A stretch of 64,000 nt of DNA, taken from Alphaproteobacteria bacterium. Lineage in GTDB: Bacteria > Pseudomonadota > Alphaproteobacteria > UBA828. Within the stretch, counting starts at the first letter, position 1. Each line of letters starts with the position of its first letter. The stretch lies in contig CBDCGS010000011.1 of assembly GCA_965216915.1 (NCBI GenBank), positions 1,314,569 to 1,378,568 on the forward strand, in the 5' to 3' direction. The notes below the pieces were generated by a model. It made no database searches, was not told where the DNA came from, and saw only the letters and a list, made by a program, of their open reading frames with translations. The position numbers and the translations under genes are program-made. Below, one piece after another: positions 1 to 64,000 of the stretch.

Positions 1-263
1 GACGCCGAACACCGGCTCGTCCTCTCCGACGCGGATCACGTAGCGCACGCCGCCATCGTCAACGGTCAGATTGATGTTGCTCAAGCCGCCGCTCAGCAAT
101 GTCGGTTCGACAGCGCCCTGCCAGACCGGCAGCGCCTGCGTGCGCTCGATCGCCTTGGCACCGCGCGCCTCCATGCCACGCACGCCGCCGATCAGGGCAT
201 ACACCTCGTCGTCGGATTTCGGGGTCTCCGCCATGGCTCGCTCCCCTGGGTCCTGTTGCCGGC

Positions 264-2720
264 TCAAGCCTTGACGCGGGAATTGTCGGGGTCATAGAGC
301 GATCGGGTGTGAAGCGTGGCCGGCACGATGCGGGTTGCCACCTCCAGCTCGTAGGTGCCGGATTGCAGGTAGTCATCGCTGACGCCGGCCTCGTTGCGAA
401 CATAGCCGAAGCCGATGCCGCGCCCGATGGTATGGCCGAAGCCCGCCGAGGCGAGCCAGCCGACGCGCTCTCCATCGCGGATGATCGTCTCGCGGCCCCA
501 GAGCTGCACCTCCGGGTCGTCGTCGATGCTCAGCGTGACGAGCTTGCGCGTGAGCGGCCTCTCGCGCTGGCGCTCGAGTGCCTCTTGGCCGATGAAAGAC
601 TGCGGTTTGTCGAAGGCAACCGCGAAGCCGAGGCCCGCTTCCAGCGGCGTGTAGTCCGACCCGATATCGGCGGCCCAAACTCGATAGCCTTTCTCGAGCC
701 GAAGACTGTCGATCGCCCGATAGCCCGCATCGCGCAAGCCCCGCTCAGCACCGGCATCCATCAGCGCGTCGTAAACGGTCACCATGTACTCGGTCGGAAC
801 GTGCAGCTCCCAGCCGAGTTCGCCGACGAAGGTGAGGCGCATCGCGCGCACTGGTGCGCCCGCTATGTAGATCTCGCGCACCGAGCCAAAGGGAAAGCCC
901 TCCGCGCTGACATCGCTTTCGGCCGCCGCGCCAAGGATCTCGCGCGCCTTCGGCCCCATCAGCGCGAGCGTTCCGAAGGCCGATGTGACGTCGACCAAGG
1001 ACGCGTGGGCGTCGTCAGCCATATTGCGCGCGATGTGGTCGAAGTCGTGGGTCGCGAAGCCCGTGCCCGTGACGATGTAGTAGTGGTCGTCTGCGATGCG
1101 CGCGACCGTCAAGTCGCATTCGATGCCACCATGCTGGTTGAGCATTTGCGTGTAAATGAGACGGCCGGGCGGGCGCGCGACGTTTGCGGCGCAGAGCCGC
1201 TGCAACACGGCTTCGGCATCGCGTCCGACCAGCGCGAATTTCGCGAAGGAGGATTGATCGAAGAGCGCCGCCGTCGAGCGGCACGCGGCGTGCTCGGCGC
1301 CGACATGGTCGTGCCAGTTTGGCCGCTCGAAGGACTCGACCTCGACCGGCTCGACGCCGTCCGGCGCGAACCAGTTGGGACGCTCCCAGCCGAATTTCGC
1401 TCCGAAGCATGCCCGTTTCGCCGCGAGGTGGTCGTAGATCGCACTCCGGCGGAGCGGGCGCCCGGCCTTCATCTCCTCGCGTGGCCAGACGACCGTATAG
1501 TGGTGGCCCTGTCCTTCCAGCGAGCGCACCAGCACTTGATTGTCGGAGCGGTGGTAGCCGCCGAAGCGGCGGATATCGAAGCTCCAGAGGTCGTAGGGCG
1601 GCTCGCCGTTCATGATCAGCTCGCCGAGCGCCATGCCGGCGCCGCCGCAGCCGGTCACGCCATAGGCGTTGAAGCCTGCGCTGACGAAGATGTTGCGCAC
1701 TTCGGGCGCCTCGCCCATCACGGGGTTCTGGTCTTCGGTGAAGGCTTCGAGGCCGTTGAACCATGTCTTGATGCCGGCCGTTTTGAGCGCGGGGATCCAC
1801 TCGAGCAGTCCCTCGAGGCGCGGCATGAAGTGGTCCAGATTCTCGGGCATGAGCTTGAACTCATGGTCCCGCGGGATCTGCCCGAGGAAGGGGATTGGGT
1901 CGGGATCATATTGGCCGACGATCAAGCCGCCGACCTCCTCGCGGATGTAGTGCCACAGATCGGGGTCGCGGGTCGTTGGGATGTCTTTCGTCACCCCCTC
2001 GATCGGCTCGGTGACGAAATAGCAATGATGGGACGGCTGGATCGGCACGTTGACGCCGGCTAGGCGTCCGACCTCGCGTGACCAGATGCCACAGCAGATC
2101 ACCGCCTTTTCGCAGCGGATCATGCCGCGCTCGGTGACGACGCCCGCGACGCTGCCGCGCTCGATCTCGAAGCCCGTGACGCCCGTGTCCTCGAACAAGC
2201 GCGCGCCATATTGGCGGGCCCCCTTGGCCAACGCCATGCAGAGATCCGAAGGGCTGAAGGCGCCGTCGGACGGGATGTAGAGCGCGCAATCGACCTTGTC
2301 GATCGTCATCAGCGGGAAGAGATCTTGCGCTTCCTTCGCCGAGATCAATTCCATTTCGACGTTGAACGAGCGCGCGGTGGTAATCGCCCGCTCATATTCG
2401 CGGCGCCGATCCTTGTTGGAGGCGACCCGCATCCCGCCGGTTTGGCGCCAGCCCGTGGCCTGACCGGTTTCGGCCTCGAGCGAGGCGTAGAGATCGGCGC
2501 CATAGGCCATCAGCCGCCCGGCGTTCGGATCGGTGCGAAATTGCGCAAAGGCACCGGCGGCGTGCCACGTCGAACCCGAGGTGAGCTTGGCCTTCTCGAC
2601 GAGAACGACGTCTTTGCACCCGTGTTTGGCGAGGTGATAGGCCGTCGCGCACCCGATCGCGCCGCCTCCGATGATGACGACCTGCGCCTGGTCCGGAACC
2701 GCCTGGTCCATGAGCCTCAC
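264..2720 (-). CDS. Dimethylglycine/sarcosine dehydrogenase-family flavoprotein: N-terminal FAD oxidoreductase domain plus C-terminal GcvT-like folate-binding aminomethyltransferase domain (818 aa)
   Basis: N-terminal Rossmann motif VVIIGGGAIGCATAYHL. The ~810-aa length and the C-terminal block (RLEKGYRVWAADIG...GTYELEVATRIVPATL) are typical of the DMGDH/SarDH family. Confidence 0.85.
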   Translation of the reverse strand: MRLMDQAVPDQAQVVIIGGGAIGCATAYHLAKHGCKDVVLVEKAKLTSGSTWHAAGAFAQFRTDPNAGRLMAYGADLYASLEAETGQATGWRQTGGMRVASNKDRRREYERAITTARSFNVEMELISAKEAQDLFPLMTIDKVDCALYIPSDGAFSPSDLCMALAKGARQYGARLFEDTGVTGFEIERGSVAGVVTERGMIRCEKAVICCGIWSREVGRLAGVNVPIQPSHHCYFVTEPIEGVTKDIPTTRDPDLWHYIREEVGGLIVGQYDPDPIPFLGQIPRDHEFKLMPENLDHFMPRLEGLLEWIPALKTAGIKTWFNGLEAFTEDQNPVMGEAPEVRNIFVSAGFNAYGVTGCGGAGMALGELIMNGEPPYDLWSFDIRRFGGYHRSDNQVLVRSLEGQGHHYTVVWPREEMKAGRPLRRSAIYDHLAAKRACFGAKFGWERPNWFAPDGVEPVEVESFERPNWHDHVGAEHAACRSTAALFDQSSFAKFALVGRDAEAVLQRLCAANVARPPGRLIYTQMLNQHGGIECDLTVARIADDHYYIVTGTGFATHDFDHIARNMADDAHASLVDVTSAFGTLALMGPKAREILGAAAESDVSAEGFPFGSVREIYIAGAPVRAMRLTFVGELGWELHVPTEYMVTVYDALMDAGAERGLRDAGYRAIDSLRLEKGYRVWAADIGSDYTPLEAGLGFAVAFDKPQSFIGQEALERQRERPLTRKLVTLSIDDDPEVQLWGRETIIRDGERVGWLASAGFGHTIGRGIGFGYVRNEAGVSDDYLQSGTYELEVATRIVPATLHTRSLYDPDNSRVKA

Positions 2721-2867
2721 CTCCGAGAAGCGGCAAACGCAAAATCGCCGCGAGCTTATCAGCGCGACCTGGAGATAACGAGCGCGCTGTCATACACGCC
2801 TGTTGAGCCGGCGCGGGCGCTGCGGCGTCCAGGGCCGCCCGGTTTCGCGGCGAGCCCGGCCTCGCTC

Positions 2868-3665
2868 TCAGCGTTCGGTGGTCAGGAGATCCGACCGGAC
2901 GAAGTCGACATGGTCGGTGATGATCTCGATGGCGCGGGCCGTGTCTCGGCGCGCGAGCGCGGCGAGCAGCGCCTCATGCTGCGTGTTGTATTCAGCGATC
3001 CGTTCCGGCGTCAGGATCTTGTCGCGGATCGTGCTCCACTGATCGTGGGTGCGGACGTGGTTCACGCGGCGGCAAATCTCGATCATCAGCGGATTGCGCG
3101 TGGCGCGGGCGAGGCCGAGGTGAAACCGCTCGTCGTGTTTGGAAAAGCGCGCGGGATCGTAGATTGCCGTCGCCATCTCACGGGTTTCGCGCTCGAGCGC
3201 GGCGATATCTCGTGCCGTCGCGTTGCGCACCGCGAGGCGAACGATATGCGGCTCGATCGCGGCCCTCACCTCCGCGAGCTCGAGCGGCGAGGTGATCTCG
3301 GCGACGTCGTCATCCTCGCCGGCGTCCGGCTCGAAGGCCACGAACGTGCCGCTCCCGACCCGGCGCGCCACCAGGCCTTGGGTTTCCAAAGAGCGCAGAG
3401 CCTCGCGCACCGTGCCGCGTGAGGTCGAGAATGTCGCGGCGAGCTCGCGCTCCGTCGGGAGCCTTTGTCCAACCGTCAATCCGCCATCGACAATGCGCCG
3501 CTCGAGCGCGGCCGCGATCGAATCGGCGGTCGAGCTCGCGCGCGCGACGATCGCCTCGGCCTGCTCTTCGGCGAGCGACGCCGTCGGCGCCGGATCATCC
3601 GCTGGGTAACCGCCCCGTTGTCTCATGTACCAATTGTGTGCCAATTCACCCCAATAAGGCAACAA
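2868..3665 (-). CDS. GntR-family transcriptional regulator (FadR/FCD subfamily)
   Basis: HTH signature ...ERELAATFSTSRGTVREALRSLETQGLVARRVGSGTFV followed by a helical FCD-like C-terminal domain. It lies just upstream of the DMGDH-like gene on the same strand. The start is uncertain; an alternative ATG lies at 3626. Confidence 0.8.
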   Translation of the reverse strand: MLPYWGELAHNWYMRQRGGYPADDPAPTASLAEEQAEAIVARASSTADSIAAALERRIVDGGLTVGQRLPTERELAATFSTSRGTVREALRSLETQGLVARRVGSGTFVAFEPDAGEDDDVAEITSPLELAEVRAAIEPHIVRLAVRNATARDIAALERETREMATAIYDPARFSKHDERFHLGLARATRNPLMIEICRRVNHVRTHDQWSTIRDKILTPERIAEYNTQHEALLAALARRDTARAIEIITDHVDFVRSDLLTTER

Positions 3666-3691
3666 AATCCCGTGTCATACGCCAAATTGGC

Positions 3692-3708
3692 TTGACAGAT
3701 ATTGTCAA
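3692..3708. promoter_or_regulatory. Perfect inverted repeat TTGACAgatatTGTCAA in the divergent intergenic region. It is a candidate GntR-type operator and overlaps a -35-like TTGACA hexamer for the plus-strand operon.
   Basis: Read directly from the sequence at 3692-3708. The 6-bp arms are exact reverse complements separated by a 5-bp spacer. A TTATTG -10-like element lies ~17 nt downstream, and the RBS GAGGAG sits at 3731-3736 ahead of the GTG at 3754. Confidence 0.45.
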
Positions 3709-3753
3709 TTCCCGCGTTATTGTCGCAACGAGGAGAACGATGGGAGAGGCGCC

Positions 3754-5097
3754 GTGGCACTTCCGGGCCATGTGAAATACCTCGTCATCGGGGCCGGGAT
3801 TCACGGGCTCAGCACCGCGTACCATTTGGCCGCGTCTCTCAAGGCGCGGGGAATCGGCGATGGCTCCGATATTCTCGTCGTCGACAAGACCGCAATCGCA
3901 GCCGGCGCCTCCGGTATTGCCTGCGGCGTCATCCGCAACAACTACTACCAGCCCGCGATGCGTGAGCTGATGGCGTCCTCCGTGGACATTTGGGAGAGCG
4001 ACCCGGAGGCCTACCACTACCATCCGGTCGGCTACATGCAGATCTCGCATGAGGCGATGCACGACGACGTGGCGCAGATCGCCGAGGAGCAGCGCGCGAT
4101 CGGCTATGAGTCGGTTTTCGTCGAGGGGGCGGACCGGTGCAGCAGCTACATGAAGCAGATCTTCGGTGACTGGCAGGCGGCCGGGATCACCTCAGTGCTG
4201 CACGAGAAGCGCGGTGGCTACGCCAACAACACCGCCTCGATCTACGGTCTCGCGGGAAAGGCAGAAGGAGAGGGCGTGCGCATCCTCACGGGGCTCGAGG
4301 TCACCGGCCTGAAATGCGGCGGCAACTCGCAAGCCGTGACAGCGGTCGAGACCGCCCGCGGCGACATTGAGATCGACCATCTCGTGGTCGCTGCCGGGCC
4401 CTGGGTGCCGCGCATCTGGGACATGCTCGAGCTGCCGCGCCGGATTGATGTGACCGATCCTGCCGGCACGGTGCATCGCGATATCGCCATGTGGCATTTC
4501 TGGTGCCTTGAGGAAGGTACGCTCGGCGTCGAGCCAGACTTCGGCAAGGCCGACAACGGGAACATGCCGCCGGTGATCCATGTCGATTCGGATGCGCCGC
4601 TTCGCTCGGACATCGATGGCCGGGTGCTCACGGAGGAGCCCTGGGGCATCTACTACAAGCCCGATTTCAATTTCGGCGGTATCCAGGGCGGCTCGATGCC
4701 CTACAAGGTGGAAACGTCTGCATCCGACGTCGCGATCGATCCCTACGGGCCCGAGTCGCCCGAGTTCATCGTCGACGATGCGTTCGCGGAGAAGTGGTGC
4801 TCGGCGCTCGCGTTCTGCCAGAAGCGCTACGAGGGCCAAATCGCCAAATGGCGCAAGGAGCCGTCGGGCGGGATCGGTGCCTTTACGGCCGATAGCTTCC
4901 CGGTATTCGATCGCTTTCGCGAGAATTGCTACGTCATCGCCGATTCCAATCACGGCTTCAAAATGATCGCCGTGGGCAAGCTGGTGGCGCAAGAAATCCT
5001 GGGTGAGGCCTCGGCTCTGCTCGAGCCGTTTCGCTTCTCGCGTTTTGCGACCGGCGAGCTGCACCCCACCTCGAACAGCCCGTTCCCCTGGAGCTGA
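3754..5097 (+). CDS. FAD-dependent oxidoreductase (DAO / sarcosine-oxidase-beta-like family), 447 aa
   Basis: N-terminal dinucleotide-binding motif YLVIGAGIHGLSTAYHLA. It has GTG start preceded by GAGGAG. It is the first gene of a plus-strand operon with the GS-like and GltS-like genes. Confidence 0.8.
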   Translation: MALPGHVKYLVIGAGIHGLSTAYHLAASLKARGIGDGSDILVVDKTAIAAGASGIACGVIRNNYYQPAMRELMASSVDIWESDPEAYHYHPVGYMQISHEAMHDDVAQIAEEQRAIGYESVFVEGADRCSSYMKQIFGDWQAAGITSVLHEKRGGYANNTASIYGLAGKAEGEGVRILTGLEVTGLKCGGNSQAVTAVETARGDIEIDHLVVAAGPWVPRIWDMLELPRRIDVTDPAGTVHRDIAMWHFWCLEEGTLGVEPDFGKADNGNMPPVIHVDSDAPLRSDIDGRVLTEEPWGIYYKPDFNFGGIQGGSMPYKVETSASDVAIDPYGPESPEFIVDDAFAEKWCSALAFCQKRYEGQIAKWRKEPSGGIGAFTADSFPVFDRFRENCYVIADSNHGFKMIAVGKLVAQEILGEASALLEPFRFSRFATGELHPTSNSPFPWS

Positions 5098-5144
5098 GCG
5101 GAACGGCGGGAGATCACCGCACCACAACAAGGGATGGCCGAACG

Positions 5145-6614
5145 ATGACCGATCTGGAAGCCCATGTGAGGCAGGAAGGCCGCGACGAGCTGGTCAAGGC
5201 GGTGCGCGCCAAGATCGACGAACTCGGCATCACCTACATCTACTACCAATTCATCTCGGTGACCGGCCGCATCGTCGGCAAAGGCATTCCGGCGGATCAC
5301 TGGGAAGCCATGGCCGAGCGCGGCTTCCAACTCGTTTACGGCTCGACGGCCAATCTCTTCGTCGACCGGCACTCAAACTATATCGGCTACGGGCCCGAGG
5401 CATCGGAGCTCGTCGGGATTCCCGATCCCGAGACCTTCGCCCAGCTCCCGTGGGACAAGCGGGTCGCGCGCGTCTTCTGCACCTGCTTCCGCAACCGCGA
5501 GGAGCCGGAAAACCCCGGCGGACACCTGACCTCGGATTGCCGCGGCAATCTGCGCCTGATCCACGATGAGTTTCAGGCCAAGCACGGCCTCCAGATGCGC
5601 CACGGCGCAGAGCCCGAGATGATGTGGCTCAAGCGTGGCGCCGACGGCAAGGCAGACGGCGGCATCACCAAGCCCAATTGCTATCACATCGATCAGTTCG
5701 AGGAGCTGCGCCCGATCTTCCTGCAGGTCATCGAGTATGCGCAGGCGATGGGGCTCGACATGATCCAGGGCGATCACGAGGATGCGCCCGGCCAGCTCGA
5801 GCTAAACTTCACCTTCGACGACGCGCTCCGCACCTGCGATCGGCTCACTACCTATCGCCAGATTTGCGCTCAGGTCGCCCGCGAGCATGGGGTCATCGCA
5901 TGCTTCATGTCGAAGCCATTCATGGGCGTCTCGGCGAGTGGTTGCCACCACAACATCTCGCTCTGGAAGGGTGGCGAGCAGCAGATCAACGCGCTGCATC
6001 AAGACCCCCTTCCGGGCATGGATGACGTGTTCTCGTACTGGCGCGGCGGCGACAACCTCTTCTTGCCCGATCAGTCTCGCGATCCGCGCAAGCCGGGCCC
6101 GGTCGGCCTCAATTGCATCGGTGGCGTGATGGAGCATCTGCCGGCGCTCACCTCGATCGGCTCCTCGACGGTCAACTCCTACCGGCGCCTATGGGATACC
6201 GGCTTCTGGGCGCCCGTCTTCGCCGATTGGGGCTACCAGAACCGGACGTGCGGGCTTCGGGTGTCGGCACCCGGGCGGTTCGAATATCGCTCGGTCGATT
6301 CGATGGTGAATCCCTATCTGCTGGCCGGTGCGCTCCTGAAGTCGTTCGACGACGGCATCGCGCGCGATCTCGATCCCGGCGAACCGGAGGAGCGCAACAT
6401 CTACGAAGCGATGGACGCCGGCAAGCAGGTCAAGAAGCTCCCCATGTCGCTCGGCGAAGCGCTCGACGCACTTGAGCGCGACGAGGTGATCAAATCGGCG
6501 ATGCCGGACGAGATGTATCGCGTCTTCACGCACTACAAGCGCGACGAGTGGGAGAAGTTCAACGCAACCGTCACCGAGTGGGACGTCGAGACCTATCTCG
6601 ACTGCCTGCCCTAG
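5145..6614 (+). CDS. Glutamine synthetase-family protein; gamma-glutamylmethylamide synthetase (GmaS)-like gamma-glutamyl-amine ligase
   Basis: GS catalytic-domain architecture (489 aa). The genomic context is the canonical GS-like gene followed by a class-II GATase, a GXGXG protein and a GltS FMN protein, as in the N-methylglutamate pathway. Confidence 0.8.
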   Translation: MTDLEAHVRQEGRDELVKAVRAKIDELGITYIYYQFISVTGRIVGKGIPADHWEAMAERGFQLVYGSTANLFVDRHSNYIGYGPEASELVGIPDPETFAQLPWDKRVARVFCTCFRNREEPENPGGHLTSDCRGNLRLIHDEFQAKHGLQMRHGAEPEMMWLKRGADGKADGGITKPNCYHIDQFEELRPIFLQVIEYAQAMGLDMIQGDHEDAPGQLELNFTFDDALRTCDRLTTYRQICAQVAREHGVIACFMSKPFMGVSASGCHHNISLWKGGEQQINALHQDPLPGMDDVFSYWRGGDNLFLPDQSRDPRKPGPVGLNCIGGVMEHLPALTSIGSSTVNSYRRLWDTGFWAPVFADWGYQNRTCGLRVSAPGRFEYRSVDSMVNPYLLAGALLKSFDDGIARDLDPGEPEERNIYEAMDAGKQVKKLPMSLGEALDALERDEVIKSAMPDEMYRVFTHYKRDEWEKFNATVTEWDVETYLDCLP

Positions 6615-6637
6615 AGATCGAGAAGGACGCGACCGAC

Positions 6638-7594
6638 ATGTGTGGGATTGCAGGTCTCATCCACCGTGGATCGAGCGGCGATATTGGCCGCGAGATGACG
6701 GCAATGCTCCAGGCTCTCAGGCACCGTGGACCCGATTCGACCGGGTTTGCGGTTTATGGCCTGCCGGCCGGCGAGGAATTCGTGCTGCGCTTCAAGGTCG
6801 CGGAGCAGGAGGATCTCGCCAAGGGTTTCGACATCCACGACCAGATCCAGACGCGCAAAGCCGCGGTCGACGAGCGCATCCGAAGCATGGGGGGCGAGCT
6901 CGTCGGGCAGGAGGCAGCGACGGAATACGCCTTCCGATACCGCCTCCGCTTTACCGACGGCGCGATGGATCAACACGAGGAGTTCAAGCGCTTCGCGGAC
7001 TTCGTCGAGGATATCGAGGGTGCCGAGATCCTCTCTTTCGGCAAGGCCCTGGAGCTGGTCAAGGACCTCGGCGATGCGACACGCGTCAGCGGGCAGTACG
7101 ACCTCGCGGGCTTCGAGGGAACCCACGCGATCGGCCACACGCGCATGGCGACCGAATCCGATGTCGACATTCGCTCGGCTCATCCTTATTGGGCCTACCC
7201 GTTTTGCGATATCGCGGTCGTGCACAACGGGCAGCTCACCAACTATTGGAAATTCAGGCGCCAGCTTGAGCACCGCGGCCATCGCTTCATGTCGAATTGC
7301 GATTCGGAGCTGATCGCCGTCTACCTCGCCGATCGCATCGCCGAGGGCACGGAGCTCGAAGACGCGATGCACCGGTCCGTCTCCGAGCTGGATGGCGTCT
7401 TCACCTATCTCGTGGCGACCGCCGACAGCCTTGGCATGGCGAAAGACACCATGGCCGCGAAACCCATGGTGCTCTACGAGAGCGACAGCTTCGTCGGGCT
7501 CGCCTCGGAGGAGGTTGCGATCCGGAGCGTGTTCCGCGACGAGATCGAGACTTGGGACCCTTATGAAGGGGAGGTCATGGTATGGCGGAACTAG
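6638..7594 (+). CDS. Class-II glutamine amidotransferase domain protein (N-methylglutamate synthase subunit A-like)
   Basis: Starts MCGIAGLIHRG..., so the Ntn Cys follows the initiator Met. The start was trimmed from the ORF-track start at 6548 to the ATG at 6638. Confidence 0.8.
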   Translation: MCGIAGLIHRGSSGDIGREMTAMLQALRHRGPDSTGFAVYGLPAGEEFVLRFKVAEQEDLAKGFDIHDQIQTRKAAVDERIRSMGGELVGQEAATEYAFRYRLRFTDGAMDQHEEFKRFADFVEDIEGAEILSFGKALELVKDLGDATRVSGQYDLAGFEGTHAIGHTRMATESDVDIRSAHPYWAYPFCDIAVVHNGQLTNYWKFRRQLEHRGHRFMSNCDSELIAVYLADRIAEGTELEDAMHRSVSELDGVFTYLVATADSLGMAKDTMAAKPMVLYESDSFVGLASEEVAIRSVFRDEIETWDPYEGEVMVWRN

Positions 7595-8433
7595 GATCGG
7601 ACGCCCCCCACAAATCCCGTGAAATGGGCATGCATAGCGAGCGGCTCGCGGGCCGCACGCAGCAGGTGTTCTTTTCGCCGGAAGCGAGCGAGAACTTCAC
7701 CTATCCGGAATCCTTCGACGTCGATTTCGACAAGCAGACGGAGCTTGACGCGGGTGAGCTGACACCGATCGAGGTGAACCGGAAGATCCGGCACCTCATG
7801 AAAGAGGGTTACGGCCACATCGTCGTGAAGAACCCGCTCGCCAAACATTCGCTCGGCGTCGGCATCCTCAATCGCCTCAAGCTCGATTTCGAAGGCAGCC
7901 TCGGCTATTTCGGGGTCGGCGAAATCGACGGACCAAACGTGCGCGTGCAGGGCCGCGTCGGGTGGTCCTGCGCCGAGAACATGATGGCCGGCACCGTCGT
8001 CGTGGAGAAGAACGCAGGCTCGACCTTCGGCGCGGCGATGCGCGGCGGCGATCTCGTGTGCAAGGGCGACGTCGGCTCGCGCACCGGCATCGACCTGAAG
8101 GGCGGCACCATCATCGTCGGCGGGCGATCCGGCGCATTCACGGGCTTCATGATGCAGCGTGGCCGCATCGTCGTGCTCGGCGATGTCGGCGCCAATCTCG
8201 GCGATTCACTCTACGACGGCGTCATGTATATCGGCGGCAAGATCGAGTCGCTGGGCGTCGATGCCGTGCCCGGCGAGATGACCGATATCGAGGTCGCCTG
8301 GCTCGAGCGAAAGCTCGCGGCCTACGGGCTCGCCGCACCGAACGGCGCTGCAAACATGCAGAAGATCGTCGCCGGCAAGCAGCTTTGGAATTACGACAAC
8401 CTCGAGCCGACCGAAAAGAAAATCGCGCTTTAG
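7582..8433 (+). CDS. GXGXG-motif protein (glutamate synthase alpha C-terminal domain-like; N-methylglutamate synthase subunit B-like)
   Basis: Glycine-rich beta-helix repeats (GILNRLKLDFEGSLGYFGVGEIDGPNVRVQGRVGWSCAENMMAGTVVV...). It overlaps the upstream stop by 13 nt, which suggests translational coupling. Confidence 0.8.
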   Translation: MAELGSDAPHKSREMGMHSERLAGRTQQVFFSPEASENFTYPESFDVDFDKQTELDAGELTPIEVNRKIRHLMKEGYGHIVVKNPLAKHSLGVGILNRLKLDFEGSLGYFGVGEIDGPNVRVQGRVGWSCAENMMAGTVVVEKNAGSTFGAAMRGGDLVCKGDVGSRTGIDLKGGTIIVGGRSGAFTGFMMQRGRIVVLGDVGANLGDSLYDGVMYIGGKIESLGVDAVPGEMTDIEVAWLERKLAAYGLAAPNGAANMQKIVAGKQLWNYDNLEPTEKKIAL

Positions 8434-8468
8434 GCGCGCTCGCTCGACACGCGATCAGGAATTTCGCC

Positions 8469-9833
8469 ATGGCAACGCGTCCCAAGGATTTACCGAACCG
8501 TCCGGAGCGGAACCGCTACGTGCTCGGCCAGAGCCGCATCTTCACACCGGAGGTGATCGACGACATCCACACGAAGTCGGAGCTCGGCCGCTATCGCATG
8601 CGCGGCTTCTCGATCTTCAAGAACATCCCGACCTTCGACGACCTCACCTTCATGCCGGGCACGCTGACGCGCTTCGTCATCGAGGGCTATCGCGAGAAGT
8701 GCGAGACGAAAACGCTGATCGGGCCGGCGGCCCCGCGCCCGCTCGAGCTCGACATCCCGATCTACATCACCGGCATGAGCTTCGGCGCGCTCTCCTACGA
8801 GGCGAAGACGGCGCTCGCGCGCGGCGCGACCATGGCGGGAACCGCCACATGCTCCGGCGAGGGCGGCATGATCCCCGACGAGCGGCGCTATTCCGAGAAG
8901 TGGCTCTATCAGTGCATCCAGTCGCGCTATGGCTTCAATCCGCACCATCTGCGCCTCGCGGATGGCTGCGAATTCTTCATCGGCCAGGGTTGCAAGGTCG
9001 GCCTTGGCGGGCACCTCATGGGCCAGAAGGTGACCGATCAGGTAGCGGAGATGCGCTCGCTCCCGGCCGGCATCGACCAGCGCTCGCCGGCGCGCCACCC
9101 GGATTGGCTGGGGCCCGACGACCTCGCGCTGAAGATCGACGAGATCCGCGAGGCGACCGACGGGCAAATTCCGATTCAGCTCAAGCTCGGTGCGGCGCGC
9201 GTCTATGACGACGTGCGCATGGCGATCAAGACCAACCCGGACAGCATCTATATCGACGGCATGGAAGGCTCCACCGGCGCGGGCCCGCATCTTGCGACCG
9301 AGGAGACCGGCGTCCCGGGAATCGCCGCGATCCGTCAGGCGCGCAAGGCCTTCGACGACCTTGGGGTGACCGGGCGCATCAGCCTGGTCTATGCCGGTGG
9401 TATCCGAAACGGCGGCGACGTGGCGAAGGCGCTCGCGCTCGGCGCGGACGCCGTGGCGATCGGGCATGCGGCCATGATGGCGCTCAATTGCAACAAGGAC
9501 ATTCCCGAGGCCGATTACGAAAGCGAGATCGGCGTCGAGGCGGGCTATTGCTACCATTGCCACACCGGACGCTGCCCGGTCGGCGTCGCGACGCAGGACC
9601 CTGAGCTGCGTGCGCGGCTCGATCCCGACGAGGCGGCCGAGCGGGTCTACAACTTCCTGCACACGCTTACCCTGGAGTGCCAGATGATGGCGCGCGCGTG
9701 CGGCAAGACCGATGTGCACTCGCTCGAGCCCGAGGATCTTGCCGCGCTCACGATGGAGGCCTCAGCGCTCGCGATGGTGCCGCTCGCGGGAACCCAATAC
9801 ACCGTCGGCCAGCCCGACATGACCCGGTATTAG
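8469..9833 (+). CDS. Glutamate-synthase-domain-2 FMN-binding protein (N-methylglutamate synthase subunit C-like)
   Basis: The GltS FMN-domain motifs are present (ITGMSFGALSYEAKTALARGA...GEGGM...KVGLGGHLMGQKV...YAGGIRNGGDVAKALALGADAV). The start was reassigned to the ATG at 8469 (MATRPKDL), because the earlier part of the ORF-track frame overlaps the previous gene. Confidence 0.8.
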   Translation: MATRPKDLPNRPERNRYVLGQSRIFTPEVIDDIHTKSELGRYRMRGFSIFKNIPTFDDLTFMPGTLTRFVIEGYREKCETKTLIGPAAPRPLELDIPIYITGMSFGALSYEAKTALARGATMAGTATCSGEGGMIPDERRYSEKWLYQCIQSRYGFNPHHLRLADGCEFFIGQGCKVGLGGHLMGQKVTDQVAEMRSLPAGIDQRSPARHPDWLGPDDLALKIDEIREATDGQIPIQLKLGAARVYDDVRMAIKTNPDSIYIDGMEGSTGAGPHLATEETGVPGIAAIRQARKAFDDLGVTGRISLVYAGGIRNGGDVAKALALGADAVAIGHAAMMALNCNKDIPEADYESEIGVEAGYCYHCHTGRCPVGVATQDPELRARLDPDEAAERVYNFLHTLTLECQMMARACGKTDVHSLEPEDLAALTMEASALAMVPLAGTQYTVGQPDMTRY

Positions 9834-9842
9834 GAGGGCGCG

Positions 9843-10238
9843 ATGAGCCAACGCGACCAGGACAACGTCGATTACTTCCTGACAGAAACCGGCCTCGACT
9901 CCGAGCGCGAGAAGGAGATCGGCCAGCACATCGGCTATCGCTACGACGTCAACCTGCTGCCCGACTACGAGCGCATCACGCCGTTCCTGAAGAGCTACAT
10001 GGAGACCATGGGTTGGTCCGACCTCAATTGGCTGGAAGATGTCCACATGGGCTACGAGGAAGGCCGGCCTGCGGTGTTCGACCGCAACATCAACGGCTGG
10101 GTCACGGTGCCGGAGGACCTGGCGCTTCCCAACAATCAGCAAGACCGGGACATGTTGGCACGTGAGTTGCTAGTGAAATTTCAGATGTCACCGAGCCACC
10201 CCATGGTCGATCTCAACAAGGCCTATCGAAAGTTTTGA
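9843..10238 (+). CDS. Hypothetical protein, 131 aa; candidate DMFase small (alpha) subunit by size and position
   Basis: It has strong RBS AGGAGGG 6 nt upstream of the ATG and begins 10 nt after the stop of the preceding gene. There is no recognisable motif. The call rests on context only. Confidence 0.55.
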   Translation: MSQRDQDNVDYFLTETGLDSEREKEIGQHIGYRYDVNLLPDYERITPFLKSYMETMGWSDLNWLEDVHMGYEEGRPAVFDRNINGWVTVPEDLALPNNQQDRDMLARELLVKFQMSPSHPMVDLNKAYRKF

Positions 10239-10328
10239 CATCCGCGGTCTGCGGTGTTGCGATCGAGCAATCGTGCGACACCGCCAACAATGAAGAGCCG
10301 GAGAACGGTCCCACACAGGGAGGAACAC

Positions 10329-10754
10329 ATGGCAGTTGATATTCCGAACAAGACCGGCATCCAACTCAATCAAGGTCACACGTCGACCGACGACTTCATC
10401 ACGCGAACCTATGTTCTGCCGCTCTTGACCGACGAGGCCACCAAGCAACGCCTCATCGAGGAGCATAAGAACAATCCCATCGGCAAGCCGGGCAAGGCCG
10501 GAAAGGCCGGTGTCGGCCATAGCGACGACCTCATTCGCGTCATCGACAAGCTGCGCCGCGCGCCGATGGCCGGCAAGTACGTCCGCATCTGCCTAAAGCC
10601 GCATGAGGAGTATTGCATCGGCGTCACCTCCGGCAAGCGGGGCGCGCCCGTCGAAATTCTTCGGGACGAGGTCTTCCCGAGCGAGGAAGCGTGCGAGCAC
10701 GGCATCTTCCTGAAGCGGATCGAGGACCTCCTCGCCGCCTACGGCGAGAAATAG
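10329..10754 (+). CDS. Hypothetical small protein, 141 aa; paralog of the ORF at 13266-13628
   Basis: It has RBS AGGGAGGAACAC upstream of the ATG at 10329. It shares the block YVRICLKPHEEYCIGV / ILRDEVFPSEEA with YVVVCTKPEEQWCVGQ / LKLLEDMLFDSPEA in the downstream ORF. Confidence 0.5.
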   Translation: MAVDIPNKTGIQLNQGHTSTDDFITRTYVLPLLTDEATKQRLIEEHKNNPIGKPGKAGKAGVGHSDDLIRVIDKLRRAPMAGKYVRICLKPHEEYCIGVTSGKRGAPVEILRDEVFPSEEACEHGIFLKRIEDLLAAYGEK

Positions 10755-10832
10755 CCGCTACCCGCATTCGCACCGAATTGAGACCGCGCGGGCGTCCGAG
10801 CCGACGCCTCACCGCACGGGAGGGAGAACACG

Positions 10833-13190
10833 ATGCTGCGCATCACCGGTTACAGCGATATCTACTCGGCGCATCCAGGCGACGAGGTGAAGTTTTACGT
10901 CAACTCCGAGGACAACGAGGATTACGAGGCGCATTTCGTGCGCCTGATCCACGGCGACACCAACCCTGAGGGGCCGGGATACAAGGAAGAGGAGCTCGAT
11001 GCTCCCTTCAACAAGACGTACACGGGCGTCAACCAGAAGATCCACGGCGGCTCCTACGTCATCATCCCCGATGACGCGCGCATGAACGTCGAGAGCTTTA
11101 CGGTCCAGGCCTACATTTTTCCGACGACGCCGGACAAGGGCGTCCAGGGGGTCGTGACCAAATGGCTCGCCGCGAACAATTCCGGCTACGCGCTCCTGGT
11201 CGACGAGAACGCCAACCTCGCCCTTTGGATCGGCGATGGCAATGGCAAGGTCGAGAAGATCGCGAGCGGCAAGCCGCTCCTCCGCAAGGTCTGGTATCTG
11301 GCGGCGGCGAGCTACGATGCGGCGAGCGGTGAGGTGCGGCTCTATCAGGAGCCGATGGTCAACCCGACCAACGGCGGGCTCGGTATGTCGCTGTTGCACC
11401 CGAACGACGAAACCGCCTCGGAGGTCACGCGGCGCAGCAGCATCGCGCCGGCCGCGAACGATGCGCCGCTGCTGATGGCCGCCTGCACCGCGGTATCGCG
11501 CGCGGGCCGTTCGGTCTCCGGTGGCCACTACAAGGAAGCGACGGAGCCCGTGGCGCTGCCGGAGCAGACCTGCACCTACAACGGCAAGATCGATCGGCCG
11601 CGGCTCTCGTCGGTCGCGCTCGACAAAAGCGGGATCGATGCGCTGGCACGCGGCTTCCAGGGTTGCCCCGCGGGGCTGCGTGAAACCGTGGTGGGCGCGT
11701 GGGATTTCCAGGCGAACATCACCACGAACATCGCGTCGACCCACATCATCGACACCTCGCCCAATGTCCTGCACGGCCATTGCATCAACCTGCCGTGCCG
11801 CGGGATGACCGGGTACAACTGGACCAGCGACGAGATGGTCTACCACCACGCGCCCGACGAATATGGCGCGATCCACTTCCACGACGACGACATCGACGAC
11901 GCCCGCTGGGACGTGAGCTTCACCCTCACCGTCCCCGAGGGCACGAAAAGCGGCGTCTATGCGGCCCGGCTGCGCATCGGCGGCGCGAGCTCGCCTGAGA
12001 CGGAGGACTACATCCCCATCTTCGTGCGGCCACCGCGCGGCACCGCGACGGCCGACATGGCGGTGATCATCCCCACCGATTCGTATCTCGCCTATTCGAA
12101 CGACAACCTGTCGACGAACTCGGTGGTCGCCCAGCTCCTGGCCGGCAAAGTGCCGATCATGCAGGCCTCCGACCTCTATCTGAACGAGCACCGCGAATAC
12201 GGCCTCTCGACCTATTCGCTGCACTCGGACGGAAGCGGCGTCTGCTACTCCTCGCGTCTCCGCCCGATCCTCAACATGCGGCCGAAATATCGCCACTGGC
12301 TGTCGCCCTCGCTCTGGCAGCTCAACGGCGACCTGCATTTGACCGATTGGCTGGAGGAGAAGGGCTTCACTTTCGACATCCACACCGACGAGGATCTCGA
12401 CCGTGAGGGCGTCGACCTCTTGAACCGCTACCGCGTCGTCCTCACCGGGAGCCATCCGGAATATTCGTCGGAGAAAATGCTGGTTGCCTATGAAGCCTAT
12501 CAGCAGAACGGCGGCCGCTGGATCTACCTCGGCGCCGACGGCTTCTACTGGATCAGCCAATATCATCCGGACAACGGCAACATCATCGAGGTCCGCAAAG
12601 GCGAGGCGGGCACGCGCGCTTGGACCGCCAACCCGGGCGAGTACTACAATGCCTTCGACGGCAAATATGGCGGCATGTGGCGCGCCCGCGGGCGCATTCC
12701 TTCCAAGGTCTGCGGCCTCACCTTCACGGCTTACGGCTTCGATGTGTCGTCCTACTACCGCCGCGAGCCGGATAGCTTCCGTCCGGAATGCGCCTGGATG
12801 TTCGAGGGCATCGGCGAGGACGAGGTCATCGGCGATTTCGGCCTCGTCGGCGGCGGCGCGGCGGGTCTCGAGCTTGACCGCTACGACCTCGAGTTCGGCA
12901 CGCCGCACAACGGCTATCTCCTCGCGCGCTCAGAAGGGCATACCGACCTGATGATGCAGGTCAACGAGGAGATCCACTTCACCTGCCGCGGCTATTACGG
13001 CGGCGGCGACGAGAACCCGATGGTTCGCGCCGACATGATCTACTACAAGACGCCGAACGACGGAGCGGTCTTCGGGCCCGGCTCGCTCGCCTGGTGCGGC
13101 AGCCTCTCGCACAACGACTACGACAACAACGTCTCGCGCCTGATGGAGAACGTGATCAACGGTTTCCTGAGGGAAGGCCCATTGCCGTAG
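10833..13190 (+). CDS. N,N-dimethylformamidase large (beta) subunit-family protein, 785 aa, with an N-terminal LamG/concanavalin-like jellyroll domain
   Basis: RBS GGGAGGGAG. The N-terminal region (EVKFYVNSEDNEDYEAHFVRLIHGD...SGYALLVDENANLALWIGDGNGK) resembles a LamG fold. The overall length and architecture match the DmfA2-like family. A long antisense ORF (10809-12908) is a GC artefact. Confidence 0.7.
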   Translation: MLRITGYSDIYSAHPGDEVKFYVNSEDNEDYEAHFVRLIHGDTNPEGPGYKEEELDAPFNKTYTGVNQKIHGGSYVIIPDDARMNVESFTVQAYIFPTTPDKGVQGVVTKWLAANNSGYALLVDENANLALWIGDGNGKVEKIASGKPLLRKVWYLAAASYDAASGEVRLYQEPMVNPTNGGLGMSLLHPNDETASEVTRRSSIAPAANDAPLLMAACTAVSRAGRSVSGGHYKEATEPVALPEQTCTYNGKIDRPRLSSVALDKSGIDALARGFQGCPAGLRETVVGAWDFQANITTNIASTHIIDTSPNVLHGHCINLPCRGMTGYNWTSDEMVYHHAPDEYGAIHFHDDDIDDARWDVSFTLTVPEGTKSGVYAARLRIGGASSPETEDYIPIFVRPPRGTATADMAVIIPTDSYLAYSNDNLSTNSVVAQLLAGKVPIMQASDLYLNEHREYGLSTYSLHSDGSGVCYSSRLRPILNMRPKYRHWLSPSLWQLNGDLHLTDWLEEKGFTFDIHTDEDLDREGVDLLNRYRVVLTGSHPEYSSEKMLVAYEAYQQNGGRWIYLGADGFYWISQYHPDNGNIIEVRKGEAGTRAWTANPGEYYNAFDGKYGGMWRARGRIPSKVCGLTFTAYGFDVSSYYRREPDSFRPECAWMFEGIGEDEVIGDFGLVGGGAAGLELDRYDLEFGTPHNGYLLARSEGHTDLMMQVNEEIHFTCRGYYGGGDENPMVRADMIYYKTPNDGAVFGPGSLAWCGSLSHNDYDNNVSRLMENVINGFLREGPLP

Positions 13191-13210
13191 GCCGTTGCCG
13201 ACGAACGAGG

Positions 13211-13245
13211 CGGCTCCGCGCGCGGGGCCGTTCTCGTCTCGTCCA
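13211..13245 (+). terminator. GC-rich imperfect hairpin followed by a T-containing tract, downstream of the DMFase-like gene
   Basis: cggctccgcgcgcggggccg is a near-palindrome (2 mismatches), followed by ttctcgtctcgtcc. Confidence 0.3.
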
Positions 13246-13265
13246 GACTCTCGGGGAGATCGGAG

Positions 13266-13628
13266 ATGAGAGACAAGACCCGCAGCTCGCTGATGCCGAC
13301 GTTCGAGATGCCACCCATCGGCAAGAAGGTGATGCCGACGACGGCCGAGCCGCCGAGCGAAATCGAGCGCGCCGTGATGGGCGGCCTCGATCCCGACAAG
13401 CTGAGCGACCTTTCGGAGGTTTTGTTCGCCCTCAACAATCACCGGCATGGGCCGATCGAGGGGTTTTACGTCGTGGTCTGCACCAAGCCGGAGGAGCAAT
13501 GGTGCGTCGGCCAGCTCTGCGCGGACCGCGCGAAGCCGCTCAAGCTCTTGGAGGATATGCTCTTTGATTCCCCCGAGGCGGCACAGGCGGCGGCCGAGCA
13601 GCTAAAGGCCGAGCGCGCGAACGCCTAG
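13266..13628 (+). CDS. Hypothetical small protein, 120 aa; paralog of the ORF at 10329-10754
   Basis: It has RBS GGGGAGATCGGAG. The Cys-containing block is shared with the upstream small ORF. Confidence 0.5.
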   Translation: MRDKTRSSLMPTFEMPPIGKKVMPTTAEPPSEIERAVMGGLDPDKLSDLSEVLFALNNHRHGPIEGFYVVVCTKPEEQWCVGQLCADRAKPLKLLEDMLFDSPEAAQAAAEQLKAERANA

Positions 13629-13668
13629 GCGCGCGGCACGATCGCGTGCGCCTGTCTCCGGCCAAGCG

Positions 13669-14241
13669 ATGACCGCCGCCAATCTGAACGCTATCGCGCA
13701 CGCGCTTGCGGCGCTTCGGCCGATCGCCGACGCCGCGACGGTGGGCGCGCAGGCGGCGCTCATCCACGACAATCTCCACGACGTCTATCAGACCGATATT
13801 CGTGCCTTCCAAGATTTCCGGCGCTTCATGAACCGCCGCGACCGTGACGCAGCGGGCACGCTCGCGGCGTTCTTGACGAAGCGCCGGTCGGCGACTGCGC
13901 AAGCACGTGCGGCGCTCGCGTCCCTTTCAGACGATATTCGCGCCGGCGCCGCGGCGTCCCTGGCCGACGGCCAGCGCCAGGCGCTTTGCGTCTACCTGGA
14001 TCGGGTCCTCGACATTTTGGACGTCGAACGGAACCATCCGGACGAGCGTGATCTGCGCGGGGCGCCCCCCTACGCCATCTCCGCGTTCCTCGAGGCCGGT
14101 CCCGAGGCGCGTCGTGCGCAAGCCAGTGATTTGGCCCGGTTTGCCGATGACATGTGGGTGCTGCTCCTCCCCGCTCGGTGGATGCGGCTCACCGCCGCTT
14201 ATGAGTGCATCGCTGCGGCCTCACATGATGGCGAGCGTTGA
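13669..14241 (+). CDS. Hypothetical protein (190 aa)
   Basis: An Ala/Arg-rich helical protein with no recognisable motif. It may be a frame artefact. Confidence 0.35.
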   Translation: MTAANLNAIAHALAALRPIADAATVGAQAALIHDNLHDVYQTDIRAFQDFRRFMNRRDRDAAGTLAAFLTKRRSATAQARAALASLSDDIRAGAAASLADGQRQALCVYLDRVLDILDVERNHPDERDLRGAPPYAISAFLEAGPEARRAQASDLARFADDMWVLLLPARWMRLTAAYECIAAASHDGER

Positions 14242-14288
14242 ACTCCGTTATGTCTTGGATGGCCTGGCGGCGACACACGCCCCGGCGC

Positions 14289-15083
14289 TCAGCGCATCAC
14301 GAGCCCGCCATTGATGTCGAGCGTGTGCCCCGTGATCGCCTGCGCATGGGGGCTCGCGAGAAACAGCACGGCCATCGCGACGTCGTCCTCGTCGGCCATA
14401 TCACCGGTCGGCATGGTGGCGGTGATCGCGGCAATCTCGGCTTCTGTGATGCCGCTTCGGATCATGCGGGTGTCGACGAGGGCCGGCGCGATGGCGTTGA
14501 CCGTGATGTTGTGAGGCCCAAGCTGGCGGGCCAGCGCCTTGGTCAGGGTCACGCCCGCTCCTTTGGAGACCGCGTAGACCGTCGCGTCGTGCAACCCGCC
14601 GGTGTGCGCCGCTTGGCTGACGAAGTTGATGATGCGACCCCAACCCGCCTCGCGCATCGGCCGTGCGGCTGCCCGGCTGAGGAAGAACTGGCTTTTCACG
14701 TTGGTATCCATCGTGCGCCGCCACGCCGCATCGTCGACGGCCTCGATGTTGCCGCGTTCGATGATCCCGGCAACGTTGACGAGAATATCGAGCCGGCTGT
14801 AGCGCGCCAGCGTGTCCACCACCAGGCGTTCGCACGCGTCGCCAGAGGCGAGGTCACACACCTGTGCGGCGTGGCGCTCGGGCTTGGCCAGGGTGGCGTG
14901 GCTTTCGTGCAGGGCGTCTTGATCGATGTCGCAGCAGACGACCCGGGCGCCGTAGGCCGCGAAGGCCCGCGCGGTCGCCCGGCCGATCCCGCGCGCGGCC
15001 CCCGTGACCAGGGCGACACGCCCGGGCAGGGCGAAATCCGTGGTCAAACGCTCCCCGGTTTCGTTCGCGGCGCGCGCTGTCAC
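14289..15083 (-). CDS. SDR-family oxidoreductase
   Basis: VALVTGAARGIGRAT Rossmann motif, NVAG, and a Y-x3-K catalytic pair (YAVSKGAG). The long N-terminal extension in the ORF track is rejected; a GTG start immediately follows the stop of the upstream gene. Confidence 0.7.
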   Translation of the reverse strand: MTARAANETGERLTTDFALPGRVALVTGAARGIGRATARAFAAYGARVVCCDIDQDALHESHATLAKPERHAAQVCDLASGDACERLVVDTLARYSRLDILVNVAGIIERGNIEAVDDAAWRRTMDTNVKSQFFLSRAAARPMREAGWGRIINFVSQAAHTGGLHDATVYAVSKGAGVTLTKALARQLGPHNITVNAIAPALVDTRMIRSGITEAEIAAITATMPTGDMADEDDVAMAVLFLASPHAQAITGHTLDINGGLVMR

Positions 15084-15952
15084 GCGAGATAGCCCTCGAG
15101 TTCCTGCTTCAGCTTTAGGGTCTCTGTAATGACATCGACATCGTAGCAGCCGCGATAGTTGACGCAGACATATTCGAGCGCGACGTTTCCGTGATAGCCG
15201 CGCGCCTTCAGTTGTTGGACGATGTGACCGAAATCCAAAATGCCGTCCTCCATGCGACACTGCAGCCGCTCGCGGTTTGCCTGGCGCGCGTGGACGTGGC
15301 CGGCCCACGGGATCAGCTCGTCGACCTCTTCCAGCGAGTGCCCTTGCGGCATGAAATGCGAATAGTCGAGGCTGATCTTGAGGCCGGACACGTCTTCGAG
15401 CATGCGCTTGCACGCGGCAAGCGTGCCCATCACCGATTCGCTATGCGGCTCGGGACGGACCTCAACGTCATGACTGCCGGCATGATCGACCATGCGGGTC
15501 AACTCGGCGCGCGAGACGGCGTAGGCCGCCTCGTCATCGACGCCTTGATCGCGATGGATGATCCCCGAGCTGATCGTGATGCCGGGGCATCCGAGAGCGC
15601 CGCAAAAGGCGACGAACGATTTGAACATCTCGAAGTTGTCTTCGCGCATGCGTGCGTCGGGCACGGTGATCGTGCATTTGAGCTCGTCGTCGAGCTCGTC
15701 GATATATTTGTTGCGAAACCAGATGAAGCTGTCGTCGACGGAGAGCTCGAGCGGCTCCATGACCCGCCGCACCTGATCGGCCGCCTTCACCGGATCGCTG
15801 CGCACGGCCGGCCAATCGATGTGCGCCCAGCCGACGGCGGTGTTGCGAAAGCCCAGCGCCCGCACGACCTGCGCGGCACCCTCGAGCGACAAATGTCCTT
15901 TAAGATGTTGCGTGCCGAAACTCCAGCACGGCACGCCGAGTTCGATCGTCAT
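15080..15952 (-). CDS. Sugar phosphate isomerase/epimerase (xylose-isomerase-like TIM barrel) family protein
   Basis: 290 aa with the typical AP-endonuclease-2 / xylose-isomerase-like TIM pattern (HVHARQ...ALEYV). Confidence 0.75.
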   Translation of the reverse strand: MTIELGVPCWSFGTQHLKGHLSLEGAAQVVRALGFRNTAVGWAHIDWPAVRSDPVKAADQVRRVMEPLELSVDDSFIWFRNKYIDELDDELKCTITVPDARMREDNFEMFKSFVAFCGALGCPGITISSGIIHRDQGVDDEAAYAVSRAELTRMVDHAGSHDVEVRPEPHSESVMGTLAACKRMLEDVSGLKISLDYSHFMPQGHSLEEVDELIPWAGHVHARQANRERLQCRMEDGILDFGHIVQQLKARGYHGNVALEYVCVNYRGCYDVDVITETLKLKQELEGYLA

Positions 15953-16080
15953 AACGCGTCTCCTGTTGCGACCGGTCCATCGGTGACATGTCCGGCCGGG
16001 TGAAGCGGTCCCCCGCGTGGTCGGCCGAGGCGGCCAATCGCATGCACACCCCGGCGAAGCCCTCTACGGAGATCTGAAGT

Positions 16081-17037
16081 ATGGCAGATATCAAGCCCGC
16101 AGCGGCGGTAATCGGGACCGGCACGATGGGACCGATGATCGCTCTGACCTTTGCCCTCCATGGCCATCGCACGTGCCTGATCGGGCGCACGGAAAAAGCA
16201 CTCGGCGCGGCGCGCACGGCGATCGGGGTCGCCTACGACGAGCTAGCGGGTGCCGATCTGCTTCCGCCCGGCGCCGCGGGGTGGGCCGGTCGTCTGACAT
16301 TTGACGTGACGCTGCGCCTGGGCGTTGCCGATGTCGATATCGTGGTCGAAGCGATCGCCGAGGATCTCGCGGTCAAGCAAGCGCTTTTCGCCGACCTCGA
16401 CCGAGGCGCGCCACCGGACGCCATCTTGACGAGCTCGACGTCCGGCTTGCCGGTCGATGGCATCGCGGCGGAGTGCGAGAGGCCGGGCCGCGTCGCGGTG
16501 CTGCATTTTGCCAATCCCCCCCACCTGATGCCGACGGTCGAGGTCGTCCCCGGACGCATGACCGACGCCGCGGTGATGGATGCTCTGATCGCGCTGGCGG
16601 TCTCCCTCGGCAAAGAGCCTATTCGGCTTGCGAAAGATATCCCCGGCCACCTTTTCAACCGGCTGCAATACGCCCTGATGCGCGAGGCGTTCGCGCTGGT
16701 GCGAGACGGCGTCGCCGCCCCCGAGGAGATCGACCGTGTCATCAAGCGGGGCTATGCGCTCCGACTGGCCGCCGAAGGCCCGCTCGAGAAGGCTGATCTC
16801 GCAGGCCTTCCCCTGGTCGCGAGTGTCGCGACCTATCTCTTTCCGACGCTCGATCGCAGCACCGCACCGGATCTGATCGAGCGCCTGATCGCAGAGGGCC
16901 GCTCCGGTGCGGCGTCCGGTCAGGGGCTCCACGATTGGACGACTGAGAAAGCCCAACGCGTGGTCGCCGCGCGCAACCAAGACGTGATCCGCCACCTCAA
17001 GCGGAAACCGACCCGGGGGCCGAACGGCGATCGCTGA
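16081..17037 (+). CDS. 3-hydroxyacyl-CoA dehydrogenase-family NAD-binding protein
   Basis: AAVIGTGTMGPMIA N-terminal NAD(P) motif plus a 3HCDH C-terminal domain; 318 aa. Confidence 0.75.
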   Translation: MADIKPAAAVIGTGTMGPMIALTFALHGHRTCLIGRTEKALGAARTAIGVAYDELAGADLLPPGAAGWAGRLTFDVTLRLGVADVDIVVEAIAEDLAVKQALFADLDRGAPPDAILTSSTSGLPVDGIAAECERPGRVAVLHFANPPHLMPTVEVVPGRMTDAAVMDALIALAVSLGKEPIRLAKDIPGHLFNRLQYALMREAFALVRDGVAAPEEIDRVIKRGYALRLAAEGPLEKADLAGLPLVASVATYLFPTLDRSTAPDLIERLIAEGRSGAASGQGLHDWTTEKAQRVVAARNQDVIRHLKRKPTRGPNGDR

Positions 17038-17182
17038 TCGCCGCCTCCCGTCGTCAACCCAAAAAGCCGCTTGAGCGCGATCGGTGCGCAGCGCTAGATA
17101 GGCGCGGCAACGGCGTGCGTTTCCGCGGGCCCGGCCAATTGATGGGCGCGCCGCGTCCAAACCCACGCAAACGAGACGCCGC

Positions 17183-18025
17183 ATGCTCCGAGCGCGATAC
17201 CATCAGCTACGCCGACTCGTGGTGCTGGCCGCTTGCGGACTGGCCCTGCTTGGATCCGCGACCGGCGCCCGCGCCGACACGCCGCACATCACGATCGCGT
17301 CGACGACGTCGACCGAATCATCCGGTTTGTTCGCGCATCTGCTGCCCCAGTTCGAAGCGGCCGCCGGGGTGGCCGCGCGGGTGGTCGCTGTCGGCACGGG
17401 GCAGGCGCTCCGCATCGCCCGCAACGGCGATGCGGACGTGCTCTTCGTGCATCACAAGCCCTCGGAGGAGGCGTTCGTCGCGGAGGGGTGGGGCGTCGAG
17501 CGTTTCGACGTCATGTACAACGATTTCGCGATCGTCGGCCCGGCGGCGGATCCGGCCGGCGTCAAGGGCATGGCCGATGCCGCGGCCGCGCTCGAGCAGA
17601 TTGCGGCGCGGGAGGTGGTGTTCGTCTCGCGCGGCGACGACAGCGGTACGCACAAGAAGGAGCGGAGCCTGTGGGAGGCGGCGGGTGTCGACGTGGTCAC
17701 AGCAAGCGGCACCTGGTATCGCGAGACCGGCAGCGGCATGGGGGCGACGCTGAGCACCGCGAGCGGCATGGAGGCTTACACGCTGACCGACCGCGGCACC
17801 TGGATCAGCTTCAAGAACAAAGGCCCGCTCGCGATCCTGGTCGCGGGAGACGACCGGTTGTTCAACCAATATGGCGTGATCCTGGTCAATCCGGCGAAGC
17901 ACCCCCACGTCAAGGCGGCGCTCGGCCAACGGTTCGTGACCTGGGTGACCTCGGCCGAGGGCCAACGAGCGATCGCTGAGTTCAAGCTCGGCGGCCAGCA
18001 ATTGTTCTTCCCGAATGCGCGGTGA
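17183..18025 (+). CDS. TupA-like tungstate/molybdate-type periplasmic substrate-binding protein (orphan, with signal peptide)
   Basis: Signal peptide LAACGLALLGSATGARA. Conserved TupA-type motifs TTSTESSGL and VSRGDDSGTH. No adjacent permease or ATPase genes. Confidence 0.7.
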   Translation: MLRARYHQLRRLVVLAACGLALLGSATGARADTPHITIASTTSTESSGLFAHLLPQFEAAAGVAARVVAVGTGQALRIARNGDADVLFVHHKPSEEAFVAEGWGVERFDVMYNDFAIVGPAADPAGVKGMADAAAALEQIAAREVVFVSRGDDSGTHKKERSLWEAAGVDVVTASGTWYRETGSGMGATLSTASGMEAYTLTDRGTWISFKNKGPLAILVAGDDRLFNQYGVILVNPAKHPHVKAALGQRFVTWVTSAEGQRAIAEFKLGGQQLFFPNAR

Positions 18026-18062
18026 CGCCCAGCCGGGCATCGTTGGACGGCAAGGCATCCTC

Positions 18063-21000
18063 TCATTCGGGGGGTGCCTTTCTGATGGCGTCATCTTCCA
18101 CTGCTGCGGCGTGTTCGAGTTCACGCGCGAGGCGGGCTCCCTCGGCGGCTCGCGGCTTGGACAATCGTGCGAGACCGAGATAGGCGATCGGCGCAAGATA
18201 AAGCGTGAAGAGCGCCGCCAAACCGAGGCCGCCAAACACGACCCAACCGATGGCGGCGCGGGCCTCGGCGCCGGGTCCGGTGCTCAAGATCAGCGGCAAC
18301 CCACCCAACACGGTCGAAATCATCGTCATCACGATCGGGCGCAGACGCACCTTGGCCGCCGTCGCGGCCGCCTCGCGCACGGAGAAGCCGCGGTCACGAA
18401 GCTGGTCGGCAAACTCGATGACGAGAATGCCGTTCTTCGCCATCAGGCCGATCAGCATGATCAAACCGATCTGGGAGTAAACGTTGACCGAGGTGCCGGT
18501 GAGCAGGAGGGCAAACACCGCAGCCGCGATCCCGAACGGGACCGTGATGAGCACCGCCGCCGCCGATGTCAGGCTCTCGAACTGTGCGGCGAGAACGAGA
18601 AAGGCGACGAGAAGCGCCAAGGCATAGGTGATGGACACGCCGTGCGACGTCTCGTCGAGCGTTGCCGCTTCGCCGAGCAAGACAAGCTCGGTGTCTTCGG
18701 GCAGGACGCGATCCGCGAGCGCTTGCAAATCCGCGACGGCGCTCCGCAGCGGGTAGCCGCTCGCGACCTCGGCATCGATGTCGATCGCACGGCGTTGTCG
18801 ATGCCGATCGAGTTCGGCGGCAACCCCCGCTTCGTGTAGCGAGACGACGCTGGACAACGGCACCAGTGTGCCCGTTGCCGATTTGACGTGCAGATTCATC
18901 AGGTCGGACGGGTCGTCGATCGCGCCTCTCATCGCCTCGAGCTGGACGGGCACGGCCTCGTCGTCGATGTTCAAATCGACGATCTCGTCACCGTCGACGA
19001 GCGCACGCAGTGTCAAAGCCAAGTCGTCAAGCGCGAGCCCAAGGTCGGCCGCGCGCTGCCGGTCGATGCGCACCGAAAGCTGGGGCTGCGTTGGCTGGTA
19101 TGAGATCTCGGGATCACTGAGGTTGGGTAGGTCATCCTCAATGCCGCGCGCCATCAGCTTCGCCGCTTCGTAGAGCCGTTCATAGTCGTTGCCGAGCACG
19201 GCGACTTCGACGCCGCCGCCGCGACCACGGAGGCCGAGGCTGTTCGGGCTGAAGACGCGCACCCGAGAGCCCGCGATCTTCGACACGTCACCGCGCAGCT
19301 CCGCCACGATCTCCTGCTGGCTGCGCGCACGCTCTCCCCAGGGCGCGAGGCGCGCGGTCACGAGCACGCGGTTGAGATCCCAGCGACCAACGATGATCTG
19401 CACCCGCTCGATCTCGCCGCTCTCCACGTAGCGACGGAGGATGGCGTCGATCGCGTCGGCCTGACGCCGCGAGTAGGCGAGGCCGGCGCCGTCGGGGCCG
19501 GTCGCCAGGATGTTGATTTTCCCGCGGTCCTCCGCGGGCAGAAGCTCCTCGTCGAGGCCTTGGAAAATCAGCCACGCCGCCGCGGCGAAACAAAGGGCCA
19601 ACGCGAACACCACCAGTGGCGCCTTGAAGGCCCATGCGAGCGTGCGTTCGTAGGCCCGTTCGAGAGCCCGGCCGAGCGCGACGAGCGGCGCCGTTTGCCG
19701 CGCCGGTTTGTGCGGTAGGCGCGCCGTGAGCGCCGGGACGAGCGAGAGCGCGACAAACGACGAGATCGCGACGGCGATCGCGAGCACGAAGCCAAATTCG
19801 CGGAACAGCCGGCCTGCCGTGCTCGGCAGAACCGACAAGGGGACGAAGACCGAGATCAACACGGCGGTTGTCGCGATCACCGCGAAAAACACTTGTCGCG
19901 TGCCGAGCACGGATGCCGCACGGCTTCCGAGACCCTGGGACTTGCGCCGCTGGATGTTCTCGAGCACGACGATCGAATCGTCGACGATCATACCGGTCGC
20001 GAGGACGAGCGCGAGCAACGTGAGAAGGTTGATGGAAAAGCCGGCGAGCCATATCGCCGCGATGGTCCCGATCAGCGCGATCGGGATGGCGAGTGTCGGG
20101 ATCAGCGTCGCGCGCACCGATCCCACGAAAAGCCAGATCGTCGCGACCACGATGCCCACCGCGATCCCCAGGGTGATCAGCACTTCGCGGATGGAGCCGC
20201 GAACGAAGATGGCATCGTCGGCGGTCGTGACGATTTCGACCGTGTCAAAGCGCGCGTTGAGCCGCTCGATGGCGGCGGCAACACCAGCCGAAATATCGAT
20301 CGTGTTGGATCCTGCCTGACGAATGACGCCCATGCCGATGACGCGACGTCCCTCGACGAGCGTGTAGGAAATCGCGTCCGCCGGGCCGAAATAGACTTGA
20401 GCGACGTCACCGATCTTGATCGCACCCGCGATCGTGAGCGCCTTGATCTCTTCGGGCGTTACGACCGTCGCTTCGGACCGCACGATCAATTCCAGATCAT
20501 CCGAGCGGAAGCTTCCGGCCGGAACGTCGAACGGCGCGTTCGAGAGCGCGACGGCGACATCGGTGACGGACAGTCCGTAGGACGCGAGCCTCAGTGGATC
20601 GACCACCACACGCAAGAGCCGTTGTCGCTCGCCGAAGACGACGATGTCCGCAACGCCATCGACCGCGATGAGCTCCGGCACGACGACATCCCGGACGGTT
20701 CGCGAGAGGGCTTCCGCGCTCACGGTCGTGCTCGATGCGGCCAGTCGGATGACCGGTGAGGCGTCGGCATCTGCCTTGATCACTCTCAGTTGCTCGACCG
20801 CTTCGGGCAACTGCCGCGCGACCCGGCTTACGGCTTCGCGAATGTCCGCGGCGGCCGCGCCGATGTCGACGCCGGGTGAGAACTCGGCGCGGATCCGAAA
20901 ATTGTCTTCTTCGCTCGAGGAGCGGATCGAGGTCACACCGGAGACCCGCGCAACCGCGCTCTCGACAATCGAGGTGACCTCCGCGTCCATCGTCTCGGGA

Positions 21001-21266
21001 GACGCGCCCGGTAGGTTTCCGCGCACCGTCACGATGGGGCGGTCGACGTTCGGCAACTCTCTGACCTCGACGGCGAAAAGGGCTGCAAGCCCCGCCAACG
21101 CGATCAAGAGGTTGAGGACGAAGACGAGCAGCGGCCGCCTGATCGCGAGCGAGGGCAAGTCGCGCCGGAGATGGGGCGTCGTGTCGTCGCCCTCGGGCGG
21201 TTGGCTCGGGCGCTTCCGCGCGACGTCGCCGGTATGCGGCGTGACCGGAGGGCGGTCCGCGCTCAT
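18063..21266 (-). CDS. RND efflux transporter permease (AcrB/HAE1-like), 1067 aa
   Basis: 12-TM RND architecture with large periplasmic loops and typical N-terminal motifs (LAIRRPLLVFVLNLLIALAG). Confidence 0.9.
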   Translation of the reverse strand: MSADRPPVTPHTGDVARKRPSQPPEGDDTTPHLRRDLPSLAIRRPLLVFVLNLLIALAGLAALFAVEVRELPNVDRPIVTVRGNLPGASPETMDAEVTSIVESAVARVSGVTSIRSSSEEDNFRIRAEFSPGVDIGAAAADIREAVSRVARQLPEAVEQLRVIKADADASPVIRLAASSTTVSAEALSRTVRDVVVPELIAVDGVADIVVFGERQRLLRVVVDPLRLASYGLSVTDVAVALSNAPFDVPAGSFRSDDLELIVRSEATVVTPEEIKALTIAGAIKIGDVAQVYFGPADAISYTLVEGRRVIGMGVIRQAGSNTIDISAGVAAAIERLNARFDTVEIVTTADDAIFVRGSIREVLITLGIAVGIVVATIWLFVGSVRATLIPTLAIPIALIGTIAAIWLAGFSINLLTLLALVLATGMIVDDSIVVLENIQRRKSQGLGSRAASVLGTRQVFFAVIATTAVLISVFVPLSVLPSTAGRLFREFGFVLAIAVAISSFVALSLVPALTARLPHKPARQTAPLVALGRALERAYERTLAWAFKAPLVVFALALCFAAAAWLIFQGLDEELLPAEDRGKINILATGPDGAGLAYSRRQADAIDAILRRYVESGEIERVQIIVGRWDLNRVLVTARLAPWGERARSQQEIVAELRGDVSKIAGSRVRVFSPNSLGLRGRGGGVEVAVLGNDYERLYEAAKLMARGIEDDLPNLSDPEISYQPTQPQLSVRIDRQRAADLGLALDDLALTLRALVDGDEIVDLNIDDEAVPVQLEAMRGAIDDPSDLMNLHVKSATGTLVPLSSVVSLHEAGVAAELDRHRQRRAIDIDAEVASGYPLRSAVADLQALADRVLPEDTELVLLGEAATLDETSHGVSITYALALLVAFLVLAAQFESLTSAAAVLITVPFGIAAAVFALLLTGTSVNVYSQIGLIMLIGLMAKNGILVIEFADQLRDRGFSVREAAATAAKVRLRPIVMTMISTVLGGLPLILSTGPGAEARAAIGWVVFGGLGLAALFTLYLAPIAYLGLARLSKPRAAEGARLARELEHAAAVEDDAIRKAPPE

Positions 21267-22381
21267 CGGCGTGCCGCAGCTGAGCCACCCGGGCTGATCT
21301 CGAGCTCGCTCCGCTTGCGTTGAACGCCCTCGACCACGATCAGCTCGCCGGCTTCCACCGCCGCATCAACGAGGACCGAACCGCTCTGCCGCTGCACGAT
21401 CCGCACGGAAACGCGCATGGCGCGGCCGCTGCGCACAACCCAAAAGTAGGCGCCGTCTCCATCCCACTGCACCGCAACCTCGGGCACCAGCGGATATGCG
21501 GAGCCGAGAAGCTCGATGGCCACCGCGAAACTCATTCCGGGGCGAAACCGATCCTCGGGATTGGCGAGGTGTGCGCGCACGGTGAAACTTCGGTTCTCCG
21601 GGTCGACCCGGCTTCCGATGTCCACGATCTTGCCGGACATCTCCCGTTCGCGGTCCGCCCAGGTCGCGACCTTGATCGGATGGTCGACACCCAGGCGATC
21701 GAGGAATATCTCGGGCACTGAAAAGCTGATCACGAGCGCGCTTCGATCGTCGATCGTGGTGATCGGATCGTCGGGGCCGATACGATCACCCACCGCCACG
21801 TCGGTCATGCCAACATGGCCCTCGAAGGGCGCAACGACCGTCCGCTTCGCGTAGGCCAAGTCGGCTTCGCGCCGCACGATCTGCGCCTCAGTGAGCGCGG
21901 CCCGTGCTTCATCGATCGTGGCTCGCGGTACCGCACCCGAGCCCACCGTACTCTCGTAACGCTCGAGCAGCCGGCGCGCCTCCTCTGCGCGCGCGGTCGC
22001 GAGTTCGACGGCGAGGGCTTCGGCGCGGCGGTCCAGCACCAGCAGCGCATGGCCTTTCGTCACGCGGCGGTCCGGCTCGATGTTGACCGCGACCACCTGG
22101 CCCGCTGAGGCCGCGTAGAGCGTGGCCGAACGCGCCGCCTCGGCGGTTCCGATCGCCTCGATCTGGACCCGTTCGCGGTGCACCTCGATCGGCTCGACGA
22201 CGACTTGGGTCGGCTGGCGTTCACGGCGCGTTTCTTCGGCTGGGTGGCGATTGTCGGTCGAGCCGAGCGCCGGCCAGCCGTGGAAATAGCCGAGATAGCC
22301 CAAGCCCCCGAGTGCCGCGATTATCAGCAACTGTTTGAAAAGGCCCATCAATCGACCGCCCAACCACCCAAATCGAACCAC
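21263..22381 (-). CDS. RND efflux periplasmic adaptor (membrane fusion protein, HlyD family)
   Basis: N-terminal TM/lipid anchor, a coiled-coil hairpin and a beta-barrel. There is a 4-nt overlap with the RND permease gene. Confidence 0.85.
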   Translation of the reverse strand: MVRFGWLGGRLMGLFKQLLIIAALGGLGYLGYFHGWPALGSTDNRHPAEETRRERQPTQVVVEPIEVHRERVQIEAIGTAEAARSATLYAASAGQVVAVNIEPDRRVTKGHALLVLDRRAEALAVELATARAEEARRLLERYESTVGSGAVPRATIDEARAALTEAQIVRREADLAYAKRTVVAPFEGHVGMTDVAVGDRIGPDDPITTIDDRSALVISFSVPEIFLDRLGVDHPIKVATWADREREMSGKIVDIGSRVDPENRSFTVRAHLANPEDRFRPGMSFAVAIELLGSAYPLVPEVAVQWDGDGAYFWVVRSGRAMRVSVRIVQRQSGSVLVDAAVEAGELIVVEGVQRKRSELEISPGGSAAARR

Positions 22382-22566
22382 CCTGTTCCGTCGCCGCCCA
22401 TTATCTCAGAATTTCTTATTGTCGGGATGCAGGCGGATCAGCGTGCCTGCCCGTGGCGCGCCTCGAGCGATCGCTGATCGAGGTCGGGGACGGCGCTATT
22501 GACGCTCGAGACAGATGCGCGGCGTTGTCACGCCAACGAGGCATCCGGCCCGTGCTGACTCGGCGG

Positions 22567-23268
22567 TCAGATAGCCAGGTATTTCCTCGACACCTCTGGA
22601 TCGGCGATTTCTTCCGCCGCAAGGCGATCGACGATGTTGCCTTTGTCGATGACGAGGCAGCGATCGGCAACGGCGTTTATGAGATCGAGATTCTGCTCGA
22701 CGATGACGACGGTTAGTCCGACCTCATCGCGTAGGCGCTTGATGATCTCGCCGATCGATTGGACGATATTTGGCTGGATCCCTTCGGAGGGCTCGTCGAG
22801 AAGGATGAGGTCCGGATGCCCGACGAGGACTCGGCCGATCGCCAGCTGCTGCTGCTCGCCGCCGCTGAGCGAGCCGGCCTTCTGCGATTGCCGTTCTTTC
22901 AGGATCGGGAAGAACTTGTAGACCCGGTTGTAATCGGGCGGCCGCCCCTTGCCGCCAACTTGCTCGCCCATGCGCAAATTGTCGGCAACCGAGAGGCGCG
23001 AGAAGATGCCGCGTCCCTGCGGCACATACCCGATGCCGCGTTGCGCCCTCGCCGCTGCGGCCATCCGAGAGACGTTCTCTCCCTTGAACTCGATCGTTCC
23101 ACCGAGATTGCGCAGCAAGCCGACGAGGGTCTTCATCAGCGTCGTCTTGCCGACGCCGTTGCGGCCGATAACGGCCACGATCTCGCGCTCCGCAACATCG
23201 AACGACACGTCGTTGATGATGCGAACGGCGCCATAGCCGGAGGTCAGTTCGCTGACGCTCAGAAGCAT
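22567..23268 (-). CDS. ABC transporter ATP-binding protein, UrtE/LivF-like
   Basis: Walker A GRNGVGKTT, signature LSGGEQQ, Walker B LILLDEPS. Confidence 0.85.
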   Translation of the reverse strand: MLLSVSELTSGYGAVRIINDVSFDVAEREIVAVIGRNGVGKTTLMKTLVGLLRNLGGTIEFKGENVSRMAAAARAQRGIGYVPQGRGIFSRLSVADNLRMGEQVGGKGRPPDYNRVYKFFPILKERQSQKAGSLSGGEQQQLAIGRVLVGHPDLILLDEPSEGIQPNIVQSIGEIIKRLRDEVGLTVVIVEQNLDLINAVADRCLVIDKGNIVDRLAAEEIADPEVSRKYLAI

Positions 23269-23280
23269 CCGGTTTCTCGA

Positions 23281-24024
23281 TCAGATCTTGCCAAGATAAA
23301 TGCGGTGGACATCTTCATTCCGCTCGATCTCCGCGAAGGTGCCCTGCGCGAACAATTTGCCATAGTGGAGCACGCTGGTACGCGAATCGAGATCGCGTAC
23401 GAAAGCCATGTCGTGCTCGATGACCACGATCGTGATGCCCGTCGCATTGAGGCGCCGTACGATCTCCGCGGTCTGCTCTGTTTCGGCGGGCGACATGCCT
23501 GCCGTCGGCTCGTCCAGCAACAGGACCTTGGGTTCGACCGCCATCGACATGCCAATGGCGAGCCACTGCTGCTGTCCATGGGACAGGTCTCCGACCACCA
23601 CCTCCTCGGTCCCCGAGAGATGAAGCTGAGCCAGCAATCCCGCCGCCTGGTCCGCGATCTCGCGCCGTTTGTGACGGCGGCGCAGCGGGATGAAGAGATT
23701 CTGGTGCACCGTCAGATCCTGATAGACCTGCATGGCCTGGAACTTGATCGCGAGCCCGAGGCGCGCGCGCTGATAGGAGCGGAGCCGACTGACGTCTCTC
23801 CCCTCGAAGGTGACCATGCCGGCTGTGGGCCGTTCAATGCCCATCAGCAGTTTGAAGAACGTGCTTTTGCCGGCGCCGTTCGGTCCGATTATGCAATGGA
23901 TCTCGCCGTCCTCGATCTCGATGTCGAGGCCATCGACGGCCCGCACGCCGCCGAAGACCTTCGCGAGCGATCGGGTTTCGATGATCGCGTGCGATCCCTG
24001 GCCGCCCGTGGCCGGCTCGCTCAT
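23281..24024 (-). CDS. ABC transporter ATP-binding protein, UrtD/LivG-like
   Basis: Walker A GPNGAGKST, signature LSHGQQQ, Walker B LLLDEPTAG. Confidence 0.85.
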   Translation of the reverse strand: MSEPATGGQGSHAIIETRSLAKVFGGVRAVDGLDIEIEDGEIHCIIGPNGAGKSTFFKLLMGIERPTAGMVTFEGRDVSRLRSYQRARLGLAIKFQAMQVYQDLTVHQNLFIPLRRRHKRREIADQAAGLLAQLHLSGTEEVVVGDLSHGQQQWLAIGMSMAVEPKVLLLDEPTAGMSPAETEQTAEIVRRLNATGITIVVIEHDMAFVRDLDSRTSVLHYGKLFAQGTFAEIERNEDVHRIYLGKI

Positions 24025-25211
24025 CGTTCTTCCGGCAGGTTTGCGGCGCGGTCGGGCGTTCGCTCGCGGCGCAGCAAGCGGTCATGGAGCCATCGTAAGC
24101 GGTCACCGACGCTGATCGCGAGGCCGTTCGGCGCAATGAGCATGACCAGAACCAGGATGGCACCGAGCACAAGAAGCGACATTTCGCCTTGGGCGGCCAA
24201 TCTGAGTGATACCCACTCTAGGACGATTGCGCCGGCGATGGCCGCCCCGAGATCCTTGCGGCCGCCGACCGCAACCCAGATCACGACAAGGATGTTGGGC
24301 GCGACGCCGAAGCCGTCCGGGTGGATGTAGGTGCCCCAGGCCGTGTAAAGCACACCGGACAGCCCGGCGATCGCGGCGGCGAGGCAGAACACGCTGAGTT
24401 GGATGATCCGCACGTCGTAGCCGAAGGTCTCCGTGCGGTCGGGATCCTCGCGACAGCCGACGAGCAAGTAGCCGTAGCTCGAGTTGACGAGGCAGCGGAG
24501 GCCTAAGTACACGGCAACGAGGAGGCCGAGGACGAAATAGTAGAACTCCCGACTTCGTCCATCGAGCTCGATCACCGCACTCCCGATGCCGAAGATCAAG
24601 TTCGGTAGAAGGGGATCGTCGACCGATGCCGGCCGCAAGCCATTCATTCCGCCAAGATAGGCGGCGCCAACCGTGTAGCTTGGGTCGGCGGTTTGGCGCA
24701 TGAAGGTCCCGATCAAGAGCGAGACGACGAGCATCAGGATGGCGATGTAGACGCCGCGGAGGCGCGCGTAGAACATGACCGCGCCGATGAGCGCAGCGAA
24801 GATCACGGGCACCGCGATCCCAGCGATGAACGCAACATCGGTGTTCCCGTGGGCATTGAACAGGTTCAGCGCGACGATTCCGAATGCATACCCACCGATC
24901 CCGTGAAAGGCAGCCTGGCCGAGGCTCAGGATCCCGCAATAGCCCCAGATCAAGCTCAGACTGAGGGCGAGAAATCCCGAGATCAGGAAATTGCTGAAAT
25001 TGATGATGTCATAACGCCGCATGTATTCCGGGAAGCTCGCCATGACGCCGATGACGATGACGAAACCCACCCAGAAGACGACACCGCGCCCCATCGTGTG
25101 AGGCCCGTTGAGGAGACCAAGGTAAGGGTCGAGGACGCTACGCCGTTGTTGCACGGCCACCATTCCGTTCGATGCGGATCTTCCGGCGTTCGAGATACTC
25201 AGAGATCCCAC
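24021..25211 (-). CDS. ABC transporter permease, UrtC/LivM-like
   Basis: Multi-TM branched-chain-amino-acid-type permease. The start is uncertain: it overlaps the upstream permease, and an alternative start lies near 25163. Confidence 0.75.
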   Translation of the reverse strand: MGSLSISNAGRSASNGMVAVQQRRSVLDPYLGLLNGPHTMGRGVVFWVGFVIVIGVMASFPEYMRRYDIINFSNFLISGFLALSLSLIWGYCGILSLGQAAFHGIGGYAFGIVALNLFNAHGNTDVAFIAGIAVPVIFAALIGAVMFYARLRGVYIAILMLVVSLLIGTFMRQTADPSYTVGAAYLGGMNGLRPASVDDPLLPNLIFGIGSAVIELDGRSREFYYFVLGLLVAVYLGLRCLVNSSYGYLLVGCREDPDRTETFGYDVRIIQLSVFCLAAAIAGLSGVLYTAWGTYIHPDGFGVAPNILVVIWVAVGGRKDLGAAIAGAIVLEWVSLRLAAQGEMSLLVLGAILVLVMLIAPNGLAISVGDRLRWLHDRLLRRERTPDRAANLPEER

Positions 25212-26049
25212 GCGGCAGGAGCAAGAGAATGACGAACGCCGCGCCCATCATCGCGACATATCCCACATAGACATTGACCAGGTTGTTGACGGCAGTTTGA
25301 ACGCCGGCGAGGGCCATCACGCTCGACAGGAGCCCGGTGATCACGTTGGCGCCACCGCCGACCACCACCGTGATGAACGCGAGCGGCGTGTAGTTGATGC
25401 CGAAGAACGGCGAGATCGTCGCGGTCAGCGCGAACATCCCGCCAGCGATCCCGCCCATCGCCGAGCCGAGCCCAAACGTGGCCATGTAGATGTTGCGGGT
25501 GTTGACGCCGAGCGCGTCGGCCATGTCCGGGTCTTCCATGGTCGCCCGCGCATGCGTGCCGAATTTCGTGAACGTGAAGATCGCCCATACGCCCGCGACC
25601 ATGAACAAGGAGACCGCGAACAAGACGAGGCGGTAGATCCCGAAAGTCTGTTCGCTCACGGGGAAATTGCCGAACGGCGTCGGCACGTTGAGGATCGACG
25701 GGCCGAAAATCAGGAGGAACGCTTGGCTGATCATCAGACTCAAGCCCCACGTCACGACCAGTGACGACAAGAGCTGCTTGTAGAAATGCCTGATCACCAG
25801 ACGTTCGAGGACCATGCCGGCAGCGCCCGCTCCGATCCCCGCGAGAATGATGGCAATTGGCGCCGGCACGCCGAGATGATAGGCGCTGGCGGTGATGTAC
25901 GCGCCGATCATCATCAGCTCGCCGTGGGCCATGTTGATGACCCCCATCATGCCGAAAATGATGATGAGCCCCGACGCCGAGAGGATCAGGAAGCCGATAT
26001 TGTCGAAATATTGGTAGGCGTAGCTAAAGACCGCCGCGACGGTGTCCAT
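25138..26049 (-). CDS. ABC transporter permease, UrtB/LivH-like
   Basis: 303-aa hydrophobic LivH-type permease. Confidence 0.85.
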   Translation of the reverse strand: MDTVAAVFSYAYQYFDNIGFLILSASGLIIIFGMMGVINMAHGELMMIGAYITASAYHLGVPAPIAIILAGIGAGAAGMVLERLVIRHFYKQLLSSLVVTWGLSLMISQAFLLIFGPSILNVPTPFGNFPVSEQTFGIYRLVLFAVSLFMVAGVWAIFTFTKFGTHARATMEDPDMADALGVNTRNIYMATFGLGSAMGGIAGGMFALTATISPFFGINYTPLAFITVVVGGGANVITGLLSSVMALAGVQTAVNNLVNVYVGYVAMMGAAFVILLLLPRGISEYLERRKIRIERNGGRATTA

Positions 26050-26176
26050 GGCCCCTAATCCGGCTGCACGGTGCCTCGGTACAGCCTAGCTAAGGTGGTC
26101 GGTTCCACAATCCCGTAAATCTGCGAAGAGAAAAAGAGACGGCCGGTTGCGGGCCGGCCGTCTTAAGGCAGAGAGA

Positions 26177-27484
26177 TCACTGACCGACGCGTTCCTGGCC
26201 TTCGAAGAACGGCGCCCACGCGGCATTGTCCGGCGGAAGGAATTGCCGGCCCGGCGCCTTGTCGCGCATGTTCACACCGATATCGCGCAGGAACGTGGGT
26301 TCGGTGTAGCCGAGGTCCGCAATCAGCTCGAGGCTATGATCGTCGTTGACCTTGAACAGGTAGGAGTGCATGGCGGCGTGGTGCTGGTCGCCGTGCAGCT
26401 TCCACGGACCGCCCGGCGCCTCCGGCACCTCGATGTCGGACTGGAGCGCAGCGATCACCGCATCGGTCTCGGTCGTGCCGGCTTTTTCCCAAGCTCTCGC
26501 CATCGCCTTGACTGCCACGTAGCCGAAGCCTGCGTGCTCGTTGGCATAGGTCATGTCCGGGAACATCTCGCGCAGCTTGCGCACGAACTCGACGCTGTTC
26601 GGGTGCGGAACGTCCTCGATATAGCCCGGCGACACGTGCATGTTGGCCAGCGACGGGGGTGCAAAGCGCTTGTGCTCGTAGCCATCGGCAATCGTCACGT
26701 TCGACCAGGTTGGGATTGCCAGACCGGCTGATTGCGCCTGCGGATAGAATTGCACATGCTCTGCGCCCACAAGGCAATGCACCTGGAAGTCCGGCCCGAC
26801 TTTCTGAATCTTGTCGATCGTGGCCTGCCACTGCGAAACGCCGAAGGGAAAGTATTCCTCGTATTCGATCGTCCCGCCATAAAGGTTGGCCGCCGTACGA
26901 GTCCACATGCCGATGGCCCGGCAGAAGTTATAGTCTGCGCCAATATAAATGAGGCGCGTACCGTAGTTCTCGATCATCCACTTTAGTGCGGGGATGACTT
27001 GCTGTTCGGGCGTCGGACCGGAAAAGAAGGAATATTTGTCCGCGATGCCGCCTTCGCCCTGATTGTTGTGCCAGTAAATCACCCGGTTGCGGACGACTTC
27101 GCGCCTTGCGGCTTCCCGCTCGGCGCCGGTGTAAGCGGCCATGACGACATCCGCCTCGTCGTCGAAGATGCACTTCTGCGCAAGCTCCTGATAACGCTTG
27201 ACGTTGGACTGCCCGTCATACGTGACGAGCTTGATCATCTTTTTGTTGCCGTCGACCATGATTCCGCCGGCCTCGTTCACCTCTTTGGTGGCGAGCTGGT
27301 AGCCATAGGTCTTGGGTGTCGCCATGATCGAAAAATCGCCCGAGAGATCATCGATCGTACACAGGATGATTTCGTCATCCGTTGCGGCCTCGGCCGGTGT
27401 GTTGGCGCCGCTCAGGCCTATGACGCCGACGACCGCCAATGCGGCCACCAAGGCCCCTCGTAGTGCTGTTAATCGCCTCATCAA
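26177..27484 (-). CDS. Urea / short-chain-amide ABC transporter substrate-binding protein (UrtA/FmdD-like), 435 aa with signal peptide
   Basis: Signal peptide ...LAVVGVIGLSGANTPAEA. At ~430 aa it is larger than LivK, consistent with UrtA-type amide-binding proteins. It is the first gene of an A-B-C-D-E operon. Confidence 0.75.
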   Translation of the reverse strand: MMRRLTALRGALVAALAVVGVIGLSGANTPAEAATDDEIILCTIDDLSGDFSIMATPKTYGYQLATKEVNEAGGIMVDGNKKMIKLVTYDGQSNVKRYQELAQKCIFDDEADVVMAAYTGAEREAARREVVRNRVIYWHNNQGEGGIADKYSFFSGPTPEQQVIPALKWMIENYGTRLIYIGADYNFCRAIGMWTRTAANLYGGTIEYEEYFPFGVSQWQATIDKIQKVGPDFQVHCLVGAEHVQFYPQAQSAGLAIPTWSNVTIADGYEHKRFAPPSLANMHVSPGYIEDVPHPNSVEFVRKLREMFPDMTYANEHAGFGYVAVKAMARAWEKAGTTETDAVIAALQSDIEVPEAPGGPWKLHGDQHHAAMHSYLFKVNDDHSLELIADLGYTEPTFLRDIGVNMRDKAPGRQFLPPDNAAWAPFFEGQERVGQ

Positions 27485-27885
27485 CCCGTCTCCTTCGTCA
27501 CCTCGTTACCGACTGCCTCCGTACCCAAAGCTGGGCTCGGCACCTCTTGTTGATCCCGTCATGCGGGTGACACGGCAGCCCAGGGTCAGCCGAAAAAAGG
27601 CTAGGCAAAAGCCGAACCTGCCGGTAGCTCCCCGAAGGGGTCTGCCCGAAGTCGTTACCCTAAACGGGTAGGTTTTTTCCGATTGCAGGCGTCCACGCGG
27701 CGCCCCAATCGTTACCAAGCGATCGGTTGACGTAAGGCGGCAATTCGCCGGTCGATCGTTCATCCCAACGTGTGGCGTCGCGTCGTAACTTCGCCGTGCG
27801 TTGGCGACCGAACTGAACTACGATTTCCTGGAATTTGATGCCGTGGCGAGGGAACCGCCCAAACGTGGGGCGCGAGGAGGGGACA

Positions 27886-28323
27886 ATGGTGGTTTGGAGG
27901 CACTCACCGGCGATCACACTGGCTGCCGCGTTTCTGTTGTTTGTGGCGGGGACCCCGGCCATGGCAGGCGGATCGCTGTATGAGCGGCTTGGCGGCATCG
28001 ACGCCATCACGGCCGTGGTCGATAAGTTCACCGCCGACCAACTCGCCGACCCGCGTATCGCCAAGCGCTACACGAACACGGATATCGCTGCGTGGCGTGG
28101 CCACCTCACCGATCTCATCTGCCAGGCGAGTGGTGGACCGTGCGAATATACCGGCCGCGCGATGGAAAAGGCACACGCGCGGCTCTCCATCACCGAGGAC
28201 GAATTCAATTGGACCGCTGAACACCTGGTGGCCGCGTTGAACCACTTCAACGTGCCCCAGGCGGAGCAGGAAGAGCTCGTCACCATCGTTGCGTCCCTGA
28301 AGGACAAGGTGGTGGGGCAATAA
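27886..28323 (+). CDS. Group-I truncated hemoglobin (trHbN-like) with an N-terminal signal-peptide-like hydrophobic segment
   Basis: Globin motifs LYERLGGIDAITAVVDKF...HLVAALNHF. The N-terminus MVVWRHSPAITLAAAFLLFVAGTPAMAGG looks like a Sec signal peptide. The start was trimmed to the ATG at 27886. Confidence 0.7.
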   Translation: MVVWRHSPAITLAAAFLLFVAGTPAMAGGSLYERLGGIDAITAVVDKFTADQLADPRIAKRYTNTDIAAWRGHLTDLICQASGGPCEYTGRAMEKAHARLSITEDEFNWTAEHLVAALNHFNVPQAEQEELVTIVASLKDKVVGQ

Positions 28324-28392
28324 GGTTACGCGTGAGCCTCTTCACGCGGCGTGCCCCTGCGAAATGGCGCGGCGGTTTGCCGGGGCGAGGGG

Positions 28393-28872
28393 CTATCCGA
28401 AGGCAAGCACCGCCAGCACGACGATCGCGACGCCGAGGATGAGCACCGCCATGCCCAATCGCTCGATGACCTTCGTGTCGGGCGCGGCGGTGCCGCGTCT
28501 CATGCGGGCGCTCTGACGGTGGATCAACCCGACAGAGAGCGTCAGCAGCGCGACCAATCCGACCTTGATGTGGAAGAGCACGCCGCCGGCCGCCGCGAGA
28601 CCATCGTAGATTGCGATCAGCGCGATGCCGGTGCCCCAAAGCAAGAGCAGCGACAGGCCACTCAAGAGTCCCGAGACGGACGAGCCGGCGGCCATGACCC
28701 GTGCTCCATCCTCGGTCGGCATGCGCGCTGTGCGGATGCCCAAGCCCGCCATGAAAAAGGAGGTTCCGAGCCCCGCCGCGAGACCCAGAAAGTGCAGAAT
28801 CAACAGAGCCTCGTAAACGACCTTGGGGTGCCTCCTCCAGATCCTCTCCGCGTGTGCGGCCCAGAACACCAT
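28393..28872 (-). CDS. Hypothetical integral membrane protein (4 predicted TM helices)
   Basis: Hydrophobic segments LLILHFLGLAAGLGTSFFMAGL, SGLLSGLSLLLLWGTGIALIAIY, VGLVALLTLSVGLI and GMAVLILGVAIVVLAVLAF. Confidence 0.5.
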   Translation of the reverse strand: MVFWAAHAERIWRRHPKVVYEALLILHFLGLAAGLGTSFFMAGLGIRTARMPTEDGARVMAAGSSVSGLLSGLSLLLLWGTGIALIAIYDGLAAAGGVLFHIKVGLVALLTLSVGLIHRQSARMRRGTAAPDTKVIERLGMAVLILGVAIVVLAVLAFG

Positions 28873-29398
28873 AGGTGCCTCGGAGCATCAAGTTGAGGGC
28901 GAGGGCGAATCGCGTCCACCCATTTCGTCTCACCTCACTGGTTGACGGACCTAATCGGCGGCGCGCGCGATGCCATGAAGCGACACGCCGATCCGCAAAT
29001 CCTGTGCGTTCGGCCCGACCGAGTGCCTCCTCCATCCGTTGAACGTCGGCGGCACATTCGACCTCGGCATACACTTCGTACCGCGAGAAGCAAGGGCGGG
29101 TGGCGTGCGAGAGTCTGATAGACAAAGGGGCGGGCGGCACTTACGCTCGGCGCGGGAGACGATTAGAGCTGACCACGAATGGAGACGGGCGATGAACCCG
29201 GACCGTTCGCAAAGCGCCGACCCCGGTCCGCTGGCGCCGTGTAGCCAGGGAGCCGACGCGCTGCCCCGGGGGAGCCGCGCGCCGTTCAACAGACGAGACC
29301 CGGTGCACCTCGCCGCCGCGCCCGGCGTGCGACCGATCGTCCCTGACGACCGTCAAAGGCCGGGGTTGCTCGCTCTCTCACATTCAAAGGAGCGGTAG

Positions 29399-30469
29399 AT
29401 GCTCGACGACGTATTCGTGCTCGATGCCGTCTGTCACGCCTATAGCTTCGCGCCTCAGAATAGGATCGGCCAGCCCTACGCCGATGGCATTGCGAGCGGT
29501 GTCTATCAGATCCACCAGCATTTCGCGCCGAAGGGACGCGAGGACCTGATCCTGGACGAGGAGACCTTCAATACCCGCATCTGCGACGCCGGTTTCACCG
29601 CTCAGGTGATGTTCGGCGAGAGTCACACCGACGCGACGATCTATCACGAGCTGCCGCTCTACGGCTATTTCAAGGACGGCGGCTCGCCGATTTCGATCGG
29701 CGCGGAAATGCGTGAGCGCTGGCCCGGCCGCGTCTATCTCTACGGTGGCGTGTCGCCGCATCAACCGGGTGCACTCGAGCGCGTCGACCAGCTCGTCGAG
29801 GAACACAAGGTCTCAGGCATCAAGCTCTATCCGCACGACGTCGTTGCCGGCGAGCTGCGCAGCATCAGGATCGATGATGAGAAGCTCCTATTCCCGATCT
29901 TCGAACGGGTCCAGAAGCATGGGTTGCGCACGGTCGCCATGCACAAGGCGATCGTCATGGGGCCGGTGCCCATCGAACCCTACATGCCGTTCGAGGTCGG
30001 CACCGCCGCAAAGGCCTTCCCCGACCTAACCTTTGAGATCGTCCATGGCGGTTTCGCCTTTATGGAAGAGACCATGGCGCTCCTCATGTGGCATCCCAAC
30101 ATCACCGTGAGCACCGAGGGCACAACCGCCCTGCTCGCACGGGCACCGCGCAAATTCCTGGAGATCATCGGCAATCTGATGTCCGCCGGGGCGGCCGACC
30201 GGATCCTTTGGGCGATCGGCGGTCCCGTGGTTCATTCGCGCTGGTACGAGGAGGCGTTCTGGAACCTCGAAATGCCCGAGGACTTGATGGAGGGCTATGG
30301 CTTTCCTCCGCTCACCGAAGACGTCAAGCGCGGCATTCTCGGCCTCAACGCCGCGCGGCTGCTCGGCATCGACGTCGACGCCTTGAAGGCGCAAACGGCA
30401 AGCGACGACTTCGCCAAGCCGCGTACGCTCGCCGAGCCCTGGTCGGGTCTGAGCAGGCATGCCGCCTGA
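29399..30469 (+). CDS. Amidohydrolase-family (amidohydrolase-2, metal-dependent TIM-barrel) hydrolase
   Basis: Strong RBS AAAGGAG before the ATG. The fold-typical His/Asp positions are present (LDAVCHAY..., HKAIV..., IVHGG). Confidence 0.75.
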   Translation: MLDDVFVLDAVCHAYSFAPQNRIGQPYADGIASGVYQIHQHFAPKGREDLILDEETFNTRICDAGFTAQVMFGESHTDATIYHELPLYGYFKDGGSPISIGAEMRERWPGRVYLYGGVSPHQPGALERVDQLVEEHKVSGIKLYPHDVVAGELRSIRIDDEKLLFPIFERVQKHGLRTVAMHKAIVMGPVPIEPYMPFEVGTAAKAFPDLTFEIVHGGFAFMEETMALLMWHPNITVSTEGTTALLARAPRKFLEIIGNLMSAGAADRILWAIGGPVVHSRWYEEAFWNLEMPEDLMEGYGFPPLTEDVKRGILGLNAARLLGIDVDALKAQTASDDFAKPRTLAEPWSGLSRHAA

Positions 30470-30887
30470 GCCCGACCACACCGCCTTACGCAGCGCGATC
30501 TCGTCGCGCCTCGAGGCGATCGTCGATCCGTGCAGCGCAGCCGCCGGCGCGCCGGCGGGTCTGGTCTCGATGGGTCTCGTCGGCGACCTGACGATCGAAG
30601 AGCGGCCGAGCGGTGCCCATATCGATCTCACGCTCCTCGTCACCGAGCCAGGTTGCATGATGGCCGCGGTGTTTCAGGCAACGGCCGAGCGCGAGATCGC
30701 GGCGCTGCCGGGCGTCGCGAGCGTCGAGGTCCGCGTCGACCATTCGCACATCTGGGATCGGGACCATATGACGCCCGCTTATCGCGGGCGTCTTGCCTCG
30801 TTCCGCGCCAACCAGGCGGCTCATATGGCGTCGCGGCACGAGACGGCGCAGCAAGAATCAAAGGCCAACCAATGGGGAGACGAATGA
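30459..30887 (+). CDS. DUF59 / MIP18-family metal-sulfur-cluster assembly-type small protein
   Basis: IVDPCSAAAG...SMGLVGDL...ALPGV pattern of the DUF59 (PaaD/SufT-like) family. It overlaps the amidohydrolase gene by 11 nt. Confidence 0.6.
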   Translation: MPPEPDHTALRSAISSRLEAIVDPCSAAAGAPAGLVSMGLVGDLTIEERPSGAHIDLTLLVTEPGCMMAAVFQATAEREIAALPGVASVEVRVDHSHIWDRDHMTPAYRGRLASFRANQAAHMASRHETAQQESKANQWGDE

Positions 30888-30888
30888 G

Positions 30889-32025
30889 ATGTTGGGAAAA
30901 ACTTGGTACCGGCTAGCCGCCGTAACGGCGGTCTGCGCCTTGGGCTTTACCGTGGCGCCCCATGCTAAGAGTGACGAGGCGTCGGACGCTGTCGCCTATG
31001 CGAAGAAGGTTGTTGCGGCGGGTCAGCTGAGCACGATGTCGCGTAGTCCGCTCGAGGAGGGGGGCGTCTATTGGACGGGCGCTGAGTCATCGCCACCGCC
31101 GGTCGAGGGCGTGACTGTGGCTGTGATGCCCTGTCCGTTGGCCTTTGTCGTCTGCAAGTATCTCTTCGACAAGGCCAAGGACGCGGCGGATGCGATTGGC
31201 TGGGAGGCCTTCTCGATCGATTCCAAGGGGGAGCCTGCGACCGCGCAGAAGGCGGTGGACGTCGCGATCAACCGGGGCGTCAAATGCGTCCTGACGCTGG
31301 CGAGCCCGGCCCGGGACATCAGCCCGCAAATCGCCCGCGGCAAGGAGCAAGGCGTCGCCTTCGTCACGGGTTTCTCCGATGATCCGCGTGATTTCGGCGG
31401 AGATGTCGGCTACGGCCTCGACTATGCGGCGGCGGGCGCATTGCTCGGCGCCTATGTGATCGCCAATGGCGGTGGCAAGATCGTCGTCTTCAACGCGCCG
31501 CAGCTTCCGCAGCTCACGGTGCGCACCGATGGCTTCATCGACTACATCGAGAAGCATGGCGGCGGCACGGCGGAGATCCTCCACCGCGAGGAGTTCTCGC
31601 TGGTGCAAGGTGCCCAAGGTCTCGTGACCAAGACACAAGCGCTGCTCACGCGCTACCCCAAGGACAGCTTCCAATGGGTGATCGGCCCCTATGACGAGGT
31701 GCTGCGGCCGGTCCTCGAGGTTGCGGGGCAACGCGGACGCGACGAGATCAAGGGCGTCAGCTTCGATGGCGAGGATGTCGCCTACAATTCGATCCGGACC
31801 GGCGGTGGTCAGGTCGCGACCATCAGCTGGGGTCTCGAGTGGGTCTCGTGGGCCGGGATCGACGAATGCAATCGCGCCCTGAACGGTGCACCGGTCGGCG
31901 TCAATACGGATTTCCCGATCCAGTTGACCGACCACACGAATGTCCCGCCGGAGGGCGAAAAATATTGGCCGGGCTTCGATTTTAAAGCGCGCTACAAGGA
32001 GATGTGGGACGCCGCGAGACAATAA
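30889..32025 (+). CDS. Sugar ABC transporter periplasmic binding protein (PBP1/LacI-type fold) with signal peptide
   Basis: Signal peptide LAAVTAVCALGFTVAPHA plus type-I periplasmic binding fold features. The start was trimmed to the ATG at 30889. Confidence 0.75.
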   Translation: MLGKTWYRLAAVTAVCALGFTVAPHAKSDEASDAVAYAKKVVAAGQLSTMSRSPLEEGGVYWTGAESSPPPVEGVTVAVMPCPLAFVVCKYLFDKAKDAADAIGWEAFSIDSKGEPATAQKAVDVAINRGVKCVLTLASPARDISPQIARGKEQGVAFVTGFSDDPRDFGGDVGYGLDYAAAGALLGAYVIANGGGKIVVFNAPQLPQLTVRTDGFIDYIEKHGGGTAEILHREEFSLVQGAQGLVTKTQALLTRYPKDSFQWVIGPYDEVLRPVLEVAGQRGRDEIKGVSFDGEDVAYNSIRTGGGQVATISWGLEWVSWAGIDECNRALNGAPVGVNTDFPIQLTDHTNVPPEGEKYWPGFDFKARYKEMWDAARQ

Positions 32026-32084
32026 GCCGGCGGTCATCACCACACCACGACAGACGGTCGACCGTGACGGGTCACGAACGGGCG

Positions 32085-33626
32085 ATGGCGGGCGCGGGAA
32101 GCGGTGCGGCACCGCTTCTCTCGTTCCGCGAGGTGACCAAAACGTTCGGCTCCACGGTCGCCGTCGATCGCGTCAGCGCGGATCTCGTGGCGGGCGAGAT
32201 CCATGCGCTCGTCGGAGAGAACGGGGCCGGGAAATCGACGCTGATCCGGATACTCGCCGGCGACCACATCGCCGATTCGGGCGAGATCCTGCTCGACGGC
32301 AAAGCGGTGCGCTTCACGCATCCCCGCGAGGCGATGGAGCACGGCGTTGGGTGCGTGCACCAAATCCCGATGTTCGTGCCCAACCTCACCGTGACCGAGA
32401 ACCTGCTTCTTGGCGTGCCTTATGAGCGTCGGCGGGCTGGGCTCATCGACTGGCGCGCCGAGCATCGCGCGGCCCGCCAAGACCTCGCCGAGGTCGGCCT
32501 CTCGGTGGATCCGCGTGCCCCGCTTGAGACGCTGCACATCCACGAGCGGCAGCTGGTCGCCGTCGCACGGGCGCTCAAGCGCGGGCTCCGTGTCCTCGTG
32601 CTCGACGAGGTGACTGCTTCTCTCTCCGAACCAGAGGTGCGCATCCTGCATGATGTGATCCGCGACGTGCGAGATCGCGGCGTCACGATCATCTATATCA
32701 GCCACCGGCTCGAAGAGATCTTTCGCTTGGCCGATCGCGTCACGGTGCTGCGCGATGGCAAGCATGTCGCGACGCTTCCGGTCGACGGACTGACCCATAG
32801 CGAGATCGCCCACCACATCGTCGGCACGGCGGTCGATGATCTCTTCCAGCGCAAGAGCCGCGCCACGCCGGCCGAGAGCAAGGAACCGAGGCTCATCGTG
32901 CGCGGCCTCGGCGACGGTAGGCTCCGCGACATCTCGTTCGATCTTCATCCCGGTGAGATCCTCGGTGTCTCGGGGCTCGGCGGCTCGGGCCGAACCCGCC
33001 TGCTTCACGTGCTCTTCGGCGTGCGCCCCTTCAGCAGGGGCGAGATCCGGATCGACGGCGAGCCGCACAACTTTCGCGACGCCGCGGATGCCTTGATTGC
33101 CGGCGTCGCACTGGTGACCGAGGATCGCCAAGCGGACGGTTATGTGGCATCGCTCCAGGTTTGGCAGAACGTCACCTTGCCCTGGGCCCGCCGCTTCACC
33201 CGAGGCGGCCTCCTGCGCCTCGGGGAAGAGCGGCGGGCGGCTCGGGCCTCGACCGAGCGACTCGGTGTGCGCATGCCCGCGATCACCGCGTTGATGACCC
33301 AGCTGTCGGGTGGCAATCAGCAGAAGGCGATTTTCGCGCGTTGGATCACCGGGCCGATCCGTGTTCTCCTGCTCGATGAGCCGACCCACGGCGTCGACAT
33401 TCGCTCGAAGGGCCAGATCTACGACATCATTCGAAACCTTGCGGCCGAAGGCGTCGCGATCATCATGGTGTCTTCGGAGCTTGAGGAGTTCGAGGCGCTG
33501 TGCGACCGGGTGCTCCTGTTGCGTGAGGGCAGAATGATCGGCGAGGTCGACGGGGAGCACATCTCGAAGGACACGATCCTTCACACCCTGCTGACCGGCG
33601 AGCAGGACGAGGCCGTGCAGCAATGA
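32085..33626 (+). CDS. Sugar ABC transporter ATP-binding protein with duplicated ABC domains (RbsA/MglA-like)
   Basis: Two Walker A motifs (GENGAGKST; GLGGSGRT) and two signature motifs (LSEPE...; LSGGNQQK). The start is uncertain; 32004 is the ORF-track alternative. Confidence 0.8.
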   Translation: MAGAGSGAAPLLSFREVTKTFGSTVAVDRVSADLVAGEIHALVGENGAGKSTLIRILAGDHIADSGEILLDGKAVRFTHPREAMEHGVGCVHQIPMFVPNLTVTENLLLGVPYERRRAGLIDWRAEHRAARQDLAEVGLSVDPRAPLETLHIHERQLVAVARALKRGLRVLVLDEVTASLSEPEVRILHDVIRDVRDRGVTIIYISHRLEEIFRLADRVTVLRDGKHVATLPVDGLTHSEIAHHIVGTAVDDLFQRKSRATPAESKEPRLIVRGLGDGRLRDISFDLHPGEILGVSGLGGSGRTRLLHVLFGVRPFSRGEIRIDGEPHNFRDAADALIAGVALVTEDRQADGYVASLQVWQNVTLPWARRFTRGGLLRLGEERRAARASTERLGVRMPAITALMTQLSGGNQQKAIFARWITGPIRVLLLDEPTHGVDIRSKGQIYDIIRNLAAEGVAIIMVSSELEEFEALCDRVLLLREGRMIGEVDGEHISKDTILHTLLTGEQDEAVQQ

Positions 33627-34639
33627 CGTCGCCACCCGTCAATCGCAACCAGAATGGCGAGGCGCATGGCTGGTCGGCGTCCTGGCGCGCGGCGCGGCGG
33701 CGCTATGACCTGGGCTCGCTCGCGCCGATCCTCTTTTTCATCTTTCTGATCGTCGGCTTCGGCGCGGCTGAGCCGACCTATTTTCCGACCACCGACAATC
33801 TGACGGCGATCCTCAACAATGGCGCCGTGCTCGCGATCCTGACCTGCGGGCTCACGGTCGTGCTGGTGGTTGGCGAATTCGACCTCTCGGTCGGCGCTGC
33901 TGCCTCGTTTGGCGGTTCGCTCGCCGCCGTGCTCGATGCGCAAGCGGACTGGCATCTCGGCCTCGTGATTCTCGCGGTGGTCGGCTGCGGTGTTCTGATC
34001 GGTTTGTTCAACGGCATCCTCGTGACCAAATTCCAGATCCCGGCGCTGATCGCGACGATCGGATCGTCGAGCCTCTTGATCGGCTTCTCCCTCTGGATCA
34101 CCGACAACCGGGTTATCTTCACGGGGTATACGGACCCGTTCCTCGTCCTCGGCCGCTGGTCGGTCGGTGGGCTTCAAGCGCCCGTCTTCTACCTCATCGT
34201 CTGCGCCGTCGCGCTTGCGATCCTGCTCCGCTACACCGCGACGGGCCGACATATGTATGCCGCGGGCGGAAACCGCGCCGCGAGCCGTATGTCCGGGATC
34301 CGGGTCGAGCGCCAGGTTGTTCTCGCGTTCGTGGCCGCGGGCGTGCTGAGCGCGCTCGCCGGCATGGTCTACACGGCCCGGCAAGCATCGCTGACGCCCG
34401 AGTTTGGCGTCGTGTTCCTGCTGCCGGCATTTGCCGCGGCCTTCCTCGGCTCGGTCACTCTGACGCGGCGCACGTTCCACATCGTGGGCACCGTGCTCGG
34501 CGTTTACCTGATCGAGACCGGCACCGTCGGCCTCCTCATGTTCGGCGCCCCCGCCTTCACACAGCAGCTTTTCGCGGGCGCCGTGCTCATTCTCGCAACA
34601 ATCGGCGCACGATACCGAGGAAGCGGGAACATTTCGTAG
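33623..34639 (+). CDS. ABC transporter permease (RbsC/CUT2 family)
   Basis: 338-aa polytopic permease. There is a 4-nt overlap with the ATPase gene. Confidence 0.8.
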   Translation: MTSPPVNRNQNGEAHGWSASWRAARRRYDLGSLAPILFFIFLIVGFGAAEPTYFPTTDNLTAILNNGAVLAILTCGLTVVLVVGEFDLSVGAAASFGGSLAAVLDAQADWHLGLVILAVVGCGVLIGLFNGILVTKFQIPALIATIGSSSLLIGFSLWITDNRVIFTGYTDPFLVLGRWSVGGLQAPVFYLIVCAVALAILLRYTATGRHMYAAGGNRAASRMSGIRVERQVVLAFVAAGVLSALAGMVYTARQASLTPEFGVVFLLPAFAAAFLGSVTLTRRTFHIVGTVLGVYLIETGTVGLLMFGAPAFTQQLFAGAVLILATIGARYRGSGNIS

Positions 34640-34685
34640 GAAACGGCGCGGCGCTTTGACATCGTGGCGACCCGATGGCGGCGCC

Positions 34686-35411
34686 TCAGACGATCAAACG
34701 CGATCCGGGATAGAACGCCGTCTGATAGGCGGGGCGGGCGCGGATCCGCGCATACCAGTCTGCGACGCGCGGCCGCCGAGCCCACCGATCGGCCATACCG
34801 AGATCCTCCATGCGTTGCAAAAGAGGGGCAATGCAGATGTCGGCGATCGAGTAGTGATCGTCGACCAGCCAGGCGCCTCGACCGAGCGCCTCCTCCATGC
34901 GGCCGAGCGACTGGTCGAGCTGCTCGATCGCCATGGCGCAATCCTCCGCGCTGAAGCCGGCGCGGCCCATGCGCTTGAGAAACGGCTTGCGCAAGGGGTT
35001 GGCGTCGGCGAAAGCGTCGAACTCCTCCTCGGTCATTTGCTGGAAACGCGGCAGCTGGATCTCCTGGAAGGTCGGGACCCGGATCGCCATGGAGGGTACC
35101 TCATCGATGAAGCGGAGCCAGACGCGCATTCGCGCGCGCATCAATGGATCTTCCGGCGAAAGACGCGGCTCGCCCGGATAGAGCTCGTCGAGGTACTCGC
35201 AGATCACCGTGGATTCGATGATTGGCTGCCCGTTGTGGACGAGTGTTGGCACGACCCCGTTTGGATTGAGTGCGAGATATGGCGGCCGCACGTGCTCGCC
35301 GCCGGGCAGATCGACATGGTGGCTGACCCAGTCCAGCTGTTTCTCCGCCAAGCAAATGCGGACCTTCTGGCTGCAGGTGGACTTGTGGAAATGATAGAGT
35401 TCGAGCGTCAT
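34686..35411 (-). CDS. Glutathione S-transferase-family protein
   Basis: N-terminal thioredoxin-like GST motif MTLELYHFHKSTCSQKVRICL plus a C-terminal helical domain. The upstream extension in the ORF track was trimmed. Confidence 0.8.
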   Translation of the reverse strand: MTLELYHFHKSTCSQKVRICLAEKQLDWVSHHVDLPGGEHVRPPYLALNPNGVVPTLVHNGQPIIESTVICEYLDELYPGEPRLSPEDPLMRARMRVWLRFIDEVPSMAIRVPTFQEIQLPRFQQMTEEEFDAFADANPLRKPFLKRMGRAGFSAEDCAMAIEQLDQSLGRMEEALGRGAWLVDDHYSIADICIAPLLQRMEDLGMADRWARRPRVADWYARIRARPAYQTAFYPGSRLIV

Positions 35412-35707
35412 CTCGCCTCCGTCTCGGCCCGTTTCACCAGAGCAAGCGCGCACGCCGCGTCTCGCCCAACCGTCGCGCGCACGACCCATGCGGGCGGACC
35501 CATCAGTTCGACATCCTAGGTTCGTGGACCCGCAGCCGCCGATCAAGTCCGACTGATGCCGGTCCGGCAGCGCCAGGCGCTCCGGGGCCAGTGCGGCCAG
35601 CGCGCTCTCGATGCGGATCGCTCTTCTTCAACAACCGTGGCCCGGTTGGAAAAATCGCCGACGCTGGGTGCCGCCGATGACGGCAAGCGAGATTCTGCCA
35701 CACGTGG

Positions 35708-36169
35708 TTATTGCGCTGCCTTGGTTAGCTTTTGCAGCAGCGCTTGTGCCTCGGATGCGCCAGGGAACCCGCCGCCGTTTCGCAGCGCCTTCTCCAGCTC
35801 CCTGCGTGCCTCCGCGGGTTTGTCGAGCCGATCGAGCGCGACGGCGATGTGGTAGCGCACCATGTCCTCTTGGCGCCCGCGCGTGAGCGCCCCTCGCAGC
35901 AGGGCGAGACCGCGTGCCGGCTCTCCCGATTACACGAGGATCCAGCCTAGCGTGTCCATCGCCCCTGGATCGCTCGGCATCAACGCATAGGCCTTCTCGG
36001 CGTGACCGAGCGCCCTCGGATCGCCGAGTTCGCCATAGAGCCAGGCGAGGTTGTTGAGCAGCGTCCCGTCATTCGGAGACGTCTGAACGAGGCTCTCGTG
36101 CACCGTCGCGGCCTCGCGGTACTGCCGGTCGCGATCAACGCTGTGGCCACCCTGATCGGTTGCGAGCAA
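35708..36169 (-). pseudogene. Degenerate TPR-repeat gene fragment, interrupted by an in-frame TAA and truncated at an AT-rich junction
   Basis: A manual minus-strand translation reads ...NNLAWLYGELGDP...DTLGWILV, then TAA (35930-35932), then SGEPARGLALLRGALTRGRQEDMVRYHIAVALDRLDKPAEARRELEKAL... to the stop at 35708. The N-terminal TPR repeats are missing upstream of 36169. Confidence 0.45.
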
Positions 36170-36505
36170 GAATCGTGCGGTAATTAAATAATCTGTTTTT
36201 TTCAGCAGGTTGGCACGCCGGATATTGGCGGCTGTCGTCGTTCTTTACAGATCTGGCGGCCATCTTAACCCTGGTTCGCGTGCATTCTCTTTGATAACAA
36301 CGACTTGTCGGATCGACGGGCGTCAGCATTCTTTACACTTTGCGTGAATCTCAGACGAAACGACGTGATCGCGCTGGCATACGATGATCTTTCGTGGCCG
36401 GGGCAGAGGTCTGGCTCTTGGGTGCGCCGACCGATCCGAGCCTGGGCTCGCGCAATCCCGCGCAGGTGGCATCACCTGCACCGACGCATTTGTGTCGGCA
36501 AAGGG

Positions 36506-38950
36506 CTAGCCTTTCACCCGCTTGCCTGCGGGATCGTAGAACGCACGCAGAGAGGCATCCGCCGGGAAGCGCTCGCAGGCGATCTCGATTTCCCAATCGC
36601 CGCTCTCGACATAATCCTTGGTGATGCCCTCCCCATGGTTGACATAGCCCATGCCGACCGAGGCGCCGAGGGTGAAGCCGTAGGCGCCTGAGCTGATATA
36701 GCCGACGATCTCACCGTCGCGGCGGATGAGCTCCTCGTGGAACAGCACCGGCTCGGCGTCGCGGAGCTTGAACATGACGAGGCGCTTGGGCAGTGGCCCG
36801 GCCTCCCTCTGGCGCGCCAGCGCGTCGTGCCCGATGAAGCCACCCGGCTTGTCGAGCTTGACGGTGAATCCGAGCCCGGCTTCGAGCGGCGTATCCTCGG
36901 GCGTCAGGTCGAGCTCATATTCGCGGTACGCGCGCTCGGAGCGGAGATGTTCGAGCGCATGATAGCCGGCGGGCTTGAGGCCGTTCCCGGCGCCCGCCTC
37001 CATCAGCGCGTCGAACACCCCCCGGGCGAATTCGGTCGGGATATGCAGTTCCCAACCGAGTTCGCCGACATAGGTCAGGCGGTTGAGGATGACGCGGGCA
37101 TAGCCGACGTCGGCCTCTTTCGACGTGGCGAAAGGGAAGGACTCGTTGTCGAGCGCGGTGTCGGTCACCTGCGACAGGATGTCGCGCGCGTTCGGGCCCT
37201 GCAGGGAGAGCACGGCATAGCCCGAGGTCACGTCCGTCAGGGTGACGTTGTCGTCATCCTCGATGTGGCGCTCGATCCATGCCTTGTCGCGCGGGTGAAC
37301 CGTCGCCGAGGAGATGATCAGGTAGCGGTTCTCGGCGAGCCGGTTGACCGTGATGTCGGTTTCGATGCCGCCACGGTTGTTCAGCATGTGGGTGTAGACG
37401 AGCTTGCCGATGGGCACGTCGACATTGCCGGCGCAAAGGCGCTGGAGAAATGACGTGGAGTCTCGGCCCTGGATGAGATGCTTGCCGAAGGAGCTTTGGT
37501 CGAGAAGGATCGCCGTCTCGCGCGCGGCCCGGCACTCCTCGGCCAAAGGCCCGAACCAGTTCGGCCGTGTGTGGGAATAGATGTTTTCGGTGGAGCCGCC
37601 GTCGGGCGCAAACCACATCGGCCGCTCCCAGCCCATGCCCTCGCCGAAGCTCGCGCCGAGCGCGGCCCAACAGTCGTGCAGAACGCTCTTGCGCACGTTG
37701 CGCGAGGTTTCCGGCTGGTAATGCGGCCAATGCGGCTTGTAGTGCAGGCCGACGATCTCCGTGGTGCGATGGTGCAGATAGGTGCGGTTGACCTGGAAGG
37801 GATGATAGCGCGCCACATCGACATGGCTGAGGTCGAGGGTCGGCTCGCCTTCGACGATCCATTCGGCGAGCGCTCGTCCGGCGCCGGGGCCGAACTCGAT
37901 GCCTTCCGAGTTGTAGCCGGCCGAGATGTAGCAATTGGGCAGGCCCGGCGCCTCGCCGAGGGCGAACAGCAGGTCCGGCGTGAAGCTTTCCGGCCCGTTG
38001 AGGAAGGTCTGGATACCGGCATGTTCGAGGTTCGGCAGGATCTCCATCGCCTTCGAAAAGGGCAGCGAAAAATGATCCCAATCCTCGGGCAGTTGGATGA
38101 AGGCGCTGTCGCGGGGCAATTGCTCCATGTGCAAGGGCTTGCCGACCGGCTCGAAGGCGCCGACGAGCCATTTACCGGCGTCTTCTTTGACATAGGTATA
38201 GCCGTCCGTGTCGCGCAGCACCGGGAGGCTGGGCGTGGCGGCGTCGAGCGCCTCGGTCACCACATAGAAGTGCTCGCACGGATAGAGCGGCACGCGCACG
38301 CCGAGCTGCGCTGCGAGATCGCGTGTCCAAAGGCCACAGGCGAGGATCAGCGTCTCGCATTGCACGGTGCCCTCGGCGGTCTCGGCGCGGTATTCACCGG
38401 AGGCGAGGCGCTCCAGCTTGCTCACCGGGCAGTTCTCCACCACTTTGACGCCGTTCTGGCGCGCTCCGGCGATGAGCGACAGGGTCGAATCCACCGGATT
38501 GGTCTGGCCGTCCTTGGGAATGTAGATCGCGCCCTCGATGATGCTCTCGTTCATCGCCGGGTAGATTTCTTTGGCTTCGGCCGGGGTGATGATCTGGGCT
38601 TCGATATCGAAGCTCTTGGCGATCGAGGCGACGCGCTTGGTCTCGAACAGGCGGTCCTTGGTGCGACAAACGCCGAGCGTGCCGTTCTGCTTGAAGCCGG
38701 TCGCCTGGCCGGTCTCCGCCTCGAGGTTGGAGTAGAGTTCGACATTGTAGCGCGCGAGCTCGGTGAGCGCGTGGGTCGAGCGGAGCTGCATGATCAGCCC
38801 GGCCGCGTGCCAAGTCGTGCCCGAGGTGAGCTGGTTGCGCTCGACGAGCAACGTATCGGTGCGGCCGAGCTTGGCGAGATGGTAGGCGGCGCTCGCACCG
38901 GCGACGCCGCCGCCGACGATCAGTGTTCGAATATATGAGGGGAAAGACAT
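36506..38950 (-). CDS. Second dimethylglycine/sarcosine dehydrogenase-family flavoprotein (FAD domain plus GcvT-like domain), 814 aa
   Basis: LIVGGGVAGASAAYHLAKLG Rossmann motif. It is a paralog of the 264-2720 gene, with the same architecture and C-terminal RSERAYREYELDLTPEDTPLEAGLGF block. The start was set at MSFPSY (38950). Confidence 0.85.
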   Translation of the reverse strand: MSFPSYIRTLIVGGGVAGASAAYHLAKLGRTDTLLVERNQLTSGTTWHAAGLIMQLRSTHALTELARYNVELYSNLEAETGQATGFKQNGTLGVCRTKDRLFETKRVASIAKSFDIEAQIITPAEAKEIYPAMNESIIEGAIYIPKDGQTNPVDSTLSLIAGARQNGVKVVENCPVSKLERLASGEYRAETAEGTVQCETLILACGLWTRDLAAQLGVRVPLYPCEHFYVVTEALDAATPSLPVLRDTDGYTYVKEDAGKWLVGAFEPVGKPLHMEQLPRDSAFIQLPEDWDHFSLPFSKAMEILPNLEHAGIQTFLNGPESFTPDLLFALGEAPGLPNCYISAGYNSEGIEFGPGAGRALAEWIVEGEPTLDLSHVDVARYHPFQVNRTYLHHRTTEIVGLHYKPHWPHYQPETSRNVRKSVLHDCWAALGASFGEGMGWERPMWFAPDGGSTENIYSHTRPNWFGPLAEECRAARETAILLDQSSFGKHLIQGRDSTSFLQRLCAGNVDVPIGKLVYTHMLNNRGGIETDITVNRLAENRYLIISSATVHPRDKAWIERHIEDDDNVTLTDVTSGYAVLSLQGPNARDILSQVTDTALDNESFPFATSKEADVGYARVILNRLTYVGELGWELHIPTEFARGVFDALMEAGAGNGLKPAGYHALEHLRSERAYREYELDLTPEDTPLEAGLGFTVKLDKPGGFIGHDALARQREAGPLPKRLVMFKLRDAEPVLFHEELIRRDGEIVGYISSGAYGFTLGASVGMGYVNHGEGITKDYVESGDWEIEIACERFPADASLRAFYDPAGKRVKG

Positions 38951-39334
38951 TCGACCGGCGGCCCCTCTTTGTATTGTCCGCAAGCGCTCGAGACCCCGCC
39001 CGGTTTCTCCGGGCTGGCTCGACTAAGCCAACAACTGATCGAACGACCGAACGATGTCAATGCCACGTTGCCGGTGGCGCAGTTTGTCGGTGCGATCTGG
39101 CGGCGAGGCCGACATCGCTGCCGTGACCGTCACGATGACGACCGGAAAAATTAGCCGGTGAGGATGATGCCGCGATGGCGGTGCTGGTTCTCGCGAGCCC
39201 TGTGCGCACGCCATCACGAGCGAATTTTCAGAAGCCGTCGATTGGTCGAGCGCCGTTGATCCTGATCAATGTGCGCCGGCTCGGCCGGTCTACCGTGACC
39301 TATCCCGAGTCAGCGTTTTGACACGCAGGAGGTT

Positions 39335-42300
39335 GTGATGTCGGAGGGGAGTGTCGGTCGGACAAGAATCACGAGAAGGACGTTCCTGTCACAACTGGCC
39401 GCCGCTGGGGCGGGGGCCGCCCTCATCTCCAAGCAAGCTGGCGCGTCGACGCGTTTGCTCGAGCCCCTGGAAATCGCGAACCCGCTGTCGGGTTATCCCA
39501 ACCGAGATTGGGAAAAGGTCTACCGCGACCTTTATAACAGCGACTCTTCGTTCACCTTCCTCTGCGCGCCAAACGACACGCACAATTGCCTGATGCGCGG
39601 CTTCGTCAAGAACGGCGTTGTGACCCGCATCGCACCGACCTACGGTTTCCACAAAGCGACCGACCTCGATGGAAACCGGGCGAGCCAGCGCTGGGATCCG
39701 CGCTGCTGCCAAAAAGGCTTGGCGCTCGTGCGCCGGTTCTACGGTGACCGCCGGTGCAAGCGGCCGCTCGTGCGCCGCGGTTTCTTGGAATGGGTGGAGG
39801 CAGGCTTTCCGCGCGACGCCGAGACCGGTGCGGTCGATCCCAAATACACCCAACGTGGCAAGGACCCGCTGTTGCCGATCAGCTGGGACGAGGCCTTCGA
39901 ACTCAGCGCCAAAGCGCTCGTCAACATCACGCGCACCTACTCCGGCACGGAGGGCAGTGCGCGGCTCAGCGCGCAGGGCTACGACCCCGCGATGGTCGCA
40001 GCCACCGGCGACGCCGGGACTCAGGTGCTCAAGTTTCGCGGCGGGATGCCGCCGCTCGGCATGACGCGGGTGTTTGCCCAATACCGCATGGCCAACGGCA
40101 TGGCGCTGCTCGACGACAAATTGCGCGGCACCGGCCCCGAGAAGGCCATCGGCGCCCGCGGGTGGGACAATTATAGCTGGCACACCGATCTGCCGCCCGG
40201 ACATCCCATGGTGACCGGTCAGCAGACGGTCGACTTCGATCTTTGCAACGTCGAGCACGCCAATCTCGTGCTCGTTTGGGGCATGAACTGGATCACCACC
40301 AAGATGCCCGACGCGCACTGGATGACCGAGGCGCGTATGAAGGGCACCAAGATCGTGGTGATCGCGGCTGAGTACAGCGCGACCGCGAACAAAGGTGACG
40401 AGGTCATCATCGTGCGCCCCGGCACCACACCGGCTCTCGCGCTCGGCATCGCGCAGGTGATCATCGAAGAAGGCCTCTATGACGCCGACTACGTCAAAGC
40501 CAACACCGACCTGCCGATGCTCGTGCGCCTCGACACCGGCGAGCGCTTGCGGGCGGACGAGGTGTTCGACAGCCACCAGCTCGCCGCGCTGAAGAACAAC
40601 ACCGTGGTGCTGGCCAAAGGCGAGAAAGGCCCGCCCATCCACAAGCAGCCAGGTCCGGTCATGAGCGCAGCGCAGCGTGAGACCTGGGGCGACGCCGTGC
40701 TGTGGGACACCAACACCGGCGGCCCAGTCGCGATCAATCGCGATGCTGTGGGCAGCCATTTCGCGCCACTCGGCATCGATCCGGCGCTCGAGGGGACTTT
40801 CGAGGTCACGTTGGTCTCGGGCGAGCGCGTCGGGTGCCGCACCGTGTTTGACGTCACGCGCGAGGTCCTGGACGGAAGCTACCGGCCGGCGGATGTCGAA
40901 AAGCTGACCTGGGCTCCGGCAGACGCGGTTCGCGGCCTCGCCCGCCAGATCGCGAAGAGCATGGACAAGACCCTCTTCGTGATGGGAATGGGACCGAACC
41001 AGTTCTTCAACAACGACCTCAAGGATCGCGCGGTCTTCCTCGTCGCGGCGCTAACGCGCAATGTCGGGAAGATTGGCGGCAATGTCGGGAGTTATGCCGG
41101 CAACTACCGGGCGAGCTTCTTCAACGGATTGCCGCAATATATCGGCGAGGACCCCTTCGATATCGAGCTCGACCCCAGCAAGCCGGCGCGCCCGCGCATG
41201 CGCTGGAAACCCGAGAGCGTTCACTATTTCAACCATGGCGAGAAGATCCTCCGCGTCGGTAAGGCGATGCTCACCGGCAAGTCGCACATCCCGACACCGA
41301 CGAAGTCGATCATGGTGAGCAATTCAAACTCGCTCATCGGCAACGCGAAGGGCCACTACGACACGGTCGTCAATGTGCTGCCCAAGGTTGAGTTCATCGC
41401 CATTAGCGAGTGGTGGTGGACGGCGAGCTGCGAGTATTCCGACATCATCTTCCCGGTCGATAGCTGGGCCGAGTTCGCCTACCCGGACATGTCGATCAGC
41501 GTGACCAACCCGTTTCTCTACGTGTTTCCGACCACACCATTGTCACGCATGCACGACACCCGCTCCGACATGGAGGTGGCCGAAGGCGTCGCGCGGGCGA
41601 TCGGACGCATCACAGGCGATCCCCGGCATGAGGACTATTGGCGGTTCGTGCGCGAGGGGAATGCGCGGCCCTACATTCAGCGCATTCTCGATCATTCCAA
41701 TGCGACGCGGGGCTACAGGATCGAGGATTTGGAGCGCGAGGCGGAAGATGGTGTGCCGGCGATCCTGCAGACCCGAACCTATCCCAAGGTCGGTGCATGG
41801 GAGCAGGGGAATGAAAGCAAGCCCTGGTACACCAAGACCGGGCGGCTCGAATTCTATCGCGACGAGCCGGAATTCATGGACAGCGGCGAAAATATCGTCG
41901 TGCACCGCGAGCCCGTGGATTCCACCTTCTACGAGCCCAACGTCATTGTCGCCAAACCGCACCCTCTGATTCGCCCGAAAGCGCCGGCCGACTACGGCCT
42001 CGCCCAAGACGACGTCTCCGGCGAGGCGCGCCAGGCGCGTCACGTGCTGCGCTCGGTGGATGAGGTGCTGGCCTCCGAGCATCCGCTCACCAAGGATGGC
42101 TATCACTTCATCTTCCACACCCCGAAATACCGCCATGGCGCGCACACCATGGGTGTGGACACCGACATCGTGGCACTTTGGTTCGGCCCGTTCGGCACCA
42201 TGCACCGCAACGACAAGCGCATGCCTTTCATCACGGAGGCGTTCGTCGACATCAACCCGCTGGACGCGCAGGAGATGGGGATCGATGACGGCGACTACAT

Positions 42301-42823
42301 CTATGTCGATGCCGACCCCCACGACCGTCCGTTCTACGGCTGGCAAAGCAAGCCGGACGACTACAAGGTCGCGCGGCTGCTCATCCGGGCCCGCTACTAT
42401 CCGGGCACGCCGCGCGGCGTCACACGGGTTTGGCACAACATGTACGGCGCCACCTACAGCTCCGTGGCGGGGCAAGAGACGAACGGCACAGGCCTCGCCA
42501 AGTCTCCCGAGACGGGGTACCAGGCGCTGTTTCGTCGCGGCAGCCATCAAAGCTGCACCCGCGGCTGGCTCAAGCCGACCTGGATGACGGATACCCTGAC
42601 GGTCAAGGGGCTGCTCGGACAGAAGATCACCAAGGGCTTCGTGCCGGACGTTCATTGCCCGACCGGGGCGCCGCGCGAATCCTATGTCCGTATCACGCGA
42701 GCGGAAGCCGGGGGCATCGACGGCGTGGCGCCCTGGAAGCCGGCTCGGCTCGGACTCCGACCGACTTACGAAAACGAACTCCTGAAGAGCTTCATCGCCG
42801 GACGTTTCGTGAACCGCGTCTGA
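39335..42823 (+). CDS. Molybdopterin oxidoreductase catalytic alpha subunit, type-II DMSO-reductase family (NarG/EbdA/DdhA-like), Tat-exported, 1162 aa
   Basis: Twin-arginine motif [18 protein letters not shown]. An N-terminal FS0-like region ([11 protein letters not shown]...x38...RCCQKG) is followed by molybdopterin-binding domains. The start is GTG at 39335 or ATG at 39338, after CAGGAGG. Confidence 0.85.
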
Positions 42824-42870
42824 TCGGCGGCGGCCGGTCGGAAACCAGTCCCTTTGGACAGGAGGAAAGA

Positions 42871-43998
42871 ATGGCCAAGCGGCAGAATTGGCAGATCGGG
42901 CGAGACATCGACTACCCCTACGAGGGCCCGCCTCCGCAAAAGCAAGTCGCCTATATCTTCGACACGAACAAGTGCATCGCGTGCCAGACCTGTACGGTGG
43001 CCTGCAAGACCTGTTGGACCAGCGGCAAAGGCCAGGAGACGGTCTTTTGGAACAATGTCGAGAGCAAGCCATATGGCGGCTACCCGACGGGTTGGGACAT
43101 CAAGCTGCTGGATAAGCTCGGGCCGGCCGAATGGTCCGGCGATGTGCTCGCGAGCAGAACGCCGTTCGACGGCCTGGATGATTTCGAGCAGCCGCGGGGC
43201 TACCGGCCGGATGCCGACGACTATGGCCAGCCCAACCTGGGCGAGGACGAGATCACCGGCACGCTCGACAAAGGCGCTCATTTCGAGGGCGTGCATCCGA
43301 TGTGGATGTTCTATCTCGCCCGCATCTGCAACCATTGCAGCAATCCCGCCTGCCTCGCCGCTTGCCCGCGCAAGGCGATCTACAAGCGGGATGAAGACGG
43401 GATCGTGCTGGTCGACCAGGAGCGCTGCCGCGGTTACCAGGAGTGTGTGCGCGCTTGCCCTTACAAGAAGGTGTTCTACAACCTGGTCAGCCGGATCTCG
43501 GAGAAATGCATCGGGTGCTTCCCGCGCGTAGAGCAGGGCGAGGTCGCGCTCTGCGTCGAATCGTGCATCGGCAAGATTCGTTTTCACGGGTTCCTGTCCA
43601 CTCAGGAGGCGCCACGCGACGACAACCCGCTGGATTACATCGTCAAGATTCGCAAGCTCGCGTTGCCGCTCTATCCGCAGTTCGGCACGGCGCCGAACGT
43701 CTATTACATTCCACCACTCCACGTGCCGAACGGCTTCCTGGAGCAGGTCTTTGGGACCGGTGTTGAAGCCGCCAAGGAAGTCTATCGCAACCTCAAGGAC
43801 GACCCACAGCTGCTCGGCGCGCTTCTGCTTTTCGGCGCCAGCAACCGTATCATCATGCGCTACGAGGTGCGGGGCGAAGAGGTCGTGGGCTGGGATGTGG
43901 ATGGCACCGAGGTCGCACGCGTGCCGTTTACGGAGCCGACCTACATCCGCGAACACTACGACGCCAAGTTTGACGCCTACCGGCACAACACGACTTGA
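42871..43998 (+). CDS. Iron-sulfur beta subunit (NarH/EbdB-like, four-cluster ferredoxin) of the type-II molybdoenzyme
   Basis: RBS AGGAGGAAAG. Cys clusters CIACQTCTVACK..., CNHCSNPACLAACP..., CRGYQECVRACP, CIGCFPRVEQG...CVESC. Confidence 0.85.
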   Translation: MAKRQNWQIGRDIDYPYEGPPPQKQVAYIFDTNKCIACQTCTVACKTCWTSGKGQETVFWNNVESKPYGGYPTGWDIKLLDKLGPAEWSGDVLASRTPFDGLDDFEQPRGYRPDADDYGQPNLGEDEITGTLDKGAHFEGVHPMWMFYLARICNHCSNPACLAACPRKAIYKRDEDGIVLVDQERCRGYQECVRACPYKKVFYNLVSRISEKCIGCFPRVEQGEVALCVESCIGKIRFHGFLSTQEAPRDDNPLDYIVKIRKLALPLYPQFGTAPNVYYIPPLHVPNGFLEQVFGTGVEAAKEVYRNLKDDPQLLGALLLFGASNRIIMRYEVRGEEVVGWDVDGTEVARVPFTEPTYIREHYDAKFDAYRHNTT

Positions 43999-44012
43999 GC
44001 GGAGGAGCCAAC

Positions 44013-44951
44013 ATGAAACCGTTTGCTCGTTTGATCCTGGTGGCGGGCTGCCTGGCCGGCGCAGCGAACACATCGGGGCTCGCCGCTGGCGAACCCTCGG
44101 CGAGCTGGCCGGCCGCGGGCGTCGCGGCCTTGCCCGAGGTCGCGGTGGTTGCCGCCGAGGAGCTGGTCGTGGTCAAGATCGACCATGCGCTCCTGAGCGA
44201 GGACCCCTATTCGGTCGATTGGTGGGTGGCGCCGTATGTCGAGGTCGAGATTGACGCCCAGCAAATGGCGCGGCCTGCGCTCGACGAGGCATCGGTCGGC
44301 ACACTTCGCGTCCAGGGCCTCACAGACGGAACCTACATCGCATGGCGGGTCTCCTGGCGCGACACGACGCCCGATGGCAACGTCGACGTCAGCCGCTTCA
44401 CGGATGGCGTTGCGGTCGAATTTCCGTTGGATCCGGACGCGCTGCCGATGATGGGCGACGAAGAGTCGAAGGTGCAGATCCTCTACTGGAAGGCGTTGTG
44501 GCAGAAGGATATCGACGTCGGGTTTCAGGATGTCCAGGACGTGCATCCGAATTTCTGGACCGATCTCTACTGGTTCGCGGAGGGAGAATTCCCCTATCCG
44601 GTTCCGACGGCCTTTGAGAACCCGGTGGCGATGCAGTGGTTCGTCGCGCATCAAGCGGGCAACCCGATGGCGGCTTTCTCACGCCGTCAGCCCGTCCAAG
44701 AGCTCGTGGCGAAGGGGTGGAGCACGCTGACGATCCAGCCTTATTCGGTGACCACCTCACGCGGCACTTGGGTGCGCGACAGTTGGGCTGTCGTGTTCCG
44801 CCGCCCGATGATCACCGACGACCCGCTCGACTATCAGTTTGCCGCGGGCATGGCAGGGCAGATCGCCTTCGCGGTGTGGGACGGCGCGTCGAACAATGTC
44901 GGGGGCCGCAAGCACTGGTCGGACTGGGTGGATTTTCGAATCGAGGAGTGA
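44013..44951 (+). CDS. Heme-b gamma subunit (EbdC/DdhC/SerC-like 'ethylbenzene-dehydrogenase-related' domain) with Sec signal peptide
   Basis: RBS GGAGGAG before the ATG at 44013. Signal peptide MKPFARLILVAGCLAGAANTSGLAAG. Its position after the alpha and beta genes is typical of type-II enzymes. Confidence 0.7.
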   Translation: MKPFARLILVAGCLAGAANTSGLAAGEPSASWPAAGVAALPEVAVVAAEELVVVKIDHALLSEDPYSVDWWVAPYVEVEIDAQQMARPALDEASVGTLRVQGLTDGTYIAWRVSWRDTTPDGNVDVSRFTDGVAVEFPLDPDALPMMGDEESKVQILYWKALWQKDIDVGFQDVQDVHPNFWTDLYWFAEGEFPYPVPTAFENPVAMQWFVAHQAGNPMAAFSRRQPVQELVAKGWSTLTIQPYSVTTSRGTWVRDSWAVVFRRPMITDDPLDYQFAAGMAGQIAFAVWDGASNNVGGRKHWSDWVDFRIEE

Positions 44952-44954
44952 GCC

Positions 44955-45668
44955 ATGGCTTCGACGCCTCTCCAGCTGCTCGCGCAGGCCGACCTGTTGC
45001 TATTCGTTGCGGATGGCTTTCGCGAGCCCAACGATGCCTTGCGTGACGGTTTTTCCGAAACGGCCTCGGCGCTTCCGGCACTCATCGAACGCGCGGGGGC
45101 CGGCCGCGCCGTCGAAGCGTCGTTCGAGGAGGCTCGTGCCGCGCTCGATGCTCTCGACGTGGCGCGCTGGCGCGAGGAGTTCACTTATCTGTTCGAAGGC
45201 GGTGTCGAATGCCCCATCAACGAGGCGGGCTTCGTGCGGCGCGACAAAGGCGCGATCCTCGGCGATATCGCCGGTTTCTACCGTGCCTTCGGGTTCCGTC
45301 TCACTGATGACTGCAACGAGCGCGTCGACCATCTCGTCTGCGAACTGGAATTCACGGCCATGCTGCTCGTCTTGTGGGCGCAAGCCGAGACGGGTGGGGA
45401 GAGGGCGCACGCCGAGATCAGCCGCGACGCGCTCGACGCCTTCACCTACGCGCATTTGGGCGAATGGTTACCCGCTTTCTGCGAGCGGTTGGAGGAAGTG
45501 ACCGCTCTTCCGTACTATTGTCATCTTGCGCGCTTGCTGGCTGTCGCGTGGGCGCACGTTTGCCAGCAGAACGCGCTGGCGGTGCCGGCCGAGCCGAACC
45601 TGTCGGACCCCGGAGAGGACGAGGGCACGCCGTACGAATGCGGTCTCGCAGACGCCGGAATCGCCTGA
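44955..45668 (+). CDS. TorD/NarJ/DdhD-family redox-enzyme maturation chaperone (delta)
   Basis: 237-aa acidic helical protein. Its position and size match the delta chaperones of type-II molybdoenzyme operons. Confidence 0.65.
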   Translation: MASTPLQLLAQADLLLFVADGFREPNDALRDGFSETASALPALIERAGAGRAVEASFEEARAALDALDVARWREEFTYLFEGGVECPINEAGFVRRDKGAILGDIAGFYRAFGFRLTDDCNERVDHLVCELEFTAMLLVLWAQAETGGERAHAEISRDALDAFTYAHLGEWLPAFCERLEEVTALPYYCHLARLLAVAWAHVCQQNALAVPAEPNLSDPGEDEGTPYECGLADAGIA

Positions 45669-45803
45669 GGCGGCTTCACCGCCTGCGCAAGGCCCCGGCG
45701 TTCGCCCCACGAGGTCTCCGACGCGGCGCGCCTTGGCACACGCGATCCCAAACGGAGGGACAAACGCCGGGAAGCAGTCAGCGCGGGAGCTGGGGGGATA
45801 ACC

Positions 45804-46586
45804 ATGAGACTAGAAGACAAGACCGCACTCGTCACAGGGGCGACGGCTGGTATTGGGGAAGCTTGTGCGAAGCTATTTGCGGCGGAAGGCGCGCGCGTGT
45901 TGTTCACCGGGCGCGATGTGCCCCGGGGCAATGCTGTGCTCGAAGCGATTACAGACGCCGGAGGGACGGCCGAATTCGTAACGGCGGATCTGCGGGAGAG
46001 CGGCGCGTGCGACCGACTTGTCGAGGAAACCGTAGAGCGGCTGGGTCGCATAGACGTTCTCGTCAACAACGCTGGCATCCTCTATTCGGCCCCAGCCGCT
46101 GAAACGACGGACGAGCAATGGGAGGACACCTTTGCTGTCAACGTGACCGCCGTTTTCCAATTGGCACGTGCCGCGCTGAGAAAGATGATTGCGCAGGGTG
46201 GCGGTTCAATCGTCAACATTGCGTCCGAGTCGGGGTTAAACGGCGAGCCGGGCCTTACTGCTTATTGCGCCAGCAAAGGCGCGGTCATTCAAATGACCAA
46301 ATGCATGGCGCTGGATCATATCGGCGACAACGTGCGGATTAACTCGGTCTGCCCAGGTGAAACGATGACCAAAATGATCGACGACTGGCTTCAGTCTCTG
46401 CCGGGCAATATCGAGGACAATATCGACGCTCTAGCCAAGGTCCTCCCGATCAAACGTTTGGCGCGACCCGAGGAAGTCGCCAACGCCGCGCTTTTCCTCG
46501 CGTCCGATGAAGCAAGCTATTGTGTCGGCACAAATCTCTCAGTTGATGGCGGCACCGCCGCGACCGGCGGGCCCTATCCGGTATGA
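45804..46586 (+). CDS. SDR-family oxidoreductase (candidate secondary-alcohol dehydrogenase of the pathway)
   Basis: TALVTGATAGIGEA, NNAG, catalytic YCASKGAV. It immediately follows the molybdoenzyme operon, analogous to ped after ebdABCD. Confidence 0.85.
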   Translation: MRLEDKTALVTGATAGIGEACAKLFAAEGARVLFTGRDVPRGNAVLEAITDAGGTAEFVTADLRESGACDRLVEETVERLGRIDVLVNNAGILYSAPAAETTDEQWEDTFAVNVTAVFQLARAALRKMIAQGGGSIVNIASESGLNGEPGLTAYCASKGAVIQMTKCMALDHIGDNVRINSVCPGETMTKMIDDWLQSLPGNIEDNIDALAKVLPIKRLARPEEVANAALFLASDEASYCVGTNLSVDGGTAATGGPYPV

Positions 46587-46835
46587 CACACTAGCTCGCG
46601 CCGCCTCTTCGGCCTTCCACGTGGCGAAAGGGGTACGATCACGCTGGGGGACGCCGGCAACTCGCGCGGCGTTTGTAGGGCGATGAGGTGCAGCAGTTCG
46701 AGCCTGCCGTGTACCATTGTCGGTGGCGGGTCGAGATGAAATTTCATCCAACGGATCGTCCTGACGAAGTGTTCTTGTGCGGTTCGGGCAATCGTGCCCC
46801 ACCCTGGAGCACTCCGATTGGAGGCTGACACAGCG

Positions 46836-48860
46836 ATGTGGCGAGTAGGAATCGATGTCGGGGGCACGTTCACGGATCTGTACGCGCTCGACGAGCAGCG
46901 AAATAGGAGTGTCAGCTCGAAGGTACTAACCGTCCGGCATGACAGGGCCATCGGCGTGTTCAACGCGTTGAGGGCCGCAAGCATAGCGCCCGGGGAGGTC
47001 GAAACACTTGTGCACGGCAGCACAACGGCGACCAACGCGCTCGTGGAGCGGAACTATCCGCCGGCGGCCATGATCACGACAGAGGGTTTCAGAGACGTCA
47101 TCGAAATCGGGCGCCAGAGGCGCAAGGACCTCTTCGACCTGCACCAACAACGCCCAGAACCGCTTATTCGGCGCCGGTATCGTTTCACGGTGTCGGGTCG
47201 CATGGGTTCTGATGGCGGCGAGCTCGAGCCGTTGGATGATCGCGGTGCGGTTGTCCTCGCGAGGCAGTTGAAGGCGATGGGAATCACGTCAGTCGCGGTC
47301 TGCTTCATCAATGCCTACGCGAACCCGTCGCACGAGCGGCGTGTGCGGGACATCCTGAGAGATGAGCATCCGAACTGCTTCGTGGCGCTTTCCTCGGACA
47401 CGGTAAGCAAGTTTCGCGAGCACGGCCGCTTCACGACCACGACGATCCGCGCCGTGCTGTTGCCAGTCATGTCTGACTATTACGATCGCCTGCATTCGAG
47501 CCTCGTTGACAACGGCTTCACGGGAAATCTTCTCATATTGAAAAGCAATGGCGGCATGATGGGAGTGGATCTTGCGCGTGAACGCCCGGAAGAAACCGTC
47601 GAGTCAGGTCCCGCCGGCGGTGTCGGCTATGCACGCTTCCTAAGTGCGAAATCGGAATTCCCGCGGATCATATCGACCGATATGGGCGGCACGACGTTTG
47701 ATGCGTCCATTATCGAGGATGGCGAAGGATTGATAACGCACGACTACGAGCTCGATTGGGAAATGCCGATCATCATTCCGATGCTCGATATTCGCAGCGT
47801 TGGGGCCGGCGGTGGCTCGATTGCCTGGGTCGACGACGGTGGATCGCTGCGGGTCGGTCCACGGAGTGCTGGTTCGGAACCGGGGCCCGTGTGCTATGGC
47901 GGCGGTGGAACCGAGCCCACGGTGACAGATGCGAACTTGGTTCTCGGCCGCCTGGAACCCACTCTCGGCGGAAAATTCGAGCTAGACGAGGACGCAGCGC
48001 AAGCTGCGATCGCTGCGGTGGGTGAGCAGGTCCAATTGGGCCCGCTGGAAACGGCCCAAGCGATCATAGAGATCTGCTGCGAGAACATGGCGCAAGCGAT
48101 CAAACTGGTCCTCGTCGATCGTGGTCGCGACCCTCGCGATTATGCGATTGCAAGCTTTGGTGGGGCCGGGCCGATGCACGCTGCCTTCATTGCCCGGGCA
48201 ATGAACATACCGAAGGTCGTCGTGCCGGCCAACGCTGGTGTCGCCTCGGCGTTTGGTGCTATCACAATGGAATTGCGGCACGACTTGGAGGACTTTTACT
48301 ATGGGGACGTCGCAACCGCAGATCTCGATCGCCTAAGTACCTTGTATGACGCTTTGGAAGCGCGCGGTCGGGATCTGCTCGCAAGAGATGGTGTGGCCCC
48401 CGAAGATATGCGTCTCCAGAGAAATGCCCAGATGCGCTATGTCGGTCAATTCTGGGAAGTTCTTACGCCGATCCCCTCGGGGTCTTTGAACCGCGAGTCG
48501 GTCGCACGGATCTCGGAGGCCTTCCACCAGGCGCACGAAACCGAGCACGGGGTGTGCTCGCCCGAGTTCCAGGTGGAATTTGTGAGCATTGGTCTGACGG
48601 CCACGGGTCGATCCAGGGGACAGCAGCAGATCGTCGAGCAACGAACCGCCGCTGCGGCTCAAGCTAGCCGCCGGCAGGTCTATTTCGACGGTACCTGGTT
48701 TGACACCTCAGTGCTCGACGGAAACGCATTGGGTGCGGACGAGATCGTCAATGGGCCAGCGATCATTGAGTACCCACACTCAGTGACGGTTCTTCCCCCT
48801 CATTCCAGCGCGTCGGTTGACCGGCTGGCGAACCTCATCATCGAGGCTCGAAAGCCTTGA
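46836..48860 (+). CDS. Hydantoinase/oxoprolinase/acetone-carboxylase-family protein, HyuA-type (ATP-binding) subunit
   Basis: N-terminal MWRVGIDVGGTFTDL actin-like ATPase motif of the HyuA family; 674 aa. RBS GGAGG. The region has lower GC. Confidence 0.85.
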   Translation: MWRVGIDVGGTFTDLYALDEQRNRSVSSKVLTVRHDRAIGVFNALRAASIAPGEVETLVHGSTTATNALVERNYPPAAMITTEGFRDVIEIGRQRRKDLFDLHQQRPEPLIRRRYRFTVSGRMGSDGGELEPLDDRGAVVLARQLKAMGITSVAVCFINAYANPSHERRVRDILRDEHPNCFVALSSDTVSKFREHGRFTTTTIRAVLLPVMSDYYDRLHSSLVDNGFTGNLLILKSNGGMMGVDLARERPEETVESGPAGGVGYARFLSAKSEFPRIISTDMGGTTFDASIIEDGEGLITHDYELDWEMPIIIPMLDIRSVGAGGGSIAWVDDGGSLRVGPRSAGSEPGPVCYGGGGTEPTVTDANLVLGRLEPTLGGKFELDEDAAQAAIAAVGEQVQLGPLETAQAIIEICCENMAQAIKLVLVDRGRDPRDYAIASFGGAGPMHAAFIARAMNIPKVVVPANAGVASAFGAITMELRHDLEDFYYGDVATADLDRLSTLYDALEARGRDLLARDGVAPEDMRLQRNAQMRYVGQFWEVLTPIPSGSLNRESVARISEAFHQAHETEHGVCSPEFQVEFVSIGLTATGRSRGQQQIVEQRTAAAAQASRRQVYFDGTWFDTSVLDGNALGADEIVNGPAIIEYPHSVTVLPPHSSASVDRLANLIIEARKP

Positions 48861-48886
48861 TCCAAAGCAGGAGGAGCAACGCGGAT

Positions 48887-50671
48887 ATGACCGAGAGTGG
48901 CAATCCCAAAAGCGGAACCCGCGAACTGGATCCGGTCACATTCGAGGTGCTCCGCAATCAATTCGAATTTTGCTGCGACCGAATGTCCAAGGTGCTCTAC
49001 AAAACGGCGTTTTCGCCGATCCTTAGTGACATTCTCGATTTTTCGAACGCGGTCTACGATAGCGAGATTCGGTTGCTCGCTCAGTCGCCGGGCTGCCCAA
49101 TCCACATGGCGGCAATGCACTTCGCGGCGCGGGCATCGGTCGAGCGGTATGGGATCGAGAATCTCGCGGCGGGCGATGTCGTGATCCTGAACGATCCGTT
49201 CGCCGGTGGCACGCACATCCCCGATACAACGTTCATGATGCCGATCTACGCCGGCTCGGAGCTACTTGGGTTCGCGGTTAGTCGTGGCCATTGGCAGGAT
49301 CTCGGCGGTGGTGCTGCTGGTGGTCAATCATTTGGAACCCATATCGCGGGCGAGGGCCTGCGTATCCCGCCACTCAAGCTTTTCAATGAGTACGAGATCA
49401 ACAAGGATCTCGTATCACTCATTAAAAATAACACGCGGTGTCCGCAATATATCGAGGGAGATATTCAGGCGCACATGGCTGCCTTGAAGGTTGCCGAACA
49501 GGAATATCTTCGCGCGGTCGATCGGTATGGTTTGGACACGGTGAAAACGGCGATGCGGGAATTGATCGCCTATACAAACCGAATAACAAGGAGGCGCATC
49601 GCAAACGTCGCAGATGGCGAATACGAGGTTGAGGATTTCGTCGATACTGACGGGTTCAGCGATAAACCGATCAAACTCAAGGTCAAAGCGACCATCAACG
49701 ACGAGCATATCACGATCGATTTTACCGGTTCCGATCCGCAATGCATCGGCGCGATTAACTCGCCGTTGGCAAACACCTACTCGTCCGTGTACCTCGCGCT
49801 GAGATTTTTTCTGTGTCCAGACGCGCCGGCCAACGCCGGCCTCTTCGACGCCGTCGATATCATTCTACCCGACGACTGTTGGCTGAACGCCAAATGGCCG
49901 GCTCCAACAATCGGCTGTACGACGGTCACCGCAGCGAAAATCAATAGCGCAATTTGGTTCGCGATGGGGCAAGCCATGCCCGAGCATGCAATTGGCGGGA
50001 CGATGTCCGATTGCAATTGGCTCGTTTGCTCTGTCAAGACCCCAGGGTCGAGCGAACAGGCGGTGTTCTCGGACTTGCCGGCGGGTGGCTGGGGTGGAAT
50101 GCGCGACCACGACGGCGTTAGTGTTTACTACGATCCGACTGGAAATTGCATGAACCTCTCGGCAGAGGTCGCCGAGCTTTGCTATCCAGTCGTCTACGAA
50201 ATGTTCGAAATGCGGACGGATTCGGCTGGCGCAGGCCTCCATCGCGGCGGGATGGGCGCCAGCCTGCAGTTTCGTTTCAAAGGTTCGGCCGAGCTGAGTA
50301 TCGAAACATCGCGGACGATAGAAGGGAGTCCCGGTGTCGAAGGCGGTCTCGCCAGCCCTGTGCAAAAACTTTTCAAGGTAGATGGAGACGGGACGAGCGA
50401 GGTTATCGGTGGTTGGTGCGAGGATGGTTCGTGGAAAAACCCTCTTCTCGCGGCATACCGTTTCCAGGCCGGCGAAGCCTTTCGCATCGATACAACTGGC
50501 GGGGGCGGTTGGGGAGATCCGAAGCAGAGACCAAAAGAGCGCGTCAGGGAAGACGTGCTCGATGGATATGTTTCCATCGAAGCGGCGCGTGAAATCTACG
50601 GTGTCGAGTTAAACGAAAGTGGCATAACACCCGAACAGCCGCCACCGCCACCGGGAGCCGCGTCAGATTAG
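48887..50671 (+). CDS. Hydantoinase/oxoprolinase/acetone-carboxylase-family protein, HyuB-type subunit
   Basis: 594 aa with the HyuB-like pattern (DPVTFEVLRNQF...). RBS AGGAGGAG. The start overlaps or abuts the HyuA stop, which suggests coupling. Confidence 0.85.
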   Translation: MTESGNPKSGTRELDPVTFEVLRNQFEFCCDRMSKVLYKTAFSPILSDILDFSNAVYDSEIRLLAQSPGCPIHMAAMHFAARASVERYGIENLAAGDVVILNDPFAGGTHIPDTTFMMPIYAGSELLGFAVSRGHWQDLGGGAAGGQSFGTHIAGEGLRIPPLKLFNEYEINKDLVSLIKNNTRCPQYIEGDIQAHMAALKVAEQEYLRAVDRYGLDTVKTAMRELIAYTNRITRRRIANVADGEYEVEDFVDTDGFSDKPIKLKVKATINDEHITIDFTGSDPQCIGAINSPLANTYSSVYLALRFFLCPDAPANAGLFDAVDIILPDDCWLNAKWPAPTIGCTTVTAAKINSAIWFAMGQAMPEHAIGGTMSDCNWLVCSVKTPGSSEQAVFSDLPAGGWGGMRDHDGVSVYYDPTGNCMNLSAEVAELCYPVVYEMFEMRTDSAGAGLHRGGMGASLQFRFKGSAELSIETSRTIEGSPGVEGGLASPVQKLFKVDGDGTSEVIGGWCEDGSWKNPLLAAYRFQAGEAFRIDTTGGGGWGDPKQRPKERVREDVLDGYVSIEAAREIYGVELNESGITPEQPPPPPGAASD

Positions 50672-50714
50672 GAGACAACTGTCCGGCCCGCCAACGACAC
50701 CGAAAGGAGCTGAA

Positions 50715-51479
50715 GTGACAGGAAAACTAGAATCCAAAGTCGCGCTCGTGACCGGTGGTTCCCGCGGAATGGGTCGGTCGTACAGCGAGCGGTTCGGTGC
50801 CGAAGGCGCGGCAGTGGCGGTCATTTATCGGTCTGACTCTGACGCGGCGCACCAAGTCGTCGACGCTATACAAAAGACGGGTGGCCAGGCTGTCGCGATC
50901 CAATGTGACGTGTCGAACGTTGACGCCATCCACCGTATGGTCAGCGAGGTATGCAAGCACTTCGGCGGAGTCGACATTCTCGTCAACAACGCCGGCATTT
51001 ATCTTTTCACACCGGTTGAGACGACGACCGAGGAAATCTGGGATCAACAGATCAACACCAACCTCAAGAGCGCATTTTTCTGTGCCCAGGCCGTCGTCCC
51101 GGCAATGAAAAAGCGAGGCGGCGGCAAGATCATCAACATTTCCTCGATATTCGGACAGAGTGGATTTGCCGGATCGGCCGCCTACTGCGCGACAAAGGCC
51201 GGAATGTCTCTGTTGACCAAGACGCTTTGCCTAGAACTTCGCGAGGCGAATATTCAGGTCAATCAGATTTCGCCTGGCTGCATCAAGACCGATATGAACG
51301 AGGCATATCGAGCCGAGAATGACGATTACAATGCTGCGCTCCAGAACCACTTCGGTGTTGGTGATCCTTGGCTCGACCCCGACGAGCTGACCGGCGCTGC
51401 CGTTTTCCTCGCATCGTCTGATTTGAACTCTGTGACAGGTGCAAACATCAATGTCGACCGTGGTTATGCCGCGGGGTGA
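50715..51479 (+). CDS. SDR-family oxidoreductase
   Basis: VALVTGGSRGMGRS, NNAG, YCATKAG. GTG start after AGGAG. Confidence 0.8.
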   Translation: MTGKLESKVALVTGGSRGMGRSYSERFGAEGAAVAVIYRSDSDAAHQVVDAIQKTGGQAVAIQCDVSNVDAIHRMVSEVCKHFGGVDILVNNAGIYLFTPVETTTEEIWDQQINTNLKSAFFCAQAVVPAMKKRGGGKIINISSIFGQSGFAGSAAYCATKAGMSLLTKTLCLELREANIQVNQISPGCIKTDMNEAYRAENDDYNAALQNHFGVGDPWLDPDELTGAAVFLASSDLNSVTGANINVDRGYAAG

Positions 51480-51521
51480 ATCGGACCCGCGTGGTCGGGG
51501 CCTCTCAGACGCCTAATCGGC

Positions 51522-51549
51522 CCTCAACCTGGCGCGGGCCAGGTTGAGG
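51522..51549 (+). terminator. Perfect 12-bp stem / 4-nt loop hairpin (cctcaacctggc-gcgg-gccaggttgagg) 42 nt after the SDR stop
   Basis: Read directly from the sequence. There is no U-tract, so it may be a rho-dependent or REP-like element rather than an intrinsic terminator. Confidence 0.35.
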
Positions 51550-51735
51550 CACATCGGCCGGCGCCGATCATCAACCCGGCGGGCCCCGCAACGACCCCGC
51601 GGAAGATGCGGTTCAATCCGAGCCCACTCCTCATCGCTCAGCCAACAAGGCGTCTTCACCATCCAAGCCTCCTACCGTTCCGAAGCTTGAATCAAAAAAA
51701 TCAACCGAGATGAGAATCCCTATTGAGTACCGACA

Positions 51736-52200
51736 CTAGTGCGAGCACGTCCGCGGTTGGACGAGGTCGCGCCTCTTGAAGCTCGCCGCCCCAAGGAGCG
51801 CATCGACGGCGTGCCCATCGGAGCTCAGCGGCAGCAGAATCGCGCGATAGAGCATTTCGCTCCCGTGATAGCTCAGGAAAACGTCACTGTTGGCGACGGG
51901 TTTTCCGACGTTCACCACAACCCGGCAGAAATCGATGATCTGATCCGCGTGCTCGTCGGGGAGCGTGTCGATCCGCCGTCCCGTCAGATCGAGTCTCAAG
52001 CCTTGCGCGAGCTCGGACCCGCAGCGGGTCACCGCATAGGCTTCCGGACCGCCGGAGGTGTCGATCACGAAGGAATTTTCCAGCAATGCCCCAGTGCACG
52101 CGGCTTCGACATCACGCAACCGAGGGTAGGGCCGATCGCCGCACAGCGTGTGCCACGCGGAAAATGCCTGCCCGATCAATCGCCTTTCAAGCCGACGCAT
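51736..52200 (-). CDS. Hypothetical protein (possible PAS-like fold), ~154 aa
   Basis: C-terminal 150 aa of a long GC-rich ORF (MRRLERRLIGQAFSAWHTLCGDRPYPRLRDVEAACTGALLENSFVIDTSGG...). The upstream part of the ORF-track frame is probably spurious, and the start is uncertain. Confidence 0.3.
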   Translation of the reverse strand: MRRLERRLIGQAFSAWHTLCGDRPYPRLRDVEAACTGALLENSFVIDTSGGPEAYAVTRCGSELAQGLRLDLTGRRIDTLPDEHADQIIDFCRVVVNVGKPVANSDVFLSYHGSEMLYRAILLPLSSDGHAVDALLGAASFKRRDLVQPRTCSH

Positions 52201-52401
52201 GGTTCCCTCAACAAACAAACGCCCGTGGCCTGTCTTGTCGGCACCGTCTGTTTGATGCGGCGACGACACCGGCGTGTCGCCCGACAACATTGGGGTCAGA
52301 GTTAGAAATGTTGGTAAACGAATCCTTAACGAGCTCACCCGCGAAAAGTGGAAACCCGTCAGGAAAGGGCCAAGTGGTACAGCGCCAATGCATAGGGTGA
52401 T

Positions 52402-54186
52402 ATGGTCGGCCCGATGGAAGTGCCGGGATTTTCCGAGACCGAGAAGACGGCGGGGCGCAACGCCCGGCGGTGCGTGCGGACGCTGATCGCTGGCGCTGTG
52501 GTCGCGTCGCTCACGGTCGGCGCGGGTGTCGACGACCTCGACGCGGCGGCGTTGCTCGAGATGCGGGGCGAAGCGTCGCCGATCGCGCTGCAAGTCGCGA
52601 GCCTGAGCGACGAGGACAATGACGAGGAGTTGCGCAGCGGTCGCTATAGCCTGCTCGTCAGGAAGATCCAGCTGCGCCTCGCCGAGATCGGAGTTTATCG
52701 CGGCCCGATTGGCGGCGTCATGTCGCCCGAGACGATCGAGGCGATTCGCCGGTACCAGCAAACCGCCGGCCTGCCCGTCGATGGCAAGCCATCGCGCGAA
52801 TTGCTCGAGCATCTGACCTCAGCTGCGGGCGCCGCGCAACACCTCCTACAGCGTCTCGACGAGGCCCGTCGCGTCCAAATCGAAGAGGCGCGGCTTGCGC
52901 TGGAAAGGGAGTTTGGGCCGGATTGGGCCAACCCCGACGTCGATACGGCGCGATCGGTCGACCGCACGGGCGCCGCGTGTTTCGAGCTGCCGACCACGCG
53001 CTGCTTGATCCACGAGGCGCGCCAGGCGGCCACGCAGGTCGACAAGGAGGACCTGCGCGACTGGGCGCTGAGCAACGTCGTCGAGGCGCAGGCGCGCGCG
53101 GGCCGCCCCGACGAAGCGCTGGAGGTCGCACGCACGATCCAGGATCCGCGCTCGGTCGTCGCGGCGATCAGCAGCATCGCTGTTTCGCTGGCGAAGGCCG
53201 GGCGAACCGAGGACGCGTTGGTCACCGCCGATCGGGTTCCGAGCGAGCGCTTGAAGGACAAGGCGCTCCGCGCGATCGCCGAAGGGCAAGCGGCCGGCGG
53301 AAGCCCCGATCAAGCCGAGGAAACGGCCCGGCGAATCGCCCGCGATCAGGAGCGTGTTCCCGCGCTTGCGGCGATTGCACGTGCCTACCTCGAAGCCGGC
53401 GACGAGCGGACGGCGCGCGTGGTCGTGGAAGAGGCGCGCACGCTGGTTGGCACGATTCGGACCAAGGTGTTCCGCGATTGGGCGACCGGCGAGGTGGCGG
53501 TGCTGCTGGCGCTGGCCGATCAGATTGCCGAGGGCAAGGCGCTTGCGAGCACCATCGAGACGCCGATGCACCGGATCCAGGCGCTTTGCGAAATCGTCAT
53601 CATTGAGGCCGAAAGCGACGAACTCGACGACGCGCGGGAGACGCTTGCAGGGGCCAAGTCGGTTCTGCCGACCATTCCGCGCAAGGCGGCGCGTCAGCAA
53701 GCGCTGGCCCGTGTCGCAATCGCCGAAGCGGCGGTCGGCGATTTCGCGGCCGCGCGCAGCTCGGTGCGCAAGATCGACCAGGGCTACACGCTGTCATTCG
53801 TGCAGACCAAGGTCGCGGTCAATCTCGCCCGTTTTGGCGAGATTGACGATGCCGTCGCGCTCGCGACGTCGGTCGAGGACGATCGGCTCAAGGTCGACAC
53901 GCTCCTGAGCATCGCGCGCATCCTCGACGACGACGGAGAAGACGAGAAGGCGCGCGAAACCGAGGCCGAGGGCCACGAGATCGCGCGCGCCATCAAAAGC
54001 ACGCTCGATCGCGCGTTCGTGCTGTCCGATCTCGCCGTCGTGAACGCCCAGGCCGGACGTGCGGATTTTGCCCGAGAGACGCTCGCCGAAGCCCTCGACG
54101 TGGCACGCAAGATCGACGACCCGTGGGCGCGCTCGCGCTCGCTGAGCAAGGTCGCAAGCGCCCTCGCGGTGATCGGCGAGATATAG
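52402..54186 (+). CDS. Peptidoglycan-binding-domain protein with C-terminal HEAT/TPR-like helical repeats, 594 aa
   Basis: PG_binding_1-like segment (LRLAEIGVYRGPIGGVMSPETIEAIRRYQQTAGLPVDGKPSRELLEHL) and an N-terminal hydrophobic segment. It is followed by ~12 repeats of the A-x-x-I/V-x-D-P-x-x-R-A-x-A-L pattern. Confidence 0.6.
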   Translation: MVGPMEVPGFSETEKTAGRNARRCVRTLIAGAVVASLTVGAGVDDLDAAALLEMRGEASPIALQVASLSDEDNDEELRSGRYSLLVRKIQLRLAEIGVYRGPIGGVMSPETIEAIRRYQQTAGLPVDGKPSRELLEHLTSAAGAAQHLLQRLDEARRVQIEEARLALEREFGPDWANPDVDTARSVDRTGAACFELPTTRCLIHEARQAATQVDKEDLRDWALSNVVEAQARAGRPDEALEVARTIQDPRSVVAAISSIAVSLAKAGRTEDALVTADRVPSERLKDKALRAIAEGQAAGGSPDQAEETARRIARDQERVPALAAIARAYLEAGDERTARVVVEEARTLVGTIRTKVFRDWATGEVAVLLALADQIAEGKALASTIETPMHRIQALCEIVIIEAESDELDDARETLAGAKSVLPTIPRKAARQQALARVAIAEAAVGDFAAARSSVRKIDQGYTLSFVQTKVAVNLARFGEIDDAVALATSVEDDRLKVDTLLSIARILDDDGEDEKARETEAEGHEIARAIKSTLDRAFVLSDLAVVNAQAGRADFARETLAEALDVARKIDDPWARSRSLSKVASALAVIGEI

Positions 54187-54251
54187 CGCTCCTCCGCAGC
54201 AGATACGCGGCGGTAGGGTCGGGGCCCGAAACCGGATAGCCTCCGGGCGCC

Positions 54252-55184
54252 ATGCCGCCCAAGCACACGCTCGGAACCGCCGACGGCCCTCGGCGCGGGG
54301 ATTCCCGCGCGATCGAGGGTGCCCTCTTGATGATCTTCACCTGCGCCTGCTTCGCCGGCATGTCCGCGGCCATTCGGCACGTCTCGGCCGAGCTTTCGGT
54401 GTTTCAGATCGCGTTCTTTCGCAATGCCGTTGGATGCCTGGTCTTGCTCCCCTTTATGGCGCGCGCCGGCTTTGGGCCGGTCTCAGGTGTCCGCTTTCGC
54501 TTGTTCGGCGTGCGGGCATTGGTCGGGATCTGCGCCATGTGGGCGTGGTATGCAGCGCTCCAGCGCACGCCGCTCGCTGAGGCGATCACGCTCAACTTCA
54601 CGGTGGCCTTGTGGATGATCCCGGTCGCCATCTTCATGCTTGGCGAGAAGGTGGGGCCGCGGCGCCTGATTGCGGTGCTCGTGGGCTTCGTCGGCGTCCT
54701 AATCGTGCTGAGACCCGGCGCGGAGACCATCAGCACGGGCGGCCTGCTTGCAATCTTTTCGGCCCTCCTGTTCGCAATCTCCATGGGTCTGGTGCGGCTT
54801 TTGGCACGCGCCGAATCGCCGCTCGCCATCGTGTTCTACATGAACCTCATCATGACGCCGATTTCGCTCGGGCCGGCAATCGCCTTTTGGCAGATGCCGA
54901 CGATCGATCAATTCGGCTGGCTGATCGGCATCGGGGTCGTTCTCACCGCGGCGCATTTCGCCATGGCACGGGCGCTCTCGGTGTCGGAGGCGACGGCTAT
55001 CGTGCCGCTGGACTTCACGCGCCTCCCCTTCGCCGTCTTGTTCGGCTGGTTGGCCTTCAACGAGTTTCCCGGCCCCTGGACCTGGGTCGGCGCGGCGATC
55101 ATCATTGGCAGCGCCTTCTACATTTCGCACCGCGAGGCGCGGCTTCATCGCGCCGCGCTCCGGCGGTCCGAGGATGCTGACTGA
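54252..55184 (+). CDS. DMT-superfamily transporter (EamA/RhaT-like, 10 TM)
   Basis: Duplicated EamA domains and a hydrophobic profile. The start is uncertain; internal ATGs lie at MIFTCA and MSAAI. Confidence 0.7.
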   Translation: MPPKHTLGTADGPRRGDSRAIEGALLMIFTCACFAGMSAAIRHVSAELSVFQIAFFRNAVGCLVLLPFMARAGFGPVSGVRFRLFGVRALVGICAMWAWYAALQRTPLAEAITLNFTVALWMIPVAIFMLGEKVGPRRLIAVLVGFVGVLIVLRPGAETISTGGLLAIFSALLFAISMGLVRLLARAESPLAIVFYMNLIMTPISLGPAIAFWQMPTIDQFGWLIGIGVVLTAAHFAMARALSVSEATAIVPLDFTRLPFAVLFGWLAFNEFPGPWTWVGAAIIIGSAFYISHREARLHRAALRRSEDAD

Positions 55185-55255
55185 GCGGTCGCTTCGGCGT
55201 CGCGCCGCGCCGCGCGATTTGTTATGAAGGCGCGCTTGCAACGGCGGAGGACGGA

Positions 55256-56020
55256 ATGGAGATTCAGGGCTGCACCGCGGTCGTCACCGGCGGCGCCTCG
55301 GGCCTCGGAGAAGCGACATCGCGTGCGCTCGCGAAGGCTGGCGCGCGCGTGGGCGTGCTCGACATGAACGAAGAACGAGCGCATCAGGTCGCGAGCGAGA
55401 TCGGCGGCGTCGCCGCGGTCTGCGATGTGGTCGACGCCGCGAGCCATGAAGCCGCCTTGGGCAAAGTGCGCGAGCAATTGGGTCCCTGCCGCATTTTGGT
55501 CGCGTGCGCGGGCATCGCGGTCGGCGCAAAGCTTGTCGGCAAAGATGGCGCCGCGACGCCGCTCGACACGCTCACCCGGGCGATCAAGGTCAACCTGATC
55601 GGCACGATCAATTCCTGCCGGCTCGCGGCCGCCGACATGATCGCGCAAGTCCCGCTCGACGAAAACGAGCGCGGTGCGATCGTCATGACATCCTCGATCG
55701 CGTCAACCGAGGGCCAGGTTGGACAGTGCGACTACTCCGCGTCCAAGGGCGGCGTCGCCGCGATGACCATCACGCTTGCGCGCGAGCTGGCACGCGACGG
55801 TGTGCGGGTCAATGCGATCGCTCCGGGGATCATGGACACGCCAATGATGGCGGGGCTTCCTGAGGCAGTGCGCGAGTCGCTGGTCGCGACCACGCTCTAT
55901 CCCAAGCGCCTCGGCAAGTCGGACGAATTCGCGGACCTCGCGATCCATTTGATCGAGAATCGGTTCATGAACGGGGCGGTGGTGCGATTTGACGGGGCAC
56001 TGCGCATGATGCCGCGCTAG
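55256..56020 (+). CDS. SDR-family oxidoreductase (HSD17B10 / 3-hydroxyacyl-CoA dehydrogenase type-2-like)
   Basis: AVVTGGASGLGEAT, catalytic YSASKGGV; 254 aa. Confidence 0.85.
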   Translation: MEIQGCTAVVTGGASGLGEATSRALAKAGARVGVLDMNEERAHQVASEIGGVAAVCDVVDAASHEAALGKVREQLGPCRILVACAGIAVGAKLVGKDGAATPLDTLTRAIKVNLIGTINSCRLAAADMIAQVPLDENERGAIVMTSSIASTEGQVGQCDYSASKGGVAAMTITLARELARDGVRVNAIAPGIMDTPMMAGLPEAVRESLVATTLYPKRLGKSDEFADLAIHLIENRFMNGAVVRFDGALRMMPR

Positions 56021-56226
56021 GAAGTGGACCCCGCGCCGCGGCAGTCATGAACGGGGCGGGTCGGCGGCAATGCCCAACATGGCGAGATGCGACGGCGTTT
56101 CGCGGCAACGGTGGCGCCGAGTGAAAGATGTCGCGATATGATCGCGTGATGGCCCACTTGCAGGGACCCGCCTGGCGCAGGGTGCAACGGGTGAAGGCGA
56201 CAGAAGAGGCGTTGGGATAGGCAGCG

Positions 56227-57324
56227 ATGCACATTTCGCCCATCCTCTCGCTCTATATCGGCCGCCAATTCTTGATCGCGATCGCGGCCGTGTTCCTCGT
56301 TTTCGTCGCGACGATCTTTCTCTTCGACGCGGTCGAGCTGGTGCGTCGGTCGTCCGGGCCCGACCAATCCGTCCCGGTGAGCCTGCTGCTTCAAATGGCG
56401 CTACTTCGCATTCCGATGCTCGCGCAGGAAGCACTGCCCTTCGCGGCGCTGGTGGGCGGAATCGTCACGTTTACGCGCATGACACGCTCGAGCGAGCTCG
56501 TGATCGCCCGCTCTGCGGGTGTGTCGGCTTGGCAATTCCTGCTACCGCCCCTCCTGCTGGCGATCGTGATCGGCGGGATTAGCATGACCGTGATCAATCC
56601 ATTCGCATCGACCATGGTCTCGCGCTATGAGCACATGGAGGCGACCGTGCTCGAAGGGAAATCGAGCCTGCTGGAGCTCAAGAAAACTGGCATATGGCTA
56701 CGCCAAGGCGATCGCGACGGCCACTCGGTTGTCCAGGCCGACCGGCTCGAGCAGGAAACTCTGACGCTGCACAACGTCACCATCTTTCTCTACAAGGAGA
56801 ACGACCAATTCGTCGGCCGCATCGACGCCGATCACGCGCGCCTCACCGAGGGCGCTTGGGAGATCAGCGACGCGCTGCTGACGAGCCCCGACGGCCCGGC
56901 GGAGCGGCTGCCGCACCATCGCATCCAAACCGATCTCACCTTCGAACGCATCCAGGACAGCTTCTCGCCACCCGAGACATTGTCGTTCTGGGCCTTGCCC
57001 GGCTTCATCAAGGTGCTCGAGGACTCGGGATTCTCGGCGGTTCGGCATCGCCTGCACTGGCACTCGCTGCTCGCGGGGCCGCTCCTTCTCTGTGCCATGG
57101 TATTGATTGCCGCCACGTTTTCGCTGCGCTTCTACCGACGCGGCGGAACACTGCTCCTGGTCGTGGCCGCGGTGGTCACCGGGTTTCTGCTCTATTTCGT
57201 ATCGGATCTCGTGCTGGCTCTTGGCATGTCCGGAAAGATTCCGCCGGTCTTGGCCGCTTGGACCCCGGTCGGGACTTTCTTGCTGTTGGGGGTCGCAAGT
57301 CTTTTCCACCTCGAGGACGGCTAG
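56227..57324 (+). CDS. lptG: LPS export ABC permease, LptF/LptG family (likely LptG, given its position before lptD)
   Basis: N-terminus MHISPILSLYIGRQFLIAIAAVFLVFVATIFLFDAVEL is typical of the YjgP/YjgQ permease family. It is followed immediately by lptD. Confidence 0.75.
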   Translation: MHISPILSLYIGRQFLIAIAAVFLVFVATIFLFDAVELVRRSSGPDQSVPVSLLLQMALLRIPMLAQEALPFAALVGGIVTFTRMTRSSELVIARSAGVSAWQFLLPPLLLAIVIGGISMTVINPFASTMVSRYEHMEATVLEGKSSLLELKKTGIWLRQGDRDGHSVVQADRLEQETLTLHNVTIFLYKENDQFVGRIDADHARLTEGAWEISDALLTSPDGPAERLPHHRIQTDLTFERIQDSFSPPETLSFWALPGFIKVLEDSGFSAVRHRLHWHSLLAGPLLLCAMVLIAATFSLRFYRRGGTLLLVVAAVVTGFLLYFVSDLVLALGMSGKIPPVLAAWTPVGTFLLLGVASLFHLEDG

Positions 57325-57331
57325 GGCGGAC

Positions 57332-59509
57332 ATGCAGCGACGCCTGATCGAGCTTTTCGCGTTTCTGATCTTTCTCGTCGTGTCGGTGCCGCTCGCCCTG
57401 GCGCAGGAGACGGTGGAAGAGTTCGAACTCGACGGGTTGGAGCAAGACGTCGTCATCTCGGCCGATGTGCTCTCCTATGACGAGCCGACCAAGATCGTCA
57501 CGGCGACCGGCAATGTCGAAATCACGCAAGGGGAGCGCGTTCTTCTCGCCGATCGCGTGACCTACGACCAGAACACCGGCAAGGTTTCCGCGGCCGGAGA
57601 GGTGACGCTGCTCGAACCCACGGGTGAGGTCATTTTCGCCGACGAAGTCGAGCTCACGGACGACCTGCGCGAAGGCTTCGTGCGCGCCGTCGGGATGTTG
57701 TTCACCGACGGCTCTCGGATGGTCGCGAACGGTGCGAACCGCTATGGCGGCAGGCGCACCGAGCTTCGCAAGGTCATCTTCTCACCGTGTCAGCTCTGCA
57801 TCGAAAATCCGACCCGAGCACCCCTCTGGCAGATCAAGGCGAACCGGGTGGTGCACGATCAGGAAGCCCGCGACATCACTTACTACGGCGCCTGGCTCGA
57901 GGTGTTCGGGCTCCCCGTCATCTACACGCCCTACTTCAAACACCCCGATCCGACGGTGAAGCGGCGCTCGGGCTTTCTGAGCCCGAGCTACGGAACCTCC
58001 ACGGCGCTCGGGTTCGAGGTCACCGTTCCTTATTTTTGGAACATCGCACCTCATCGTGACGTCACGATCTCGCCGCGCCTCACCGACAAGGAAGGCCTGA
58101 TTCTCGGCGCGCAGTACCGCGAGAGGACGCATGACGGTCGTTTCGAGTTCGACGGGAGCGGGACCTACACCGATGCCCGTGACGACAATGGCACGTTGAC
58201 CGGCGGCTACGAGTTCCGCGGGCACATCTTCGGCTACGGCACCTTCGACATCGACGAGTTGTCGCGTTGGAGTTTTCAGCTCGAGCGCGCGAGCGACGAT
58301 ACCTATCTCAACCGCTACGGGATCAGCGGTGACGACGTGCTGATCACGCGCGGGACCGTCGAAAGCTTCAACGACCGAAGCTACGCCGCGGCGAACGCCT
58401 ATTGGTTCCAGGGCCTCGAGAACGGCGATGAGGACGATCAGATTCCGATCGCGTTTCCACGGCTCGATCTCAGCTATGTCAGCGACCCGATCCTTCTCGG
58501 TGGACATCTGACCCTCGACGGCAACCTGTTGGTCCTCGAGCGTCTGACTGGCGTGGACAGCCGCAGGGTCTCCGTCAACGGTGGCTGGTACCGACCCTTC
58601 GTCACTGATGGCGGGCAGCTGTTCCAAGTGTGGGGCTCGCTGCGCGCCGACGCCTACCTTGTCAACAACCTCGTCGACCCCACCGACATCAGCGGCGCGA
58701 CCAAGCAAGACCTGACCGGTCGGATCGTACCGGAGGTCGGCATCGAGTGGCGCTATCCGTGGATTGCGGAAGTCGGAACCATTCGACAGATCATCGAGCC
58801 GATCGTTCAGGTGATCGCAAGCCCCAATGGCGGCAACCCCGACGAGATCCCCAATGAAGACAGCCAGGATTTCGAATTCGATCAATCCAACCTGTTCAGC
58901 AACAACCGGTTCACCGGTCTCGATCGCGTGGAAGGTGGACCGCGCGCAAACTACGGGCTTCACCTCGGCGTTTACGGCGAAAGCGGCGGCCGCGCGACGG
59001 TGTTGCTCGGGCAAAGTGCCCGGCTCAGGGCCGATGCGACGTTCGATCTCGGGAGCGGGTTGGAGGATCATTTTTCAGACTATGTCGGCCAAATATCCGT
59101 CACGCCGTCGCCGCTCTTCGCGGGTAGCTATCGCTTCCGCCTCGATCGCAACGACCTGTCGGCGCGGCGCAATGAGATCGACCTCGCAGGCGGGCCGAGC
59201 TGGCTGCGCCTTGCCGTGAGCTACGCCCTCATCGACCAGCAAATCGCGAGCGGCGGCACCACCACGTTCGAGAACCGGGAAGAGATCGTGGCAAGCGGGA
59301 TCACCCGTTTCCTGGATCACTGGGCGCTGTCGGCGGGGGCGCGGCGCGACCTCGGCTCCGGCGCCACCATCGACTGGAATCTCGGCCTCGACTACGAGGA
59401 CGAATGTCTTTTCTTCGGGACTCGTGTCATCCGATCCTTCACGCGCGATCGTGAGGTCGAGCCCGACACGAGCATTATCTTCACGATCAATCTCAAGCAC
59501 CTCGGCTGA
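57332..59509 (+). CDS. lptD: LPS-assembly outer-membrane protein LptD
   Basis: Signal peptide. N-terminal OstA-like domain (VLSYDEPTKIVTATGNVEITQGERVLLADRVTYDQNTGKVSAAGEV) plus a large C-terminal beta-barrel. Conserved lptD-surA-rsmA synteny. Confidence 0.85.
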   Translation: MQRRLIELFAFLIFLVVSVPLALAQETVEEFELDGLEQDVVISADVLSYDEPTKIVTATGNVEITQGERVLLADRVTYDQNTGKVSAAGEVTLLEPTGEVIFADEVELTDDLREGFVRAVGMLFTDGSRMVANGANRYGGRRTELRKVIFSPCQLCIENPTRAPLWQIKANRVVHDQEARDITYYGAWLEVFGLPVIYTPYFKHPDPTVKRRSGFLSPSYGTSTALGFEVTVPYFWNIAPHRDVTISPRLTDKEGLILGAQYRERTHDGRFEFDGSGTYTDARDDNGTLTGGYEFRGHIFGYGTFDIDELSRWSFQLERASDDTYLNRYGISGDDVLITRGTVESFNDRSYAAANAYWFQGLENGDEDDQIPIAFPRLDLSYVSDPILLGGHLTLDGNLLVLERLTGVDSRRVSVNGGWYRPFVTDGGQLFQVWGSLRADAYLVNNLVDPTDISGATKQDLTGRIVPEVGIEWRYPWIAEVGTIRQIIEPIVQVIASPNGGNPDEIPNEDSQDFEFDQSNLFSNNRFTGLDRVEGGPRANYGLHLGVYGESGGRATVLLGQSARLRADATFDLGSGLEDHFSDYVGQISVTPSPLFAGSYRFRLDRNDLSARRNEIDLAGGPSWLRLAVSYALIDQQIASGGTTTFENREEIVASGITRFLDHWALSAGARRDLGSGATIDWNLGLDYEDECLFFGTRVIRSFTRDREVEPDTSIIFTINLKHLG

Positions 59510-59575
59510 CCGCGGTGCGGCGACTGCGCCCTGGGCCGAAGCCGAAACTCCGCTTAATATGGCCGCCCCTGAGCG

Positions 59576-60880
59576 ATGGTTGAAAAGCGTTTCGAGCGGA
59601 TTCGAATGGTGACATTGGGCGGCCTGGCGCGAGCGCTTGCATGCGCGGGTGCGTTGGCCATTGCCTTGGTTCTGCCTGCCGATCGAAGCACGCATGGCCA
59701 AGAGCTGATGCGCATTGCGGCGGTGGTCAACGATGAGATCGTCTCGATCTACGACCTCGGCGCGCGGATCGCCATCGTGATCGCATCGTCCAATCTTCCC
59801 GACAGTCCCGAGCTGCGCCGCCAAGTCGCGCCACAGGTCCTCCGCTCGCTGGTCGACGAGCGCCTACAAGCGCAGGAAGCCGCGCGCCTGGATGTCTCAG
59901 TGGGTGATGACGAGATGGGCGCCGCGATACGCACGCTTGAGGAACGCAACAATCTGCCCCCGGGAGGTCTAGGCAATTTCATTCGGTCGAAGCGCCTCGA
60001 CCAAAGCGCGGTGATGGAGCAAATCCAGGCCGAGCTGTTGTGGTCGAAGATCGTGACGCGCCGATTGGCGGCGACGGTGTCGGTCGGCGAGGACGAAATC
60101 GACGACGCGCTGAGCCGCCTGGAGGCTAATCGAGGCCTTCCCGAATACCGCATCGCCGAGATCTTCCTCGCGGTCGAAACACCGGATGTCGAACGCGAGG
60201 TGGCGCAAACCGCCCGGGGGCTGGTTCAGCAGATTCGCGGCGGCGCCCGGTTCCCGGCGATCGCCCGCCAGTTCTCCCAAAGCGCGACCGCAGCGGTCGG
60301 CGGCGATATCGGCTGGGTGATCCAGGGCCAGCTCCCACCCGAGCTCGACAGCGTCATCCAGTCCCTGGAACGAGGTAACGTGTCGGATCCCATCCGCGCC
60401 TTCGACGGTTTTTACATCCTCTGGCTGGTCGATCGACGGACGGTGCTGACAGCGGATCCGCTTACCACGCGGGTAAGGCTCGCGCAGCTCGTCGTCGAAG
60501 CCGGAGATACCGCCGGAGAGGATCTCTCCGCCTTCGCCGCGCGCATCGGAAGCGGCGTTCGGGGCTGCGAGGCCTTGCTTGCCCAGGCGGCGACGCTCGG
60601 CTCCACGCTTTCGGGGGAGTTGGGCGAGGTCGCGATGAAGGATCTCCCCGAGCCCATCAGGGACGCCATTGGAACGCTTCCGGTCGGCCAAGCGAGCGCA
60701 CCCCTCCCGTTCGACCAGCACGTCCGGCTGCTGATGGTGTGCGGACGCGATGAGGCGGAGACTCGCTTGCCGGATCGCGATGCGGTGCGCAACGGCATCG
60801 CCGGGCGTCGGCTCGAGATGCTGGCGCGGCGTTATCTGAGAGACCTGCGTCGCGCGGCATTCGTCGAGTATCGCATCTAG
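59576..60880 (+). CDS. surA: Periplasmic chaperone / PPIase SurA
   Basis: Signal peptide. SurA N-terminal domain ([14 protein letters not shown]...) and a parvulin-like domain. Located between lptD and rsmA. Confidence 0.8.
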
Positions 60881-60890
60881 GCCGGCTCCC

Positions 60891-61763
60891 GTGAGCGACG
60901 ACGACGCTCGGTCGCACGCCGAATCGCTTGATGACCTCCCACCGCTCCGCACGATCATCGCCGCGCACGATCTCAGCGCCCGTCGTGCGCTCGGCCAGCA
61001 TTTCCTCCTAGACACGAACCTTTGCGCGCGGATTGCGCGTGCTGCGGGTCCGTTGGAGGCGGCCACAGTCGTCGAGGTCGGCCCTGGGCCGGGCGGGCTT
61101 ACGCGCGCCCTGCTCCACGCCGGCGCGGCGCGCGTCATCGCCATCGAGCGTGACCCGCGGTGCGTCGCCGCCTTGCAATCCCTGTTGGCGGCCGTGCCGC
61201 AACGCCTGATGCTCCTCGAGGCTGACGCGCTCGATGTAGCCCCGGGCCAACTTGCCGACGGGCCGCTCAAGATCGTGTCCAACCTCCCTTACAACATCGG
61301 CACCGCGCTGCTCCTCCGTTGGCTGAACGACGCGCCGCGGTTCCAAAGCATGACACTGATGTTTCAACGAGAGGTCGCTGAGCGGATTACCGCTATAAAC
61401 GGCAAGGCTTATGGCCGGTTGTCGGTGCGCGCCCAGTGGTGTTGCGCGTGCGAAAGGCTGTTCGACGTCACGCCGCGCGCCTTCACGCCACCACCGGAGG
61501 TAACGTCGACCGTGGTGCGCCTCACGCCGCGGCCGTTGCCGCTTTTCCCGGCGGATGCAGGGGACCTCGAGCGGATCACCCGGGCCGCCTTCGGTCAGCG
61601 GCGCAAGATGCTGAGACGAGCCCTTCGGACCCTTGAGGTCGACGCCGAGCGCCTGTTGCGGGAGGCCGGCATTTCACCCGAGCGGCGCGCCGAGACGCTC
61701 TCGATCGAAGAATTTTGTGCCCTGGCGCGCGCACTTGGCACGCTCCACCGACATGACGGCTAG
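60891..61763 (+). CDS. rsmA: 16S rRNA (adenine1518/1519-N6)-dimethyltransferase RsmA/KsgA
   Basis: [19 protein letters not shown] and LPYNIG motifs. Confidence 0.85.
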
Positions 61764-61925
61764 GGTCACACCGCACCGAATTGACTTGCCTTAACAACAA
61801 CATGCCGGTATGAGAGCGGCGTCATGACCGAAAGAGCCCGACTCCGACGACGATAGAGTGCGCCGATCCGCCGCGGCGGCGGCATGTTTACCTTGCCTCG
61901 CTCACGTCGTTTGAAAGCTAGTCGG

Positions 61926-62423
61926 ATGGTTATGATTCGCGCCGAGCGGCCGCAAGACGGCCCGCACATCGAAACCCTTCTGGATTTGGCATTCGGTCCC
62001 GCCCGCCGGGCGCGTCCGGCCTATCGGCTGCGCGAAGGGACCGATCCTCTGCCCTCCCTCTGCCTCGTCGCCCAAACGGACGACCGCGTCGCCGGAACAA
62101 TCCGCTTCTGGCCTTTGCAGCTCGATGGCGAGCCAGCCGTGCTGCTCGGGCCCATCGCGGTCCATCCGGACTTTGAGGGCCGGGGCATCGGCCGGTTGCT
62201 GGTGTCGCGCGGCCTCGCCGCGGCGCGGGACGCCGGCCACTCGCATGTCATCGCCGTCGGCTCCGCTGATTATCTTGGCCGGTTCGGGTTCCATGCCGCG
62301 GCCGAGGCGGGGTTGCGCACGCCGGAAGGCATTCCGGCGGAGCGCTATCTCTCTCTTCGCCTCGCCGAGACGACGGGGCGCGCCGGCGGCTCGATCGTCA
62401 GGCGCGCGATGTCTCACCGGTAA
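61926..62423 (+). CDS. GNAT-family N-acetyltransferase
   Basis: Acetyl-CoA-binding motif VHPDFEGRGIGRLLVSRGL. The start was trimmed to MVMIRAER. Confidence 0.65.
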   Translation: MVMIRAERPQDGPHIETLLDLAFGPARRARPAYRLREGTDPLPSLCLVAQTDDRVAGTIRFWPLQLDGEPAVLLGPIAVHPDFEGRGIGRLLVSRGLAAARDAGHSHVIAVGSADYLGRFGFHAAAEAGLRTPEGIPAERYLSLRLAETTGRAGGSIVRRAMSHR

Positions 62424-63057
62424 GGCGGCCGACGAAGTCATCAAGGCCGACGAGCCGCTCGCGGTGTAGCCGCGCAGCGTGGAGAACCGCGCGCACGCCG
62501 CCGACGGCTTCGTCGAGGGTGTTGTTGACCACGATGAAGTCGTACTCGGCATAGTGGCTGAGCTCATCCGCCGCCTTTTGCATGCGTGCCGCGACGACGT
62601 CATCGCTGTCCTGCGCGCGCCGCCTGAGCCGCTCCTCCAGCGACGCGAACGAGGGGGGGAGCACGAACACCCGCACGACGTCTTCGGGCATGGCGCTGGC
62701 AAGCTGCTGGGCGCCCTGCCAATCGATGTCGAAGATAGTATCGAGACCGCTGTCGAGGGCGGCCTCCACCGGCTCACGCGGCGTGGCGTACCAGTTGCCG
62801 AACACCTCGGCATGCTCGAGAAACTCACCCCGCTCGCGCATTCGCTGGAACCGCGTCACGCTGACGAAATGATAGTCGCGGCCTTCGATCTCGTCGGGCC
62901 GCTTCGACCGCGTGGTGCATGAAACGGACATGCGAAGGCGCGCGCCTTCGAGCTCGAGAAGCCGGCGCGCAATACTCGTCTTGCCCGCACCCGACGGTGA
63001 GGAGAGAACGAAAAGAAGGCCTCGGCGATCGATTGCCGACGTGGACGGATCGCTCAT
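62398..63057 (-). CDS. gmk: Guanylate kinase
   Basis: P-loop LSSPSGAGKTS, CTTRSKRPDEIEGRDYHFV and the GMP-binding region. Confidence 0.85.
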   Translation of the reverse strand: MSDPSTSAIDRRGLLFVLSSPSGAGKTSIARRLLELEGARLRMSVSCTTRSKRPDEIEGRDYHFVSVTRFQRMRERGEFLEHAEVFGNWYATPREPVEAALDSGLDTIFDIDWQGAQQLASAMPEDVVRVFVLPPSFASLEERLRRRAQDSDDVVAARMQKAADELSHYAEYDFIVVNNTLDEAVGGVRAVLHAARLHRERLVGLDDFVGRLTGETSRA

Positions 63058-63941
63058 TCGATGTTTTGCACCTGCTCGCGAAATTGATCGATCACCGCCT
63101 TGAGAGCGAGGCCGACTTCCGAAAGCGTTTCGTCGGAGGCTTTGGAGCAGAGCGTGTTTGCTTCGCGGTTGAACTCTTGCGCCAGAAAATCGAGCTTCCG
63201 TCCGACCGCCCCGCCCCGCGTCAACTCGCGTGCGGCGGCGGCGGTGTGCGCCTTGAGCCGGTCGAGCTCCTCACGCACATCGAACTTGGTGGCAAGGACC
63301 GCGAGCTCCTGCGCGAGACGCTCTTCGGGAAGCGGCGTGCCAGCGGTCAACAATTCGGAAACCTGACGCGCGAGGCGCTCGCGCGCCGCCTCGATCCGCG
63401 AATCCGCTCCCGCCTCCGCGCGCTCCGTGAGCGATGTCACTTCGGCGAGGCGCGCAGTTAGGATGGTTTCGATCGCCTCGCCCTCGGCGCGCCGCATCAC
63501 CACAAGATCGTCAAGCGCAGCCGCAAACGAGGCGAGCATCGCTTCGTCTCGGGCGCGCTGTGCGGTCTCGTCGATTTCGTCTTCGGCAGGCTCGATCACG
63601 CCGCGCAAGCCCATGAGACCATCGAGCGTCGGCTGCGCAATTCCCTCGGCATCGCGGTACGTCTCGGCGACCGCGATGAGCTCGTCGAGCCACGCGCGGT
63701 TGATGCGCATGACGCCCGATCCGACCGTGCGCGAGACCTGAAGCGTCACATTGACGTTGCCACGCCGTAGCTTGGATGCGAGGGCCTCGCGCAACTTGGG
63801 CTCCAGGCGCTCCATCCCCGCTGGCAGCCGACAGCGAATATCGAGCGTGCGGCCGTTGACGCAGCGCACCTCCCAGGTCCAACCGATGGTCTCGTCCTGG
63901 CCGCTGGCGCGGGCGAAACCGGTCATGCTGGCGATGCTCAC
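63054..63941 (-). CDS. yicC: YicC/YloC-family stress-induced protein
   Basis: N-terminal MTGFARASG...W.WE.RCVNGR motif of the YicC family. It forms the conserved yicC-gmk pair, with a 4-nt overlap. Confidence 0.8.
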   Translation of the reverse strand: MSIASMTGFARASGQDETIGWTWEVRCVNGRTLDIRCRLPAGMERLEPKLREALASKLRRGNVNVTLQVSRTVGSGVMRINRAWLDELIAVAETYRDAEGIAQPTLDGLMGLRGVIEPAEDEIDETAQRARDEAMLASFAAALDDLVVMRRAEGEAIETILTARLAEVTSLTERAEAGADSRIEAARERLARQVSELLTAGTPLPEERLAQELAVLATKFDVREELDRLKAHTAAAARELTRGGAVGRKLDFLAQEFNREANTLCSKASDETLSEVGLALKAVIDQFREQVQNIE

Positions 63942-64000
63942 CGCTCCCTACTCTCTCTACTCGACCGCCAAAGCGCACGGTCGCGACCGGCTCGGACTAT

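Follow-up and report, generated by a model that had tools for sequence, protein, structure and literature searches.

The canonical N-methylglutamate (NMG) cluster, mgsABC-gmaS-(FCD regulator)-mgdABCD, is found, for example, in Paracoccus aminophilus (pAMI6), Methylobacterium extorquens, and Methyloversatilis universalis; the pAMI6 proteins serve as the reference here. In the Puu (Escherichia coli, putrescine) and Ipu (Pseudomonas sp. KIE171, isopropylamine) pathways, a glutamine synthetase (GS)-like ligase activates the amine as a gamma-glutamyl amide, this conjugate is the substrate of a DAO-type oxidase or an oxygenase, and a class-I GATase-type hydrolase is used with an aldehyde dehydrogenase or a P450. 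The closest described amidase is the N,N-dimethylformamidase (DMFase) of Paracoccus, DmfA1/DmfA2 (EC 3.5.1.56; PDB 6LVB; P. aminophilus pAMI2). The roles of its active-site residues come from the solved enzyme, which favors formamides, with a kcat/Km for N-methylformamide 24-fold above that for DMF, hydrolyzes formamide weakly, and is limited to small formamides by F693 (PMC7686228).

We examined a window of 64 kb, meaning the whole stretch of DNA analyzed, which carries the following features. All of the genes listed in a preliminary description are present at or near the positions it gave, with strong Pfam domain matches.

264-2720, minus strand: DMGDH-family flavoprotein, 818 aa (Pfam DAO, FAO_M, GCV_T, and GCV_T_C)
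2868-3665 (ORF; 2868-3626 from the likely ATG), minus strand: GntR/FCD regulator (Pfam GntR and FCD)
3685-3708, plus strand: promoter-like motif and candidate operator (motif recurrence and inverted repeat)
3754-5097, plus strand: DAO-type FAD oxidoreductase, SoxB-like, 447 aa (Pfam DAO)
5145-6614, plus strand: GS-like ligase, 489 aa (Gln-synt_C, 1e-81)
6638-7594, plus strand: class-II (Ntn) glutamine amidotransferase, MgsA-like (GATase_6/7; N terminus MCGIAG)
7582-8433, plus strand: GXGXG-domain protein, MgsB-like (Pfam GXGXG)
8469-9833, plus strand: FMN-binding glutamate-synthase-family protein, MgsC-like (Glu_synthase, 1e-88)
9843-10238, plus strand: conserved 131-aa protein, module gene six
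10329-10754, plus strand: DMFase small subunit (alpha) homologue, 141 aa (6lvb_B, E 2e-4)
10833-13190, plus strand: DMFase large subunit (beta) homologue, 785 aa (Laminin_G_3 and DMFA2_C, 5.6e-93)
13266-13628, plus strand: divergent second small-subunit paralogue (alpha'; 31% identity to the upstream small subunit)

From 3754 to 13628 all genes are co-directional, with -13 to 90 nt between neighbors, and these gaps contain no terminator-like sites on the plus strand; the genes may be cotranscribed. The array is best explained as two separable units, an amine-processing module and an amidase cassette, joined in the same direction under the GntR/FCD regulator, with the cassette starting 90 nt after the module. 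Of the three small ORFs previously called unknown, 9843-10238 belongs to the module and 10329-10754 encodes a homologue of the DMFase alpha subunit; for 10613-10969, which overlaps its neighbors, there is no support as a real gene. The label "island," in the sense of a mobile element, found no support: neither a GC anomaly nor a tRNA gene, an IS element, or repeats at the flanks were seen. The reported lack of a canonical mgdABCD was borne out, and neither these genes nor dmm or tmm genes were found anywhere in the 64-kb window.

The module (3754-10238, under the divergent GntR/FCD gene) is a separate and very widespread unit, which we compared across a sample of 37 module loci. The GS/GATase/GXGXG/FMN set is a relative of gmaS-mgsABC, and the module is a variant of the NMG pathway operon. 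Identities to the pAMI6 proteins were 32% (GS-like protein to GmaS), 32% (GATase to MgsA), 37% (GXGXG protein to MgsB), and 52% (FMN protein to MgsC), which together with gene context upholds the relatedness to gmaS-mgsABC that had been claimed. GmaS orthology was rejected, as the GS-like protein has only 32% identity to GmaS, scores 312 bits against a TIGR03105 cutoff of 470, and in a PDB comparison lies equally far from archaeal GlnA and from GmaS. The ligase may be a gamma-glutamyl-(methyl)amine synthetase from a subfamily other than that of GmaS; because it is not a GmaS orthologue, its amine is not fixed. In the GATase, the catalytic Cys directly follows the start Met. The FMN protein is 84 to 91% identical across metagenomic module loci, and the 131-aa protein is a highly conserved sixth module gene and not an amidase part.

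The nearest solved relatives of the 447-aa DAO protein are sarcosine oxidase beta subunits. Most module loci encode it at 62 to 77% identity, 8 of the 37 lack it, and it is a candidate N-alkylglutamate oxidase. Elsewhere the module is followed by SoxB-D-A-G-type genes (loci L109/L110, L115, L148, L161, and L163) or by a formate-THF ligase (FTHFS) gene (L109/L110, L115, L126, L161, and L171), and Amt transporter genes adjoin it in 9 of the 37 loci. Amt, four-subunit SoxBDAG/Mgd-type dehydrogenases, or FTHFS in this position support a methylamine/C1 role for the module.

The regulator, whose true start as read from the sequence is likely the ATG at 3626, occurs at this place in almost every module locus (41 to 68% identity); with its FCD counterpart in the canonical pAMI6 cluster it shares 38% identity. 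The promoter-like motif AATTGGCTTGACA (3685-3708, plus strand) also lies upstream of the DAO gene in L089, L099, L056, and L040. Overlapping it is a perfect inverted repeat, TTGACAGATATTGTCAA, present as a single copy in the window versus 0.05 expected by chance; no exact matches were found in the other loci fetched before that search. We regard TTGACAGATATTGTCAA as a candidate operator. Across the regulator gene, the 818-aa flavoprotein matches human DMGDH (5l46, E 3.6e-152) and combines an FAD oxidase with tetrahydrofolate-binding GcvT domains (Pfam). It had been counted as part of the block, yet it is not conserved beside the module in most loci; in L133 and L172, DMGDH-like genes of 39 to 42% identity come after the module. 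The flavoprotein may substitute for the four-subunit N-methylglutamate dehydrogenase that the window lacks, although its link to the module is weak.

Membership of the 785-aa protein in the DMFase large-subunit family was confirmed by its match to Paracoccus DMFase 6LVB (6lvb_A, E 6e-193, 646 bits) and by its DMFA2_C domain (5.6e-93), and it is 44% identical to pAMI2 DmfA2. The DMFase catalytic residues are present: S395, Y399, Y440, H519, E521, E657, and F693 are kept, and equivalents of the Fe ligands and of H519, E657, and F693 are kept in the window and in 79 of 79 aligned clade members. The oxyanion residue N547 is Asp in the window (D in 57 clade members, N in 22). The large subunit is predicted to be a mononuclear Fe(III) amidohydrolase. 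Directly upstream, the 141-aa ORF has an ATG start with the ribosome binding site GGGAGGA and is 34% identical to pAMI2 DmfA1 (E 5.5e-11). In relatives, homologues of both alpha and alpha' carry Pfam PF26354 (DMF_alpha). Two small ORFs that had looked unassigned flank beta, giving an alpha-beta-alpha' cassette (10329-13628). The alpha' gene is specific to the clade of DMFase-like cassettes containing the window; it is present in 78 of 80 related cassette loci and on Aminobacter plasmids, while the canonical pAMI2 and DM1 loci lack it. This clade is as distant from proven DMFases (44% identity) as from other paralogues. The cassette is 74 to 83% conserved in many marine genomes (SAR11, SUP05, and sponge symbionts), and two small plasmids of Aminobacter niigataensis, a methylotroph, carry the three-gene type as well (pcAMD1, and p1 of strain DMFA1), there preceded by a LuxR regulator gene.

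Both units are common in marine bacteria, but the joined arrangement is rare: the full module occurs in only 2 of 80 cassette loci and the cassette in only 1 of 37 module loci. Cassette and module are co-directional in the window and convergent in L040 and L056. The closest module relatives (L089-91 and L107-108, with a GS in the same 90%-identity cluster) have a different DMFase alpha-plus-beta paralogue and an ABC transporter across the GntR gene. In L018, L023, L045, and L046, a 68%-identical GS-like gene, a second GS-like gene, and PhyH adjoin the cassette; L045 and L088 also have an Amt gene and an FMO-like gene beside it, and the GS next to the L088 cassette is 68% identical to the window ligase. 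The linkage recurs independently in other genomes, and adjacency in at least four configurations, one with a different DMFase paralogue, argues for functional coupling. As the preliminary description had supposed, we found no published account of it in the searchable literature.

With a DMFase-type amidase directly behind this module, the cell would probably cleave a small N-methylated amide and use up the amine on the spot. We propose, with a probability of about one-half, that an N-methylformamide- or DMF-type amide is converted to formate and a methylated amine and that the amine enters a gamma-glutamyl/N-methylglutamate route. The alpha-beta-alpha' enzyme would cleave a small N-alkylated amide, most likely N-methylformamide or DMF-like formamides, yielding formate and the methylated amine. 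The GS-like ligase would join the amine to glutamate with ATP, the NMG-synthase-like trio would turn the resulting gamma-glutamyl amide into N-alkylglutamate, and the SoxB-like DAO protein would oxidize this back to glutamate, freeing the C1 unit; the neighboring THF-binding DMGDH may perform the oxidation instead. In other genomes, the place of the amidase is taken by an Amt-type (methyl)ammonium transporter, and its replacement here implies that the amine would be supplied inside the cell by hydrolysis and not by uptake. DMF itself, the substrate originally put forward, is unproven because the clade is only 44% identical to proven DMFases and the family includes an N-acetyl-beta-phenylalanine acylase. 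If DMF were the substrate, the step from dimethylamine to methylamine would be missing from the locus, where dimethylamine as a product has no known route. Weighing against the proposal are also the scarcity of joined loci, a flotillin gene as the most frequent cassette neighbor, a ligase that is no GmaS orthologue, and Asp in place of N547.

The units could also be coupled through other chemistry, which we consider unlikely: some other natural amide, such as an N-acyl or N-formyl derivative of ethylamine, a polyamine, or another primary amine, would be cleaved, and the module would gamma-glutamylate and oxidize that amine, not methylamine. The acylase just mentioned (8huy, acting on N-acetyl-(R)-beta-phenylalanine), the ligase identity of only 32% to GmaS, and the presence of another DMFase paralogue with a PotD/F-like SBP_bac_8 ABC transporter beside the closest module relatives all fit such a role, as do GS-like genes 54% identical to the window ligase in P450/GATase1/aldehyde dehydrogenase amine clusters, which look like the gamma-glutamyl pathways for isopropylamine and putrescine. 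However, the module partners are C1 specific (SoxBDAG/Mgd-type dehydrogenases with a THF domain, FTHFS, and Amt), and F693, by which the solved enzyme is confined to small formamides (PMC7686228), does not vary within the clade.

That the adjacency is incidental, with two independent systems and a cassette whose true role is tied to its usual flotillin context, seems rather improbable. The module is missing from over 90% of cassette loci, and the reverse holds too, and one 3.55-Mb contig holds the two 1.6 Mb apart. The commonest cassette neighbor is not an amine gene but a flotillin gene, upstream in 39 of 80 loci and also in Aminobacter DMFA1 p1, and the cassette has been noted within the SAR11 flotillin-rhodopsin cluster (PMC10308929). 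Against this, four juxtapositions in Alpha- and Gammaproteobacteria, one with a different paralogue, are unlikely by chance, and in the window the cassette begins 90 nt after the module in the same orientation, without a terminator-like site between them.

The translation of the FMN gene shows a C-x2-C-x4-C-P motif (CYHCHTGRCP), which we take to resemble the GltS 3Fe-4S site. A route in which a primary amide yields ammonia (formamidase-like) and the module acts as a split GS-GOGAT, Amt-fed elsewhere, could draw on this motif, on the domain types of the three downstream proteins, which match the three found in the large subunit of glutamate synthase, on Amt in 9 of 37 loci, on the grouping of DmfA with ammonia-producing hydrolases in ocean metaproteomics (PMC9477243), and on the weak formamide hydrolysis of the solved DMFase (PMC7686228), but it is very unlikely given that the FMN subunit shares 52% identity with MgsC but is a weak match to GltB (128 bits; cutoff, 1047), that the module has a SoxB-like amine oxidase and is followed elsewhere by Mgd/Sox-type dehydrogenases and FTHFS, that the Amt genes pair with small 57- to 84-aa ORFs and not glnK, and that the 489-aa family does not conserve the Asp that HMMER pairs with D50 of the GlnA ammonium site (MAFFT puts Tyr or Met there).

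Compared with known systems, the acylase 8HUY shares the DMFase large-subunit family (E 8e-136) but is less like the window beta subunit than DMFase is (457 versus 646 bits) and acts on a bulky N-acetyl amino acid, so family membership does not fix the substrate. With Puu- and Ipu-like clusters on Ruegeria and Paracoccus plasmids, the window shares ligases at 54% identity, but the NMG-synthase-like trio is not used there. The canonical NMG cluster shares the GS-like ligase, the class-II GATase, GXGXG, and FMN trio, a homologous FCD-type regulator, and, in some related loci, the SoxBDAG/Mgd-type dehydrogenase and THF-linked C1 genes. It differs in identity (32, 32, 37, and 52%), in order (DAO-GS-GAT-GXGXG-FMN-131aa in the window, not mgsABC-gmaS), and in that the window has an extra SoxB-like DAO and the conserved 131-aa protein, a 489-aa ligase with insertions, and no mgdABCD. 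With Paracoccus DMFase, the cassette shares a Laminin_G_3 plus DMFA2_C large subunit, the 2-Tyr-1-Glu iron site, equivalents of H519, E657, and F693, and a small-subunit gene directly upstream. In contrast, the window cassette belongs to a separate clade (44% identity for beta, 34% for alpha), has Asp for N547 and an extra alpha' downstream, and has neither a LuxR regulator nor IS elements. It lies on the chromosome, next to an amine-processing operon to which it is joined, and its close relatives are abundant in marine genomes, not in solvent-degrading isolates.

We took the inventory of the locus from an ORF listing with a GC3-based filter and from Pfam and NCBIfam scans. These bore out the genes named in the preliminary description, which had read the block at 264-13700 as a candidate composite island for catabolism of N,N-dimethylformamide (DMF) and methylated amines:

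264-2720, minus strand: DMGDH-family protein, 818 aa, with DAO, FAO_M, GCV_T and GCV_T_C domains (E 3.6e-152 to human dimethylglycine dehydrogenase)
2868-3626, minus strand: GntR/FCD regulator, start refined from the sequence
3754-5097, plus strand: DAO-type oxidoreductase, nearest solved relatives sarcosine oxidase beta subunits
5145-6614, plus strand: glutamine-synthetase (GS)-like protein, 489 aa
6638-7594, plus strand: class-II amidotransferase (GATase), N-terminus MCGIAG
7582-8433, plus strand: GXGXG protein
8469-9833, plus strand: FMN glutamate-synthase-family protein
9843-10238, plus strand: 131-aa protein without a family
10329-10754, plus strand: 141-aa protein, homologue of the N,N-dimethylformamidase (DMFase) small subunit (alpha)
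10833-13190, plus strand: 785-aa Laminin_G_3 and DMFA2_C protein, homologue of the DMFase large subunit (beta)
13266-13628, plus strand: 120-aa protein, divergent small-subunit paralogue (alpha')

We refer to the last three genes as the cassette and to the six from the DAO gene to the 131-aa gene as the N-methylglutamate (NMG)-like module. Between 3754 and 13628, the plus-strand intergenic gaps measure -13 to 90 nt. No terminator-like sites were found in these gaps, but the same scan returned fewer promoter and terminator sites than shuffled sequence did and is therefore uninformative on operon limits. Five loci, this one among them, share a promoter-like motif, AATTGGCTTGACA, ahead of the DAO gene; the inverted repeat TTGACAGATATTGTCAA is not kept in the other loci. 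At 13211-13230, in the gap that separates the large-subunit gene from the alpha' gene, there is a GC-rich palindrome, CGGCTCCGCGCGCGGGGCCG. Just past the cassette, a 190-aa ORF at 13669-14241 (plus strand) is a candidate gene with no family match and no counterpart among the related loci. The other genes downstream (SDR, xylose-isomerase-like, HCDH, RND efflux and ABC transporters) look unrelated to the locus.

The term "island" did not hold. GC is 0.63 to 0.66 across 1-14 kb, like the surroundings, the tRNA scan found no tRNA genes in the window, and the repeat scan found no meaningful flanking repeats around the cassette. There were no transposase domains among the scanned window ORFs, and the housekeeping genes lptFG-lptD-surA-ksgA share the window. 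This is a chromosomal catabolic locus and no demonstrable mobile island.

Elsewhere in the window, a second DMGDH-family paralogue (838 aa, the same four domains) lies at 36506-39022 on the minus strand, about 34 kb from the first. A type-II DMSO-reductase-family operon at 39299-45668 (plus strand) encodes a 1174-aa molybdopterin oxidoreductase, an ethylbenzene-dehydrogenase gamma-like EB_dh protein and a NarJ-like chaperone, with the presumed Fe-S subunit in between. The stretch at 45804-51479 (plus strand), at a GC of 0.57 to 0.60 compared with about 0.64 elsewhere, carries a hydantoinase/oxoprolinase A and B pair between two short-chain dehydrogenases.

The 785-aa protein belongs to the DMFase large subunits, as had been proposed. 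It carries the DMFA2_C domain (Pfam PF20254, 5.6e-93) and aligns over residues 3-785 with the solved Paracoccus DMFase (6lvb_A, E 6e-193). In that enzyme, Tyr399, Tyr440 and Glu521 bind Fe(III), His519, Asn547 and Glu657 are essential by mutagenesis (N547A is inactive), and Phe693 is a gate residue (PMC7686228). Loss of such residues would weigh against a DMFase, and we examined them in a MAFFT alignment of 86 family members, 79 of them close clade relatives. The three iron ligands are kept in the window protein and in 79/79 clade members, and the equivalents of H519, E657 and F693 are kept in the window protein. The exception is N547, which is Asp here; 57 clade members have D and 22 have N, so that the two residues seem interchangeable at the aligned position. 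The DMFase reading was thus not refuted.

Two of the three small ORFs listed as unknown in the preliminary description proved to be homologues of the DMFase small subunit. The 141-aa protein matched 6lvb_B (E 2e-4) and DmfA1 of the Paracoccus aminophilus plasmid pAMI2 (34% identical, E 5.5e-11), and the 120-aa alpha' protein is 31% identical to the 141-aa protein. Relatives of both are labelled PF26354 DMF_alpha in precomputed Pfam annotation.

The large subunit is 44% identical to the DmfA2 proteins of pAMI2 and Methylobacterium sp. DM1, which are 84% identical to each other, and is equally distant from uncharacterised DMFase paralogues (43 to 50%). From pairwise identities only, the window amidase would be placed outside the clade of enzymes with demonstrated DMF hydrolysis. 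The family also includes an N-acetyl-(R)-beta-phenylalanine acylase (8huy, a PDB match). Membership in the DMFase family is solid; DMF as the substrate, which had been part of the same claim, is not, given this acylase and the 44% identity to proven enzymes.

We compared the neighbors of 80 cassette loci from a genome-collection scan by tblastn of all window proteins. Their large subunits are 73 to 82% identical to that of the window, and the protein database adds more, up to 83%. SAR11 single-cell genomes, SUP05/Thioglobus and sponge-associated bacteria contribute many of them, as do other marine Alpha- and Gammaproteobacteria. The conserved unit is small1-large-small2 alone (large-small2-small1 in about ten of the 80), and the wider context is otherwise variable. 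The commonest neighbor, upstream in 39/80 loci from SAR11, SUP05 and others (for example, at ~7.2 kb in the cassette locus L037 and ~8.9 kb in L076), is a flotillin-domain gene, an association mentioned in passing in a SAR11 rhodopsin paper (PMC10308929). The window lacks this gene. The closest annotated relatives of the amidase (57 to 58%) come from plasmids carried by the methylotroph Aminobacter niigataensis. Plasmid p1 of strain DMFA1 has the order flotillin (8727-10487 of locus L086, directly upstream of the cassette), small, large, small and then an ABC transporter. The 21.6-kb plasmid pcAMD1 of strain MD1, a metformin-degrading methylotroph, has the order LuxR, small, large, small (467-4889), adjoining transposases; the MD1 paper has no discussion of this cassette. 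Megablast of 3700-13700 against plasmids gave trivial matches only.

The mgsABC-like triad proposed earlier was confirmed by domains, gene order and similarity to the P. aminophilus plasmid pAMI6. An Ntn-type GATase with Cys1, a GXGXG protein and an FMN glutamate-synthase-like protein are contiguous at 6638-9833 and are 32%, 37% and 52% identical to MgsA, MgsB and MgsC, respectively; the GntR/FCD regulator is 38% identical to the pAMI6 FCD regulator. The observation that no canonical mgdABCD is present also stood, as the four-subunit, SoxBDAG-like MgdABCD is absent from the whole window, where the SoxB-like DAO and the DMGDH-family protein are found instead.

The gmaS-like reading of the GS-like protein was not clearly supported. 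It is 32% identical to pAMI6 GmaS and scored 312 bits against the TIGR03105 cutoff of 470. Among PDB matches it was about equidistant from an archaeal GlnA, at 203 bits, and two structures of GmaS, at 187 and 181 bits. Because of the sub-cutoff score and this equidistance, we assign the ligase by sequence to a subfamily of its own rather than to GmaS orthologues. We dropped the D50/S53 loop as an indicator of ammonium versus alkylamine either way, since HMMER pairs the ligase "VDRHS" with GlnA "FDGSS," MAFFT places the loop differently, and the subfamily does not conserve the candidate Asp. Ligase relatives of 54% identity are found on Ruegeria and Paracoccus plasmids, where their neighbors are a second GS-like gene, P450, ferredoxin, and class-I GATase or aldehyde dehydrogenase; these are gamma-glutamyl amine-catabolic settings.

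The 131-aa protein, with no Pfam family and no fold match, is a good module marker. It drew at least 8,000 scored candidates at E<=1e-5; the best matches listed are 66 to 88% identical, and an alignment of 29 sequences has 69 invariant positions. Neighborhood look-ups and an unbiased metagenome set seeded with this marker (37 loci of at least 8 kb) gave a constant core of a divergent GntR gene and (DAO)-GS-GATase-GXGXG-FMN-13x aa. The partners vary. Genes for SoxB-D-A-G/Mgd-type four-subunit dehydrogenases directly follow the module in L109/L110, outside that set (called genes, Pfam); within it, L115, L148, L161 and L163 have SoxB- and SoxA-like genes after the module (tblastn). Formate-THF ligase is a partner in L115, L126, L161 and L171 as well as in L109/L110, and DMGDH-like genes are partners in L133 and L172. 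The 818-aa DMGDH is not conserved beside the module, and we downgraded it as an integral part of the system. Together with the Amt transporters described below, the recurrent partners of the module indicate methylamine/C1 metabolism more than a general role in assimilating ammonium.

Adjoining the module, L109/L110 (1-2772) also hold a 686-aa Oxidored_FMN/Pyr_redox_2 protein, with the architecture of trimethylamine/dimethylamine dehydrogenases, and another GS-like gene, whose 437-aa product is only 27% identical to GmaS. Amt-family transporters followed by ORFs of 57 to 84 aa adjoin the module in 9/37 loci. Such an ORF, and not the usual glnK, follows each Amt gene at L098-L106, L125, L126, L148 and L171, and the pairing may mark a distinct Amt subtype, possibly methylammonium-specific.

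We favor a model in which the amidase would convert a small N-methylated formamide to formate and a methylated amine, the ligase would gamma-glutamylate the amine, and the Mgs-like trio would turn the product into N-methylglutamate. This could then be oxidized by the SoxB-like DAO or by the adjacent THF-binding DMGDH. N-methylformamide would fit best among the candidate substrates, since its kcat/Km with the solved DMFase is 24-fold that of DMF (PMC7686228) and methylamine needs no extra step. DMF hydrolysis would yield dimethylamine, for which the window has neither dmmDABC nor a dimethylamine dehydrogenase. With an acylase in the family, the substrate and product might be another amide/amine pair; we think this unlikely.

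Linkage of cassette and module is rare. The whole module stands at 2/80 cassette loci (L040 and L056), the cassette stands at 1/37 module loci (L122, on the L040 contig), and one 3.55-Mb contig holds both 1.6 Mb apart. The arrangements also differ. The window has the cassette immediately behind the 131-aa gene, both on one strand; in L040 and L056, cassette and module are convergent. The closest module relatives (GS in the same 90%-identity cluster) have a different DMFase-family pair on the other side of GntR, a 100-aa alpha and a 750-aa beta (50% to the window beta), with a PotD-like ABC transporter. Four gammaproteobacterial loci have the cassette next to two GS-like genes, one of them 68% identical to that of the window, and a gene for a PhyH dioxygenase; one locus recorded twice (L045/L088) additionally has an Amt transporter and an FMO-like gene. 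The pair of GS-like genes (488 and 456 aa) and PhyH flank the cassette at 3119-14238 of L088 and also in L018, L023, L046 and L026. Such a neighborhood may encode an alternative route for that amine, based on an oxygenase. With so few linked loci, the adjacency could be incidental, but we hold this to be quite unlikely, as genes for the amidase and an amine ligase have come together independently, which argues for an amine, or ammonia, as the amidase product that the ligase consumes. An ammonia-releasing amidase feeding a GS/GOGAT-like system would satisfy that argument as well, and is improbable given the C1 partners of the module.

For the favored formamide-to-amine model, the linked loci suggest that the amidase releases a small (methylated) amine and that this amine is then consumed. 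The window cassette stands where other module loci have Amt, which fits an internal amine supply in place of uptake. To a bolder reading we give a probability of roughly 0.12. Here the cassette would be a natural-substrate "dimethylformamidase," ocean-wide in SAR11, SUP05 and sponge symbionts, converting N-methylated formamides that occur in nature to formate and methylamine or dimethylamine. Processing of the amine would fall to the 489-aa ligase/NMG-synthase-like/DAO module. It might even include dimethylamine, via gamma-glutamyl-dimethylamide and N,N-dimethylglutamate, which, if true, would bypass dimethylamine monooxygenase.

DMF is seen as a solvent of human making. DMFase-family genes are nevertheless widespread, and this clade is 74 to 83% conserved in abundant marine bacteria. 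The wiring of the cassette, or a paralogue, to a gamma-glutamyl/NMG-type module in a handful of loci is a concrete, testable clue to their natural role. If the favored model is true, marine C1 and nitrogen cycling would gain a source of methylamines and formate. Both the three-gene DMFase type with a second small subunit and the very common NMG-like operon, with its extra SoxB-like oxidase and strongly conserved 131-aa protein, seem worth biochemical study.

In the full-text literature, marine "DMFase" receives passing, annotation-level mentions only. Our searches found nothing on a three-gene or characterized marine DMFase, strain DMFA1 or the variant module. They likewise found no description of DMFase-NMG linkage, in agreement with the preliminary description, and a genomics preprint on DMFase distribution does not address it. 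The proven DMFase loci, on pAMI2 and the Methylobacterium sp. DM1 plasmid, consist of LuxR-dmfA1-dmfA2 with IS elements; unlike the window, they have no second small gene and no N-methylglutamate genes nearby. The layout of pcAMD1 mirrors that of pAMI2, but with the three-gene DMFase type. For the module, the canonical pAMI6 cluster is mgsA-mgsB-mgsC-gmaS-FCD regulator with soxB/D-type genes nearby. Cassette and module thus belong to known kinds, and the alpha' subunit, the six-gene module architecture and the coupling of the two are new variants.

Follow-up and report, generated by a model that had tools for sequence, protein, structure and literature searches.

Dimethylformamidase (DMFase) is regarded as an enzyme that consists of two subunits and has evolved to break down an industrial solvent. 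Its described representatives are the DmfA1/DmfA2 enzymes (EC 3.5.1.56) of Paracoccus sp. DMF (PDB entries 6lvb, 6lvc and 6lvv), P. aminophilus plasmid pAMI2 and Methylobacterium sp. DM1, which have the same three-domain architecture of the large subunit as the protein that we describe below. The iron site of the enzyme lies in the large subunit and is built from two tyrosines and one glutamate, with a residue near the active site, Asn547, described as essential (PMC7686228). [quoted passage not shown] DmfA of Alpha- and Gammaproteobacteria has been detected in Pacific metaproteomes (PMC9477243), and a large-subunit relative encoded on plasmid pAMI5, with ca. 40% identity to DmfA2, was not linked to the use of dimethylformamide (DMF; PMC4543880). 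Both the family description and the literature that we found assign one small-subunit protein to each enzyme, and our incomplete coverage of work on three-subunit DMFase, Aminobacter strain DMFA1 and SAR11 DMFase yielded no description of a second one.

The large-subunit gene and its surroundings

The window analyzed here, a stretch of 64,000 nucleotides from an alphaproteobacterial genome, encodes on its + strand (10833..13190) a protein of 785 amino acids that resembles the large catalytic subunit of DMFase, a mononuclear-iron amidohydrolase, and that we call beta. It matches the Pfam families DMFA2_C (E = 5.6e-93) and Laminin_G_3, aligns with chain A of 6lvb at an E-value of 6e-193 and is ca. 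43% identical to characterized DMFases. Equivalents of the iron ligands Tyr399, Tyr440 and Glu521 and of His519, i.e., the 2-Tyr-1-carboxylate iron site and the catalytic histidine as far as the sequence tells, are conserved in beta and in all relatives compared, and beta also retains the equivalent of Phe693. The counterpart of Asn547 is an aspartate (YLGADGFYW versus YLAANGMYW in Paracoccus), and this position is held by either Asn or Asp among the close relatives of beta. Domain II further carries a clade-specific insertion of roughly 16 residues, GRSVSGGHYKEATEPVALPEQT, located around residues 224-243. A 699-aa antisense open reading frame (10809-12908, minus strand) overlaps the beta gene, is of low complexity and has the typical appearance of antisense open reading frames in DNA of high GC content.

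Upstream of the beta gene, Pfam matches delineate a GS-like (gmaS-like) gene (5145-6614), a class-II GATase gene (6638-7594), a GXGXG gene (7582-8433) and an FMN glutamate-synthase-like gene (about 8520-9833, with an approximate start), all on the + strand, which constitute an N-methylglutamate-pathway-type set (5145..9833). Loci L089-L091 show these genes in the same order, with mgdABCD-like genes and FTHFS after them, and homologs of the set adjoin the three-gene cassette described below in loci L019, L024, L046, L047, L041 and L057. Between the glutamate-synthase-like gene and the first of the two small genes discussed below lies a conserved small open reading frame of 131 aa (9843..10238, + strand) that belongs to no Pfam family and has more than 8000 homologs at ca. 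80% to 88% identity. In L089-L091 it sits between mgsC-like and mgdA-like genes, and among 80 loci related to the one in the window it occurs in L041 and L057 only. We therefore discarded it as an additional partner of beta, since the methylamine gene set to which it belongs is much more widely distributed and most of these loci do without it.

Two paralogous small proteins

Two small genes on the + strand bracket the beta gene, ORF-A (10329..10754, 141 aa) at a distance of 78 nt and ORF-B (13266..13628, 120 aa) at a distance of 75 nt, in agreement with the initial annotation, which had placed them immediately on either side of the 785-aa gene and credited both with ribosome-binding sites. The latter are indeed recognizable as purine-rich, Shine-Dalgarno-like sequences, AGGGAGG (10317-10323) 5 nt 5' of the ATG of ORF-A and GGGGAG (13253-13258) 7 nt 5' of the ATG of ORF-B, and start codons chosen independently against the family profiles turned out to be those annotated before. 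We found 452 database homologs of ORF-A and 107 of ORF-B, and the median dN/dS values (0.09 and 0.10, respectively; 79 orthologs each) indicate on comparative grounds that both are real genes under strong purifying selection.

BLASTP aligns ORF-A with ORF-B at 31% identity over 100 columns (E = 7e-13), and the profiles of the two families align with a probability of 96.4% in hhalign (E = 1.3e-9, 66 columns). The two proteins are thus paralogs, and these alignments show that their similarity is not that of a short low-complexity stretch. Both sequence blocks previously quoted as shared are present (GKYVRICLKPHEEYCIG / GFYVVVCTKPEEQWCVG and EILRDEVFPSEEA / KLLEDMLFDSPEA), though the middle of the first one reads KPHEEY in ORF-A and not KPEE(Y/W) as quoted. 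When the two sequences are aligned, the secondary-structure elements of the predicted models fall at matching places.

That neither protein would match a family, as had been stated, does not hold. ORF-A is homologous to the small subunit of the solved DMFase, 6lvb_B, as found with the single sequence by phmmer (E = 1.4e-4, residues 40-136) and with the family A profile (E = 1.1e-8), a profile that is also matched by the DmfA1 genes of pAMI2 and DM1 (E of ca. 1e-12), and its homologs carry precomputed assignments to Pfam family PF26354 (DMF_alpha), as do homologs of ORF-B. Our own scans of both small open reading frames with NCBIfam and a Pfam set that lacks PF26354 gave nothing significant; DUF7373 (E = 0.044) and SsaE (E = 0.09) appeared as matches at noise level. 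The AF2 model of ORF-A (pLDDT 86) comprises helices at residues 15-34, 36-48 and 66-76, three strands and a helix at 119-137, that is, a small sheet together with long helices at both termini as in the DMFase small subunit, and its top Foldseek matches in the PDB are 6lvb_B and 6lvv_B (E = 3e-6, probability 1.00, TM 0.68-0.77). Judging from sequence and predicted structure, ORF-A is an A-type DMF_alpha protein and the counterpart of DmfA1.

ORF-B departs from this fold. [quoted passage not shown] The model reaches 6lvb_B only at Foldseek rank 5 (E = 0.6, TM 0.38), and neither the single sequence nor the B profile matched 6lvb_B directly at E <= 10. Its family membership is instead indirect, by way of the similarity to ORF-A and the precomputed PF26354 matches on most of the 107 homologs, of which one is labeled "weak" and several have none. 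By its predicted structure, ORF-B is a reduced variant of the small subunit and not its full equivalent, a B-type DMF_alpha paralog (alpha') that arose by duplication of a DmfA1-type subunit and kept the C-terminal core together with a conserved extended N-terminal peptide; residues M10, P11, G19, K20, P24 and T25 within the disordered N-terminal 30 are nearly invariant. A putative tautomerase (3ry0) proposed for ORF-B by the single sequence (E = 0.028) and its profile (E = 0.48) was rejected as not significant and different in fold order, and Foldseek matches of both models to dsRBD-type alpha-beta3-alpha domains and Mediator Med6 were of low probability and likewise not significant. We mention these matches as a remark on topology only.

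The initial annotation had further pointed to a possible metal/redox motif, C-x-K-P-E-E-x-x-C, in both small proteins. We consider it highly improbable that the shared Cys-x7-Cys segment is a metal-binding or redox-active site, although both window proteins have both cysteines, located on the two strands of a predicted hairpin, and each family has one nearly invariant cysteine (C122 in 100% of the A family and C80 in 99% of the B family). The pair itself is rare, being complete in 6 of 120 A-family and 27 of 107 B-family proteins, with the second cysteine of ORF-A (C96) conserved in 7% and the first one of ORF-B (C72) in 26% of the respective family. Moreover, C80 is replaced by Ala or Gly in type-2 B proteins, the aligned positions in the solved small subunit of Paracoccus hold Tyr/Ser and Arg but no Cys, and the iron site of the enzyme sits in beta on its two tyrosines and one glutamate.

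A three-gene cassette and the enzyme it may encode

We compared the locus to 80 genome loci from SAR11 to Gammaproteobacteria in which beta is 74% to 82% identical to that of the window. Nearly every one of them with enough flanking sequence has exactly one A-type and one B-type open reading frame adjoining the DMFA2-type gene on its strand, as in the window, in the order A-beta-B or beta-B-A, and both small genes have been kept even in the streamlined genomes of SAR11. The start of B overlaps the stop codon of beta (by -4 or -1) in 46 of 84 cases, whereas the spacing in the window leaves B translationally uncoupled. The A-beta-B trio is also found in an unrelated neighborhood (L001) and on plasmid p1 of Aminobacter niigataensis DMFA1, where B is gene RAR13_RS00080. 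Five loci harbor a second, divergent A2-beta2-B2 cassette of which A2 and B2 cluster with A and B of Aminobacter and beta2 with its beta; the trio has thus been copied as a whole, and its members have diverged together. The insertion motif of domain II occurs in 84 of 88 beta open reading frames from three-gene loci and in none of six from two-gene loci, a correlation that could reflect shared ancestry of one clade. By these comparisons, B is inherited strictly together with A and a variant of beta that carries extra conserved loops. A search for terminators and promoters between 9700 and 14400 gave nothing above shuffled expectation and none inside the cassette on the + strand, and an Rfam scan of the whole window detected no RNA family and hence no riboswitch.

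The shortened downstream gene B is a so far undescribed third gene that accompanies the enzyme in a large and mostly marine group of bacteria. In support of the original proposal that the small proteins are accessory partners of the DMFase-beta-like gene, we think it probable that A, beta and B together encode a single mononuclear-iron amidohydrolase of the DMFase-like kind whose small subunits are of two different types (alpha-beta-alpha'), in which the role of B as a subunit is the inferred part. B would join the enzyme stoichiometrically as a third subunit and occupy a place on beta distinct from that of A, for which the clade-specific insertion in domain II is a candidate, and it would stabilize or gate the enzyme rather than replace A. 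In the genome of the window, the enzyme probably acts on an N-alkyl amide, for example N-methylformamide, and frees a small alkylamine such as methylamine, which would then be assimilated by the products of the gmaS/mgsABC-type genes directly upstream on the same strand.

Of the "alternative or heteromeric partners" envisaged earlier, the comparative data favor the heteromeric version, and A and B are found together in practically all related loci. Interchangeable small subunits giving rise to A2-beta2 or B2-beta2 isoforms that differ in substrate gating or regulation would fit the facts that the two paralogs share the core contacting beta in the solved enzyme and that the small subunit of Paracoccus DMFase lines the substrate entrance (PMC7686228). 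We nevertheless regard such an arrangement as quite unlikely because A and B are retained side by side in essentially all of the ca. 80 loci, including those of streamlined SAR11, and because B lacks the N-terminal helices that in the solved enzyme are inserted between the large subunits and support domain II. Both genes have also been kept in the duplicated cassettes, and they share the strand of beta with no terminator-like site in between.

It is somewhat less improbable, though still unlikely, that B stays outside the mature enzyme as a dedicated assembly or maturation factor or regulator for beta, which could, for example, hold beta competent for iron loading or for binding of A or tether the enzyme to a partner in the membrane, such as a transporter or flotillin. 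A disordered N-terminus with nearly invariant residues is typical of a partner-docking peptide, strict co-occurrence and coupling to beta fit such a factor as well as a subunit, and links to the membrane recur in DMFase-like systems, as in a fusion of an Agrobacterium ABC permease to DMF_alpha (see below) or in the flotillin genes that adjoin the cassette in ca. 40 loci and in Aminobacter. However, no flotillin gene lies beside the cassette in the window and in many gammaproteobacterial loci, the translational coupling of the two genes points to roughly similar amounts of B and beta, which would be unusual for a catalytic chaperone, and B is the paralog of a known structural subunit that has kept its folded core.

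Relationship to described DMFases

The closest widespread natural relatives of DMFase are thus highly conserved three-gene units. On a broader and more tentative reading, the trio might represent a class of iron amidohydrolases of its own, ancient and abundant, in which B is an obligatory third subunit and the enzyme releases methylated amines from a natural N-alkyl amide and not from the synthetic solvent DMF. Its hosts would possibly include SAR11, SUP05/Thioglobus, sponge symbionts and other marine and freshwater Proteobacteria. The class would comprise two subtypes, and B may, to speculate further, either alter the access of substrates or link the enzyme to a system for uptake through the membrane. 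If true, this would add a new point of entry to the marine cycling of methylamine and C1 compounds. In practical terms, a marine enzyme expressed from the two annotated genes alone may come out inactive or unstable. Once the third small gene, usually unannotated or misannotated, is recognized as part of the unit, biochemical study of the natural substrate comes within reach, and names like "inner-membrane translocator", given to the small subunits by some sources, are put right.

Among known homologs of beta, the N-acetyl-(R)-beta-phenylalanine acylase (8huy/8i59/8i5a) is related over its full length (E = 8e-136) but more distant than DMFase, and its entries list no small-subunit chain name in the sequence search; its homology to the large subunit indicates that the DMFA2 scaffold serves amides other than DMF. 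Plasmids of Agrobacterium/Rhizobium (e.g., WP_065705890.1; L088 1278-2936) encode a DMF_alpha domain just ahead of a DMFA2-type gene, as in the window, but here, unlike ORF-A, the domain forms the C-terminal part of a fusion with a branched-chain-type ABC permease. This domain is A-like (E = 3e-16 with the family A profile), and no B-type gene is present. The relatives from Halalkalicoccus, pAMI5, Rhodococcus and Agrobacterium (42% to 48% identity in beta) similarly have A-type small genes only, and B-type members of PF26354 are marginal in that family, of which they cover just the C-terminal core.

DMFase operons share with the window a small-subunit gene of the same fold directly upstream of the large-subunit gene. 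Those of Paracoccus pAMI2 and Methylobacterium DM1 comprise two genes with the A-type only, whereas the third gene B of the window is conserved throughout its clade and departs from a two-gene, alpha2-beta2 composition. Compared to the canonical enzyme, beta of the window is extended by conserved insertions in both domain II and domain I and has aspartate in place of Asn547. The settings differ as well, as DMFase is encoded on DMF-catabolic plasmids with a LuxR-type regulator, and the clade of the window is found in a context of natural methylamine metabolism or in the genomes of marine oligotrophs.

Two small genes around a DMFase-like large subunit

The 785-aa large-subunit gene (beta, 10833-13190, + strand) lies between two small genes of the same strand, ORF-A (10329-10754, 141 aa) and ORF-B (13266-13628, 120 aa), at distances of 78 and 75 nt, respectively. 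Both small ORFs are genes, and their placement on either side of beta, each with a ribosome-binding site, is as the initial annotation had it: purine-rich sites precede ORF-A (AGGGAGG, 10317-10323) and ORF-B (GGGGAG, 13253-13258), start-codon choice guided by family profiles returned the same starts, a collection of 5.8 billion proteins holds 452 homologs of ORF-A and 107 of ORF-B, and 79 orthologs of each from related loci give median dN/dS values of 0.093 (A) and 0.103 (B).

The large protein matches Pfam DMFA2_C (E 5.6e-93) and, over its full length, the large subunit of Paracoccus N,N-dimethylformamidase (DMFase; PDB 6lvb_A, E 6e-193), to which it is closely related in structure. ORF-A is an ordinary DmfA1-type subunit that matches the DMFase small subunit 6lvb_B both as a single sequence (E 1.4e-4) and as a profile (E 1.1e-8). 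Its AF2 model (pLDDT 86; helices 15-34, 36-48 and 66-76, three strands, helix 119-137) has 6lvb_B and 6lvv_B as top Foldseek matches in the PDB (probability 1.00, TM 0.68-0.77), a fold called undescribed in the published structure paper. A Pfam scan of ORF-A and ORF-B was empty because the scanned model set lacked PF26354 (DMF_alpha), which precomputed assignments place on ORF-A homologs and most B-type proteins. Given these assignments and the match of ORF-A to 6lvb_B, the earlier statement that neither small ORF matches a known family is wrong.

The proposed paralogy of the two small proteins holds. BLASTP aligns them at 31% identity over 100 columns (E 7e-13), profiles of 53 homologs each align A 60-126 with B 41-110 (probability 96.4%, E 1.3e-9), both sequence blocks quoted in the initial annotation are found, and the pairwise alignment run as a check showed a real similarity and no low-complexity effect. 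ORF-B is a reduced paralog of A: in its AF2 model (pLDDT 77), 30 disordered N-terminal residues are followed by helix 43-56, three strands and helix 103-118, which at the 16-residue offset of the alignment fall on helix 66-76, the three strands and helix 119-137 of A, and the two long N-terminal helices of A are missing. The N-terminal peptide of B contains the near-invariant residues M10, P11, G19, K20, P24 and T25. Searches against 6lvb_B with the B sequence and the B profile gave no direct match, and Foldseek matched the B model to it weakly (E 0.6, TM 0.38). With 76 clusters (50% identity, E <= 1e-3) in a set of 1.84 billion representatives, the B family is small, yet it is found in very abundant organisms; Pacific metaproteomes contain DmfA from both Alpha- and Gammaproteobacteria (PMC9477243). 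The helix/three-strand/helix order of the shared core recurs in several dsRBD-type domains among the non-significant Foldseek matches, a likeness of topology only.

A pair of cysteines in this core had been read as a possible metal or redox motif, which we consider very improbable. Both residues are found in 6 of 120 proteins of family A and 27 of 107 of family B, the solved Paracoccus small subunit has no cysteine at the aligned positions, and the catalytic iron of DMFase is bound in beta by two Tyr and one Glu (PMC7686228). Individually, conservation ranges widely in family A (C88 76%, C96 7%, C122 100%) and family B (C72 26%, C80 99%, C85 81%), and C80 is replaced by Ala or Gly in the B proteins of a divergent cassette subtype (type 2).

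The three-gene cassette across genomes

Scanning one genome per species yielded 80 loci with a large subunit 74-82% identical to the window beta, hosted by Pelagibacteraceae (SAR11), Thioglobus/SUP05, Poriferihabitaceae and other gamma- and alphaproteobacterial MAGs, and all six frames of these loci were then searched with the A and B family profiles. Nearly every locus with sufficient flank has one ORF of each type, A and B, on the same strand as beta; where one small gene is lacking (loci L054, L066 and L075), the sequence ends near beta. Gene order is A-beta-B in most loci and beta-B-A in ten (L013, L015, L017, L023, L026 and L076-L080, e.g., Thioglobus/Pseudothioglobus and Poriferihabitaceae), with B directly 3' of beta in both. 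In 46 of 84 cases the start of B and the stop codon of beta overlap (-4 or -1), indicating translational coupling; the window has its 75-nt gap instead.

At locus L001 the trio lies in a completely different neighbourhood, and five loci (L007, L009, L019, L047 and L067) carry a divergent second cassette in tandem, A2-beta2-B2 (e.g., L019 7126-10382). A2, beta2 and B2 each cluster with their counterparts on a plasmid of Aminobacter niigataensis DMFA1. The second-cassette beta proteins have GHHPEY and GLGTYTSYRD motifs, and the accompanying B proteins have an N-terminal FWWxHP motif, greater length and low-complexity tails, and lack Cys80. The trio is thus ancient, comprises at least two subtypes and was duplicated as a whole.

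Several genes accompany the cassette. A flotillin gene (Flot + Band_7) lies just 5' of A-beta-B in about 40 mostly Pelagibacteraceae loci (e.g., L040 283-2259) and also 5' of the cassette on the distantly related type-2 Aminobacter plasmid (L082 1727-3487). The SAR11 clusters further include an alpha/beta hydrolase, a 131-aa protein without Pfam match, a sodium:solute symporter, an Fe-alcohol dehydrogenase and a metallo-beta-lactamase-fold protein. On a plasmid of Agrobacterium sp. 13-2099-1-2 (L088 1278-2936), a 552-aa "branched-chain amino acid ABC transporter permease" (WP_065705890.1) encoded directly upstream of a DMFA2-type gene ends in a DMF_alpha domain (residues 469-552, family A profile E 3e-16). 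This fusion suggests that the amidase docks on its importer and probably explains the "inner-membrane translocator" or "permease" labels on free small subunits in some sources, among them a description of the SAR11 FArhodopsin gene cluster (PMC10308929).

The initial annotation had suggested alternative or heteromeric small partners of a catalytic subunit, and the heteromeric half is the best explanation. That A and B are interchangeable partners is quite improbable, as both are universally retained together and B lacks the N-terminal helices. Instead, the proteins probably form an alpha-beta-alpha' enzyme, in which A would fill the canonical DMFase small-subunit role and B would be an additional stoichiometric subunit binding beta at another site. 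The conserved disordered N-terminus of B and the membrane links that recur in the family (the permease fusion and the adjacent flotillin genes) would also suit a dedicated assembly factor, regulator or tether that is no subunit, which we regard as unlikely. We favor the alpha-beta-alpha' arrangement.

Neighboring genes and likely role

Upstream of the cassette and on its strand lie genes for a GS-like protein, a class-II amidotransferase, a GXGXG protein and an FMN glutamate-synthase-like protein. They are followed by a conserved 131-aa ORF (9843-10238, + strand) with a strong ribosome-binding site; this ORF has more than 8000 homologs (about 80-88% identical) and falls into no Pfam family. 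Rhodospirillaceae MAGs (L089-L091) have the identical gene string, continuing into sarcosine-oxidase-like mgdABCD-type genes and formate-tetrahydrofolate ligase. By the established gmaS/mgsABC/mgdABCD pathway, this string is the N-methylglutamate route for methylamine. In these MAGs the counterpart of the 131-aa ORF (8001-8393) lies between mgsC-like and mgdA-like genes of N-methylglutamate-pathway clusters, and the ORF may belong to this pathway as a conserved part so far overlooked. Homologs of the upstream methylamine genes adjoin the cassette in six other loci in differing arrangements, and a terminator scan found no terminator-like site between the genes. Our inference is that a small alkylamine set free by the window enzyme, plausibly methylamine cleaved from an N-methyl amide, is assimilated by the neighboring genes. 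The substrates of Paracoccus DMFase also include N-methylformamide, N-ethylformamide and formamide (bioRxiv 10.1101/2019.12.17.879908).

Directly downstream of ORF-B, a 190-aa ORF (13669-14241, + strand) has no Pfam or NCBIfam match and no counterpart among the related loci. Farther along, a branched-chain/amide-type ABC transporter (region 22500-27500; permease 24021-25211, Peripla_BP_6 binding protein 26177-27484) and a dimethylglycine-dehydrogenase-like DAO-FAO_M-GCV_T protein (36506-38983) are consistent with a methylated-amine catabolic region.

Contrast with characterised DMFases

The window beta is 43% identical to characterised DMFase large subunits and conserves the iron ligands (two Tyr, one Glu), His519 and Phe693 of the Paracoccus enzyme. 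The position of Asn547, described as essential (PMC7686228), is occupied by Asp in the window beta (residue 569), as in several of its close relatives (L002, SAR11 L021, L007); other relatives have Asn. The change may bear on substrate or mechanism. This distance, the Asp at Asn547 and the pAMI5 locus, similarly distant and not linked to DMF use (PMC4543880), argue against labelling the window enzyme a DMFase.

In P. aminophilus pAMI2 and Methylobacterium sp. DM1, the experimentally linked operon has an A-type gene (E about 1e-12 against the family A profile) and no B-type one. Relatives from Halalkalicoccus (beta 48% identical), pAMI5, Rhodococcus and Agrobacterium show this pattern too; B-type genes are seen only alongside a beta at least 57% identical to that of the window. 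Three-gene beta proteins share an insertion of 4-5 residues in domain I and one of ~16 residues in domain II (GR...G.H[YF]KEA.EP..LPEQ), the motif of the latter being present in 84 of 88 three-gene beta ORFs versus 0 of 6 two-gene ones. Since domain II of the Paracoccus enzyme touches the remainder of its monomer at few points and is braced by the small-subunit N-terminus (PMC7686228; bioRxiv 10.1101/2019.12.17.879908), its insertion is a candidate docking site for B. In the literature we searched, DMFase is presented with two subunits, and no second small one is mentioned. Pfam DMF_alpha already catches most B-type proteins, so the parts belong to a known family; what is new is the conserved three-gene architecture with its reduced paralog.

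Follow-up and report, generated by a model that had tools for sequence, protein, structure and literature searches.

Organization of the operon

The window analyzed here is a 64,000-nucleotide (64-kb) stretch of alphaproteobacterial DNA, and its + strand holds four genes that encode a Tat-exported molybdenum subunit, a four-cluster Fe-S subunit, a secreted EB_dh heme-b subunit and a NarJ/TorD-type chaperone. [quoted passage not shown] The features of the locus are listed below.

39256..39269, no strand assigned: perfect FNR/FixK/Dnr-type palindrome TTGATCCTGATCAA, an exact pattern match in the promoter region
39338..42823, + strand: alpha (NxrA/pNarG-like, 1161 aa), Tat-exported Mo-bisMGD catalytic subunit with FS0 (PDB 7B04_B, PF00384)
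39374..39448, + strand: twin-arginine signal region of alpha, seen in the translation, with RRTFL at residues 14-18, a hydrophobic stretch and QAGA/S at about residue 38
39563..39589, + strand: FS0 motif C77-A-P-N80-D81-T-H-N-C85, each residue paired in the alignment with its counterpart among Kuenenia C67, N70, D71 and C75
39707..39709, + strand: C125, predicted fourth FS0 ligand and second Cys of RCCQKG (residues 123-128), aligning with Kuenenia C115 (R-M-C-L-K-G)
40187..40189, + strand: D285, predicted Mo-coordinating Asp in a Y-x4-D motif (YSWHTD), aligning with Kuenenia D275 (WHGD)
42871..43998, + strand: beta (NxrB/NarH-like, 375 aa; PDB 7B04_A, Fer4_11)
44013..44951, + strand: gamma (NxrC/EbdC-like, 312 aa; PDB 7B04_C, EbdC 2IVF_C, PF09459)
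44451-44453 and 44910-44912, + strand: predicted gamma heme ligands Met147 and Lys300, aligning with Kuenenia M155 and K305 (Chicano et al. 2021, PMC8387239)
44955..45668, + strand: delta, NarJ/TorD-family assembly chaperone, 237 aa (PF02613)

The mechanical open reading frame of alpha runs from GTG 39335 (1162 aa); the likeliest start is the ATG at 39338 (1161 aa), which we prefer because a ribosome-binding site, AGGAGG (39327-39332), lies 5 nt before it. For beta, a mechanical frame of 522 aa was corrected to 375 aa from an ATG preceded by the ribosome-binding site GGAGG, and ribosome-binding sites likewise indicate ATG 44013 as the likeliest start of gamma (312 aa) and ATG 44955 as that of delta. 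The Pfam matches are Molybdopterin for alpha (PF00384, 2.9e-22), Fer4_11 for beta (2.8e-31), EB_dh for gamma (PF09459, 1.7e-20) and Nitrate_red_del for delta (PF02613, 4.1e-16). Delta scores 67 bits against TIGR03482, under the cut-off of 152, and is absent from the mature enzyme.

Ligands and length of the catalytic subunit

The best solved match to alpha is NXR-A of Kuenenia stuttgartiensis (PDB 7B04_B, 1148 aa; E 1.6e-273, 913 bits), and residues 11-1159 of alpha pair with residues 2-1144 of the 1148 in one unbroken aligned stretch. The Tat leaders of the two proteins also align, and, judging from the translation by eye, the leader of alpha would be cleaved near residue 38. The FS0 ligands of Kuenenia NXR-A are C67, D71, C75 and C115, and its N70 coordinates nitrate/nitrite, at a position where EbdA has Ile (Chicano et al. 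2021, PMC8387239). When the roles described in that study are carried over, C77, D81 and C85 of alpha become the predicted FS0 ligands, N80 the putative substrate-coordinating Asn and D285 the putative Mo ligand. The initial annotation had raised the possibility of an Asp at an FS0 ligand position, and the alignment with the four Kuenenia ligands confirms both the residue and the register. The C, N, D, C and C of the FS0 region and the Asp predicted to bind Mo are unchanged in 120/120 close homologs and in Kuenenia NXR-A, and the D285 column is invariant across the alignment (122/122 sequences).

Alpha had also been described as oversized with an atypical FS0 motif; both features are real in comparison with the Ebd, Ddh, Ser, Clr and Pcr enzymes, but both are standard in the NXR lineage. 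The roughly 206 residues beyond the shorter type-II alpha subunits are spread over at least nine short insertions, which are common to Kuenenia NXR-A within the compared part of the Kuenenia sequence. A large alpha subunit and an Asp-bearing FS0 are therefore not anomalous, since together they define the periplasmic NXR clade, and they point to no new hydrocarbon-oxidizing enzyme. The canonical HxxxCxxxC arrangement is absent, and the protein nevertheless belongs to a recognized lineage beside a characterized enzyme. With N80 present and an end-to-end homolog in NXR-A, the substrate, initially regarded as unpredictable, can be predicted to a useful degree.

Electron-transfer subunits

Beta finds its best solved match in NXR-B (PDB 7B04_A, E 3.9e-101) and carries four Cys groups, CIACQTCTVAC, CNHCSNPACLAACP, CRGYQECVRACP (3 Cys) and CIGCF...CVESC, which by analogy would hold three [4Fe-4S] clusters and one [3Fe-4S] cluster. 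No signal peptide was found on beta, and it is presumably co-exported with alpha. Gamma combines an N-terminal Sec-type signal with an EB_dh heme-b domain and has no transmembrane helix; its solved matches are NXR-C (PDB 7B04_C, E 1.6e-21) and EbdC (2IVF_C, E 4.9e-13).

Lineage and comparison with related enzymes

In a neighbor-joining tree of representatives (749 columns; Nitrotoga and Hydrogenobacter sequences left out), the window alpha groups with sequences from Beggiatoa, Planctomycetota, Myxococcales and Alphaproteobacteria in a clade that is sister to the Kuenenia clade, and the C-x2-N-D-x3-C motif is common to both. Identity to Kuenenia NXR-A is about 40% for the window alpha, versus 59% for a Nitrospira/Nitrospina-like representative. 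The lineage is carried by at least 589 species genomes, among them Beggiatoa, Thioploca, Planctomycetota, Myxococcota and Alphaproteobacteria, and the alpha subunit at one locus from a metagenome-assembled genome (L005) is 75% identical to that of the window. The wider clade has periplasmic relatives in nitrate-reducing Thermogutta and in Hydrogenobacter, where the enzyme is a characterized nitrate reductase; Nitrotoga, a genuine nitrite oxidizer, falls in a related sister clade. The lineage of the window protein has itself been published before, as a putative nitrate reductase/NXR: the Beggiatoa copy was so described (Mussmann et al. 2007, PMC1951784), and an NXR role has been favored for the planctomycete copies (Suarez et al. 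2023, PMC10732223).

Among the known systems, the Beggiatoa-type enzymes (including Beggiatoa sp. 4572_84 OQY53866.1 in Chicano et al. 2021) and the planctomycete putative NXRs belong to the same lineage as the window operon; their alpha subunits are 67-76% identical to that of the window (Thioploca, Parabeggiatoa, Thiomargarita and Planctomycetota proteins), CAPNDTHNC is identical and the alpha-beta-gamma-delta order is the same. They differ in that the window host is alphaproteobacterial and in that the planctomycete loci carry Rrf2 regulators and ACIII/cytochrome c genes, which the window locus lacks. Kuenenia NXR-ABC (7B04; Chicano et al. 2021, PMC8387239) shares full-length homology of alpha (1148 versus 1161 aa), beta and gamma, the Tat leader on alpha, the 3Cys/1Asp FS0, the substrate Asn, the Mo Asp, a soluble EB_dh gamma with Met/Lys-ligated heme b and a TorD/NarJ-like chaperone. 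However, the window protein stands in the sister lineage, the Kuenenia genes form a 15-gene cluster rather than a four-gene cassette, and the window operon has a heterotrophic alphaproteobacterial host and an FNR-type box upstream.

The EbdABCD, Ser, Clr, Ddh and Pcr enzymes resemble the window operon in subunit architecture, Tat export, the Met/Lys-ligated EB_dh heme-b gamma and the chaperone, but have alpha subunits shorter by about 200 residues, and in EbdA the FS0 is of the His/3Cys kind and the substrate Asn is replaced by Ile. The window alpha falls far short of the cut-offs of the family model TIGR03479 (313, cut-off 985) and of the EbdA equivalog model (147 bits, cut-off 2000). NarGHI and the Nitrobacter-type NXR share the Mo-bisMGD Asp ligand, a NarH-like beta, a NarJ-like chaperone and nitrate/nitrite chemistry; in contrast, they face the cytoplasm, whereas the window alpha faces the periplasm, as its Tat leader indicates, and they are about 20% identical to Kuenenia-type enzymes (Chicano et al. 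2021, PMC8387239). NarG further differs in an FS0 with His, NarI is a diheme membrane subunit unlike the soluble window gamma, and the window alpha reaches 157 bits against the narG equivalog model (cut-off 1084).

Promoter and genomic context

The center of the FNR/FixK box lies some 73-76 bp ahead of the alpha start codon, and the box is the sole exact match in the 64 kb, with 0.04 expected by chance. Of 74 related loci, 10 have a box with at most one mismatch upstream of alpha, against a background of 0.036 per 480 bp; the box-bearing relatives are mostly proteobacterial and include the two closest (L001 and L050). Across 80 related loci, the alpha-beta-gamma-delta order is retained in most, the exceptions being partial contigs and a few rearrangements, and delta is the fourth gene in most. 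Neighbors that recur beside the cassette in these loci are Rrf2/NsrR-like regulators (29), small cytochrome c genes (13), ACIII actABC (12-15), Moco biosynthesis genes (8-17) and CRP/FNR regulators (6). Adjoining the operon in the window, we found no gene for cytochrome c, bc1/ACIII, nitrite reductase or a nitrate transporter; a gene for a bacterial-like (truncated) globin lies about 11 kb upstream, and the host looks like a methylated-amine-degrading organoheterotroph.

Downstream of delta lie SDR and hydantoinase genes, which the initial annotation had read as SDR and carboxylase-family genes suggestive of C-H hydroxylation. This context is incidental: SDR or Hyu genes stand beside the cassette in 0/80 related loci, the cassettes of the closest relatives lie among unrelated housekeeping genes, and the SDR-hydantoinase genes have a GC content of 0.57-0.60, versus about 0.64 in the surroundings, and fail a GC3 filter that the operon passes. 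The hydantoinase pair also scores higher with caprolactamase models than with models of acetophenone carboxylase.

DISCUSSION

We propose with moderate confidence that the product of the operon is a nitrate/nitrite oxidoreductase of the NXR/pNAR type, soluble and periplasmic (NxrA, NxrB and NxrC, with a NarJ/TorD-like chaperone), most likely acting as a low-oxygen-induced, cytochrome-c-linked nitrate reductase. This direction is favored by the FNR/FixK box together with the NsrR-type, cytochrome c and ACIII neighbors found elsewhere, and by the periplasmic relatives in Hydrogenobacter and Thermogutta. The absence of cytochrome c, bc1/ACIII, nitrite reductase and nitrate transporter genes beside the window operon counts against it. 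The cited literature on the Beggiatoa-type and planctomycete members describes no biochemically characterized enzyme, and the proposed substrate, electron partners and direction are drawn from homology and regulatory signals. A reversible reaction is likely by analogy with Kuenenia NXR. The FNR box would also be compatible with microaerobic expression of a nitrite-oxidizing or nitrite-detoxifying enzyme.

A true NXR is the first alternative, and we regard it as possible but rather unlikely. The heterotroph would then oxidize periplasmic nitrite and feed the electrons, by way of the gamma heme b and cytochrome c, into a terminal oxidase of high affinity, gaining supplementary energy or detoxifying nitrite at low oxygen. 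The closest solved and characterized relative does oxidize nitrite and has a 3Cys/1Asp FS0 and a high-potential heme with Met/Lys ligands in common with the window enzyme, Nitrotoga is proof that sister-clade enzymes can do so, nitrite oxidation by the Beggiatoa and Planctomycetota copies has been speculated (Mussmann et al. 2007, PMC1951784; Suarez et al. 2023, PMC10732223), and the globin gene would fit. However, the host appears organoheterotrophic, the window alpha shares only about 40% identity with canonical NXR, control of the FNR type and surroundings with NsrR or ACIII belong more typically to anaerobic respiration, and prominent carriers are large nitrate-storing, nitrate-respiring sulfur bacteria.

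It is improbable that the enzyme is a periplasmic reductase of another oxyanion (chlorate, perchlorate, selenate or similar) rather than of nitrate/nitrite. Type-II enzymes of the same four-gene layout do reduce these compounds, PcrA (4YDD) is the second-best solved match to alpha (E 2.4e-51), and the Asn of P-N-(C/D)-T also occurs in the aligned shorter non-NXR type-II representatives, so that the Asn alone is not nitrate-specific; yet alpha scores 913 bits against NXR-A and 178 against PcrA, neither the window nor the recurrent neighbors showed a chlorite dismutase or similar accessory gene, and nitrogen-oxide-type regulators recur beside the cassette. Very improbable indeed is an oxygen-independent C-H hydroxylase (EbdA/C25DH-like) whose alcohol product would be oxidized by the SDR and carboxylated by the hydantoinase-family enzyme as in the Ebd-Ped-Apc ethylbenzene pathway, since, despite the same-strand order of Mo-enzyme, SDR, hydantoinase A/B and SDR, a gap after delta of 135 bp (45669-45803) with no terminator detected and a weak hydantoinase match to acetophenone carboxylase models (ApcC 4.3e-85, far under the cut-off), the downstream genes are unlinked in the 80 loci and of lower GC, additional Apc subunits are absent, and alpha differs from EbdA in its FS0 ligands, its Asn80 and its model score.

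For the nitrate/nitrite oxidoreductase that we favor, homology suggests that the chaperone would retain alpha in its apo form in the cytoplasm until it has received Mo-bisMGD and FS0, that the folded alpha-beta dimer would leave by Tat via the RRTFL leader and that gamma would leave by Sec and take one heme b on Met147 and Lys300. Nitrate or nitrite would bind at a Mo held by D285, with N80 opposite, and electrons would move between Mo, FS0 (C77/D81/C85/C125, 3Cys and 1Asp), the four beta clusters and the high-potential gamma heme b, which may exchange them with a periplasmic c-type cytochrome and, through it, with a bc1 or ACIII complex. On this reading the operon is a self-contained, horizontally mobile cassette in an uncultured heterotrophic alphaproteobacterium. 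Because a perfect FNR/FixK box stands in front of the cassette, its expression is most likely induced when oxygen is limiting, and the enzyme would then serve as a cytochrome-c-dependent periplasmic nitrate reductase.

Operon organization and relationship to nitrite oxidoreductase

The operon lies in DNA of high GC content (~0.63-0.66 in the window), and its four genes are closely packed on the same strand:

39335-42823, + strand: alpha, the molybdenum catalytic subunit; mechanical ORF of 1162 aa, with ATG 39338 as the likely start by its ribosome-binding site (RBS), which gives 1161 aa
42430-43998, + strand: ORF containing beta, the Fe-S subunit; likely start ATG 42871 by RBS, 375 aa
43995-44951, + strand: ORF of gamma, the EB_dh haem b subunit; likely start ATG 44013 by RBS, 312 aa
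44955-45668, + strand: delta, the NarJ/TorD-type chaperone; likely start ATG 44955 by RBS, 237 aa

The products were assigned by Pfam to Molybdopterin (alpha), Fer4_11 (beta), EB_dh (gamma) and Nitrate_red_del (delta). Alpha carries the Tat motif RRTFL at residues 14-18, CAPNDTHNC at residues 77-85 and RCCQKG at residues 123-128; the latter two had been read in the initial annotation, and translation confirmed them as written and in the correct register. Beta has no signal peptide, aligns to NXR-B from residue 5 and contains four cysteine groups, the third of which (C-x2-Y-x2-C-x3-C-P) has three Cys; such a pattern is expected for three [4Fe-4S] clusters and one [3Fe-4S] cluster. The N-terminus of gamma is signal-like. 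Its signal peptide, MKPFARLILVAGC (window 44013-44090), includes a lipobox-like VAGC and may give this copy a lipid anchor. Such an anchor was not accepted as a trait of the family, since the motif occurs in only 9 of 68 homologues. Several planctomycete copies have an N-terminal transmembrane-like helix in place of the lipobox.

The family was settled by a search of solved structures, in which alpha residues 11-1159 aligned as a single stretch with residues 2-1144 of the nitrite oxidoreductase (NXR) alpha subunit of Kuenenia stuttgartiensis (NXR-A, 1148 aa; 7B04_B; E 1.6e-273, 913 bits), a match that already fixes the fold of alpha. The next solved matches were much weaker (perchlorate reductase PcrA 2.4e-51, NarG ~1e-39, EbdA 2.7e-39). 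The same search matched beta to NXR-B (E 3.9e-101), and gamma to NXR-C (E 1.6e-21) better than to EbdC (4.9e-13). In the Kuenenia enzyme, FS0 is ligated by C67, D71, C75 and C115 and the molybdenum by D275, N70 is proposed to coordinate the substrate, and the haem b ligands of NXR-C are Met155 and Lys305 (Chicano et al. 2021, PMC8387239). All of these positions have counterparts in the window: C77, D81, C85 and C125 align with the FS0 ligands, D285 with D275 and N80 with N70 in alpha, and Met147/Lys300 with M155/K305 in gamma. The six alpha residues are invariant among 120 close homologues. The predicted ligands would make FS0 of the window alpha a [4Fe-4S] cluster held by three Cys and one Asp (C-x3-D-x3-C...C). 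The Kuenenia-type architecture, with a Tat-leader alpha, a signal-less beta and a Sec-type gamma with Met/Lys, is likewise common to the window. Judged by this homology, the operon is a member of the superclade of periplasmic NXR and periplasmic nitrate reductases (pNAR), which comprises the NXR of Nitrospira, Nitrospina and anammox bacteria with their sister lineages, and it falls in a recognised lineage beside the structurally characterised enzyme.

Compared with six shorter type-II alphas from a representative search, the window alpha is longer by ~206 residues, spread across nine or more short insertions, and these insertions are common to Kuenenia wherever its sequence, only partial and rebuilt from the PDB alignment, could be reconstructed. 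The alignment to 7B04_B also leaves no large part of alpha unmatched as far as its C-terminus. The additional length is therefore characteristic of the NXR-type lineage of alphas and no novelty of the window gene. The initial annotation had taken the oversized alpha and the Asp-containing FS0 motif as unusual features of an odd hydrocarbon-type dehydrogenase; both features are real, but they are standard, indeed textbook, in periplasmic NXR, and neither the anomaly nor the dehydrogenase reading is upheld.

None of the EbdA/EbdB/EbdC/EbdD equivalog models reached its cut-off (147/2000, 235/740, 67.5/400 and 43/360 bits, score/cut-off), and neither did the type-II subfamily models TIGR03479/03478/03477/03482 (alpha 313/985, beta 283/481, gamma 126/170, delta 67/152 bits), which places the operon proteins, by these scores, as relatives of Ser/Clr/Ddh/Ebd/Pcr that are nevertheless outside the modelled type-II subfamily. 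EbdA differs from the window alpha in having His-x3-Cys-x3-Cys at FS0, where the window protein has Cys77, and a hydrophobic Ile at the position of Asn80 (PMC8387239). Scores against cytoplasmic NarGHI were below the cut-offs as well (narG 157/1084, narH 203/524 bits), and that enzyme includes the membrane subunit NarI and lacks a Tat leader, whereas the window alpha has a Tat leader and gamma is an EB_dh protein.

Position in the family and carriers

Alpha identity to Kuenenia NXR-A is 40% for the window protein and 59% for P0125, a Nitrospira/Nitrospina-like representative; values of ~60% among anammox enzymes and those of nitrite-oxidising bacteria (NOB), and of ~40% for Nitrotoga and Hydrogenobaculum, have been reported (PMC8387239). 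The window alpha is thus below the ~60% identity of the canonical NOB/anammox NXR clade. A neighbour-joining tree (749 shared columns, 50%-identity representatives, with the partial, rebuilt Kuenenia sequence as the sole characterised anchor) places it inside an assemblage of Beggiatoa, Planctomycetota, Myxococcales and Alphaproteobacteria with Gaiellaceae and SAR202 branches, and this assemblage is sister to a Kuenenia/Nitrospira-like/Tectomicrobia clade. In the tree alignment, C-x2-N-D-x3-C is common to both sister clades, and the Asp position is Cys in less closely related type-II representatives (Thermincola, Halorussus, Ammonifex and others).

Close alpha homologues, of 58-86% identity, are very numerous (2503 proteins at E<=1e-50), with at least 589 confirmed matches among stretches of GTDB species-representative genomes. 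Carriers include Thioploca, Parabeggiatoa, Thiomargarita, many Planctomycetota, Phycisphaerae, Myxococcota, Bacteroidota and Alphaproteobacteria/Rhodospirillaceae, and the cultured planctomycetes Novipirellula sp. SH528 and Stieleria sedimenti. The NXR-like lineage of the window is already in the literature and is not new; for Beggiatoa, it was described as a putative nitrate reductase/NXR (Mussmann et al. 2007, PMC1951784). A MAG among the related loci (L005; alpha 75% identical to that of the window) bears the isolate name of a Beggiatoa copy in the literature, from which we infer that the two are the same protein. Planctomycete copies have been described as a putative novel NXR (Suarez et al. 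2023, PMC10732223), and sister clades of periplasmic NXR include the true NXR of Nitrotoga as well as the periplasmic nitrate reductases of Hydrogenobacter (Kitzinger et al. 2018). For the copies of large sulfur bacteria, our literature search yielded genome-based speculation only, and the Thermogutta enzyme was treated by its paper as NarGHI, without enzyme data.

Two related loci call for separate comment. The closest homologue, with 86% alpha identity, has an FNR-like box at -82 and comes from a 17-kb contig of GC 0.54 binned as 'uncultured Dehalococcoidia' (L001, CAYVIG010000029.1); given its proteobacterial-type relatives, this may reflect a wrong bin assignment or a recent transfer of the cassette. 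In a Rhodospirillaceae MAG (L033:9959-13429), the alpha homologue comprises two consecutive ORFs of 446 and 695 aa, which may be due to a frameshift, a pseudogene or an assembly error.

Genomic context and host

Of the 80 related loci, most keep the order alpha-beta-gamma-delta. The genes that follow delta in the window form a separate block:

45804-51479: SDR-HyuA-HyuB-SDR block (SDR1, HyuA, HyuB, SDR2), with hydantoinase A of 688 aa and hydantoinase B of 604 aa

It had been proposed that this SDR/carboxylase context suggests C-H hydroxylation, a proposal to which the comparison of loci lends no support. Homologues of SDR1, HyuA, HyuB and SDR2 adjoin the cassette in none of the 80 loci, the sole trace being one weak SDR match ~9 kb upstream of alpha in a single locus (L053). 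The block has a GC content of 0.57-0.60 against ~0.64 around it and fails the GC3 filter that the operon passes. For HyuA and HyuB, the caprolactamase CapA/CapB models (2.1e-141 and 1.6e-89) rank above those of acetophenone carboxylase, all scores lying below the NCBIfam cut-offs, and the block may be a horizontally acquired ATP-dependent module that converts lactams or ketones. A simple scan detected no terminator between delta and SDR1, so that read-through or co-transcription is possible.

The upstream dimethylglycine-dehydrogenase-like gene, the GST gene and the downstream genes of the window also have no homologues beside the cassette in any of the 80 loci, and around the cassettes of the nearest proteobacterial relatives are unrelated genes with housekeeping roles (dienelactone hydrolase, folD, argG, thioredoxin, tldD). 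On these comparative grounds we rejected a functional link between the cassette and the SDR/Hyu genes. Since no other window gene travels along and the neighbours in relatives are unrelated, the cassette behaves like a self-contained unit of four genes that moves horizontally.

Other neighbours do recur, their functions being read off representative sequences with a Pfam check for part of them: Rrf2/NsrR-like regulators directly upstream of the cassette (29 loci), small (13 loci) and membrane-bound (16 loci) c-type cytochromes, alternative complex III (ACIII) subunits (12-15 loci), molybdenum-cofactor biosynthesis genes (8-17 loci), hemerythrin/ScdA-like proteins and CRP/FNR regulators. By their predicted functions, these are the surroundings of a nitrogen-oxide respiratory enzyme and not of a hydrocarbon pathway, and the ACIII and c-type cytochrome genes suggest electron-transfer partners for the enzyme lineage. 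At many loci, of planctomycetes and of others (L009, L018-L042 and more), an Rrf2-family regulator, actA/B/C-like ACIII, c-type cytochromes and molybdenum-cofactor genes flank the cassette.

Upstream of alpha, the window contains a candidate regulatory site:

39256-39269: FNR/FixK-type palindrome TTGATCCTGATCAA, intergenic, ~70 bp before the start codon of alpha, a perfect TTGAT-N4-ATCAA

We take this pattern to be the consensus of FNR/FixK/Dnr-type regulators. The box is the sole exact match in the 64-kb window (chance expectation 0.04), and when one mismatch is allowed, 10 of 74 related loci have a box in the 450 bp that precede alpha, the background rate being 0.036 per 480 bp. Nearly all box-bearing loci are proteobacterial; they include those of the two nearest relatives (L001, L050) as well as of Thioploca, Thiomargarita and a Rhodospirillaceae MAG. 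The motif points to probable induction of the operon at low oxygen.

The host was characterized from the remaining content of the window, which includes a dense set of catabolic genes:

264-13190 and 36506-38983: methylated-amine catabolism gene set

The window encodes two DAO+GCV_T dimethylglycine/sarcosine-dehydrogenase-like proteins (818-825 aa), a gamma-glutamylmethylamide synthetase-like (glutamine-synthetase-like) and an N-methylglutamate synthase-like protein, GATase/GXGXG/Glu_synthase proteins similar to those of the N-methylglutamate pathway, an N,N-dimethylformamidase beta-like protein of 785 aa and a GntR regulator, together with ABC transporters, an RND pump, LptF/G and LptD. The best LptD homologues are 50-60% identical, and the named ones come from Alphaproteobacteria or Rhodospirillaceae MAGs. 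No exact match to alpha, with either start, or to beta is on record in the collection searched. This gene content and the LptD relatives point to an uncultured heterotrophic alphaproteobacterium using methylated amines as the host. Some 11 kb before the operon is a bacterial-like (truncated) globin gene with a divergently oriented gene for a UPF0093-family membrane protein (window 27835-28323 and 28393-28872); the globin could be related to NO or oxygen handling.

Discussion

Homology with the solved enzyme suggests a model whereby alpha, beta and gamma form a soluble periplasmic complex. The Mo-bisMGD site, with D285 and N80, would interconvert nitrate and nitrite, and electrons would pass between this site, the 3Cys/1Asp FS0, the four clusters in beta and the Met/Lys-ligated haem b, which would exchange them with periplasmic c-type cytochromes and then a quinol:cytochrome c oxidoreductase. 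We consider nitrate reduction under oxygen limitation to be the probable physiological direction, with some reserve; four points favour it, namely the FNR box, the heterotrophy of the host, the prominent place of nitrate respirers among the carriers and the NsrR/ACIII contexts.

Nitrite oxidation or detoxification is a serious alternative, if a rather unlikely one, as Kuenenia NXR works in both directions (PMC8387239) and Nitrotoga has a nitrite-oxidising enzyme from a sister clade (Kitzinger et al. 2018). Another oxyanion as the substrate is possible but unsupported, and we give it little chance. An oxygen-independent C-H hydroxylase is the least credible reading, contradicted by the active-site Asn80, the Cys/Asp ligands of FS0, family scores below the Ebd cut-offs and the lack of a conserved linkage to SDR/Hyu genes.

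The window operon is another case of a very widespread NXR-like cassette, here in an uncultured heterotrophic alphaproteobacterium. The interest that remains is modest and lies in the physiology of this cassette and in the clue provided by the FNR box, whose presence here and in proteobacterial relatives hints that these copies are low-oxygen respiratory enzymes. Whether the cassette reduces nitrate or oxidises nitrite bears on the reading of 'nxr/narG' reads in metagenomes, and the cultured carriers Novipirellula and Stieleria make the question of direction experimentally addressable. It is unlikely, though conceivable, that the whole Beggiatoa/Planctomycetota/Alphaproteobacteria lineage (at least 589 species-level genomes) represents a physiologically relevant NXR in organisms not counted as nitrifiers. 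If so, heterotrophs like this alphaproteobacterium would add a hidden low-oxygen nitrite oxidation, and hence nitrate production, to marine and sediment systems, and the FNR box would tie nitrite oxidation to micro-oxic niches.
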